A stretch of 41,776 nt of DNA, from contig JAYWFX010000005.1 in the NCBI GenBank assembly GCA_043778575.1, positions 1 through 41,776 of the forward strand. The letters are read 5' to 3'. The notes under the pieces were generated by a model. The model did no database searches, was not told the origin of the DNA, and saw nothing but the letters and a program-made list of their open reading frames with translations. This document shows, in pieces, positions 1 through 41,776 of this stretch. Positions within the stretch are counted from its first letter, which is position 1; each line of letters opens with the position of its first letter. The position numbers and the translations under genes are program-made. Source of the DNA: a bacterium (lineage in GTDB: Bacteria > Patescibacteriota > JACMRA01).

Positions 1-2015
1 CGATTTTGTCCATGGAAAAGTGTATAGGCGAGGCAGTCATTTTGAAACTCGGTGTCAGCCATCCAGCCATCACTCGGAAACAAAAACTGGTCACGATCAT
101 TGAGCCAAGTCGCCTCCATAGATTTACGTGCAGAAAAATATACTGCAACTTCTCTTAAATTTTTATCAGTTATCCAACTTCCTCTTGGAGCTTTCATTTG
201 TTCTTTTCTGTTCATCACAAAGACAACATTATTCTGTTGAAAATCATTACCAAGGCAAGATATAAATCCAAGTTGCTTTTCACTGGTCCTTTTTCTGGTA
301 GAAATCAACCATTGGTTAATACTTTTTTGTCCATCGTAAGATAAAAATAATTTAGAACCCACACCGACCGAATCCCTATCAAAAATATCAGACATTACAT
401 TTTCAAATTTTTCTTTTTTGCTTGTATTCCAAATCTTAAAACCTATTGGAAACTGACCTTTTACATTATCAAAAGTATCAGCTGGAACTACAAAACAACT
501 TTCTAATTTGGCTATAAAAAAATTTCTAAAATCAATAAAATTTGGTGACTGGAGTGCTTTTAGTGTAGAAAATTCTGCTATCACACAATCAGGTATCTCG
601 AAATAAATTCTTGTAAAAAATTGTATAAATAACTCACGATTTGCACTTTTTCCTAGTTTAGATTTGTACTTGTCATTTACTTTTGATAAATTTAACCCTA
701 TTTTACTTTTTTCACCATGACCCATTGTTTCTGCGTACGGTGGATTAATGTAGATTACCAGTTTTTGGCGTTTGACTGGATTGGCTATAATATCCTGCAA
801 GCCCTGCGGTAACTTGGTAAATTCGTCATTGAGAAAGTCAAACTGAAAGCAGTGATCTGCCAGTAGATTGGCGCCTTGACCACTGATTGACTCCTCGTTC
901 ATCGTGTTGATTCGCTCGTGCATTACGTCTACGTCCTGTGTGTCTAGGGTACTTGCCCAAATGTTGTATTTGTTTGTCAAACCCGCTAGCAAATTGCCAG
1001 TCCCAGCAGCACAATCCCAGATATAGTGTTCGTCCTGCCAGTTATCGCCTAGCACAGATTTGAGATATTCTTGAGATTTATCGACCCAGATTTGCGGAGT
1101 AAAAAAACTACCTTTGCGTTCACGTACGTCTTGTGGTACTAGTAGATCACGACGATTAATGATGTAGTCCCAATATTCGGCGTGTGGTGGTCGTTCGTAC
1201 CGATTCCAAAACTGTTGGTGAGCTTTTTGGTTGTCATTAAAATTAGTGGTCTGAGACGAAAACATACCCATCTCGTTGAGCTTTTTTCCTATTTCGTAGT
1301 GGTTGTCTTTCAGCAGGACATACAGACTTTCCTTTAAACTTTGGTTATCACTCGACAACAGATCTGCAAGATAAAAATCCCCATCAATAATCCCGCTTTT
1401 TTTGGCAATGTCCCAGTTGGGTATGATGCTCGGTTTGACTGCGGTCAGCCACTTGGAGTAGATCGAAATAAAGTTGTTTTTATCGATGCAGATCTTGGAG
1501 GCTGCGGTCTTGCCTATTACCAGATTAATCTTGATAAACTCTCGAATCTCTTTGTCATCGGTAGCATACGTGAATAATAGGGAATTGGTCTGGATAGTTG
1601 ATTGAACTTTGTCTAGAATCAGCTGAAATTCTTTGGTTTCATGGTTGGACGGGGTTACACTCCAATTAAAATCATTGATATAGAAAATATTGTGAACGTC
1701 GCTATACGGCACAAAAGCAATATTCTCAGCATCAAAAGCCCCGATAAAAGCTGGTGGTAAAATCTTATCAAAGGTCCGAGCTTTACCAATTGTTAGGATC
1801 AGCTGGACGATTGATCGATGTATGTCAGATTTGCCTTTTTTGGCTTCTGCCCACAGAAGAGATTGAGTTTCAAACAAGTTATCTTGATCGGTGTTAGTCT
1901 TGTGGGTAACGCAAAAGTCAATATTTCCCACGATCTTGGTGGTATCAAAATCTGAGAAATAATCTCTAGCAATCTGGTTTTTGAGTTCTTCTTCGCGGAT
2001 ATTGTGGTAGGTCAT
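1..2015 (-). CDS. Type IIG/IIL-like fused restriction endonuclease / N6-adenine DNA methyltransferase (start codon present; 3' end runs off the left window edge; >=671 codons)
   Basis: The ORF is absent from the supplied track, presumably because it has no stop inside the window. I translated the minus strand from the ATG at 2013-2015 and checked every in-frame codon down to nt 3; there is no stop. The N-terminus is MTYHNIREEELKNQIARDYFSDFDTTKIVGNIDFCVTHKTNTDQDNLFETQSLLWAEAKKGKSD, with D45-x11-E57-x-K59 (PD-(D/E)xK-like). Residues 334-343, DCAAGTGNLL, match SAM-binding motif I. Residues 424-427, NPPY (nt 735-746), match N6-adenine methyltransferase motif IV. About 245 further residues follow and could be a target-recognition region. 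Confidence 0.75.
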   Translation of the reverse strand, partial: MTYHNIREEELKNQIARDYFSDFDTTKIVGNIDFCVTHKTNTDQDNLFETQSLLWAEAKKGKSDIHRSIVQLILTIGKARTFDKILPPAFIGAFDAENIAFVPYSDVHNIFYINDFNWSVTPSNHETKEFQLILDKVQSTIQTNSLLFTYATDDKEIREFIKINLVIGKTAASKICIDKNNFISIYSKWLTAVKPSIIPNWDIAKKSGIIDGDFYLADLLSSDNQSLKESLYVLLKDNHYEIGKKLNEMGMFSSQTTNFNDNQKAHQQFWNRYERPPHAEYWDYIINRRDLLVPQDVRERKGSFFTPQIWVDKSQEYLKSVLGDNWQDEHYIWDCAAGTGNLLAGLTNKYNIWASTLDTQDVDVMHERINTMNEESISGQGANLLADHCFQFDFLNDEFTKLPQGLQDIIANPVKRQKLVIYINPPYAETMGHGEKSKIGLNLSKVNDKYKSKLGKSANRELFIQFFTRIYFEIPDCVIAEFSTLKALQSPNFIDFRNFFIAKLESCFVVPADTFDNVKGQFPIGFKIWNTSKKEKFENVMSDIFDRDSVGVGSKLFLSYDGQKSINQWLISTRKRTSEKQLGFISCLGNDFQQNNVVFVMNRKEQMKAPRGSWITDKNLREVAVYFSARKSMEATWLNDRDQFLFPSDGWMADTEFQNDCLAYTLFHGQN

Positions 2016-2047
2016 AACTTATTTATCGGGATAATGTTTTCTAATCC

Positions 2048-2073
2048 AAAAAAACCTAGCTGTGTGGGCTAGG
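2048..2073 (-). terminator. Rho-independent terminator downstream of secY
   Basis: The stem is CCTAGC (2055-2060) / GCTAGG (2068-2073) with a 7-nt loop. The A7 run at 2048-2054 reads as a U-tract on the minus strand, 37 nt after the secY stop. Confidence 0.65.
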
Positions 2074-2109
2074 AGTTCTGATAACAGGATGAGGGTTATA
2101 CTGCGTGGT

Positions 2110-3828
2110 CTAATATTTAGTAAATCTTTCGTAGTCGATTGAGGTTGCTTGGGCCTCGACTTGCTTTAGGGTTTCGATTGTTACTGATACTAAAATCAAT
2201 AGTGTCGTACCACCTACAATACCGCTGAGCGTACCATCACCAAATTGGATGTTTTTGCTGAAAATCAGAGGTACTACGGCAATCACAGCTAAAAATATAC
2301 TACCAGCTACATTGAGTCGATTAGAAATAAAACTCAGGTAGCTCTCAGTTTCTACGCCCGGTCTGACACCAGGGATATACGCATTTGATTTCTGCAGGTT
2401 TTCAGCTACATCATCGGTTTTAAAGGCGACTGTAGATGTGTAGAAATAAGTAAAGAATACGATTAAAATAAAGTAGAAAAGAGTGTAAGCTAAAATTCCG
2501 TTCCATCTGATAACATATTCTGGTAAAAATCCAAGGTTACTTCCTGGCACATCAAAACGTAAAAAAGTCCCTTCAAAAAAACTATTTTTCACTGCTTTGT
2601 TTTCTTCATTGTCTTGCTTGAGTGTAGATATGGTAAAACCTAATAATTCTTGACCTGTGGTTGTATCATAATTTTCTGCGGCTTTTGCAGATGTCGCATC
2701 AGTCGTACCATAAAAACTCAACAATTCTTTAGGGAGGTTGTCTGGCTTTATGGCTGTTTCTTTTGGATTGGTACTCAGGTAGTTCTCTACGTTTTTGGCA
2801 GTAGTTTTAAATGATTCGACGTTTGAAGTAGCAAAGAATCGAGATAAAATGGTAGGAAACAAAATAAATGAGACTGCAAAAATAATAGGTAACACACCAG
2901 CAATATTTACTTTGATTGGTAGATCGGCTTGGACGCCTGACATGGTTCGAGATTTTCCTTCGGTATGACCTCTGCGTGAATATACGATATGCAGCTTTCT
3001 CACAGCGTCATTGATAAACACCACAAGCAGTAAAACTGATATAAATACCCCAAACAAAATAAACGTATTTCTCACTGCTCCCCACGTTTGATTGCCCCAG
3101 AGCAAAGCTTCCCAGACCTCTTTGTTTCCTACTTTTGAAAAGCTAAATCTCTTGAATAATTCAGAAAAATTAGGCGATGCATAATTCCAGTATTTTACTA
3201 ACTGATTAGGCATTCGAACGATAATACCTGATAAAATAAGGAGTGAGATACCATTCCCCATCTTAAACTCTGTTATGATCTCGCCGATGTACATGATGAT
3301 GATACTACCAGCTGTCATAGCTGCGATAACCGCAAACCAATAGCCAAAAGTAGTTGGTGAAATCTCTGGTCGTTTCAGTACCTCTGGTAATTCAATTTGG
3401 GCACCACCTTGGTTGAGGGCACCGTTTGAAAGGAATTGCAAAATACCCCATGACTGCAACGCTGCTAGTGGTACTGCTAAATATCTTGTCCATCGATTGA
3501 TTTTTTGCTCTCCGAGTTGACCCTCTTCTTTTCTGATTTCAGCTATTTTTGGTACGATTACACCCAGCAACTGAATTACGATAGATGCAGTAATAAACGG
3601 GCCTACTCCAAGCATGACAAACGATAATTGTCCATATGCTCCACCTGAAATAGTATTTAATAAACTAAGAGCGGAGTCGGAGTCGATAATTGGTGTGATG
3701 TCTTGTGTCCTGAGTACAGGAATTGGGATGTGTGACAAAAACCTAGCTACGATTAAAAGTAATACAATTTTGATTAGTTTTGAACGTAATTCTGGGTCAG
3801 TAAATGCCAATATGAGTCGTCGAAACAT
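2110..3828 (-). CDS. secY: Preprotein translocase subunit SecY, unusually long (572 aa)
   Basis: SecY hallmarks run the full length: the N-terminal [74 protein letters not shown], and [15 protein letters not shown]. There are two extra segments relative to ~440-aa SecYs. Confidence 0.96.
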
Positions 3829-3940
3829 GATTACATTAATAAAAGGAATGTTTGAAACTTGTCAAAAAACCTTTTTAAATAGATTTTGGAATAGTTTTCA
3901 GAAAAAAAACGTAAAATTATCCCTCATCACCCACTCTTTT

Positions 3941-4495
3941 ATGCTTTCACACATTAGAAATTTTAGTATTATTGCACATATTGATCATGGAAAAAGCACT
4001 TTAGCTGACCGTTTGATGGAAATGACTGGTACAGTTGCTCACAGAGACATGAAAGATCAGACTCTAGATAAAATGGACTTAGAGCGAGAAAGAGGAATTA
4101 CTATAAAACTCCAACCAGTACGGATGATGTACGAGGAGGATGGTACACAGTATATCCTAAACCTGATAGACACTCCCGGGCATGTAGATTTTGCATATGA
4201 GGTGTCGCGGTCGCTAGCTGCTTGTGAAGGGGCGATTTTGGTAGTAGATGCCAGTCAAGGAATCCAAGCACAAACCTTGGCAAACTTATATGCGGCTATG
4301 GAGCAGGATCTAGCTATTATCCCAGTGTTAAACAAGATTGACTTACCAAACGCAGATGTCGATGCTCGCGCTGAAGAAATCAAAAGAATTCTAGGTTATG
4401 ACAGAGACCAGATACTCCTCGTGAGTGCCAAAACAGGGCAGGGTGTAGATGAGTTACTCAAAGCAATTGTAAAGAGAATTCCGTGTCCTAAATAA
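3941..4495 (+). CDS. lepA: Elongation factor 4 (LepA) fragment: GTPase domain only (184 aa), 3'-truncated, possible pseudogene
   Basis: [25 protein letters not shown] (G1), [20 protein letters not shown] (G3), NKIDL (G4), SAKTG (G5). The ORF stops at ...KRIPCPK*, exactly where LepA domain II should begin. The upstream part of the track ORF (3614-3940) overlaps secY and is an artefact. Confidence 0.8.
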
Positions 4496-4586
4496 ATGAG
4501 TTTTTAATAAAATCGGTTTCATCAAACTATGTTGCTGCAAAAGCAGATTTGACAACTTTACCATATAATGAGGAAAAATAGATTGT

Positions 4587-5711
4587 ATGTCACAAATTAT
4601 TTTAGAAAAACCTACAAAAAACATCATTGGGTTGATTGCACCATCAGGTTTTGGAAAGAGCGAGGCGACTAGAAAATTGGAGGCTGCAGGTATTGTCAGA
4701 ATCAAATCATACTACGAACTAGTTGTAGAAATAGATCAAGAGAACAGTAGATACATTGGACGTTATCCAAGAAGTGAGGTTGAGGGTGAGTCTGTTTGGA
4801 AGGAGGGTATAATAGATCCCGCATCTTGTATAGATCCAGAAACAAAAAAATTTAAAAGTGATAATCATAAAGCACTTTTAAATGAAGAAATACAAAAAGG
4901 CTCATACACACCAGAAAATGTGATGTGGGAAAAAGTTTCAAGTGCTGATTTGGAAATGTATGAATGCGTTACTCCAGAATCATTGAATGCAATGTTAGCT
5001 GCTGATCCTTTGTGTTCAGTTGAACCAGTTTATGGATCAAGAAGAGTGTATCCGTGGGGTGATATATTTGAGAAAATGGAGCAAGGTGAGCAGTTCTTCA
5101 TGGAATTAGCACCAAAAACTGTTCAATCCATCTCTAAAATCTTAATTGAGAACAATCAACCCTTTGAGCTACACGAATTCACCCTGCCTGATGCTATACT
5201 TGAATTTCAAATGATAAATTTTAGAGGTGAACCAGTAAATGTAGTTGCTGATCGTATGAAAGATACGCGCAAGCACAACACTCAATTAGCGGATCCAAAT
5301 TCAGTGTATAGCCAGCTTGTTACGCAACTAGAAGATTTAGATAAATATAAACGACATGACATAAAATGCAAAATATTCTCAAAGTCAGAGCATCCAAACG
5401 ATGGAAAACCATACACAGCCGGGTATGATGAAAACAATGTAGCACAAATTAAATTTTTGAAAAGAAGCTTGACTTATGATTCTCAGTCACGAACTATGAT
5501 GGATATTGTTAATGATTCTGAGCTACCTATCATTGAAGATATTATTAGGGGTAAAGGTGAGTATGTCCCATCAGAGCTTGAGTTTAAGATTGCATTGCAA
5601 GGATTTGAGAGTAAAAATATTTTCACTACTATGATTAGTATCTTAAGGGAACGATGTCGACTTCTTTTTCCAAACGAAACAACTTTCGAGCGTAGCATTG
5701 CAAGACGTTAA
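4587..5711 (+). CDS. P-loop protein, divergent guanylate-kinase-like core with an internal insertion and a ~150-aa C-terminal extension
   Basis: Walker A is IGLIAPSGFGKSE. GRYPRSEVEGESVW resembles the guanylate-kinase TRxPRxGExxGxxY motif. EPVYGSRRVYPWGDIFEKMEQGEQFFMEL resembles the GMK 'E..xYG(T)...G..vile' block. A TATAAT sits at 4564-4569 and GAGGA lies about 14 nt upstream of the ATG. Confidence 0.4.
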   Translation: MSQIILEKPTKNIIGLIAPSGFGKSEATRKLEAAGIVRIKSYYELVVEIDQENSRYIGRYPRSEVEGESVWKEGIIDPASCIDPETKKFKSDNHKALLNEEIQKGSYTPENVMWEKVSSADLEMYECVTPESLNAMLAADPLCSVEPVYGSRRVYPWGDIFEKMEQGEQFFMELAPKTVQSISKILIENNQPFELHEFTLPDAILEFQMINFRGEPVNVVADRMKDTRKHNTQLADPNSVYSQLVTQLEDLDKYKRHDIKCKIFSKSEHPNDGKPYTAGYDENNVAQIKFLKRSLTYDSQSRTMMDIVNDSELPIIEDIIRGKGEYVPSELEFKIALQGFESKNIFTTMISILRERCRLLFPNETTFERSIARR

Positions 5712-6331
5712 TCAACTACTTTTCTCAATTTATCCCAAGTGGGAAGGGCAGGGTACACCAACTTTATTTTATCTTTGGACTGGTTCAAAAACTTTTGCAC
5801 ATCTAACCCTGTAGAGATTGAATTTACCCAAATCACATTTGAGTCGTCAGCAATAATCGTATAGAGTTTGAGATTATCAAATATCTTTTGTTTCCAGTTG
5901 AGCTCATCTGGCTGCAATGCTCCATATAAATCATGAAAAATAGTCACTAGCTGAGTTTTTGGATTGCAGGATAGGCTTCTGGGCTGAGGTAAAAACAGTA
6001 GATCAAATTCATGAAGTTTGCTGTTTCTGGTTTTCTTTCTCAATCTAAAATCTAGGGTAACCACCACATTTATTATTTTGATCGGTATTTTAGTAGAAAC
6101 ACAAAGATAATCCTGAATAGAAATATGCTGATTCCACATTATGCCAAAAAAAGGAAACTCCAAAGAAAGTTTAGTTTGTTGTTGTGAGCTTAGTCCTATT
6201 CCGATTAGCTCTAGGTTTCCCTTGGTTTTTTTCTGTAGCCATAGCTGGTATAGAAAATGTAGTGTATAAGTGTTTACTCCAGTGAGAAGATGATAGTTTA
6301 GACATCTCAGGTCGACAGCAATTTGCTTCAT
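5708..6331 (-). CDS. GT4/GT-B glycosyltransferase, N-terminal Rossmann half only (207 aa), apparently 3'-truncated
   Basis: MKQIAVDLRCLNYHLLTGVNTYTLHFL matches the typical GT4 start. ...LVTIFHDLYGAL...IWVNSISTGLDVQKFL...KIKLVYPALP then ends before the donor-binding C-terminal domain. Its stop overlaps the stop of the 4587-5711 gene in TTAA (5708-5711). Confidence 0.55.
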   Translation of the reverse strand: MKQIAVDLRCLNYHLLTGVNTYTLHFLYQLWLQKKTKGNLELIGIGLSSQQQTKLSLEFPFFGIMWNQHISIQDYLCVSTKIPIKIINVVVTLDFRLRKKTRNSKLHEFDLLFLPQPRSLSCNPKTQLVTIFHDLYGALQPDELNWKQKIFDNLKLYTIIADDSNVIWVNSISTGLDVQKFLNQSKDKIKLVYPALPTWDKLRKVVD

Positions 6332-6337
6332 ATTAGT

Positions 6338-7564
6338 TTATGATTCAACCAGTGACAGGCGTTCAGTTTTTTCTTCAGTATATTCGAGTTTGTCGATGTG
6401 TCTGACTACTCCGATGAGATTTTTATCAGCTTTGTCATAGTTATCCTGAGCTTGTCTAATCTTGTCTCCAAGTTTCCTAAATTCGTCTTGAAAGTTTTCT
6501 ACATTTTTACGGATTTCACCGAGCCCTTTTATTATGTTGTGAGCGTTTTGACTGATGAGCTGCTGCCCCTGATAGATTTTAATTTGAATAATCACTGGAA
6601 AAATAGTCACTGGTGATGTTGGGGTTACACGGCAGTTTCTCAAAAAATCCATTGTTTCTGGGCTGTTTACGACTTCAGAGTACATGCTATCACTAGGTAA
6701 ATACATAATTAGACTGTCTAAAAACCCAACGCGATTATACTTTTTATTGATACTGTCGGCCATAGCACACACACCCTTGAGAAATGCTTTTTGCAGTGAG
6801 TTTCGCTGAGCAGGTTCAGCATCGATAAAGTCTTGATAACTAGTCAGTGGGAATTTTGAGTCAACTCCAATCTTTTTATCATCTAAATATATTACAAAAT
6901 CAATTTTATCGCTAGATTCGGGTACTTGTACTTGTTTTGACCAGCTTCCATGAGACAGGTTTTCACTCAGGAGACTTTCCAAATAGTTCTCACTAAAATT
7001 CCCAAATGCTTTACTGCTTGTTCGAGCAAAAATTGTGTTGAGCTTGTCTACTGATGTGGTAGATTCTATCATCTTGGTAGCCATAACCTGCATTTGACCT
7101 AGATGATTACTAACTTGTTCAAAAGATTTTTGATGTTGAGCAAAACTCGTATCTAGCCTGAGTTGTACATCTGTGTTTATTTGATTGAGTCGCTCCTGAT
7201 TAGTTTTTGATAGTGAATCTAACTGAAACTTTACTGTTTCTTGGATGCCTAGAAAAGCTTTTTGAAGTTGACTCTGTGTTTGAACTAAATTTTCTACTAA
7301 CCCCTTTGACATTTGATCTTGGAGAGACATCTGAAATTTATTTAAGTTCTCCATTTGCATGTCACTTATACCATAGATTTGTTTCATCAAGTTGCTCTCA
7401 GTCTCGTGTTGCGACTTACCTAAATCCACCAAAATTTTGTTTACCAGTTTTTCTTCATCGATCTGTGTCTCAGATGTTTTTTTTCTAAAGTGAGTTGACC
7501 AGATAATAAATGCCAATGCACATATAATCGTAATTGCTGAGATATTTAATAAGATTATGTCCAT
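6338..7564 (-). CDS. rmuC: DNA recombination protein RmuC family
   Basis: There is an N-terminal TM helix (MDIILLNISAITIICALAFIIW), a long coiled coil, and the RmuC core KIDFVIYLDDKKIGVDSKFPLTSYQDF ... MYLPSDSMYSEV. An alternative upstream start lies at 7615. Confidence 0.8.
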   Translation of the reverse strand: MDIILLNISAITIICALAFIIWSTHFRKKTSETQIDEEKLVNKILVDLGKSQHETESNLMKQIYGISDMQMENLNKFQMSLQDQMSKGLVENLVQTQSQLQKAFLGIQETVKFQLDSLSKTNQERLNQINTDVQLRLDTSFAQHQKSFEQVSNHLGQMQVMATKMIESTTSVDKLNTIFARTSSKAFGNFSENYLESLLSENLSHGSWSKQVQVPESSDKIDFVIYLDDKKIGVDSKFPLTSYQDFIDAEPAQRNSLQKAFLKGVCAMADSINKKYNRVGFLDSLIMYLPSDSMYSEVVNSPETMDFLRNCRVTPTSPVTIFPVIIQIKIYQGQQLISQNAHNIIKGLGEIRKNVENFQDEFRKLGDKIRQAQDNYDKADKNLIGVVRHIDKLEYTEEKTERLSLVES

Positions 7565-7937
7565 AGAATTTGTTCTAACTCGTGAATTAGAGATATGGAG
7601 GATTGATCCTGTCAATGAAGCTAGGGTTTTGATAAAAAAAATCGTCTCTGATACTGGTAGGTTAGAACTCGCTCAGTCATTTGCAGATATCTGGAAGAAA
7701 TTATTCATAGATGGGGTTTTTGACCGTGTTAGCCAAATGACTCTCATTGTAGGGTCTGATGCTGGATTTACAGACACTAGAATCATTTACATTTGGTTAA
7801 AATCTGCTGAAATGTTTGATAATATAACTATTTATATAGTTTCCAACGGTCAGCAAGGTGACAATAAAAACCTGAGTATCACACAAACTAATATATTAAC
7901 ATATAGCGGCGAACCTAGAATCGGTGTAAAAAAATGA
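7557..7937 (+). CDS. Hypothetical protein, weak resemblance to the N-terminal half of TsaB/YeaZ
   Basis: LIVGSDAGFTDTRIIYIWLKS resembles the TsaB 'GPGSFTGLRIG' segment. At 126 aa it would be only half a TsaB. Confidence 0.3.
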   Translation: MSIEFVLTRELEIWRIDPVNEARVLIKKIVSDTGRLELAQSFADIWKKLFIDGVFDRVSQMTLIVGSDAGFTDTRIIYIWLKSAEMFDNITIYIVSNGQQGDNKNLSITQTNILTYSGEPRIGVKK

Positions 7938-7990
7938 TTAAAGGCAGTATTCTTGACAAAAATGAATGAATTAGGACTTATTTTCTGGTA

Positions 7991-8518
7991 ATGGCTGTTA
8001 CACATCAGAAAAAAATTGAGATTGTCCAAGAGCTACAAGATCTCGTGTTACCACAAAAGACTTGTGTGCTGCTTTCGACAAACGAAACCGGAGAGTCTCT
8101 TGATTCCTCAGCAAATTTTGAGTTACGATCAAAAGCTCGAAAAGGTGGTATTATTGTTAAGGTGGTAAAAAACACATTGATCCGTATCGTTTTCCCTCAG
8201 ACTCCTGAGCTAAGCGGTCAAACATACTTAGCGTATCTAGAGGATCCAAAGCAAGGTGATGAAGTTACTGTTCCCAAGGTAATTGTGGATTTAGTGAAAG
8301 AAAAATTTGAAACAAAATTTAAAGTTTTAGGTGCTGTTGTAAATGGAGAGTTTTTAGATACAAACCAAACTTCATTACTTTCAAAAACACCTTCACTTTC
8401 ACAATCCATGGCTACAATCGCAGCTACATTAAACCAATTCGCAAGCAAGATTGCAGTTGGAATTAAAGAGATTCCAAGTGGAATTGCACGTGGTATCAAT
8501 GCCATGGCAACAAAATAG
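7991..8518 (+). CDS. rplJ: 50S ribosomal protein L10
   Basis: The size (175 aa), the position immediately upstream of L7/L12, and an L10-like N-terminus (KKIEIVQELQDLV...) and C-terminal helix support the call. Confidence 0.9.
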   Translation: MAVTHQKKIEIVQELQDLVLPQKTCVLLSTNETGESLDSSANFELRSKARKGGIIVKVVKNTLIRIVFPQTPELSGQTYLAYLEDPKQGDEVTVPKVIVDLVKEKFETKFKVLGAVVNGEFLDTNQTSLLSKTPSLSQSMATIAATLNQFASKIAVGIKEIPSGIARGINAMATK

Positions 8519-8582
8519 TTCTTGACAAAATACACATTATTCACCCCTTATTTAAAATAGCTTAACGCCTTATATCATTGTT

Positions 8583-8963
8583 ATGTCCAGCAAAGTCCAA
8601 GTAATTATCGACGAATTAAAAACACTATCTCTTTTAGAGGCTTCAGAATTAGTAAAAGCAATTGAGGAGACATTTGATGTTTCAGCTTCAGCACCAGTAT
8701 CAGTGGTTGCAGCAGGTCCAGCAGCAGATGCAGCACCAGTAGAAGAAAAAACCTCCTTTAACGTAAAAGTTACAGATGTCCCAGCAGATAAAAAGATTGC
8801 TGTCATCAAAGTAGTAAAAAACGTTCTTAATATTGGTCTAGCAGATGCAAAAACCAAAGTAGAAGGCGTTCCATTTATTCTTTCAGAGGGAGTAAACAAA
8901 GAAACGGCTGAGAAGCAAAAAGAAGAATTAGTAGCAGCAGGAGCAGGTGTTGCGCTAGAATAG
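8583..8963 (+). CDS. rplL: 50S ribosomal protein L7/L12
   Basis: IIDELKTLSLLEASELVKAIEETFDVSA, an Ala/Pro hinge, and the C-terminal domain KIAVIKVVKNVLNIGLADAKTKVEG...EELVAAGAGVALE. Confidence 0.97.
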   Translation: MSSKVQVIIDELKTLSLLEASELVKAIEETFDVSASAPVSVVAAGPAADAAPVEEKTSFNVKVTDVPADKKIAVIKVVKNVLNIGLADAKTKVEGVPFILSEGVNKETAEKQKEELVAAGAGVALE

Positions 8964-9019
8964 TCACGTTTCCCTAGTTTGAATCCAAAAACGAAAAACC
9001 TATCTACAAGATATATAAT

Positions 9020-9787
9020 ATGAATACACAATTGAGTTTAATGAGTTTGTTTCAAGTTGGAGCTCATCGAGGAAATAAAAAAGCCAAGCTAAATCCCCAG
9101 CTAAAACAGCGTATTTATGGTTTCTCTAATAGCCAATGTCTGATTGATTTAGTTCAAACTAACTATGCTATTGAAGAGGCTGCTCAATTGATGTTCAGAT
9201 TAGGTCAAAAGAAGCGTCAAGTTCTGTTGGTTGGTACAGCTAAGCACATAAAGCCACTTGTCGAGGAGTTGTCGCAAAAGTTTGTACCAGATAAAATGCC
9301 GTTTGTGAATAATAGATGGTTAGGTGGAACTCTGACTAATTGGGTTACAATCAAAAAAACCTTAAAAGAGCTAGAGAAACTTATTAACATGGAGTCTAAC
9401 AAAGATTTCTTTGGTAAAATATCTCGTAACCAACAACTTCAAATAACCAGAGATAAGGATAAAAAAGTACGATTTGTAGGAGGATTGCAAAATCTAAAAT
9501 CAAGTCGCCCTGGTGTAGTGTTTATTCTTGATGGTTCTACAGATCCAGTTGCTATGAGAGAAGCAGACAAAATGGGTATACCAGTAATATCATTAGTTGG
9601 TACAAACGTAGTGACCTTACCAGAGAAAACAAACACTACGATTCTTTGTAATGTAAACTCAATAAATGCAGTAAAATTAATATCTGATTATTTGATTGAA
9701 AACTACAACAAGGGATTTGCACAAGGTGTCCCAGCCAGTATTCAAGAAAACATAAAACATAGTCAATCAGTAGTTGCTGGTGCATAA
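9020..9787 (+). CDS. rpsB: 30S ribosomal protein S2
   Basis: LFQVGAHRGNKKAKLNPQLKQRIYG...CLIDLVQT, NNRWLGGTLTNW, and a C-terminal P-loop-like DPVAMREADKMGIPVISLVGTN. Confidence 0.93.
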   Translation: MNTQLSLMSLFQVGAHRGNKKAKLNPQLKQRIYGFSNSQCLIDLVQTNYAIEEAAQLMFRLGQKKRQVLLVGTAKHIKPLVEELSQKFVPDKMPFVNNRWLGGTLTNWVTIKKTLKELEKLINMESNKDFFGKISRNQQLQITRDKDKKVRFVGGLQNLKSSRPGVVFILDGSTDPVAMREADKMGIPVISLVGTNVVTLPEKTNTTILCNVNSINAVKLISDYLIENYNKGFAQGVPASIQENIKHSQSVVAGA

Positions 9788-9803
9788 TACAATAATTTTT
9801 ATC

Positions 9804-10001
9804 ATGGCTCATTGGAATAAAAACAAGATATTACTCATCTCCACAGAGATTAATCCTACTACTAGCAAGAAAATAGTTCATCGTTATTTGATAACTAAAT
9901 CCAAAGGTAAGGGTAAGCCACAACAGGGTAAGTTGACTTTAAAAAAATATAACCCTATTCTCAGAAAACATGTTTTGTACACTGAGACAAAGTACAAATA
10001 G
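9804..10001 (+). CDS. rpmG: 50S ribosomal protein L33
   Basis: The ATG is at 9804 (MAHWNKNKILLISTE...). The C-terminal KLTLKKYNPILRKHVLYTETK matches the L33 signature 'kLelkKYcp.crkHt.hkE.K'. This is a Cys-less variant. Confidence 0.8.
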   Translation: MAHWNKNKILLISTEINPTTSKKIVHRYLITKSKGKGKPQQGKLTLKKYNPILRKHVLYTETKYK

Positions 10002-10033
10002 TAATTACCAATTTATAATTTTATATATATTAT

Positions 10034-10246
10034 ATGGCTTTGAAAAAAATGAGAGCAAAAACCCACAAAGGTGCTAGAAAAAGAATTCATGTCACAAATG
10101 GTGGTGATTTGTCTGTAGGTAAACTAACTATTAGTAGAATTTTTAAGAATCACAGAAAATCTAAGCGACAGAGAGAACGTGTTTTAAAAGCTGTGCGATC
10201 AACTACCCTAAATGCGATTCATAATAAATTAAAAGCAATTATTTAA
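10034..10246 (+). CDS. rpmI: 50S ribosomal protein L35
   Basis: MALKKMRAKTHKGARKRIHVTNGG... The protein is basic, 70 aa long, and lies directly upstream of rplT. Confidence 0.9.
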   Translation: MALKKMRAKTHKGARKRIHVTNGGDLSVGKLTISRIFKNHRKSKRQRERVLKAVRSTTLNAIHNKLKAII

Positions 10247-10266
10247 CCTTAACTATATAGATTGAG

Positions 10267-10626
10267 ATGTCACGAGTAAAAAAAGGTTTAGCCGCAAACA
10301 AGCATAGAAAGTATTTATTGAAACGAGCAAAAGGCTACCTAAATGGTGCTCATAGTAAATTTAGGTCAGCAAAAGAAAGGTTGTTGAAAGCTGAGTCAAA
10401 CATGTATAAGAGTAGACGTTTGAGAAAGCGTGATTTTAGAAGCCTTTGGATTCAACGCATAAATGGATCATTAGATCAGATTGGTAGTGATATTAATTAC
10501 TCCACATTTATTTATTTACTTGCAAAATCAGGTAGCACTTTGAATAGGAAGTCAGTATCTGAGATAGCATTAAAAGATATTGAATCATTTAAGTCGCTTG
10601 TTTCCTCACTCGAATCATTTAGATAA
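10267..10626 (+). CDS. rplT: 50S ribosomal protein L20
   Basis: MSRVKKGLAANKHRKYLLKRAKGY...AKERLLKAESNMYKSRRLRKRDFRSLWIQRIN. Confidence 0.95.
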   Translation: MSRVKKGLAANKHRKYLLKRAKGYLNGAHSKFRSAKERLLKAESNMYKSRRLRKRDFRSLWIQRINGSLDQIGSDINYSTFIYLLAKSGSTLNRKSVSEIALKDIESFKSLVSSLESFR

Positions 10627-10654
10627 CCATTCTTTGTTTTCCCTAAAGAAACTC

Positions 10655-10675
10655 TCTCCCTAACTGGGAGATTTT
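10655..10675 (+). terminator. Rho-independent terminator after rplT
   Basis: TCTCCC (10655-10660) / GGGAGA (10666-10671) with a 5-nt loop, followed by TTTT. It overlaps the stop of the convergent map gene. Confidence 0.6.
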
Positions 10676-11462
10676 ATATTGGTAAAATATCGTCCTTTTC
10701 AATGTGAGTTAGAACTTCACAACCATTTTTTGTAACGATAACTTCGTGTTCCCAGTGGGCTGATAGACTTCGATCTTTTGATTTTACAGTCCATCCATCA
10801 TCCATAAAATCTACCTCATCATGCCCCAAATTAAACATTGGCTCTATGCAGATTATTTGATTCTCAAACAGTCTCACACCTTGTCCTTTTTGACCTTGAT
10901 TTGGTATAAAAGGATCTTCATGTACACTATAACCTACTCCATGACCTCCTAGCTCATAGACATTTCCATACTTATATTTTTTAGCTACACGATTTACTGC
11001 AAAACCAATATCGCCAACCCTTACACCAGATTTTACTGTTTTTATCCCATCCCACAGAGCTTTTTTGGTGTTTTCTACTAGCATATTCACCTCATCAGGA
11101 ACTTTCCCAACAATCACACTAATTGCTGCGTCAGAAAATAAACCTTTGTAGTTGCAACCAAGATCCAGTCCAACTACTGAATTGTTTGGTATTATTTTGT
11201 CCACTGACGAAAACCCATGGACAATTTCTTCGTTAATAGAAGTACACAATGCAAACTGAAACGGTCTGCTACTCAATCCGCTGTAGTTTAAAAAGCTAGG
11301 AACTGCATCGTATTTGAGAAAAAATGAACGTGCAAAATCATCCAATATTTTAGCTGACACACCTTGCTTGACTAATGATTTGAGGTGATGCAAGCAACTG
11401 GCAGTAATTCTACAACTAAATCTCAATTTTTCTAGGTCATCTTTTGATTTCAAAATTGCCAT
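10674..11462 (-). CDS. map: Methionine aminopeptidase type I
   Basis: DFARSFFLKYDAVPSFLNY, VHGF, VVGLDLG, DAAISVIVG, GGHGVGYSVHEDP, ICIEPM, and AHWEHEVIVT supply the metal ligands and the pita-bread fold motifs. Confidence 0.95.
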   Translation of the reverse strand: MAILKSKDDLEKLRFSCRITASCLHHLKSLVKQGVSAKILDDFARSFFLKYDAVPSFLNYSGLSSRPFQFALCTSINEEIVHGFSSVDKIIPNNSVVGLDLGCNYKGLFSDAAISVIVGKVPDEVNMLVENTKKALWDGIKTVKSGVRVGDIGFAVNRVAKKYKYGNVYELGGHGVGYSVHEDPFIPNQGQKGQGVRLFENQIICIEPMFNLGHDEVDFMDDGWTVKSKDRSLSAHWEHEVIVTKNGCEVLTHIEKDDILPI

Positions 11463-11499
11463 GCTCCATAATACAACATTATCTACCAGATCACGTCAA

Positions 11500-12963
11500 T
11501 TATTTGTTTGCAAGAAAAGGACCAGTGAACTCAAGAACAGAGACTGATGTGGCTGGAAGAGAAAAAGGCGAAGTATATTGAGGTGTTATTGATTTGCTCA
11601 CTATAGTGTTGCCTGCCAACGTTAGTTGTTTAAATCCAATGTTTGTATTATTTGTCATCTTGTTGATAGTCATATCCTTTCTGATAGTCGATTGATTAAC
11701 CAACACGATTGATCGTTTGGTGTTGTCTTTTGAAACCACTGCTAGTGCAAAAATATCTGGATCGTTGGTTTGTGTGCTAATTATGTTTCCCTCTGGAAGA
11801 TCACTAAGCATGCTCCACACTTGTCCTGCTGGACGAATTTGGTAAGTTGTCGGATTCATTTTCCCGAAATTAATGTCAACATCTGTCCATGCTGCCACGT
11901 TTGAAGCTCCGTTTTGAAGTGCAGAAATAACAGTAAGAGCGTCAAATACAGCACCTTTTTGGTTTGCCATTCTTGGATCATTTGCTTCCCATGAAATATT
12001 AAATTCGTTGAGATGAATCGGAACGTTTATATTTTTTTCAATTAGGGCTGATTTCAATGATGAAGTTGACCAAAATGGATACATCGTTGCTCTATAAAAA
12101 ATATCCGTGTCAGTGTCTGTTTTGCTCCCACTAATATAAATGTGATAGCTCAAAAAATCAAGTGTCTTTGGTGATTTCTCCTTTGCTACTTCTGTTAAAA
12201 ATTCTTTCACTCCATCCATCCTCTCAGTTCTTGCCAGTGATGGCCCACCGATAACTAGGTTTGGTTGAATTTGCTTCATACCTTTGACAACTTGATTGTA
12301 CAGCTTTCCCATCTCTGTCATTTGTCGAGGTAGTCCATTGTCCTCTAGATTTACTGAGTAATTAAAATCACGCTCGTTAAGAATCTCAAAAGTTTTAATG
12401 TTGAGTTGTTCTTCTTGGTTGATAATCTTGACCAAGTCTTGGGAAAATTTAGTAAAGTTCTCATATTCAGTTTGATCCAAAATAGTCGAAACCACTGTAC
12501 CAGAAGAATTTACAAATGACTTGCGTTTCATCCAAGCTGGTGCGTCGGTTAGGGTGATGCTGAATTCAGAAGTAATACCCTGTGCCCTCCAATTCCTAAC
12601 CATGTCTGCAAATTGACGGATTTTTGCTCTATCCCAAGATTTTGTAGAGTTATTTGCCCAAGCTCTCCAGTTGGTTGGTGCATCCCCTTGGATAGAGTCA
12701 TGAAAACGAATAGTGCCTGGATTTAATCGTTTAATGCTTTGTATATATTTAGGATCATTTCCCCAGTAAATAGTCATTGCACCTTGACCATTTTGACTAA
12801 AGGTTTGTTTGGTAATTGGATATTTTACACTTGTCCAATCAGCGTATAAATTTGGAACATATCCAGCCGAAGCATATTGATAGTTGAATAAACTTAGCAT
12901 CACTGAAAATAGTGTCAGACCTATTATGGAGAGGATAGTAATTTTTTTATGAGAGAATTGCAT
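11500..12963 (-). CDS. Secreted or membrane-anchored clan GH-A (GH39-like) glycoside hydrolase
   Basis: An N-terminal hydrophobic anchor or signal is present (ITILSIIGLTLFSVMLSLF). FEILNERDF is a candidate acid/base NE. FLSYHIY is present. IHLNEFNISW is a candidate nucleophile E. A beta-rich C-terminal domain follows. Confidence 0.55.
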   Translation of the reverse strand: MQFSHKKITILSIIGLTLFSVMLSLFNYQYASAGYVPNLYADWTSVKYPITKQTFSQNGQGAMTIYWGNDPKYIQSIKRLNPGTIRFHDSIQGDAPTNWRAWANNSTKSWDRAKIRQFADMVRNWRAQGITSEFSITLTDAPAWMKRKSFVNSSGTVVSTILDQTEYENFTKFSQDLVKIINQEEQLNIKTFEILNERDFNYSVNLEDNGLPRQMTEMGKLYNQVVKGMKQIQPNLVIGGPSLARTERMDGVKEFLTEVAKEKSPKTLDFLSYHIYISGSKTDTDTDIFYRATMYPFWSTSSLKSALIEKNINVPIHLNEFNISWEANDPRMANQKGAVFDALTVISALQNGASNVAAWTDVDINFGKMNPTTYQIRPAGQVWSMLSDLPEGNIISTQTNDPDIFALAVVSKDNTKRSIVLVNQSTIRKDMTINKMTNNTNIGFKQLTLAGNTIVSKSITPQYTSPFSLPATSVSVLEFTGPFLANK

Positions 12964-13031
12964 AATATGATTGTATGTTTAGTTAGGCTACCACAAATTT
13001 TTTGCTCTGTACAATTTTATCCTATATAAAC

Positions 13032-13055
13032 AAAAGAAAACTCCTGTATGGAGTT
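13032..13055 (-). terminator. Rho-independent terminator after the YtxH-like gene
   Basis: AACTCC (13039-13044) / GGAGTT (13050-13055) with a 5-nt loop. The minus strand continues TTCTTTTG. Confidence 0.55.
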
Positions 13056-13109
13056 ATTAATTGGATGTTTTGTGGATTATTGTAAATTGAAACTAAATAT
13101 CTGACCCGA

Positions 13110-13460
13110 TTATTTTAGATCTTCATCTACTGTTGTTTGTTCCGCTACCACATCAACTGCTTCGTCTCTGCTGTTTTTAAATGAATCCCGAATTTTTGCC
13201 ATCACGTCTTTGCTTTTTTCAGCGGTTCCATCTGCTACTTCTGATACTTTATTTCTTAGACCTTCTGTTGCGTCTTGTATTTTTGACCCAGCTTTTTTGA
13301 CCTCTTTTTCAGTACTTGACCTCATTTCTTTGCCAGACTTTGGAGTTAAGAATATAGCAGCAGTACTCGATATGACGGCACTAAACAAAGAAAAGAACAA
13401 AATTTTACCTTGTTGCCTCCTGCGTTGTTGCGTCTGAATTTTTTTGAAGTATGAGAACAT
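13110..13460 (-). CDS. YtxH-domain general-stress-like protein
   Basis: A TM helix is followed by LTPKSGKEMRSSTEKEVKKAGSKIQDATEGLRNKV, the YtxH 'aPksGkelR' pattern. An alternative GTG start lies at 13481. Confidence 0.65.
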   Translation of the reverse strand: MFSYFKKIQTQQRRRQQGKILFFSLFSAVISSTAAIFLTPKSGKEMRSSTEKEVKKAGSKIQDATEGLRNKVSEVADGTAEKSKDVMAKIRDSFKNSRDEAVDVVAEQTTVDEDLK

Positions 13461-13571
13461 AATTAGTGAATTACACCACACAATATATCGGTCTAATTGA
13501 CAAATGTCAACGAAAAGTTTCGGTTAAGGGCGGTTGGTATCTATTGTATACAAAAAATTATTGTTAAAATT

Positions 13572-15419
13572 ATGTCACAAAATCTTGCTGAGTTCTGTGG
13601 TTTACTTCGATATCTTATTTTAATCTCCACCACTGCGGCGGGCACTGGTCATCCTACGTCTTCGCTTTCAGCTGTTGAACTATTGGCGACTCTGATGTTT
13701 GATGGCTATTTCAGATCTGACTTATCCAGTCCAAGTTATGCGAACAATGATAGGTTAATCTTTTCTAAGGGTCATGCTTGTCCACTTTTGTACTCTGTTT
13801 ATACTGTGCTGGGTGTGGTTTCGGTTGATGAACTGAATACGCTCAGACAATTTGAATCTGTGTTGGAGGGTCACCCCACAATGCGATGGCAATTTACTGA
13901 AGCAGCAACTGGTTCTCTCGGACAAGGTTTAGGGGTGGGTGCTGGTATGGCTATCAATGCCAAATACACTGGATTAGATTACAATACTTGGGTTATTTTA
14001 GGAGACTCTGAAATGGCTGAGGGTTCGGTGTGGGAGGCTATGGCGTCAGCGTCATATAGGAAATTAGATAATCTCATTGCGATAGTGGACGTCAATAGGC
14101 TAGGGCAGAGAGGTGAGACCATGCTTGGACATAATACAGAAATGTATCGACAACGATGTGAGTCTTTTGGGTGGGAATCTTTTGTCATAGATGGGCACGA
14201 TTTAGATATGATTAAGCAGTCCTTTGAAACTATTACCAGCGACAAATCAAAAAACAATGGCAAACCAAAGATAATTATAGCCACAACCTTCAAGGGTAAA
14301 GGAGTTTCATTTTTGGAGAATGTAGAGGGCTGGCACGGAAAAGCTCTTAATTTAGAACAGTTTCATGATGCTGAGCGAGAACTTGGGGAAATACGTACTG
14401 ATTTGATTGGGAGTGTTTCTTTGCCCCATCCAACCAATATCGTGTCGCAAACCAAGAAGACTAACAAGCAATCTAGTCTAGTGCAGTACAAACTCCACAC
14501 AAACACCTCCACTCGCAAATCATATGGTGAAAATCTCGTACAGCTGGTCGGATCTGACCCATCAATTATGGTGCTTGATGCTGAGATGAATAATTCTACA
14601 TTTTCAGAATTTGTAGCTCAAAAATACCCTGATCAGTTTGTAGAGTGTTTTATAGCCGAACAAAATATGATTAGCATTGCTACTGGTTTGTCATGCCGAG
14701 GTAAAAAGCCCTTTCTCAGTACATTTGCAGCATTTTTGACTCGTGGTTTTGATCAGATCAGGATGGCACAATATTCTCACTCAAATCTCAAAATTATGGG
14801 ATCACACTGCGGAGTGTCAATTGGTCCAGATGGAAGTAGTCAGATGGCAGTTGAAGATATTTCTATGATGCGGTCTATTCACGATTCTATAGTTTTGTAT
14901 CCGTCTGATGGAGTATCTACAGGAAAACTTTTGAGTCTTACCAATGACTTTATGGGGATTAGTTATTTGAGGTGTACTCGAGCTGATCTACCAGTGATCT
15001 ATGATAATGAAGAAACATTTGTAATTGGCGGTAGTAAAACCATACAAACTAGTAAAAAAGATGTAATCACAGTTTTTGCTGCTGGAATAACCTTACACGA
15101 AACTCTGAAAGCGTATCAAGCTCTACAATCGCAGGGTATATATATAAGAGTAGTTGATCTATACTCAATCAAACCATTGGACATTGAGGTTATTCAAAGG
15201 GCAGATAGTGAGACGAATCATTTGATAGTGGTTGAAGATCATTACAGAGAGGGTGGTATATACGAAGCTGTTTGTGGAAGTGGAGCAGTATCCAAAGCAA
15301 TCTACTCGTTAGCGGTAACTAAAATGAGTAGAAGTGGTACACCAGCAGAGCTCATGAGATATATGGGTATAGACGCAGAAGCAATTGTAACACTAGTTAA
15401 AGAGGTTTTGAAACACTAA
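13572..15419 (+). CDS. tkt: Transketolase (short, fused N+C type, 615 aa)
   Basis: GTGHPTSSLSAVELL, FSKGHACPLLY, LEGHPT, GSLGQGLGVGAGMA, ILGDSEMAEGSVWEAMASASYRKLDNLIAIVDVNRLGQ, and the C-terminal half FIAEQNMISIATGLS. The ATG at 13572 is preferred over the upstream TTG at 13497. Confidence 0.93.
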   Translation: MSQNLAEFCGLLRYLILISTTAAGTGHPTSSLSAVELLATLMFDGYFRSDLSSPSYANNDRLIFSKGHACPLLYSVYTVLGVVSVDELNTLRQFESVLEGHPTMRWQFTEAATGSLGQGLGVGAGMAINAKYTGLDYNTWVILGDSEMAEGSVWEAMASASYRKLDNLIAIVDVNRLGQRGETMLGHNTEMYRQRCESFGWESFVIDGHDLDMIKQSFETITSDKSKNNGKPKIIIATTFKGKGVSFLENVEGWHGKALNLEQFHDAERELGEIRTDLIGSVSLPHPTNIVSQTKKTNKQSSLVQYKLHTNTSTRKSYGENLVQLVGSDPSIMVLDAEMNNSTFSEFVAQKYPDQFVECFIAEQNMISIATGLSCRGKKPFLSTFAAFLTRGFDQIRMAQYSHSNLKIMGSHCGVSIGPDGSSQMAVEDISMMRSIHDSIVLYPSDGVSTGKLLSLTNDFMGISYLRCTRADLPVIYDNEETFVIGGSKTIQTSKKDVITVFAAGITLHETLKAYQALQSQGIYIRVVDLYSIKPLDIEVIQRADSETNHLIVVEDHYREGGIYEAVCGSGAVSKAIYSLAVTKMSRSGTPAELMRYMGIDAEAIVTLVKEVLKH

Positions 15420-15442
15420 GACCATCATCGTTTGAAATAGGC

Positions 15443-16024
15443 TTATAGCATGACCATTGACGGTGTGATAACTACATTGTCTATCTTGCAGCCTAAACTT
15501 ACTATGTGTTTAACTGTTGGGTGGTTGTCTTCGTTGTGCTGATTTAACGCATTCATCATAATCGGATCAAACTCATCGCCGATATTTGGCTGTATTACCT
15601 CATAACCTTGTGTAGCTAAATCACTTTTTATTTTGGTAAAGCTGGTGCTAAGAGTAGATATAAACGCAAGTACTTTTTCATCTTGAGTATCTGGAGCAAA
15701 GCTAAAGGCTAAATTAAGTGTGTTTAAGAAATCTAACACCGGCCCAAGCGTTATTTTTTTTATAGTTTTGCGAGTCTGTTGGAGATCTAGTGAGTGTTGA
15801 TTGGCTTGATTTTTTAGATCTGCTGCATAACGTTTTGCTGTATTCTCCCACTCTTTTACAGATTCTTCTAGTTGTATTATCGTGTCATTAGTTGGTGTTT
15901 CAAACACATCACCTGCTTTCATGTTCTCAGGGGTTTTTTCAGCAGTTGCGTGTATTTTGTCGATCACGCTTTGAATTTCTTCTGTATTAAACTCTTCACT
16001 GGTTTCAGGTCTATGCTGTGACAT
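15443..16024 (-). CDS. grpE: Nucleotide exchange factor GrpE
   Basis: An acidic N-terminus and a long helix are present (RYAADLKNQANQHSLDLQQTRK...VLDFLNTLNLAF). The C-terminal beta domain is FDPIMMNALNQ...VKHIVSLGCKIDNVVITPSMV. Confidence 0.8.
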   Translation of the reverse strand: MSQHRPETSEEFNTEEIQSVIDKIHATAEKTPENMKAGDVFETPTNDTIIQLEESVKEWENTAKRYAADLKNQANQHSLDLQQTRKTIKKITLGPVLDFLNTLNLAFSFAPDTQDEKVLAFISTLSTSFTKIKSDLATQGYEVIQPNIGDEFDPIMMNALNQHNEDNHPTVKHIVSLGCKIDNVVITPSMVML

Positions 16025-16198
16025 ATTAGTTGGGTTATATTAAGTTAGGTTAATTAAAAAATTCAATAATAAAAAAAGCCTCTGTTATATGAGACCTATT
16101 TCAATAGTGAATAACTGATTAATAAAATGAAAGATTTGATATGGTCTCAGGTTTTGTTTTTTAACTTTGTGATTTCTAAATAAAAATATAATTTTTAG

Positions 16199-16273
16199 TG
16201 GAGCGGGATAAGGGAATCGAACCCTTCTCATCAGCTTGGAAAGCTGAGGTAATAACCACTATACAAATCCCGC
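16199..16273 (-). tRNA. tRNA-Gly (anticodon UCC), CCA encoded
   Basis: The reverse complement GCGGGAT..TCAGC-TTTCCAA-GCTGA..AAGGG-TTCGATT-CCCTT-ATCCCGC-T-CCA folds as a cloverleaf with U73. Confidence 0.93.
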
Positions 16274-16274
16274 A

Positions 16275-16361
16275 TGGTCCGCAGTCTTGGATTTGAACCA
16301 AGGTAGGGAAAATCCCGACAGATTTACAGTCTGCTGCCATTGACCGCTCGGCCAACTGCGG
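16275..16361 (-). tRNA. tRNA-Tyr (anticodon GUA), class II long variable arm, CCA encoded
   Basis: The reverse complement is CCGCAGT-TG-GCC..GGC, with anticodon stem GCAGA/TCTGT and loop CTGTAAA. It has a long variable arm (CGGGATTTTCCC), T arm CTTGG-TTCAAAT-CCAAG, and acceptor ACTGCGG-A-CCA. Confidence 0.9.
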
Positions 16362-16514
16362 ATACACTAACCAATTCAATACATAGACCTATTTTTGTCA
16401 ATATTCTGTCTTTCGTTCAGAGATTTTTTTTAGAAAAGTGCTAAGCCTAATCAAACTTACTTGACATTCTCAAAAAACTCACACTTACCTAAAATATAAC
16501 ATTTTGATAATACT

Positions 16515-17006
16515 ATGTCGCGTCGAAAACGAGTTCTTAAGAGACCAAAAATCCATCCAGACACTACATTTACTAGTGTTTTAGTTTCCCGTTTGATTAA
16601 TAGAATCATGTATGATGGCAAAAAGACCATCGCTAGTAAAATCGTAAATCAGGCACTAATTGATGCTAGTGAAGAGCTTCAAGTCGCGCCTCTCGAAGTT
16701 CTTGAAACTGCACTCGAAAATGTGAGACCACAAATAGAGGTAAAGAGTATGCGTGTTGGAGGAGCAAGTTACCAAGTACCTATTGAGCCATATCCCGCAA
16801 GAGCTGTACGATTGGGGTTGACATGGATTACTGACTCAGCACGAAAAATAAAAGGTAAACCAATGTCACAGCGACTAAAATCTGTGTTAATTGACTCGTT
16901 CAAGTCAGAAGGTCCTGCCGTTGCTAAGCGAAACTCAGTTCATCAAACAGCAGCTGGAAACAAAGCATTTGCACATTTTGCAAATAGAGCAAGAAAGAAA
17001 AACTAG
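16515..17006 (+). CDS. rpsG: 30S ribosomal protein S7
   Basis: MSRRKRVLKRPKIHPDTTFTSVLVSRLINRIMYDGKKTIASKIV...MRVGGASYQVPIE...AFAHF. Confidence 0.96.
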   Translation: MSRRKRVLKRPKIHPDTTFTSVLVSRLINRIMYDGKKTIASKIVNQALIDASEELQVAPLEVLETALENVRPQIEVKSMRVGGASYQVPIEPYPARAVRLGLTWITDSARKIKGKPMSQRLKSVLIDSFKSEGPAVAKRNSVHQTAAGNKAFAHFANRARKKN

Positions 17007-17036
17007 TGTACTATATAATATAGATTCGCTCCAACT

Positions 17037-17058
17037 ACCTTCTTAACGAAGGTTTTTT
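17037..17058 (+). terminator. Rho-independent terminator after rpsG
   Basis: ACCTTC (17037-17042) / GAAGGT (17048-17053) with a 5-nt loop, then TTTTT. Confidence 0.7.
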
Positions 17059-17158
17059 ATTTAGTGTAAAGATTCAGTATTAAAGGTTTTGTATAAAATC
17101 AACAAACCACTAATTTGACAAAAATCCTTTCCTCTACCTACATCTAGTTACTACAAAT

Positions 17159-17235
17159 GGTGGTCGTAGCTCAGTTGGTAGAGTTCTGGTTTGTGGTACC
17201 AGTTGTCGCGGGTTCGAGCCCCGTCGTCCACCCCA
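17159..17235 (+). tRNA. tRNA-His (anticodon GUG) with encoded G-1 and CCA
   Basis: G(-1)-GTGGTCG..CTGGT-TTGTGGT-ACCAG..GCGGG-TTCGAGC-CCCGT-CGTCCAC-C-CCA. G-1 can pair with C73. There is one U5:U68 mismatch in the acceptor stem. Confidence 0.85.
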
Positions 17236-17280
17236 GATGATTTACACTGAGATCATTGTAGAAAACACAAAATAATTATC

Positions 17281-17354
17281 GGGCCCTTAGTTTAGTGGTA
17301 AAATACCTCACTTGCACTGAGGATTGGAGAGTTCGATTCTCTCAGGGTCCACCA
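17281..17354 (+). tRNA. tRNA-Ala (anticodon UGC), G3:U70 present, CCA encoded
   Basis: GGGCCCT..CCTCA-CTTGCAC-TGAGG..GAGAG-TTCGATT-CTCTC-AGGGTCC-A-CCA. The G3:U70 alanine identity pair is present. Confidence 0.93.
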
Positions 17355-17373
17355 AAAGTAGATAACATAACAC

Positions 17374-17396
17374 TCACCATAACAGGTGATTTTTTT
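17374..17396 (+). terminator. Rho-independent terminator after the tRNA-His/tRNA-Ala pair
   Basis: TCACC (17374-17378) / GGTGA (17385-17389) with a 6-nt loop, then T7. Confidence 0.6.
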
Positions 17397-17438
17397 GTGC
17401 TTTGACGAAATTGTATTTGACATTCTATCTGGGTCATA

Positions 17439-19199
17439 ATGCCACGTTTTATTAAATATTTTGCTTGCTTAATTTTATGTATAGCCTATCTGTCTATCGG
17501 ACTATATAATGTTGGTCATGTTGGTCTAACTAATGACGAGATTGCACATATTGGAGCAATACAGAGCTATACCCAAGGAGATGGACTGAATCCAGAGCAC
17601 CCTATCTTTATCAAGACAATTGCCGCGACGGTAGTGAAATTAAGGTTTCCACTACTAACGGGACAGAGTACAGATCAGTGGGGTCGAGGTGGTGAGATTC
17701 TCTTTAACGGGCAATACTCTCCTGTTGATATTATTGCTACTATTCGGACTGTTTTTTTGCTTACCAATATGGTTTTTCTGGTATGGATATATGTTTATGT
17801 GGTTTTCTTTAGAGAAATAAGCTGGAAAATGGGTTTGATAGCTGGAATCATATTTGTCTTTTCACCAAGCCTTATCAGTCACAATTATTTGGTTACTTTT
17901 GATGTGAGCGGTGCTATTTGGCTTTTGATGGCTACACTGAGCGTATATTTCTTTTTTAAAAATCTACACAAAGAGTACATAACCACTTTCAGATTTAAAG
18001 GTCAGTTTTTATTGGTTGGATTGTTAGTTTGTGCTGCTTGGAATACTAAATTTAGTAATATTGTGAGTGTTGTTCCCCTCCTTGTTTTGACTACGACCAG
18101 TACAATATATTTTTTCACCAAGCGGGACTTCACCAAGCTTAAATGGGTTATCCAGTTTAAAGCCTATATTGTTAGTTTGATGATTTTTAGTATTTATTTT
18201 CTGTACCGTTATAGTTTTGGATCTGTGGGAATATCTAGTGATGAACAAAATATTGCTATCATAAAGCCACTAGTTGGTGTCATTCCAAAGGAATTTATTC
18301 ACTATATTCATGGTTTAAACTATATTCTCCATCGAACCAGTGATGGGCATTTGAATTTTTTTGGCGAACAATTCACCGCAACTCGATTTCCATGGTTTAT
18401 TGCTCGGGTATTTTGGTTCAAAGAAAACCCAGTGTTATCTGTATTGGTCGGTTCTGGGACTATATATGGACTGTATAAACTGATTAAAAACAAAACCTAT
18501 AAAAGCTATATTTCGAATTTCCAGCGATACCATTTGTCATGGTTTGTGTTGTCCGTACCACTATTATACACAGTTGTCAGTTTCAATAGTGAGCTTACGA
18601 TAGGATTTAGGCATTTTTATGCAGTTCTTGTGTTTGTTTATGTTGGTGCCATTTTATTTGTCGGACATTTGTTTGATCACAAAAAATACATAGCTCAAAT
18701 GGTGCTTGCTGTGTACGTAGTATTTGGTTTACTCAGCATCTCTCAGAATATTTCATACGTAAATGTTTTGTGGATGCAACCAAAATACTCCTTAGCCAAC
18801 GACTCGACACTTTATTGGTCACAGGAGCAAAGCGGTGCACTGCAGTTTTTACTAGAGAAAGGTGTCACGAAATATGAAAATGATGATCAAGTGACATTTG
18901 CCGTGTGGACATCTCAGTTTTTTACACCTTTAAAAGTCAATGAGGAGCTAGCACTACTAACAAACACACAACCTAATCAATGGAAAACCTATACACGAAA
19001 CTTTGATCCAACCAAACAAAAGATTTCAGAAATGAGGGAAAAATACACAGTGATCGACATTCATTTTATACAAAAGATTGTGGGATTAAAAAAAGAAAAT
19101 GAAATAGCCGAGGAGAACTGGAAATATATTCAAAATAACAAACCAATATACACTAAAAACGATGTGATTTGGATCTATGAAAAACAAACTAGTTTTTGA
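17439..19199 (+). CDS. GT-C fold membrane glycosyltransferase (ArnT/PMT-like, GT39/GT83-type)
   Basis: The protein is 586 aa and polytopic, with many hydrophobic helices. The first extracytoplasmic loop carries LTNDEIAH (a DE motif). The C-terminal ~140 aa form a soluble domain. Confidence 0.6.
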   Translation: MPRFIKYFACLILCIAYLSIGLYNVGHVGLTNDEIAHIGAIQSYTQGDGLNPEHPIFIKTIAATVVKLRFPLLTGQSTDQWGRGGEILFNGQYSPVDIIATIRTVFLLTNMVFLVWIYVYVVFFREISWKMGLIAGIIFVFSPSLISHNYLVTFDVSGAIWLLMATLSVYFFFKNLHKEYITTFRFKGQFLLVGLLVCAAWNTKFSNIVSVVPLLVLTTTSTIYFFTKRDFTKLKWVIQFKAYIVSLMIFSIYFLYRYSFGSVGISSDEQNIAIIKPLVGVIPKEFIHYIHGLNYILHRTSDGHLNFFGEQFTATRFPWFIARVFWFKENPVLSVLVGSGTIYGLYKLIKNKTYKSYISNFQRYHLSWFVLSVPLLYTVVSFNSELTIGFRHFYAVLVFVYVGAILFVGHLFDHKKYIAQMVLAVYVVFGLLSISQNISYVNVLWMQPKYSLANDSTLYWSQEQSGALQFLLEKGVTKYENDDQVTFAVWTSQFFTPLKVNEELALLTNTQPNQWKTYTRNFDPTKQKISEMREKYTVIDIHFIQKIVGLKKENEIAEENWKYIQNNKPIYTKNDVIWIYEKQTSF

Positions 19200-19962
19200 G
19201 ACCGATACCTCTATCCAGTAGATATAGATTTAGTCCTAATAATGCTCCTGTGAAACCAACCAAGACAACGAGACTCACAACTACATTGATATCTGAAAAT
19301 CCGTAAAATCCATACCGAAAACCATCTACCATATATATGATGGGGTTTAGTTTACTAATATTTTGCCAAACAGGTGGTAGTTCTTTGATCGAGTAAAATA
19401 CACCACCTAAATATGTGAGAGGGGTGAGTACAAACGTAGGAAATATCGACACGTCATCAAACTTTTTAGCAAAAATGCCATTGGTGAGCCCTCCTAGAGC
19501 AAACACTATAGCAGTCAATGTGATAAACACCAGTAATATTCCTAGATTATAGACTTCAATCTTTGGGTTAAAAAAAAGAGAGACGAGAAGCACACTGCCG
19601 CCAACTATTATACCTCGTAGTGCACCACCAATTACATAACCACTGATAATTGTCATGTTTGAAACCGGTGACACCATGAGCTCTTCGATGTTTCGCTGGA
19701 ATTTTGAGCCAAAAAACGAGCTTACTACATTGCTAAAACTGTTTGTGATGACTGCGAGCATAACCAAACCCGGAACGAGAAAAGCAATATAACTAACTCC
19801 ATTTATAGCCGCTACTTGTTTACCAACAAAATTACCAAAAATCAAGAAATAGAGTGACGTAGTTATCACTGAAGGTAAAATTGTCTGAGACCAAATTCTA
19901 AGAAAACGAGTAATTTCTTTGTTTACGATTGTCTGAAAGGCTACTAATTGTGAAGATTCCAT
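19189..19962 (-). CDS. ABC-2 type exporter permease (TagG/Wzm-like), no adjacent ATPase
   Basis: The protein is 257 aa with six predicted TM helices and an ABC-2 type pattern (...EELMVSPVSNMTIISGYVIGGALRG...). No ATPase gene lies on either side. Confidence 0.7.
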   Translation of the reverse strand: MESSQLVAFQTIVNKEITRFLRIWSQTILPSVITTSLYFLIFGNFVGKQVAAINGVSYIAFLVPGLVMLAVITNSFSNVVSSFFGSKFQRNIEELMVSPVSNMTIISGYVIGGALRGIIVGGSVLLVSLFFNPKIEVYNLGILLVFITLTAIVFALGGLTNGIFAKKFDDVSIFPTFVLTPLTYLGGVFYSIKELPPVWQNISKLNPIIYMVDGFRYGFYGFSDINVVVSLVVLVGFTGALLGLNLYLLDRGIGLKN

Positions 19963-20002
19963 ATATATTTAAGTTGCGTTTGCTGTTTAATTTTGTCAAA
20001 GT

Positions 20003-20031
20003 TTGACATGGTATCTGGAATTGGGTATGAA
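20003..20031 (+). promoter_or_regulatory. Sigma70-type promoter for trpS (TTGACA-17 nt-TATGAA)
   Basis: TTGACA is at 20003-20008, followed by a 17-nt spacer and TATGAA at 20026-20031. The -10 element ends 7 nt before the ATG at 20039, which is leaderless geometry. Confidence 0.45.
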
Positions 20032-20038
20032 ATTAGTT

Positions 20039-21058
20039 ATGAGTACGATTATCACAGGAATCAAAGCAAATAGTGATCTGCATTTAGGAAATTATTTTGG
20101 GGCAATTATGCCGTTTGTATCAATGACCAAAAGAGTGACACAGACTGATGATTTGTATATCTTTGTTCCTGATTTACACTCCTTTACTATACCCATAGAC
20201 CATTTTGCATTTTACCAAAAGATTCAAAACAATATCAGACTATATTTAGCGTGTGGAGTGGAAGCTCAAAAGTCGAATGTTCATATCTTTCGCCAAAGTC
20301 ATGTATCTGCTCATAGTGAGCTTGCTTGGATCTTATCATGTTTTAGTAGTGTAGGGGAGATATCTGGGCAAATTCAATTCAAGGAAAAAGCTAAAGCCCA
20401 AGAGAGTGCAAGTGTGGGACTTTTTACATATCCTTTATTGATGGCGGCTGATATTCTACTTTATGGAGCTGAATATGTTCCGTTGGGAGCTGATCAACAA
20501 CAACACCTAGAACTCTGCCGGGATGTGGCTACACGTATGAACCATAGATTTGGACAAGACCTTTTTGTTTTGCCTAAAAAGTGGTCAGATCAGCTAAACT
20601 ATTTCGGTACCGAACAGCCAGTAAAGATACGAAGTTTATCAACTCCAGACAAAAAGATGAGTAAATCCGAAAATGATCCCAAAGGAACCATAACATTGTT
20701 TGACACACCAAAAGACGCTATAAAAAAGATTATGTCAGCGAATACGGATAGTTTTGAGAATATACGATGGGACTGGGAGAATCAGCCAGGTATTACCAAT
20801 TTACTTCAATTAGATATGTTGTTTTCAGGAAAAACTATTGAGCAAACAAAAAAAACATGGGAAGGGCAGACACAATATGGAGCGTTAAAAAAATCTGTGG
20901 CCAGTGGTGCCGAGTTGTTTTTAATTGATATTCAAGAAAAACTCGAGAACATTAGCCAAACGCAAATCGATCAAATTTTAGATAAAGGTGAGCTCAGTGC
21001 TAATATTAAATCAAAACAAACACTCAATCACATTCATTTAGTATTAGGATTAAAATAG
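20039..21058 (+). CDS. trpS: Tryptophanyl-tRNA synthetase
   Basis: ITGIKANSDLHLGNYFGAI (HIGH-type), GADQQQHLELCRDVA, and KMSKS. Alternative starts are the ATG at 20027 and the TTG at 20003. Confidence 0.93.
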   Translation: MSTIITGIKANSDLHLGNYFGAIMPFVSMTKRVTQTDDLYIFVPDLHSFTIPIDHFAFYQKIQNNIRLYLACGVEAQKSNVHIFRQSHVSAHSELAWILSCFSSVGEISGQIQFKEKAKAQESASVGLFTYPLLMAADILLYGAEYVPLGADQQQHLELCRDVATRMNHRFGQDLFVLPKKWSDQLNYFGTEQPVKIRSLSTPDKKMSKSENDPKGTITLFDTPKDAIKKIMSANTDSFENIRWDWENQPGITNLLQLDMLFSGKTIEQTKKTWEGQTQYGALKKSVASGAELFLIDIQEKLENISQTQIDQILDKGELSANIKSKQTLNHIHLVLGLK

Positions 21059-21119
21059 TGTTGGGATTGAAAAAGTAAGTTATTGACTAATATATAATTG
21101 CGTGTGACACTCAAATGGT

Positions 21120-22748
21120 ATGTCATCAAACAAAAAGACAAAAGTACTGTGTATATTTGACGGATTTGGTTTAGCTGTAGACTCAGAAAACAATTGCATT
21201 TCGAGAGCAAAAATGCCTCATTTTAGAAAACTTCTTTCAGAGTATCAGTGGAGTGTATTCAATGCTGACGGTGACAGTGTAGGGCAAGAGGCTGGACTAG
21301 TTGGAAATAGCGAAGTTGGTCATATGAATATTGGTGGTCTAAAACTTGTTCCGCAGCTGAGTTATCAAATTACTAAAAGTAGCGAAAATAACTTTGATTT
21401 AGATAAGCAAGTATCTCCTGATCAGCTGTTTGATCCCAAATATTTTTTAAAAAACACATTCTCAAAGCCAGAAAAAAATAAAACAATTCATCTGATCGGT
21501 CTCTTTTCGACTGGCACCATTCACTCAGATCTCAGACATTGGGCAGCGGCAATAGTATCTGCTGGTCAATCTGGGGCTGAAAATATCGTATTACACATCA
21601 TTTCAGATGGACGAGACAGCGACAAAAAATCATTGGTAGCTACTTGGGATGGATTTATGAAAACATACTCAGAAAAAATTAAACCATTTGAAGATAAAAT
21701 ACTAGTAGGATCTATAGGTGGTAGATTTTACTCAATGGATAGAGATAAAAACCTAGATAGGGTAACAAAAGGAATTTCATCAATGTTTTACAATAGTGTC
21801 TCAGATGTTTTTGAGAATATATCTATTTATGATGTAGAAAGTAAAAGTTATAGCAGTGAGGTGTTTGATGAAAATATACAACCTGTTTCCATAACTCAGA
21901 ATTTGATTGTGCCAAACGATACTGTTTGGTTTTTGAATTTTCGAACAGACAGAATGAAACAAATGATTAGCATGATTTGCGATCGTAATACAGAATATGG
22001 GTTGAATCTAACGATGATCAGTATGAATGACTACTGTGTGGGGCATGAAATTTATTTAAATGAAAAACTCGAAACAACTCGATCAAAAGATGCTGTGGGG
22101 TACTTCCCAATTTTTAAAAATCAGCCTGTACAAAACACTTTGGCTCAGACTATTTCAAAGGAGGGGAAAACGCAACTGCATATTGCAGAAACAGAAAAAT
22201 TTAACCACGTAACATATTTCTTTAATGGTGGTCAGGATAAAAAATGGACTGGTGAAGACTGGGTAGTAATCCCCTCAAACAAAGTCCAAAGCCACGCCGA
22301 AAAACCAGAGATGAAAGCAAAAGAGGTGACAGACTATATCTTGGAACACGGACTCGGGAAATATGATTATATTATAGTCAACTATGCTAATCCTGACATG
22401 GTGGGACACACAGGCGATATTGGAGCTGGCGTGACATCTATGGAGTTTTTAGATACCCAGTTAGGTAGGCTTTTGGAAGTAATCAATGGTGAAGAATATT
22501 CGATGATACTCATTGCAGATCATGGAAATATGGAAATGGTTGGCGGATACACAAAAGATAGTTATGAGCTCACTGACACCGAGCACAACGCAAATCCTGT
22601 GCCATGTATTGTTATCGATTCGAACTACAAAACACTAAACTTAGATCGTGATTACTCAGTAGAGTGGCTAACCCATAAGGAGATCGAGGAAAAAAAGAAT
22701 ACTCAACAAGCACTTTGGACAGCAGGAAAACTAATTTTAGAGCTGTAA
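21120..22748 (+). CDS. gpmI: 2,3-bisphosphoglycerate-independent phosphoglycerate mutase
   Basis: VLCIFDGFGLA, NSEVGHMNIGGLK, ISDGRDS, ETEKFNHVTYFFNGG, NYANPDMVGHTGD, and ADHGN. Confidence 0.93.
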   Translation: MSSNKKTKVLCIFDGFGLAVDSENNCISRAKMPHFRKLLSEYQWSVFNADGDSVGQEAGLVGNSEVGHMNIGGLKLVPQLSYQITKSSENNFDLDKQVSPDQLFDPKYFLKNTFSKPEKNKTIHLIGLFSTGTIHSDLRHWAAAIVSAGQSGAENIVLHIISDGRDSDKKSLVATWDGFMKTYSEKIKPFEDKILVGSIGGRFYSMDRDKNLDRVTKGISSMFYNSVSDVFENISIYDVESKSYSSEVFDENIQPVSITQNLIVPNDTVWFLNFRTDRMKQMISMICDRNTEYGLNLTMISMNDYCVGHEIYLNEKLETTRSKDAVGYFPIFKNQPVQNTLAQTISKEGKTQLHIAETEKFNHVTYFFNGGQDKKWTGEDWVVIPSNKVQSHAEKPEMKAKEVTDYILEHGLGKYDYIIVNYANPDMVGHTGDIGAGVTSMEFLDTQLGRLLEVINGEEYSMILIADHGNMEMVGGYTKDSYELTDTEHNANPVPCIVIDSNYKTLNLDRDYSVEWLTHKEIEEKKNTQQALWTAGKLILEL

Positions 22749-23375
22749 TTCACCTAAATCTAAATACATTTGTACGTCGTCGACATATTCACCTCTAAAT
22801 AAAAATCCTTTGGGTATTCTGCCACATTCTTTGAATCCGAGTTTGTGGTAGAGTTTTAGACCAGCTGTATTTGTCCCTATGAAGTTAAGTTGAATTTGCT
22901 GTATGTGCTTCAGTTTCTTTTCCGCTTCCTTGATAACTATTTTACTAGCTAAAAACCCTAATCCGAAACCTCTGAAATCTTTTTGAATCGCAATTCCAAA
23001 ATTTGCTACATGAGATGTAAGCCTTAAATTTTTATTTGAGTTAATGATGCTCACATTACCTATTAACTCATCATTATGCATTGCCAATAGATAGACCGCA
23101 TTACCTTTTTCCATATCTACAAATATATCTGCTAGCCAGTTCATTTCCTGTTCCCGAGTTATGACCTCGCCTGAATATGAGATAATTTTTTCTTCCGATA
23201 ATTGATTCATTAGTTTAGTCAGTCCTGTTAGATCAGACCACTTCGGATAACGAATGATTATTTGTTTATCATTTTTTAATTGGATTTGAGAGACTATTTC
23301 TCCAGGGTTAAAATTATTTGTCATAGCTAGACTGTGCTGATTTTTCTGGAAAATTGAAATGAGATTATTGAGCAT
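22737..23375 (-). CDS. GNAT family N-acetyltransferase
   Basis: IAIQKDFRGFGLGFLASKIV is the acetyl-CoA motif A (Q/RxxGxG/A). ...LYHKLGFKECG. The start is uncertain: TTG at 23402, ATG at 23375 or ATG at 23324. Confidence 0.8.
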   Translation of the reverse strand: MLNNLISIFQKNQHSLAMTNNFNPGEIVSQIQLKNDKQIIIRYPKWSDLTGLTKLMNQLSEEKIISYSGEVITREQEMNWLADIFVDMEKGNAVYLLAMHNDELIGNVSIINSNKNLRLTSHVANFGIAIQKDFRGFGLGFLASKIVIKEAEKKLKHIQQIQLNFIGTNTAGLKLYHKLGFKECGRIPKGFLFRGEYVDDVQMYLDLGELQL

Positions 23376-23413
23376 TTGGTCAAAACTGTAATATCTTTCC
23401 AAAAAACCTTTCC

Positions 23414-23441
23414 AAAAAAATATGGAGGGTTTATCCCCCCA
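23414..23441 (-). terminator. Rho-independent terminator after fusA
   Basis: On the minus strand, TGGGGGG-ATAAA-CCCTCCA forms 7 bp with one mismatch, followed by TATTTTTTT. Confidence 0.6.
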
Positions 23442-23459
23442 CTAAAATTAATATAAGAA

Positions 23460-25574
23460 CTATTTTCCTCTGCTTGCAACGATTTTTTCTTGGATACTTC
23501 TTGGTACTTCTGCGTACTGTCCAAACTCCATGCTGGCTGTGCCCTGACCCTTGGTTTTACCTCGTAGATCAGAGATATAACCAAATAGGTTCTCTAGAGG
23601 TACATCAGCTCGAACTACGGTCGCTTTTCCACGCTTTTCACTACCGAGAACCTGACCACGTCTACTATTTAGATCACCGATTACATCTCCCATATACTCA
23701 TCTGGAACCACTACCTCCATTTTCATAATTGGCTCTAGGAGTACAGGGTTTGCAGACAAGACACCTTCTTTCATGGCTATTGCACCAGCGAGTTTAAATG
23801 CCATTTCAGATGAATCCACATCGTGATAACTACCGTCATAAACCTCTACTTTTATGTCGATTATTGGATAGCCAGCTAAAGCACCATTTTGACACACCTC
23901 TTCACAACCCTTTTGGATTGCAGGAATAAACTCTCGAGGAATAACTCCACCGACAACTTTATTGTCGAAGCTAAAACCTGACCCTGTTTCCATTGGTGTG
24001 AGCCTGAGCCAGCAATCTCCAAACTGACCTCGACCTCCAGATTGACGGACATATTTTCCTTGGATTTCTACTGATTTTCTAATAGCTTCTTTGTAGGCTA
24101 CCTGCGGCGCACCGACATTTGTGTCTACTTTGTACTCACGTCTCATTCTGTCTACAATGATATCGAGATGGAGCTCACCCATACCCGAAATGATCGTCTG
24201 ACCAGTTTCTTCGTTTGATGCTACACGTAGGGATGGGTCTTCTTGGGTTAATTTGCCGAGAGCTAGACCTAGTCTCTCCTGATCTGCTTTGGTCTTTGGC
24301 TCTATCGCCATTGAGATAACTGGATCGGCAAAGGTGATTGATTCTAGGAGGAGTTGATTTTGTTTTGTACACAGTGTATCACCAGTTCGTACATCTTTTA
24401 GACCTACAAAAGCAGCGATTTCACCTGCATAAACAGCATCTACATCCTCTCGATTGTTTGAGTGCATCAATACGATTCTCCCAGCACGTTCAGTTTTACC
24501 AGTTCTGGCGTTGTAGAGTTCGTCGCCCTTGTTTACCACTCCAGAATATACTCTAAAGAATGTTAGTGTACCAAATTGATCCGAGGCAATCTTAAAGGCA
24601 AGTGCGGCAAATTTACCAGCGTCGTTTGGGGTGATAATAACTTTTTTGGATTCATCTTGGACTTCACAAGCTTCGATTTCTGCTACATCAACTGGGGATG
24701 GCAGGTATTCGCAGACTGCATCTAAAATAGCTTGGACACCTTTGTTTTTGAGAGCTGATCCGCAGAAAACTGGATGAATTTCACTCTTTGTGGTGGCTTT
24801 TCTGATTGCACTTTTGAGTTCTGGGATAGTGATTTCAATACCCTCCAAAAACTTATCCATCAGCTCATCACTAGTTTCGGCGATTCTCTCTACTAATTTT
24901 TGTCTGTATTCGGTAGCTTTTTCTAGCATGTCTGCAGGAATCTCCTCGATACGAACCTCTTTTCCATTTTGATCATCAATGAAAATATGAGCTTTCATAC
25001 TCAGCAAATCAATAGTACCAGAAAAATTCTCTTCAGCACCAATCGGTAGCTGCATAACCACAGCGTGATCAGTCAAACGATCTTTGATACTTTGTACGTC
25101 AAAATAAAAATCTGCACCGGTTCGATCTAGCTTGTTGATAAAACACATTCTTGGTACACTGTATTTCTCAGCTTGTCTCCAGACTGTTTCTGTTTGGCTT
25201 TCTACACCAGCTACACCATCAAATACTGCAATAGCACCATCTAATACCCGCAGAGATCGTTCTACCTCCACTGTAAAATCTACGTGCCCTGGTGTATCGA
25301 TGATATTAAATCGAGTTTGTAGATCTTTGTCATCTGGATATACCCACGCTGGTGCATCCCAAAAACAGGTTGTGGCAGCTGATGTGATGGTGATACCACG
25401 CTCCCGTTCCTGTGCCATCCAATCCATAGTTGCTTCACCTTCATGAACTTCACCGATTTTGTGAGTACGACCAGTATAGAGCAGTACACGCTCAGTAAAG
25501 GTAGTTTTTCCTGCATCAATGTGAGCAATAATACCAAAATTTCTGACTTTGTGAATGGGATTGGATCGCGGCAT
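23460..25574 (-). CDS. fusA: Elongation factor G
   Basis: [54 protein letters not shown], and NKLDR, with full-length domains II-V. The ATG at 25574 is preferred; the track's upstream extension to 25733 is non-homologous. Confidence 0.97.
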
Positions 25575-25705
25575 AAAAAATATAAATACAATAAAAATAT
25601 GTTGTTTAACCAAGTAATCTAAGTATAAAAGCCTTTTGTCAAGACAATGTAAGCTCAGATCAAAGATGAAAACCAGTCTCAAAAATAACCTAAAAAATTG
25701 CGCAC

Positions 25706-25729
25706 AAAAAAGGGAGGGATTGACCCTCC
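25706..25729 (-). terminator. Rho-independent terminator after the Q/N-rich protein gene
   Basis: GGAGGG (25713-25718) / CCCTCC (25724-25729) with a 5-nt loop. The A6 run at 25706-25711 reads as a U-tract on the minus strand. Confidence 0.7.
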
Positions 25730-25758
25730 GCACCTAATTCGTAATAAAATCGAAATGT

Positions 25759-27456
25759 TTATTGATTTGCATCATTTGGGTTGACACGCCTTCGTGAATC
25801 AACTTGTTTTCCCTGCCTTGGGTTGTTTTGATTGTTCTGCTGATTGTTCTGTTGGTTGCTTTGATGATTATTTTGCTGGTTGTTTTGGTTGTTTGGCTGC
25901 ATTTTATTCATGATTTGATTGTTGTTTGTACTGCGACTGACGAGTGGGAGTTCGGCTAGTTTTGGTTTGACTCTACCGTCATCATGGACGAGACCATTTG
26001 ATTTTTGAAGCTCAAAGATTTCTTTTCTCATAAAATCTAGGCGAGTTAGAATACCCTCTTGTTTATATGTGTCACTACTAAATGCTGAAAATTGACTAGC
26101 AAGCTCGGCGATTCGAGTGCGAGAATCATTTCTAAAATTCCTGACATCTCGAGAATTGTACTCCAAATCCTCTTTGAGTTTATCAACCTGATCTCTGACT
26201 TCATCGATTTGCTCTGGTAGGCTAGATTGTGAGCGTGAACCATCGATCTGGGATCTAATTTCTGTGATTTCCTTGGCTTGACCAACTATTCGTGAGTTCA
26301 TTTCAAACATTTTTGACATGATGGAGTCATAATACGTGGAAATTGATTCAAAATTGATAACCACTTCCATGACTTTGTTCAAAAACTCACTTTGGTTCTG
26401 CTCGTATCTATCAAAAGCGTTTGCATACTCATCTTTCATCTTTGAATACTGCTTGTAAATGGCTTGGAGTTTTTCTTGGGTGACAGATTTTCGTGCATCT
26501 AGTGTGCCAGAGAAATTTTCGTACTGAGCCTCATCCATCTTTTTAGTCTGACCACTTGTTTGATTATTTGATTGATTGCTTTTCTGCTGATTCTGATTTG
26601 AGTTTTTTTGAGATTGGTTCTGGTTTTGCCCCTGTCCTTGGTTTGGATTCTGATTTTGCTTATTTGAGTTTTGCTGATTTTGTTTTGGCTTTCTCTCTTC
26701 ATTTTGGACTGGTGGTTTTGATGTAGGTTTTGGTGATTGAATTTGAACTGCTACTGGTTGGTCAAAGTCATCTGCTCCAAAACTAAACGAGTCGTCAGCT
26801 TGGACTTCTTCGTCTTTGCTTTCATCTAACAAACTGCTGGATGTAAATGGTGCATTTCCCATTTTTTGTAGTTCGTCGTGCTGTTCTGCTTCTTCTGCAA
26901 CTACCTCATCTTCTTCTACAAAATATGGATCATTTGCAACTTCTACCACAGCTGGTGATGGTTCGACCGCAGGTACCACTGTTTGTGGCTGCTGTACCTC
27001 GACACTATTGACTGCTACTGGCTGTGCAAAAGCTGATGCATCAAAAGTAGGCTCTGTGTGAGCTGGCTGTAAAACTGGTGCCGACTCTACTGGAGCTGCG
27101 AATGGGTTAGTAAAACTACTATCAGTATTATTTGGAACTGGTACTGGAGCGATTGGGATTGCAGGTGCGGTTGGCTGTGTCATAGCTGGTGACACGGATG
27201 GAGCTGGTTGTGCACTGATTCCACCGAGTGATTGTTCGACTGGTTGAGGCTCGGTAAATGCCTGTGGTACTGCAGTTTTTTGAGCGTCTTGCCACATTTG
27301 ATGTAATATACTAACGAGCTCTGACTCCTGTTCTGGGGTAGCGGTCTTGTGCCACTCTCTCCATTCAGTCTTTTCGGAGTCAGACAAAAAATATGCTGCT
27401 GTGATAGCCTCAACTGCATTTAATGGAAAGCCGTCTGGGTATGTGTTTGGTTGCAT
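25759..27456 (-). CDS. Hypothetical Q/N-rich, Pro/Ala-rich coiled-coil protein (565 aa), no signal peptide
   Basis: The ORF is long and open, with a small folded-looking N-terminal domain (aa 1-65) and a P/A/V-rich linker. An acidic FxF segment follows. Q/N tract 1 spans aa 251-303 (nt 26548-26706). A ~190-aa heptad-like helical region comes next. Q/N tract 2 spans aa 509-548 (nt 25813-25932). Confidence 0.75.
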   Translation of the reverse strand: MQPNTYPDGFPLNAVEAITAAYFLSDSEKTEWREWHKTATPEQESELVSILHQMWQDAQKTAVPQAFTEPQPVEQSLGGISAQPAPSVSPAMTQPTAPAIPIAPVPVPNNTDSSFTNPFAAPVESAPVLQPAHTEPTFDASAFAQPVAVNSVEVQQPQTVVPAVEPSPAVVEVANDPYFVEEDEVVAEEAEQHDELQKMGNAPFTSSSLLDESKDEEVQADDSFSFGADDFDQPVAVQIQSPKPTSKPPVQNEERKPKQNQQNSNKQNQNPNQGQGQNQNQSQKNSNQNQQKSNQSNNQTSGQTKKMDEAQYENFSGTLDARKSVTQEKLQAIYKQYSKMKDEYANAFDRYEQNQSEFLNKVMEVVINFESISTYYDSIMSKMFEMNSRIVGQAKEITEIRSQIDGSRSQSSLPEQIDEVRDQVDKLKEDLEYNSRDVRNFRNDSRTRIAELASQFSAFSSDTYKQEGILTRLDFMRKEIFELQKSNGLVHDDGRVKPKLAELPLVSRSTNNNQIMNKMQPNNQNNQQNNHQSNQQNNQQNNQNNPRQGKQVDSRRRVNPNDANQ

Positions 27457-27591
27457 ATTTATTTTTAGTTATTTTTATGAAAATATTTTAGATTTGTTTT
27501 TGCATTAAAATCGAATTGTTTGGATTATAGCACAGTAAAAAAACTTATGCAAATAAAATATGGATTTTTCCCAGAATTGAGTTTAGTTTTT

Positions 27592-27620
27592 TTGACTAGA
27601 CACTGTTTTTGGCATATATT
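27592..27620 (+). promoter_or_regulatory. Sigma70-type promoter for the giant hydrolase operon (TTGACT-17 nt-TATATT)
   Basis: TTGACT is at 27592-27597, followed by a 17-nt spacer and TATATT at 27615-27620. About 130 nt of A/C-rich, G-poor leader follow, up to the ATG at 27751. Confidence 0.55.
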
Positions 27621-27750
27621 CACGTGAATCAAGAACACCAAACCACAATTCAAAGACTAACTCTAGCACCAATCAAAACAAATACTTCAATTAAAGCTCA
27701 AGTTTGCACTCAAACCAAAACGACAAAACATATAATCTAAACTCAGCCAA

Positions 27751-30700
27751 ATGGCACTAATACACAACAAAAGATATGAAATCAAAAATGGGGAAAAGCG
27801 TTCTAGTGGTAATTCTAGGTCTAGTACTGGTTTCGGATCTGCACGAGGTGCCAACGAAATGAGCGAAGAGGACAAAGACGAACTACTAAACGATCCCTTG
27901 AACGATCCAAGAAAAGCAGTTTTTCAAGTAAACACATTAAACGGTGGGGTCAAACTGCCTTCACTCAAAAGTAAAAAAGGAAAAAAACAACTGAAAGAGG
28001 AGGATCCCACAATACAGCGAAAACGAGCGATATATAAAGCAGACTCAACTTTAATCTTAGACAAAAGAGAAGGGGAACTTCGAGCTGAAAAAGACTTTTA
28101 CCAAAAACTGGCTGATGGCACTGGAAACCCTCTCAGCGAGGAGGACACCCTGAAAACCGCAGGTAGAGTAGCCCAAATCGATAAAAAATTATCTAAAATC
28201 ACACAAGCTGAGGCTGTACTAGATGAGTCTAAGGTGGAGCGTGACAACAGATCCAGAGACACCGCATTGATAAACATGAGGTCTAGGCTGGTCGGAGTAG
28301 TAAATGCCCTAGAAATAGCAAAGAAAGAACTAGAAAATGAGATTGGTAAACAGATTAGAACTATTAGGGAGTTAAAATCTCAACTCAGCGAAGAGACAAA
28401 TATAAAAGCCAAAAACAGGATTCAAGCTAGAATTAACGCTGCGATCAATAGAAAGGCAGACATGGAGGAGGTGTACAGGCAGATTTGCGTAGCTGCTAAC
28501 CTAAAAAACCAAGCCCTCATCGATGGGTCTACTCTGGAGGCAACAATCGCCCAAGCAAAAGCCCGAGCACTAGAAATCAATCGAGAGATAGCCAGTACAT
28601 TTGATACCAGTTTAGAGGGTGATAGAAACAAACTCGAGGCGCTCATCGATAGCTCAGTCAAAACATTAGCCGATCTCTACACAAAAGCTCTACTGATACC
28701 GATCCCCCAGAATCTACCCCAAGCATCCCTAGAAACCAGAAAGGGGCTGAACAGTGCAAACAAATTCGCAGATGCCATCAAGGACACAATCAAGCGAAAC
28801 GTAGCCATCATCATAGCCCAGATGATGCTGGTGGTCATAACGGTAATATCTATCTTTGGTCTGATATACGCAATCTACTGTAAACCACTTCACCCCTTTG
28901 ATTATGCTCTGGATGCAGCCCAGTTTGCCGCAAATCCAGTAGGCGGGGTCATAGAAACGATTAGAAAAGGAGGGTACGAGTCGCCACTGAGAAAACTCAT
29001 GCAAAGCATAAAAGGCTGCAACGCAGGTCTATGCTCAACGAGCGGTGCAACGGCTACAGGAGATGGAAGCAAAGACACTGGCTCTGGCTCTGGTAGTAAG
29101 TGCCTTGCAGCAGGTAGAAGCGGGGAGGCAGCTAATCCTGAAATGCGAGCGCTGGCTAGGGCGTATAGTGAATTAGAGTCAGGGGGTAACTATACAATTG
29201 TAAATGAAGAGGATTGTTATGGGCGTTATCAATGGTGTTATTTCTCTAGGAACAATGAAGGAAATGCAGGGGCTTGGGGTTCGAGTGGTTTTACTAAATC
29301 GCCAAGAGAAGCAACATATGAGGAGCAAGATATTGCTTTTATTAAAGCATACAAGAGCCTATATCCTGCCTACTCAAACGGTGGAGATATATCTAAAGAA
29401 CTTGCTGCTGCTGGCACTGATACTGCAAAGCTCGTGCCAATATTAAACAATATGTGTAGCCAATGGTCAGTTGGCTGTGGTGCTGGTACTAAATACGAAG
29501 CTCAAGGAAATCAGAAAAGCCTTATTTCTAAATACGCAGCTGCTCTGGTCGAGGAAAAATCTGGAAAATGTGGTTCATCAACTGGAGCTCCAGATTTACA
29601 AAATGATAAAGTAAAAAATGCCTCGGTAGAAAATAAAAATCTATCAAACTACTCTTATTTGGAGAGCTTGTGGGGTGGTGTAGCTGTAGATGCATTTTCA
29701 ACTAGAGGCCCAGTGATAGATGAGAAGAAGAACCACATCGTGAGCCAAGAATTAAAAACTGCAATTACCTCAGGTAAACTTCAAACTGCTTTGAGTGGTC
29801 AATCAGATTTTCTTAAAGATGTAGATAATGGCTTAGACCCAGCGGTTGTAAATTTTTTGCTCAATTATGCGGCACCAAATGGAGCAGTTTTGACAGCACT
29901 CTCGACAGAAACACATAGATATAGGGTTGGAGATGTACCTGAGGGTGCTATCAGTAGGCATAGTTATGGTGAGGCCGCTGATTTTAACTTACAATATGAT
30001 ACTCCAACAGCTACCAAGTTGGTAAAAATGGTAAAAGATGCTCAGGCAAATGGTTTTAGTATTTCTCAGTGGGGTGCTGATACTGGCAATAAAGCCGTAA
30101 TGGATGCCGCTGGAATGCCGAATATACCATATACGCCAGATGGTGAGGGACATTTGCACTTGGTATTTGGAGCTGGTGGATCAGGTTCAAGCACTCCTTC
30201 ATCAGGAAATTGTCCGGGTGATCAGTGCGGAGGTGCAGCTTCGAGTCAACCTGCAAATGTTGATAAAACATTTTTGACTGAGCCAGCTGATAAGTTTCTG
30301 TTGAAGTCGCCAAAAGTCGCCATGATTCACTACACAGCGACTGGGGATAAGCTTTCAGGGAAGGAGCAAGCTGAAGCATTCAAAAAACTTGCACAAACGA
30401 GTGATTCATCTGGCTATGTTCATTATTTGATAGATAAAGACGGCACCAACTATCAGATTGTAGATGAAAAGTATTATACTGCTGGGGTAGGTGGAAAGTG
30501 GAGTGGTTTATTTGAAACAGGTGAAAGTAACAAACGAATTTCAGATCCTCAAAAAGAAAAGGAGAATGGTGTCAACTATCATGCTGTTCAATATGAGGTA
30601 CACTATACTCCACAGGATAGTCTTAATCCGTCAGAAACTATATCTGATGCCCAGCTTAAAAGTCTCGCATCGCTGATAACATCTTCAGGTTTTACAGCTG

Positions 30701-32034
30701 ATCAAGTGTATACTCACTGGGGTGTTTTGCCAGAGGGTAGGCATGATGCCGATGATTGGATCAGGATAGATGGGACAGTCACAAAGTCTCTCATAAATTT
30801 TGTAAAATATGCTGGTTGGGCTTCGGACGATGCAGGGGCAGAAAAAATTGGAAAAAAGATTCTATACAATAACACTACTAATGCTCTAAAAGTTTATGCT
30901 GATCCTCAAATAATCAATGAAAGATTTACCTCACCAAAGTCTATGCTTGAGGCATCTAAAGAAAAACTAGGTAGTGGTAAAACAGCTACTACTGAAGAAG
31001 GTGTCTCGAAATCAAGTCAATTTGCTCTCAACTCATTGTGGAATAGTATTAAAGTGGATGCACAATCTTCTGGTGTAAATGTCTCTGGGAAAGAACTTTT
31101 GAAAAAGATGGCGGATATAGTCGAGCGTCATGAGGGTTATGGCGCTGATCCAAACAATATTCCAACCAGCTTTAAGAATCCAGGCGATCTTCAGTATGAT
31201 GGTATAATCGCCAAAAAATTCCCAACCGCCACTAAAGATGCAAAAACTGGTTTCGCAAAATTTCAGAACTATGCAGATGGTCGAGCCGCTTTGGAGGATT
31301 ATCTAGTAGATATTTTAGTAAACACACCAGGCCCGTATCAGGGATCTAAAACTTTTGGAGATGTAATGGGTCATTATGCGCCGCCTAGCGAAAATGATAC
31401 TTCTAATTATATTAAGCAGTTTGCATCTCTTGGGATAACTGCAGATACGCCACTGAGTGAAATTAAAAGTAAATTAGGTGGTGTTACTTCGTCAGGTAGT
31501 GCTTCGTCACCGTCTCCTTCTGGAAGTGTGTGTTCTATTTTAGGAAGTACCTCACTTTTAGAAGTAGCAAAAAAATATGCTTCAGGAAAACCAGCTAGAG
31601 GAGTTTGCTTTAGTAAAGTTGCTGATTATATTGATGAGGTAGGGTTTGGAAAAATTGGAGGTAAAAGTCAACCTAATGTAGCTTCAACCATGAGTGCAGC
31701 TGGATTTTCTACAGGCGAAGCAAGAAATTTTGCAGAATTTTTAAATGCCAATGGAAATGCAGCAAAATATGGGATTAGAAACTTGTTGGATACAAATAAA
31801 AATATGAGTCCATATGATGCTCCTGCTGGTTCAATTGTGGTTGTTTCTGCAGGGTCACCTGGTACAAGCCACCCAACTGCGGGTGATATAACCGTACGAG
31901 GTACTACTTTTGCAGATGGAGTTCCCGCGTTTTATAATGATGGTGAGATGGGTTACAACGGTGCCGATAAGTGGAATGGAAGCACAGCTAAAAATGGTGT
32001 AGGTAAAGTATTGGGGATTTACGTTCCAATTTAA
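27751..32034 (+). CDS. Giant single-pass membrane protein with multiple peptidoglycan-hydrolase modules
   Basis: Residues 1-349 are basic and coiled-coil, and KDTIKRN precedes the TM helix, so the N-terminus is predicted cytoplasmic. The TM helix is aa 350-376, VAIIIAQMMLVVITVISIFGLIYAIYC. Residues ~455-545, YSELESGGNYTIVNEEDCYGRYQW, are lysozyme/transglycosylase-like. Residues ~690-806 carry SRHSYGEAADF (SxHxxGxAxD) plus GEGHLHL, the LAS/M15 zinc peptidase pattern. Residues ~852-1005 carry AMIHYTATG, VHYLIDKDGTNYQIV, VNYHAVQYEV and YTHWG...HDADDW, the Amidase_2 pattern. Residues ~1112-1215, VERHEGYG...FKNPGDLQYDG...GFAKFQNYADGRAALEDY, form an unassigned module. Residues ~1255-1427 carry RGVCFSKVADYI and GSIVVVSAGSPGTSHPTAGDITV, a CHAP/NlpC-like Cys/His pattern. 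Confidence 0.8.
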   Translation: MALIHNKRYEIKNGEKRSSGNSRSSTGFGSARGANEMSEEDKDELLNDPLNDPRKAVFQVNTLNGGVKLPSLKSKKGKKQLKEEDPTIQRKRAIYKADSTLILDKREGELRAEKDFYQKLADGTGNPLSEEDTLKTAGRVAQIDKKLSKITQAEAVLDESKVERDNRSRDTALINMRSRLVGVVNALEIAKKELENEIGKQIRTIRELKSQLSEETNIKAKNRIQARINAAINRKADMEEVYRQICVAANLKNQALIDGSTLEATIAQAKARALEINREIASTFDTSLEGDRNKLEALIDSSVKTLADLYTKALLIPIPQNLPQASLETRKGLNSANKFADAIKDTIKRNVAIIIAQMMLVVITVISIFGLIYAIYCKPLHPFDYALDAAQFAANPVGGVIETIRKGGYESPLRKLMQSIKGCNAGLCSTSGATATGDGSKDTGSGSGSKCLAAGRSGEAANPEMRALARAYSELESGGNYTIVNEEDCYGRYQWCYFSRNNEGNAGAWGSSGFTKSPREATYEEQDIAFIKAYKSLYPAYSNGGDISKELAAAGTDTAKLVPILNNMCSQWSVGCGAGTKYEAQGNQKSLISKYAAALVEEKSGKCGSSTGAPDLQNDKVKNASVENKNLSNYSYLESLWGGVAVDAFSTRGPVIDEKKNHIVSQELKTAITSGKLQTALSGQSDFLKDVDNGLDPAVVNFLLNYAAPNGAVLTALSTETHRYRVGDVPEGAISRHSYGEAADFNLQYDTPTATKLVKMVKDAQANGFSISQWGADTGNKAVMDAAGMPNIPYTPDGEGHLHLVFGAGGSGSSTPSSGNCPGDQCGGAASSQPANVDKTFLTEPADKFLLKSPKVAMIHYTATGDKLSGKEQAEAFKKLAQTSDSSGYVHYLIDKDGTNYQIVDEKYYTAGVGGKWSGLFETGESNKRISDPQKEKENGVNYHAVQYEVHYTPQDSLNPSETISDAQLKSLASLITSSGFTADQVYTHWGVLPEGRHDADDWIRIDGTVTKSLINFVKYAGWASDDAGAEKIGKKILYNNTTNALKVYADPQIINERFTSPKSMLEASKEKLGSGKTATTEEGVSKSSQFALNSLWNSIKVDAQSSGVNVSGKELLKKMADIVERHEGYGADPNNIPTSFKNPGDLQYDGIIAKKFPTATKDAKTGFAKFQNYADGRAALEDYLVDILVNTPGPYQGSKTFGDVMGHYAPPSENDTSNYIKQFASLGITADTPLSEIKSKLGGVTSSGSASSPSPSGSVCSILGSTSLLEVAKKYASGKPARGVCFSKVADYIDEVGFGKIGGKSQPNVASTMSAAGFSTGEARNFAEFLNANGNAAKYGIRNLLDTNKNMSPYDAPAGSIVVVSAGSPGTSHPTAGDITVRGTTFADGVPAFYNDGEMGYNGADKWNGSTAKNGVGKVLGIYVPI

Positions 32035-32039
32035 ATTTT

Positions 32040-32681
32040 ATGACTTTGAAAAAAATATATATAGTATTTGGAGTTTTGATTTTTTGTCTACTTATCTTGG
32101 TTGTTTCACTTTACATTCGTCTCACACAACAAAAAGAGAATTTATCAGAAAAAAAAGATTTAATTGTTAATCAAGTAATTCCTGATAGTGGTAAAGCAAA
32201 AAATCCAAATCTACAAACTGAAATAGCCCCTAACATAAATACAATACCACCAGAAACTAACGTGATAGATCAGACAGTGATTATTAAAAGTTTAATTAGT
32301 GATAATGTTTCAAAAGACATAAACGGCGTAAACACTAAGTTAAGGTACGGTTTTTTTTATAAAAATACTAAAAAATGGCTGAGTATCCAAACATTTAGCG
32401 ATGGCGGAAGATATTTATTTATCTCAGATGAGAATTTTGAAGGTATTGAGAGAATACCCATACTAATGGATTATTTCATAGATGCTGAGAATTTGACAAT
32501 ACTATCTGATAGTAAAGTTACGTTTTTTGCTAAAAAAGGAAATGGACTACTCAAACCACAGAAATTTATTTTAGACATGAGTTTGTATTTAGATAAAAAA
32601 GTAAACTATCTGAGTTTAGACGACGATGCTAATGTGTCTCAGCGTAGACCAACAGCTGCAGAGGTTGAATCAGCTCCTTAG
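32040..32681 (+). CDS. Hypothetical N-terminally membrane-anchored protein (213 aa), operon partner of the giant hydrolase
   Basis: It starts 5 nt after the stop of the giant gene. The TM helix is IYIVFGVLIFCLLILVVSLYI, followed by a Pro/Asn linker and a beta-rich ~130-aa ectodomain. I recognise no family. Confidence 0.6.
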   Translation: MTLKKIYIVFGVLIFCLLILVVSLYIRLTQQKENLSEKKDLIVNQVIPDSGKAKNPNLQTEIAPNINTIPPETNVIDQTVIIKSLISDNVSKDINGVNTKLRYGFFYKNTKKWLSIQTFSDGGRYLFISDENFEGIERIPILMDYFIDAENLTILSDSKVTFFAKKGNGLLKPQKFILDMSLYLDKKVNYLSLDDDANVSQRRPTAAEVESAP

Positions 32682-32701
32682 ATAGTTCTGTCCTATTCCC
32701 T

Positions 32702-33241
32702 ATGACTCCAAATAAACACCTTATTTCTTTGATCTTGACTATCACTATGGTGTGTTTGCTGGTGCTGAGTATTGGTTTTGGGATTGATTATCAACGCGCT
32801 CATAGCCAGCAGGATGTGGATGTGATCCCTGAGGGCTACGATCTCGACAGTAGTCTAAAAAATCTCAGGTTTGATCAGCTCCTCAACGGTCTCAATAATA
32901 GCGTCGATAACTGCTCGTTGTTTTCAGGTAGTTTGTTGGTCAAATTTTCGGATGGCAGTTGTCTATTTGAGTTTTATGATCTTAGTGGATCTGACAAGAA
33001 TTTCTTGGAGTACCAAAACCCACAAACCAAAGATCTGGCAAAGACTGAGCAGAAACTCTTTTTTTTATCAAAGGAGAGTGGTCAATATGTGTATCTCAAT
33101 AGATCGAATCGAAACCTCACCACCATAACAAACGCCAAAGAAGTCTTTGAAAACGGGAAATCTATGATCGAGTTCACAGAGTCGGGTAGGAGGGTTCGAG
33201 GTGAGCCAATGCTGGTAAACATGAGAGAGGTGCAAATGTAA
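32702..33241 (+). CDS. Hypothetical N-terminally membrane-anchored protein (179 aa), third gene of the operon
   Basis: It starts 20 nt after the previous stop. The TM helix is LISLILTITMVCLLVLSIGFGI, followed by a ~140-aa ectodomain. I recognise no family. Confidence 0.6.
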   Translation: MTPNKHLISLILTITMVCLLVLSIGFGIDYQRAHSQQDVDVIPEGYDLDSSLKNLRFDQLLNGLNNSVDNCSLFSGSLLVKFSDGSCLFEFYDLSGSDKNFLEYQNPQTKDLAKTEQKLFFLSKESGQYVYLNRSNRNLTTITNAKEVFENGKSMIEFTESGRRVRGEPMLVNMREVQM

Positions 33242-33283
33242 ATCAGAATCGTAACCCAAATTCAAACCTAAACTCAACATGTC

Positions 33284-33306
33284 ATACTGAGTTTATTTCA
33301 GTATTT
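33284..33306 (+). terminator. Hairpin plus short T-run after the three-gene operon
   Basis: ATACTGA (33284-33290) / TCAGTAT (33298-33304), a perfect 7-bp stem with a 7-nt loop, followed by TT. Confidence 0.45.
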
Positions 33307-33315
33307 GGAGGTTAG

Positions 33316-33377
33316 ATCCTGAAGCGAGTTCAGGATGATAGTGTGAGTTTATGATGATGTAGTAAATTCAGGATGAT
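33316..33377. repeat. Perfect 8-bp hairpin overlapping three direct repeats (TTCAGGATGAT / TTTATGATGAT / TTCAGGATGAT)
   Basis: ATCCTGAA (33316-33323) / TTCAGGAT (33329-33336) with a 5-nt loop. Direct repeat copies start at 33329, 33349 and 33367, a spacing of about 18-20 nt. The region lies between convergent genes. Confidence 0.6.
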
Positions 33378-33419
33378 GTAATAATTCAATTTACACTTAG
33401 GTAAAATAATTCCTAATTC

Positions 33420-34220
33420 TTAGAGCATCTTTTGGATTCTGCTGTTTGATTTTATGATTGGAGTCAGGGATACGTTTCCTGATATATTGTGCTCGATGTA
33501 GTAGCTAAATGGGTTGTCGAGGTCTTTGATCAAAAAAATCATATAGATGAGTATAAAGCTGACAAACCCTGTAAACACCATATTTTCCACTAAAAACTGA
33601 CTGATCTCCGTAAATAGCATGCCGATAATCAAAAGGGTGGTAATAATCTCCGCCACAGCGTATCCAGTGCCCAAAAAATCTGTTTCTCGAATGGTATTTA
33701 TCCTGTTTACCATCTTTCTGATGCTTGATTGTTCGTTTTTGAGTCGGGTGAGAGATGGAGGCTGGGTGATTCCCTCCAATTTGTAGAAATACTCATCTAA
33801 ACTGCTGATGTCTTGCATCAGGTTTTCTGTTCTGTACCGCTTATGAAACCACTGTAAAATATTTTCATTGAGTTTGGAGATAGTGGACAGGTATTTATTT
33901 GCCAGTTCTCCATGACCACCGTACTGCAAAATCCTACCCTCGTCAGCTAAACTTTCCAGACTGCAGGCTAGATCGCTAGGTAGTTTTTCACTTTCTTTGT
34001 AGTCACTGAGCACCCCAGAGATGAGAAAACCAATGATAAAGATATTTGCAGAGATGAGAGCAGTAAATAGGCTATTGAGCACGATTCGATCAAGATTCAG
34101 AACAAACATGATGTATTTGAGTCCGATTATGACTATCACCAGAGGTAAAATCTTGAGTGAAATTGACCAGCGTTGGTGCACATTGAGGAATCGTATAAGT
34201 TTTTTTGGATAGATTTTCAT
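33420..34220 (-). CDS. Four-TM membrane protein, bestrophin/UPF0187- or DUF4239-like
   Basis: Two TM helices, a ~110-aa helical soluble segment, then two more TM helices, ending in IKDLDNPF, which resembles the bestrophin-family 'D.PF' region. Confidence 0.35.
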   Translation of the reverse strand: MKIYPKKLIRFLNVHQRWSISLKILPLVIVIIGLKYIMFVLNLDRIVLNSLFTALISANIFIIGFLISGVLSDYKESEKLPSDLACSLESLADEGRILQYGGHGELANKYLSTISKLNENILQWFHKRYRTENLMQDISSLDEYFYKLEGITQPPSLTRLKNEQSSIRKMVNRINTIRETDFLGTGYAVAEIITTLLIIGMLFTEISQFLVENMVFTGFVSFILIYMIFLIKDLDNPFSYYIEHNISGNVSLTPIIKSNSRIQKML

Positions 34221-34334
34221 ATTGTAATCTAAAAGTTTTTCTACTCATTGTAGTCAATAACTCAGCCAACTATTTATCGATATACAGAGATTTTTGCTAC
34301 TTGCCAGAAAGATGTGATCAAGTAAAAATATATC

Positions 34335-34754
34335 ATGTCCAAACAAGTTTATATCAACCTACCAGTCAAAGATTTAGCTAAAGCCACAGAGTTTTATTCT
34401 GCGCTTGGTTTCACAAAGAACGCTGGTTGGAGCAATGAATTCGCTTCGGCTATGGTTTTTTCAGAGCATATTTATATCATGTTGTTGACCCACGAATTCT
34501 ATTATCGATTCACTACTAAAACTATCCCAGATCTGACCAAAACCTCTTCAGCCTTTATAGCACTTAGTATGGATTCACGAGAGGCTGTCCAACAGTTTGC
34601 GGATATTGCTCAAGCTCATGGTGGAAGTTATTTTCAAGCCGAACCAAACAAAGGATTAGATTTTATGTTTGGACTAGAGGTTACTGATCTGGACGGTCAC
34701 ACACTTGAGCCATTTTTTATGGATTTGAGCAAGTTACCAACAGATATGAAATAG
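34335..34754 (+). CDS. VOC (glyoxalase/bleomycin-resistance fold) family protein
   Basis: YINLPVKDLAKATEFYSALGF ... FGLEVTDLDGHTLEPFFM. Confidence 0.8.
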   Translation: MSKQVYINLPVKDLAKATEFYSALGFTKNAGWSNEFASAMVFSEHIYIMLLTHEFYYRFTTKTIPDLTKTSSAFIALSMDSREAVQQFADIAQAHGGSYFQAEPNKGLDFMFGLEVTDLDGHTLEPFFMDLSKLPTDMK

Positions 34755-34778
34755 CCAAGTACAATTTTCCTTCATTTT

Positions 34779-34973
34779 ATGAAAAGCAAAGAAAAAAACA
34801 TCAATTTAATGATAACAATCATATATTCACTAGTTGCACTGATTTATTTTGCAAATGCAGCATACTCGTATTTTTACAAAATTGAAGGTGAGGTCGTGAT
34901 AAACACAGCCCTTGGAATAATGTTCCTAAGTCTTGGATTGGTCTATAAACTGCCGAATAACGATAAAAAATAA
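34779..34973 (+). CDS. Small hypothetical two-TM protein (64 aa)
   Basis: The ORF encodes two hydrophobic helices. There is no other support. Confidence 0.35.
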   Translation: MKSKEKNINLMITIIYSLVALIYFANAAYSYFYKIEGEVVINTALGIMFLSLGLVYKLPNNDKK

Positions 34974-35493
34974 ATTAACTACTACATTGACTCAATTCAC
35001 CAAAGAAAACTTTTATACTGAACAAATCAATGAGCTGACACTCGCAGAGGCTTTCAAAATTCACTACGAAATCAATCCGCAGTTTACGCCTTGGTATAAT
35101 TGCAAATCAGAAATCCTGCAGAAAATGATGCGATCGCATAACATAAGTCATATTATTTATGGCTGCAATACGAGTCTGTTAGGCGAAATGCAAGTGCAAT
35201 TTTGGAATCAGTTCGGATCTTTTGTACCGAAAACCTGGGCAGATATCAAAAAAGCATTTGCCGACAAAGAAACTAGACAAATAATTACCCCAACGGGTCT
35301 GATCCCATTTTTTCTGACACATATTTCAGAGATCTTTAGAGTAAAAAAACAAACTAAACTTATGACTAAAAAATGGGTTTTCTTTGACGAGGAAAAATAT
35401 ATGAATATAATTGTAGGCGAAATTCGAAGTGAATATAATATCAAGATTCTCAACCCAGAATCAAATCCAGAATTAAGTATAGCAACAAAATAA
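34933..35493 (+). CDS. Hypothetical protein, start uncertain
   Basis: The reading frame is open and ends at 35493. The TTG at 34933 overlaps the previous ORF. Other candidate starts are the TTG at 34987 and the ATG at 35122. I recognise no family. Confidence 0.45.
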   Translation: MDWSINCRITIKNKLTTTLTQFTKENFYTEQINELTLAEAFKIHYEINPQFTPWYNCKSEILQKMMRSHNISHIIYGCNTSLLGEMQVQFWNQFGSFVPKTWADIKKAFADKETRQIITPTGLIPFFLTHISEIFRVKKQTKLMTKKWVFFDEEKYMNIIVGEIRSEYNIKILNPESNPELSIATK

Positions 35494-35498
35494 ATTTT

Positions 35499-35954
35499 AT
35501 GCCAACTATCACGCCTTTTCTCTGGTTCGACAATAATGCTCAAGAAGCCGCTGTATTCTATACTTCTATTTTTCCAGATTCCCAACTCATAACTGACTCT
35601 TCTTTTATTTGCGAAATCGAACTCCAAGGTACTAAATTTTCACTCCTAAACGGTGGAGCCTACGATAAATTCAACGATGCGATCAGCTGGGTAATCAGCA
35701 CCAAAGACCAAGCTGAAACAGATTATTTTTGGGACAAACTCCTAAGTGATGGAGGAAAAGCTAAACAGTGCGGCTGGCTCACAGATAAATTTGGAATGAC
35801 ATGGCAAGTAGTCCCAAAACGGCTTGTAGAACTCATGACCGATGAAGACCCTGTAAAAGCTGGAAAAGTCCGAAAAGCTATGATGAAAATGATTAAAATC
35901 GATATTGCTGGGCTAGAGGAGGTGTATCAGAGCCAAACAATTGACGAAATTTAA
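35499..35954 (+). CDS. PhnB-like / 3-demethylubiquinone-9 3-methyltransferase-domain (VOC superfamily) protein
   Basis: MPTITPFLWFDNNAQEAAVFYTSIFPDS ... CGWLTDKFGMTWQVVP. Confidence 0.85.
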   Translation: MPTITPFLWFDNNAQEAAVFYTSIFPDSQLITDSSFICEIELQGTKFSLLNGGAYDKFNDAISWVISTKDQAETDYFWDKLLSDGGKAKQCGWLTDKFGMTWQVVPKRLVELMTDEDPVKAGKVRKAMMKMIKIDIAGLEEVYQSQTIDEI

Positions 35955-36517
35955 TCTTTAGCGATCTGAGATACTTTTTCTAAGAATTTAGCTAGTTTTT
36001 CGGGTGATTGCTTTCTTTTATTTCCGAGGACGTCGAAAGACAGACACTTGATACCCACATAACCAAAGGTAACCATAGACCAGATGGATTTGAATGGATT
36101 TGCTAACAAAACATAAATAAATGCTGGGGCGTCGCAGGTGATAAACACTCTAGCCGTTTTACCAGTGAGCATTTTGATAACCTTTCCATCTTTATGGGCA
36201 AAAGCAAAGCCCGAACTAAAATTTATATCTAACCAGTTTTTGAGAATGGCTGGTGTAGTACCCCACCACAGCGGATGCACAAAAATCAACTCGTCTGCTG
36301 CGGTGATTTTAGCTTGATTTTGGTTTCTGAGTTCTATTTGGTCGGGTCGCACATCATCCTTGTCTTCAAACACCAAAAAGTCCTGTCGAGGTGCTTTGTA
36401 CAAATCTAAAACTTCGACTGTATGACCAGCTTCTATGCTAGCTTTGGAGTAGGTTTGAGCGATCTGATGGGTAAACCCTTTGGAGGATGGATGGGCTGTT
36501 ATGATCAGTTTGTGCAT
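35951..36517 (-). CDS. Flavodoxin-like NAD(P)H dehydrogenase (quinone) / FMN reductase family
   Basis: MHKLIITAHPSSKGFTHQIA..., IFVHPLWWGTTPAILKNWLD. Confidence 0.8.
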   Translation of the reverse strand: MHKLIITAHPSSKGFTHQIAQTYSKASIEAGHTVEVLDLYKAPRQDFLVFEDKDDVRPDQIELRNQNQAKITAADELIFVHPLWWGTTPAILKNWLDINFSSGFAFAHKDGKVIKMLTGKTARVFITCDAPAFIYVLLANPFKSIWSMVTFGYVGIKCLSFDVLGNKRKQSPEKLAKFLEKVSQIAKD

Positions 36518-36747
36518 GATAGTGTGTATGTTAAGTTGTTCGTTCGTCCAGCAAACAAAGGCAGAAATGGGTTAATTGTCAATATTGAGGTAATATATTT
36601 GAAACTGTGTTGATAGTGCGGAGTGACAAAAAATCAATATATTATGATGCTGTGGACATACAAATGTAACTCAAATGCAACGACAATTCACCACCTCTAC
36701 ACACCCTAAAGTTCAGCACTATTTGCTCGATGTGATGATTTAAGATT

Positions 36748-37326
36748 ATGATCAAAACTGAAAACTTTCAACAAATTACTGTAACTTCTCAAGCTGAGCT
36801 TCACGCTTGGTTACTCGCAAATCATACTCAAAAAGAAACAATCTGGCTGGTTACCTACAAAAAATGTGTCTCTGAAAAATATATTGAACACGACAAAATA
36901 TTGGATGAGTTAATCATCTTTGGTTGGATTGATGGAATTATGCGAAAAGTTGATGATGAAAAAACCATGCAGTTGATCTCCCCTCGCAAAGTTCAACATT
37001 GGTCAAAGACTTACAAAGATAGATATCTCAGGCTTGAAAGCGAAGGCAGGATGCACGAATCGGGGAGGCTATCAGTGCAGAAATCAAAACAAAACGGTAC
37101 TTGGGATTTTATGGACGATGTAGATGCTTTGATCAAACCAGAGGATTTTGAAAACTGTTTGAAGCTACACGCTGACGCTCTCAATAATTTTAATCATTTT
37201 GGGGATTCTTTTCAAAGGTTTACACTCAGATGGATAAAGCTCGCAAAAACAACTGAAACTCGATCCAAACGAATTCAACTTGCCTCAGAACTCGCCTCCA
37301 AAAATCAAAAGATTCCAGGGCTGTAA
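36748..37326 (+). CDS. YdeI/OmpD-associated (bacteriocin-protection) family protein
   Basis: ELHAWLLANHTQKETIWLVTYKK...ELIIFGWIDGIMRKVDDEKTMQLISPRKVQHWSKTYKDRYLRLESEGRM. Confidence 0.75.
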   Translation: MIKTENFQQITVTSQAELHAWLLANHTQKETIWLVTYKKCVSEKYIEHDKILDELIIFGWIDGIMRKVDDEKTMQLISPRKVQHWSKTYKDRYLRLESEGRMHESGRLSVQKSKQNGTWDFMDDVDALIKPEDFENCLKLHADALNNFNHFGDSFQRFTLRWIKLAKTTETRSKRIQLASELASKNQKIPGL

Positions 37327-37364
37327 ACTGGACTAAAAAAGACTCATACTCAAGAATATATTCT

Positions 37365-37697
37365 ATGAAAAATATAATCACTTTTTCACAATACGATAAA
37401 TACATGCTTAGCCTTCAGGTCATGTTTCCTGTCAAAGATGAAGATAAACTCAATTTGTTTGCCTTTGGCATAGCCGAAGAAGCGGGTGAAGTCCTAGGAA
37501 AATTAAAACGACGGTTGCGTGAAGGTGGTGTAGATACCAGTGATATTTTATTAGAATTAGGTGATTTATTAGGATATATGAGTTGTTTGGCAAATGAGCT
37601 AGGAACAGATTTAGAAACAATTGCTAACCTCAATGTAGAGAAAATGGAAAAAAGAAAAAACCAAAAATCACTGGTCGGCTCTGGCGATAACAGGTAA
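37365..37697 (+). CDS. MazG-like nucleotide pyrophosphohydrolase domain protein
   Basis: FAFGIAEEAGEVLGKLKRRLREG...LELGDLLGYMSCLANELGTDLETIANLNVEKMEKR shows the EExGE / ExxD helices. Confidence 0.8.
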   Translation: MKNIITFSQYDKYMLSLQVMFPVKDEDKLNLFAFGIAEEAGEVLGKLKRRLREGGVDTSDILLELGDLLGYMSCLANELGTDLETIANLNVEKMEKRKNQKSLVGSGDNR

Positions 37698-37710
37698 ATA
37701 GCATAGAAAT

Positions 37711-38223
37711 ATGAGCAACTTTTATGTAAGCAACAGAAAACGAATCGAGATTTGGAGCGATGATGATTTTACCGTATCGACATCTACTCTACCTCATGTC
37801 AGTAAACAGGATGGTGGACACATCACAATTAGACCTATAAACCATATAAACTCTATAGGTGAATTAACTGATAATCAAAAGCTCAAGCTGATTAGGCTCA
37901 TTGATTTGTGTGAAAAGGCTTTGATAAGCACACTCAGAAAAGACAATATTGAAGTTCCATTTTGCAACAATCAAGATAACGGAAATTGGTGCGTCGAGGA
38001 GGGTAAAACAAAATCTTTCCACATGCATATTTATGGCAGAGCTTTGAATTCACCAAAACAAGTGTTCGGGCAAGCTTTGTACTTTCCATCATCCACAAGT
38101 GGATTTTATGATAATCATATACCATTAAGCGAAGGAAATATACAGGAAATTAGAGAATATATTTTAACTCAACCTCTTTTGACAAGCCAGTCTGCTGGGG
38201 GTAAAAAGAGCTTGATAAGCTGA
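37711..38223 (+). CDS. HIT-like fold protein (degenerate histidine triad)
   Basis: GGHITIRPINHINSIGELTD... and SFHMHIYGRA (H-x-H-x-Y instead of HxHxHxx). Confidence 0.4.
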   Translation: MSNFYVSNRKRIEIWSDDDFTVSTSTLPHVSKQDGGHITIRPINHINSIGELTDNQKLKLIRLIDLCEKALISTLRKDNIEVPFCNNQDNGNWCVEEGKTKSFHMHIYGRALNSPKQVFGQALYFPSSTSGFYDNHIPLSEGNIQEIREYILTQPLLTSQSAGGKKSLIS

Positions 38224-38277
38224 GTAAAGCCCTATAATGTTTCCTTGCTACGACAATATCAAGATTAAAATAGTACT

Positions 38278-38727
38278 ATGCCTCTCAACCAGATACACCT
38301 CAGACAAGCCCAAGAAGACGATTTGATGTTTTTGTTTGCCGTGAGTACTCGAGCTATGTCACCAGTCAGTGAGATTATCGACGCAGATAAAATAATTGAT
38401 CAAAAGAGACGATTCGAGGAGTACAAACTAGCATTCGATCCAAACAAAATTCAGGTTATAGTTTTTGATGGTCAGGATATTGGTAGGCTGAGAGTTGTCC
38501 ATAGAGATGGTGAAATATATGTCGGAGGTATTCAGATTCTCCCAGAATATCAAAGCCGAGGAGTAGGGACATATATATTTAACCAGTTGATTGATCAGGT
38601 TACAAAAACTAAAAAAACAATTGTGCTAGAAGTTCACAAGGTAAATATGCGGGCAATTTCGTTTTACAAAAAACTGGGATTTACAGTGGAGTCAGAAAAC
38701 GACAACCAGTTGATAATGAGGAAATAA
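38278..38727 (+). CDS. GNAT family N-acetyltransferase
   Basis: GGIQILPEYQSRGVGTYIFNQLI ... FYKKLGFTV. Confidence 0.85.
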   Translation: MPLNQIHLRQAQEDDLMFLFAVSTRAMSPVSEIIDADKIIDQKRRFEEYKLAFDPNKIQVIVFDGQDIGRLRVVHRDGEIYVGGIQILPEYQSRGVGTYIFNQLIDQVTKTKKTIVLEVHKVNMRAISFYKKLGFTVESENDNQLIMRK

Positions 38728-38788
38728 GTGTACTGGAGTTTTGGCGTGCTTGTTTGACACTTTTATTCGCAGACCCTAATATTGGGAC

Positions 38789-39349
38789 ATGAAAAGTAAA
38801 ATAATAATTAGCTCAATCTTGATCGTACTAGCAGTTTTGGGAGGATTCACTTGGTATCAAATCAAATTAAATAACGCAAAAGATGAAAAAGAGACTACCG
38901 TTAGTAGGATAGTTAAATCAACAACAGCAACTTCAAACACAATTTCAGACACGACTGCAAAGACAACTCTAAACACAACGGCAAAGGTTGAACTTCAAAC
39001 ATTAAAGACAGGTACGTTTGGATCTTTAGATCCTGTTCATTATGCTAAAGGCACAGCTCGAATTACCCAAGATTCTATCACTAAATATCTGGAGCTTGGT
39101 GATGATTTCGCGACCAATCCAGACGGCCCAGATCTATATGTGTGGCTAGTCAAAAAACAGACTTTAGGTGGTGCGATTGGTGGAGTGGATACTGACCCAA
39201 GTGCGTATATCAGCATAGGTGCTCTTGAAGCAAAATCTGGAAAACAAACATATCAACTCGATGGTCTTGATATCACAGACAAGGATTACGCAGTTGTTAT
39301 CTGGTGCAAGGCATTTGGAGTACAATTCAGCAATGCAGTTTTGAAATAA
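38789..39349 (+). CDS. DM13 domain protein with N-terminal anchor or signal
   Basis: A TM helix and a Thr-rich linker precede GTFGSLDPVHYAKGTARI...LELGDDFATNPDGPDLYVWL...AVVIWCKAFGVQF. Confidence 0.65.
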   Translation: MKSKIIISSILIVLAVLGGFTWYQIKLNNAKDEKETTVSRIVKSTTATSNTISDTTAKTTLNTTAKVELQTLKTGTFGSLDPVHYAKGTARITQDSITKYLELGDDFATNPDGPDLYVWLVKKQTLGGAIGGVDTDPSAYISIGALEAKSGKQTYQLDGLDITDKDYAVVIWCKAFGVQFSNAVLK

Positions 39350-39383
39350 GATAGTGGTCGATCAATCCTTCCAGAGAATTATG

Positions 39384-39731
39384 CACAACACCAAGATATT
39401 CAAGATGCCATTTGCTAGAGTTTATCTACTATACATCACCAAGGTTGAGAAGAAAGGGCGAACTAAATCAGAGGTCGATGAAGTGACTATGTGGCTGACA
39501 GGATATACCCTTGAACAGCTCCAAAAGCAAATTGATGATCGCGTTGATTTTGAAACTTTTTTTGCTGAGGCGCCAGAAATAAACCCAAACGTAAGTCTCA
39601 TAACAGGATCGATATGTGGCTACAAAATTCAGGAAATCACTGACCCACTCATGAAAAATATTCGCTATATGGATAAACTGGTCGATGAACTCGCAAAAGG
39701 TAAATCGATGGACAAAATCCTGAGGAGATAA
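39384..39731 (+). CDS. DUF2200 family protein
   Basis: MHNTKIFKMPFARVYLLYITKVEKKGRTKSEVDEVTMWLTGY. An alternative GTG start lies at 39354. Confidence 0.7.
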   Translation, partial: HNTKIFKMPFARVYLLYITKVEKKGRTKSEVDEVTMWLTGYTLEQLQKQIDDRVDFETFFAEAPEINPNVSLITGSICGYKIQEITDPLMKNIRYMDKLVDELAKGKSMDKILRR

Positions 39732-39760
39732 CTAAATCATTGTTGTAAACAAGTCATTTT

Positions 39761-40054
39761 ATGATTAAAGACGTTAAACCTAAATATCTCAAAAAAATAC
39801 CCTACGAAAAAGAATTCGGGGCTGAGGTCGTGCATGTATTACCAGAAGATTTTCGGGAGGCAATTGAGTCTGATGAGTTTGTTCAAAGTGTTTGGAGTAG
39901 TATTAGCCCACTAGCTCGCAACGAATGGATCTGCTGGGTGATTTCTGCAAAGCTTGCTAAAACTCGAGCACACCGTATCGTCGTTGGACTCAGCAAAATG
40001 CACCAAGGAGATAGGAGACCGTGTTGCTGGCCGGGGTGTCCCCATCGACTATAA
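39761..40054 (+). CDS. YdeI/OmdA C-terminal-domain-like small protein
   Basis: SPLARNEWICWVISAKLAKTRAHRI...GDRRPCCWPGCPHR. Confidence 0.6.
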   Translation: MIKDVKPKYLKKIPYEKEFGAEVVHVLPEDFREAIESDEFVQSVWSSISPLARNEWICWVISAKLAKTRAHRIVVGLSKMHQGDRRPCCWPGCPHRL

Positions 40055-40055
40055 G

Positions 40056-40508
40056 TTAATCTTTAGATCGAATCTTTGCTATACGAATCTTTTTATTTGG
40101 CAGAAAGTTGTCGACATACACAGCTAGTATGAGTATCATCCCAACCGTTACTAGTCCAGCTATTGATTCAAACTGATGGTAGTTAGGGTCGAGTTTTAAC
40201 CAAATTCCAAACTCATCAAAAATTAACCCAAGGGCGATGCCAAAGATCAAATATATCTTGCGACCGTGATTGTCTATGTCAAAAAAGAGCTGACTAAAAC
40301 TCAGTGTCACCAATAAAACTACTCCATAACTAAAATGATGAATGTGATATCCGTTGATAATATTGTAGCCAATCAGAGGAATATTTTTGTGGTTTTCTAT
40401 CAAGAATACCGTAAAACGAGATACAAATAAAGTTATTAGATATGCAAAAAGTGCGATTACTCCTCTATCTTTGTCTATAATTGCTTGAGTTTTTTTCAAG
40501 ATAGACAT
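40056..40508 (-). CDS. Hypothetical four-TM membrane protein
   Basis: The 150-aa ORF encodes four hydrophobic helices. I recognise no family. Confidence 0.5.
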   Translation of the reverse strand: MSILKKTQAIIDKDRGVIALFAYLITLFVSRFTVFLIENHKNIPLIGYNIINGYHIHHFSYGVVLLVTLSFSQLFFDIDNHGRKIYLIFGIALGLIFDEFGIWLKLDPNYHQFESIAGLVTVGMILILAVYVDNFLPNKKIRIAKIRSKD

Positions 40509-40671
40509 ACAGGAACTGAAATATATCTCTTCAGGGAGTGTAAGTCAAGCACTTCACTTTATTTGAGCTGTATTTCTTGAGTTTCATTCCCTAGGCTGTG
40601 TTGCTTGACCTGATTAATCTTGTAGCAAACCTCTAAAATAGATTGTAATTTTAAAAAACCATACAAACTAT

Positions 40672-41079
40672 ATGAAAAAAATAACTGGAATCGGTGGAGT
40701 GTTTGTAAAATGTAAAGATGTCGATGTGATGAAACAGTGGTACAAAACATATCTTGGGTTGGATGCAGGCGACTATGGGATGACATTTGAATGGTGTGAT
40801 CTCAGTAAATTAGCAGTATCTGGGTCGACGACATGGAATCTATTTTCAAAAGATACAAAACATTTTGATCCATCAACTCAAAACTTTATGATCAATTACA
40901 CTGTCGAAAACATAGAAGAGTTGTTCGAGGAGCTAAAAACATCTGGTGTCACAATTCTGGATACAATTCAAAGCTACGACTATGGTAAATTTGTACATAT
41001 TTTAGATATAGAAGGGAATAAAATAGAGTTGTGGGAACCGCCAAACAAACAATCACAAACATTTAAAAACAACAACTAA
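40672..41079 (+). CDS. VOC (glyoxalase fold) family protein
   Basis: ITGIGGVFVKCKDVDVMKQWYKTYLGL ... GKFVHILDIEGNKIELWEP. Confidence 0.8.
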   Translation: MKKITGIGGVFVKCKDVDVMKQWYKTYLGLDAGDYGMTFEWCDLSKLAVSGSTTWNLFSKDTKHFDPSTQNFMINYTVENIEELFEELKTSGVTILDTIQSYDYGKFVHILDIEGNKIELWEPPNKQSQTFKNNN

Positions 41080-41086
41080 AACCAGC

Positions 41087-41686
41087 GTGTCCCTCGTTAA
41101 TATTTTTATTACACTCTCAACAGCAATCGGATTCCTCACACCCATAATTGGCATCGTTGCTATATTTCGAGGAGAATACAAACCACAGCGAACAACCCGA
41201 ATCATATACGCTATCATTACTGGTGTAATCTTGGCTTCTCTGTTTTTTGCAAAGGACACCACAGCGATTTATTTGGCGATACCTTCTTTCTTATCTTGTT
41301 TGGCTATTTTTATCTTGTCTGTTCGATATGGTCTCGGTGGATCAAATAAGTCAGATTTCTTGGTTTTATTTTTTGCATTAGCTGCGATTCTCGCTTGGAG
41401 GATAACCTCAAATCCCCTGTGGGCTTTATATTTGTCTATATTAGCAGACTTTATTGGTATAATCCCTACGATTTTAAAGATTAAAATTCAACCATTTACA
41501 GAGTCAATTGGTTTTTATGTATCAGAAATATTAGCAGGGTTTTTGTCGTGTTGTGCCTTGTTTCTCAACTCTGAACTACTCGTTGTTAGTAAAAGTGCTT
41601 TTCCTGTGTATATTTTATCAATCAATATAGTTGTGCTTTGCTATGTTGTTTTGTGCCAAAAGACAGAGGTCAAAGATAAATCCTAA
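41087..41686 (+). CDS. Hypothetical polytopic membrane protein (GTG start)
   Basis: The 199-aa ORF encodes about six hydrophobic helices. I recognise no family. Confidence 0.5.
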   Translation: MSLVNIFITLSTAIGFLTPIIGIVAIFRGEYKPQRTTRIIYAIITGVILASLFFAKDTTAIYLAIPSFLSCLAIFILSVRYGLGGSNKSDFLVLFFALAAILAWRITSNPLWALYLSILADFIGIIPTILKIKIQPFTESIGFYVSEILAGFLSCCALFLNSELLVVSKSAFPVYILSINIVVLCYVVLCQKTEVKDKS

Positions 41687-41776
41687 CCTCCCGCAAAAAA
41701 AAGACAACAAAAAAAGGTGCCAGTCTGACACCCCTTTATAAAAATAAATTAAATGAGCCGACTTAACACCGTTTGG

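Follow-up and report, generated by a model that had tools for sequence, protein, structure and literature searches.

The gene described here encodes a 1427-aa protein of a Patescibacteria (CPR) bacterium, in which a single hydrophobic helix is followed by five distinct peptidoglycan-directed modules. It is a member of an undescribed and unannotated family that shares a common plan: a long N-terminal region, one transmembrane (TM) segment and then 2-5 shuffled peptidoglycan modules. We posit, giving the idea about an even chance, that the tethered five-module array locally digests foreign peptidoglycan, whether of a host, prey or competitor, in the zone of contact. The features are listed in Table 1, where the window is the whole 41.8-kb stretch of DNA that was analyzed.

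Table 1. The array gene, its parts and its immediate neighbors, in window coordinates
Feature	Residues (aa)	Position	Strand	Description
Divergent gene		25759..27456	-	565-aa protein, Q/N-rich and coiled-coil
Promoter-like site		27592..27620	+	TTGACT-17-TATATT, within the intergenic gap (294 nt) preceding the hydrolase gene
Hydrolase gene	1-1427	27751..32034	+	ATG start, TAA stop
N-terminal region	1-350	27751..28800	+	Basic low-complexity, then coiled-coil; predicted cytoplasmic
TM helix	~351-378	28801..28884	+	Single; Kyte-Doolittle maximum 2.78
Juxtamembrane segment	379-440	28885..29070	+	PLHPFDYALDAAQF...GYESPLRK, then Gly/Ser/Cys linker
Module 1	441-625	29071..29625	+	Lysozyme-superfamily, GH23/Rpf-like; putative glycan-strand cleaving
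Junction motif 1	634-648	29650..29694	+	YSYLESLWGGVAVDA, within disordered linker
Module 2	650-810	29698..30180	+	LAS-fold zinc metallopeptidase; SRHSYGEAAD ... DGEGHLH
Module 3	840-1035	30268..30855	+	Amidase_2 (PGRP/T7-lysozyme/AmpD type), predicted N-acetylmuramoyl-L-alanine amidase
Junction motif 2	1090-1104	31018..31062	+	QFALNSLWNSIKVDA
Module 4	1108-1245	31072..31485	+	Enc34/PHA02564-type muralytic domain; lysozyme alpha-lobe-like, proposed glycosidase
Module 5	1262-1427	31534..32031	+	Divergent papain-fold (CHAP/C51/NlpC-P60-like) Cys domain
Downstream gene 1		32040..32681	+	213-aa bitopic protein, N-terminal TM; 5 nt past hydrolase stop
Downstream gene 2		32702..33241	+	179-aa bitopic protein; divergent family seen after arrays in other loci

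The gene is real, since five contigs from different samples encode the identical protein and an exhaustive HMMER search recovered 279 relatives. Genetic code table 11 is appropriate because TGA serves as a stop within the window and the gene itself terminates in TAA. Its G+C fraction (0.41-0.43) exceeds that typical of the window (0.36-0.38). As a prior sequence-only reading had described, one open reading frame holds the helix and all 15 motifs quoted from it, each occurring once (aa 474, 490, 735, 801, 859, 891, 943, 988, 998, 1124, 1143, 1167, 1177, 1284 and 1371). The bacterium is tiny and probably symbiotic; in one account, all cultivated Patescibacteria are episymbionts (PMC11623550).

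In a profile search, the residues preceding the helix matched no Pfam family above threshold, the T4SS family PF07996 reaching 16-17 bits in the coiled coil against a cut-off of 24.7. This region aligns loosely with that of the relative P0002, and the pre-TM regions are lineage-specific across the family. There is a net positive charge directly N-terminal to the helix, and nearly all full-length giant relatives likewise have a single hydrophobic segment, with every hydrolase module C-terminal to it. We infer that the helix is a signal-anchor of N-in/C-out orientation. The protein would thus be a bitopic surface protein, with ~350 cytoplasmic residues that are first disordered and then coiled-coil, and a ~1050-residue extracellular chain bearing its modules on flexible Gly/Ser/Cys-rich linkers. 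The juxtamembrane segment is retained in P0002 and also found in P0014, and the junction motif is enriched family-wide (33 observed versus 3.0±1.6 in shuffles).

Support is uneven between the five modules: numbers 1, 2 and 5 all fall short of the Pfam gathering threshold in a profile search of the 1427-aa protein, and no module tested with Foldseek gave an E-value as low as 0.001. Module 3, which the sequence-only reading had called an Amidase_2 domain, is confirmed as such at the profile level, scoring 39.9-43.4 bits against PF01510 (cut-off 26) and matching PHROG amidase and endolysin families as well. Its predicted metal ligands are conserved: both His residues, H860 and H989, are invariant, QYE has a nearly invariant Glu, and D999 lies at H989+10. 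Module 4, previously left as unplaceable, can now be assigned by homology to the Enc34/PHA02564 phage endolysin family, which has been characterized experimentally and shown to be muralytic (PMC8943055). A profile built from its alignment (A2) matches the Enc34 endolysin (PDB 7q47; E 9.5e-6) and the phage protein Gp29 (9vvp; E 1.3e-4), and the domain matches phrog_873 'endolysin' (E 8e-9) as well as tape-measure, tail-injection transglycosylase and head PHROGs. It shares with that endolysin, Enc34 ORF39, an NNPGN motif, aromatic residues aligning with Trp79 and Tyr95, and a membrane tether. However, just ~90 residues align, with the counterpart of Enc34 Glu131 unmapped in module 4, which has an extra invariant Glu in an N-terminal 'HEG'. 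Further, ORF39 acts in phage lysis and consists of one domain and a TM at its C-terminus, whereas module 4 is one of five domains in a cellular protein.

The proposed LAS/M15 zinc peptidase, module 2, holds at the level of the fold and motifs: its best Foldseek match is MepA (1u10; E 0.025, probability 0.99), the D of AxD and DGxGHxH are invariant, and the motif His is present in 5/6 sequences, all of which points to an LAS-fold zinc peptidase. Its M15 assignment in Pfam stays sub-threshold, with 19.6 bits against Peptidase_M15_4 (cut-off 25) and, within its family, M15_4 matching 4/6 members and M15_3 two. A VanY-like identity was rejected, the zinc motif being the sole overlap with VanY profiles. 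Module 1, read earlier as lysozyme/lytic-transglycosylase-like, is likewise upheld at the fold level and fails the Pfam gathering threshold. The model (core pLDDT 80-90, AF2) consistently retrieves GH23 enzymes in Foldseek, namely lytic transglycosylases and one chitinase, at E 0.14-2 and probability up to 0.75. RpfE weakly matches at the ESGG motif (E 0.39), and PF06737 matches two members sub-threshold (best E 7e-4). The candidate catalytic Glu, E476 in ELESGGNY, is invariant, as are four Cys (alignment A1); the latter fit an extracytoplasmic location. These consistent but weak fold matches, with the invariant Glu, suggest that the module is probably GH23/Rpf-like.

Module 5 had been likened to Cys/His peptidases of the CHAP or NlpC/P60 type; among its 129 homologous domains the Cys (C1286) is indeed invariant, along with the D of GDI, an N, an M and a Y, but the His (H1374 in SHPTAGD), present in the window copy, is replaced in about a third. 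It has no Pfam or PDB sequence match, nor do CHAP and NlpC/P60 profiles match it. The predicted structure is confident (AF2 pLDDT 91), and while its PDB matches in Foldseek are not significant, papain-like enzymes are enriched among them; in BFVD, a phage protein at probability 0.99 is followed by CHAP/C51/NlpC-P60 lysins. By fold, it is thus best described as a divergent CHAP/NlpC-P60-like domain. It occupies the extreme C-terminus in 110/129 cases, co-occurs with VanY, M23, beta-lactamase/S11 and Amidase_2 domains, and forms the C-terminal cargo in one PAAR protein (P0024), where a T6SS antibacterial effector would sit.

Hence, at least three distinct peptidoglycan-hydrolase families are represented, and candidate catalytic residues are found in the window copy. 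The claim of four to five chemistries stands with respect to families, of which there are five, yet these would address only about three classes of bond: glycosidic, MurNAc-L-Ala amide and peptide. Similarly, the module number, termed exceptional in the sequence-only reading, is so only in a relative sense: five types are the family maximum, but 3-4 are common among larger arrays.

The neighborhood of the gene has a housekeeping character. The flanks in the window encode EF-G, S7, SecY, Trp/Tyr-tRNA synthetase, iPGM, transketolase and GrpE, and in seven related loci the array gene again lies amid housekeeping genes, with EF-G, DnaK, MurT, SecE/NusG, RsmH-type genes and tRNA synthetases among the neighbors across the set. 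Searches of the window turned up neither phage nor T4SS genes, and PADLOC gave no match; phage context is absent in 8/8 loci, and T4SS genes in 7/8 (the window, and within 10 kb in six further loci). The earlier assertion that phage, conjugation and secretion genes do not flank the array thus holds for the window as regards phage and T4SS genes, but one related locus, L011, has a VirD4-like (TrwB/TraG-type) coupling protein ~2 kb downstream. Upstream, the promoter-like site is a consensus match alone, its count in the region not above shuffled expectation. The divergent 565-aa protein shows 51% identity to a 543-aa protein at the same position in L001, the closest relative, and matches no Pfam, PHROG or PADLOC family. 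The 213-aa product of the first downstream gene is only weakly similar to its positional counterpart in L001; by position and weak homology alone, it is a candidate partner or immunity protein. Small bitopic proteins recur downstream of array genes as a family joined by transitive phmmer links (win_dn179 - L007_dn259 - L006_dn293 - L007_dn238 / L005_dn274 - L005_dn206), and might be regulators or self-protection factors.

On the proposed reading, a GH23/Rpf-like glycosidase, an LAS zinc peptidase, an Amidase_2 MurNAc-L-Ala amidase, an Enc34/PHA02564-type glycosidase and a CHAP/NlpC-P60-like cysteine domain, in this order, would jointly act from one fixed site at the cell surface, cutting glycan strands, removing stem peptides and cleaving peptide bonds. 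The protein belongs to a family of combinatorial 'hydrolase arrays', whose module sets vary even between close relatives. A tool for breaching or harvesting the host wall, as the sequence-only reading had envisaged, is plausible.

The main rival, which we hold to be distinctly less probable, is a self-directed autolysin or remodeling complex, a super-sized Atl-like enzyme trimming and splitting the producer's own peptidoglycan in growth, daughter-cell separation, turnover and recycling; the downstream proteins would then be regulators, and the cytoplasmic coiled-coil would couple the array to the division or elongation machinery. Being tethered in the producer's own membrane, with module 1 just ~60-80 residues from the TM, the array has the producer's wall as its nearest substrate. 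The housekeeping contexts, with relatives adjoining DnaK, MurT, SecE/NusG or RsmH-type genes, agree with this, as do the DD-carboxypeptidase/beta-lactamase-type and VanY modules of relatives, which are typical of wall maturation. The junction motif, too, would fit processing into separate enzymes, as multi-domain autolysins such as Atl undergo according to one description (PMC7679415). Against it, the architecture of a housekeeping autolysin is usually conserved, whereas P0001 and P0002 differ sharply in module content despite their organisms having 90% identical EF-G. Modules 4 and 5 belong with phage lysins or effectors (T6SS cargo) and not with housekeeping domains. Moreover, a cell with five redundant lytic activities on the same tether would be in danger unless it controlled them tightly.

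An unlikely alternative is a VirB1/PrgK-like accessory hydrolase, encoded away from its apparatus genes and opening local holes in the producer's, or perhaps its partner's, wall for the assembly of a T4SS, T4P or competence system. Patescibacterial VirB1 homologs are indeed mostly unlinked to virB4, 83 of them with extra wall-related domains, and in S. epibionticum peptidase and lysozyme homologs adjoining virB4 are essential (PMC12102498). The coupling protein of L011 and the PF07996 match also lean this way, but the latter is far below threshold and inside a coiled coil, T4SS genes are absent from the window and, within 10 kb, from six further loci, and the long lineage-specific cytoplasmic regions and the 3-5 modules go beyond the requirements of channel assembly. 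Finally, an origin from a phage virion protein (tape-measure or ejection-protein type) that was domesticated or has degraded, or from a cryptic mobile element, is highly improbable: the layout of coiled coil, hydrophobic segment and lytic domains, the virion-related matches of module 4 and the raised G+C would suit it, but the loci have housekeeping instead of phage neighbors, PADLOC is silent, and the family consistently shows a single TM before its extracellular array, with conserved cellular-type genes downstream.

Among known systems, the nearest architecture is that of PrgK (E. faecalis pCF10), which with TraG (pIP501) and CwlT (ICEBs1) represents the multidomain hydrolases of VirB1-like type found in the conjugation systems of Gram-positive bacteria. 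Membrane-anchored and acting locally from its tether, PrgK combines extracellular metallopeptidase-type, lysozyme/SLT-type and CHAP-type domains, arranged as anchor, LytM, SLT and CHAP. Such enzymes had been said to combine two activities; PrgK in fact has three predicted domains, of which two are inactive in vitro and SLT is the sole active one. While PrgK is encoded inside a T4SS operon, the window protein has no T4SS neighbors, a 350-aa cytoplasmic N-terminal region and five modules, including Amidase_2 and Enc34-type ones, and its domains match none of the LytM, SLT or CHAP Pfam models. Staphylococcal Atl similarly joins an amidase and a glycosidase (glucosaminidase) acting on the wall in one polypeptide, proteolytically processed between modules; however, it is secreted by a signal peptide, has wall-binding repeats and just two enzymes, and is conserved, as opposed to a TM-anchored five-module protein with no recognizable binding repeats and module-shuffling relatives. 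Phage tape-measure and virion-associated lysins share the coiled-coil N-terminal part, hydrophobic segment and C-terminal muralytic domains, but the array loci are chromosomal and housekeeping in 8/8 cases, with no phage structural genes. The T6SS PAAR-linked effectors and polymorphic toxins differ in that the array carries no trafficking domain (T6SS, Rhs, LXG or other), stays on a tether instead of being injected, and has only putative immunity proteins downstream; nevertheless, they parallel it in the C-terminal placement of module 5, in their variable C-terminal modules and in the small genes that directly follow.

Multidomain wall hydrolases are known in several forms, namely PrgK, CwlT, Atl, phage lysins and tape-measure proteins. 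The hydrolase of the window belongs to a new, cellular and CPR-restricted family of single-TM proteins. In these, up to five peptidoglycan modules are arrayed in varying combinations, the junctions are conserved and partner genes accompany the array; no curated family exists for two of the five module kinds. A literature search recovered no published description of this architecture: a Vampirococcus paper, a giant-gene preprint and a paper on CPR T4SS (PMC12102498) report ordinary hydrolases, or VirB1 homologues with M23/LysM only.

The gene is no artefact, since five contigs, taken from several samples, encode the identical protein, and 279 relatives emerged when 1.84 billion representative proteins were scanned exhaustively with HMMER. 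As TGA is recoded in some of the nearest phyla, we examined the genetic code: table 11 fits the window because TGA serves as a stop there, which rules out code 25 (TGA as Gly), the code of SR1 and Gracilibacteria. Each motif quoted in the sequence-only reading occurs once and at the position it gave, and the single TM that it proposed is matched by the sole strongly hydrophobic stretch of the protein (aa ~351-378). We infer an N-in/C-out topology from the positive charge before the TM, the invariant Cys in module 1 and the post-TM location of the modules in nearly all full-length family members. The pre-TM regions yielded no shared domain and no PDB match, and a PF07996 'T4SS' match in the hydrolase (16-17 bits against a cut-off of 24.7) was dismissed as coiled-coil noise. 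The G+C content of the gene (0.41-0.43 at window 27000-32000) exceeds the 0.34-0.39 seen across most of the window, and the GC skew of the same interval is strongly positive; these may reflect a composition rich in Gly, Ala and Ser, or modules that are foreign in origin. No terminators were detected around the hydrolase operon.

The nearest named relatives of the EF-G are from Patescibacteria, SR1, Gracilibacteria and Thermales bacteria (74-77% identity), and they mark the host, at the phylum level, as a CPR bacterium, in line with the earlier guess of a reduced, possibly episymbiotic bacterium. Neither the protein nor the Amidase_2 profile turned up a relative of the hydrolase when scanned against the GTDB species genomes. 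In a Patescibacteria relative with 80% EF-G identity, a heliorhodopsin gene lies beside EF-G on a 1.27-Mb contig (L008, 8599-9480).

When the whole protein and each module were run as single sequences through Pfam, NCBIfam, PADLOC and the PDB sequences, the sole matches were Amidase_2 and M15_4, the latter sub-threshold; modules 1, 4 and 5 drew a blank with both Pfam and PDB sequences. Given the weakness of these searches, per-module alignments were built from the relatives found in the exhaustive scan. Among the profiles anticipated from the sequence alone, Amidase_2 passes, but M15_4, SLT/Lysozyme_like and CHAP/NLPC_P60 do not rise above threshold.

On sequence evidence, the Amidase_2 membership of module 3 is solid, as had been proposed: PF01510 covers aa 853-977 with 39.9 bits in the whole protein and 43.4 bits in the module alone, exceeding the Pfam gathering score of 26, and the predicted zinc ligands H860 and H989 are invariant across 12 family sequences. 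D999 follows at H989+10, the spacing of AmpD, and QYE has a nearly invariant Glu.

Module 2 displays the S-x-H-x-x-G-x-A-x-D and H-x-H signature of LAS enzymes, as SRHSYGEAAD (aa 735) and GHLH (aa 800-803); in its family, every sequence keeps the D of AxD as well as DGxGHxH, and five of six have the motif His. A Foldseek search with an AlphaFold model of modules 1 and 2 (core pLDDT ~75-90) gave MepA, a LAS enzyme, as the best PDB match (1u10_C, E 0.025, prob 0.99, TMt 0.38). The Peptidase_M15_4 profile remains sub-threshold (15-19.6 bits, cut-off 25), with such matches in four of six family members (best E 1.5e-3), and an hhalign comparison with the Pfam-validated VanY domains of relatives was confined to the zinc motif (28 columns, prob 2%), whereby VanY/M15B was rejected. 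Taken together, the signature, the MepA match and the restricted alignment identify module 2, at the level of predicted structure, as a LAS-fold peptidase outside VanY/M15B; the LAS part of the original 'LAS/M15 zinc peptidase' call stands.

Module 1 is probably a member of the lysozyme superfamily, as judged chiefly from its model. The window copy matches no SLT, Transglycosylas or Lysozyme_like profile above threshold; PF06737, the Rpf-type Transglycosylas model, reaches E 0.47 with it and matches two relatives weakly (E 7e-4, under the 27-bit cut-off). The module 1 profile (A1) finds RpfE in the PDB at E 0.39, with the invariant E476 aligned to the Glu of the Rpf 'CESGG' motif; four Cys are also invariant. 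Some 40 of the 50 best Foldseek matches are GH23 enzymes, either lytic transglycosylases or a GH23 chitinase, each of them individually weak (E 0.14-2, prob <=0.75). In the word-indexed database this profile retrieved nothing, and the whole protein retrieved one homologue. Modules 1 and 4 are not duplicates, being unrelated at the profile level.

Module 4, which the sequence-only reading could not place, is assigned by PHROG and PDB profile matches to the Enc34/PHA02564 endolysin family. The PHROG family phrog_873 ('endolysin') matches it with E 7.9e-9, alongside tape-measure and tail-injection-transglycosylase families, and its profile (A2) matches PDB 7q47 over ~92 columns (E 9.5e-6) as well as the phage protein Gp29 (9vvp). 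The former structure shows the catalytic domain of an endolysin from the Hafnia phage Enc34, a member of family PHA02564. This all-helical family is related to the lysozyme alpha-lobe and muralytic by experiment, with a proposed glucosaminidase activity and the catalytic signature Glu131, Trp79 and Tyr95 of Enc34 (PMC8943055). By residues counted off the alignment, Trp79 corresponds to the invariant Tyr of 'YAPP' and Tyr95 to the Tyr of 'NYIKQF'; Glu131 falls outside the aligned stretch, and the candidate acids of module 4 are the invariant E1128 (HEG) and E1237 (E/D in 5/5).

Module 5 had been read as a Cys/His domain resembling CHAP/NlpC-P60 peptidases. Its Cys, C1286, is indeed invariant and sits at a helix N-terminus in the predicted model, but in SHPTAGD roughly one third of the 24 aligned sequences have D, N, S or T instead of the His, and the window copy, in which both residues are present, matches neither the CHAP nor the NLPC_P60 profile. 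The 24-sequence profile found no PDB sequence match and no Pfam match above threshold; CHAP reached E 0.076 in two of the 24 members. The AlphaFold model is confident (pLDDT 91), and while no PDB Foldseek match is significant (best E 0.75), papain-like enzymes dominate the top ranks, which include USP, the S. aureus CHAP amidase, P60 and a papain-like toxin. In the BFVD viral library the best match is an unnamed phage protein (prob 0.99, TMq 0.52), followed by CHAP/C51/NlpC-P60/TIGR02594 lysins (prob 0.35-0.72). As the His is not invariant, and the invariant residues are instead C, D (of GDI), N, M and Y, module 5 is best read as a divergent domain of probable papain fold and not as a member of CHAP. 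Among the 150 best matches there are 129 such domains, 110 of them at the extreme C-terminus, and their fusion to VanY, M23, beta-lactamase/S11 and Amidase_2 domains suggests, by association, a link to the cell wall. In an unrelated bacterium, a 284-aa protein (P0024; L010, 3821-4675) fuses module 5 to a PAAR domain, the T6SS spike tip, which is genuine by its matches to PDB 4jiw (E 6e-13) and PF05488. The C-terminal side of PAAR is where a T6SS antibacterial effector sits, and the fusion points to an uncharacterised effector domain of the T6SS in module 5. At that locus a 361-aa gene lies downstream on the opposite strand, and the search for an immunity gene was negative.

The relatives include ~28 proteins of 900-3076 aa, and nearly all full-length giants are built alike: 250-1250 aa of lineage-specific sequence with nothing recognisable come before a single TM, and two to five peptidoglycan modules after it. 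Their module pool further holds VanY, M23 and S11/beta-lactamase-type domains above the Pfam threshold. With five module types, the window protein has the most among the 150 best matches; five other arrays have four. The closest relative (P0002), from an organism with a 90% identical EF-G, retains the TM, module 1 (~66-70% identity) and module 4 (~45%), and the remainder has been exchanged for other LAS/VanY modules.

The modules are preceded by a hydrophobic motif ending in V-x-A, with the pattern [FLMW]-G/x-G/x-[VI]-x-[VA]-x-A (table), which recurs in the relatives P0002, P0003, P0005, P0008-P0017, P0044 and P0129 and lies in a linker left disordered by AlphaFold. The pattern has 33 ectodomain matches in 22 proteins versus 3.0±1.6 in shuffles, with none in the pre-TM regions, in a test that is circular, as the pattern derives from the same family, and inflated by relatedness. 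Even so, the motif is a genuine and conserved mark of the module boundaries. Its small-x-small end looks like the cleavage site of signal peptidase I, and two of eight loci (L005, L011) have Peptidase_S26 genes near the array; a processing site, a structural cap and a recombination joint are candidate roles.

Coordinates of the hydrolase, its junction motifs and the neighbouring genes
Feature	Locus	Coordinates	Strand	Remarks
Hydrolase gene	window	27751-32034	+	ATG start, TAA stop; 1427 aa
Junction motif WGGVAVDA	window	29671-29694	+	aa 641-648
Junction motif WNSIKVDA	window	31039-31062	+	aa 1097-1104
Partner genes	window	32040-32681 and 32702-33241	+	first starts 5 nt past hydrolase stop
Partner gene region	L005	15812-17263
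Partner gene region	L006	15791-16672
Partner gene region	L007	5993-7496
Partner gene region	L011	12884-13612
Partner gene region	L012	16418-18011
Q/N-rich protein, 565 aa	window	25759-27456	-	divergently transcribed; C-terminal coiled coil, long low-complexity tracts

We inspected eight array loci, namely the window, that of its closest relative (L001), L005-L007 and L011-L013. In seven of them, L013 being the exception, the array is followed on the same strand by one or two small proteins, each anchored by one N-terminal TM and lacking any known domain; in the window, L001 and L005-L007, where they were compared, transitive matches join them into one very divergent family. These bitopic proteins are possible regulators or immunity factors. 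The Q/N-rich protein has no family match and has a 51% identical counterpart at the same position in L001. At L012 the first array is followed by a second giant ORF (18114-22853, 1579 aa, no Pfam match) with its own small downstream gene, which suggests tandem array paralogues. A general linkage of the array to fusA was rejected, since it is seen only in the closest relative and not at 77-80% EF-G identity. Elsewhere in the window, a 293-aa ORF with only a GTP_EFTU domain (3614-4495, +), whose listed start overlaps the opposite-strand SecY gene, is followed in another frame by a 374-aa ORF without a Pfam match (4587-5711, +); these may represent a translational GTPase that is unusual or split, or else a start called wrongly. 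The SecY itself (2110-3828, -; 572 aa) has the 306-position Pfam model stretched over residues 69-554 and so contains large insertions relative to typical SecY proteins, and this small-genome bacterium encodes a 487-aa protein with a Glyco_hydro_39-like domain at 11500-12963 (-).

The analysis shows the architecture, the family and the gene context, and the module identities at the strengths given above. The five module families amount to about three bond classes: modules 1 and 4 would cut glycan strands, module 3 the MurNAc-L-Ala amide bond, and module 2, perhaps with module 5, peptide bonds. The precedent of PrgK, in which one of three predicted hydrolase domains is active (PMC11323569), is by analogy a warning regarding such predicted activities. 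We consider it an even call that the array is directed at a foreign wall, that of a host, prey or competitor, at the contact zone; this is favoured by the phage-lysin/effector type of modules 4 and 5, the fast turnover of module sets between close relatives and the small genes attached to most arrays. The main rival, remodelling of the producer's own wall, would fit a hydrolase tethered to the producer's own membrane and is possible, if less likely. A VirB1/PrgK-like role appears quite improbable: Patescibacteria VirB1 homologues are usually unlinked to virB4 (PMC12102498), and a TrwB/TraG-type coupling-protein gene lies ~2 kb downstream of the array in L011, but this is the sole T4SS-related neighbour in the eight loci, with no T4SS gene in the 41.8-kb window or in six others. 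In that locus, a signal peptidase I gene and then the TrwB/TraG-type gene (together 13857-16498) come directly after the 2959-aa array and its small partner gene. That the array is a phage remnant or tape-measure module is unlikely, as housekeeping genes surround it in all eight loci and phage genes in none, which agrees with the earlier view of a window clear of phage and T4SS genes and extends it, save for L011, to the related loci.

Returning to the foreign wall as the target, we tentatively propose, as a more speculative and on balance unlikely whole, that these are Patescibacteria-specific, shuffled and tethered 'lysin arrays' serving as contact-dependent weapons or feeding tools aimed at the host cell wall, with the junctions as processing or recombination sites and the partners providing self-protection. 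Here, the hydrophobic ...G-G-V-x-V-x-A junctions would be cleaved, possibly by a type I signal peptidase-like enzyme, or would act as recombination joints, and the downstream bitopic proteins would be putative cognate self-protection factors. To our knowledge, the means by which ultrasmall CPR/Patescibacteria episymbionts breach or feed on host envelopes are largely unknown, the candidates so far being ordinary single hydrolases; the array family offers concrete genes for testing host-wall attack, muropeptide harvesting or self-remodelling. It also provides three leads that could be relevant to the peptidoglycan-enzyme and engineered-lysin fields: a new, confidently folded Cys domain that is T6SS cargo elsewhere (module 5), a cellular branch of the Enc34 endolysins, a family defined only recently (module 4) and a divergent LAS peptidase (module 2). 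In the variable module content of related arrays and the small bitopic genes downstream of them, these systems resemble polymorphic toxin-immunity systems, from which they differ in that the array lacks a trafficking domain. Were the proposal true, they would constitute a polymorphic toxin-immunity system working without a secretion apparatus, which would not be needed by an episymbiont already touching its target.
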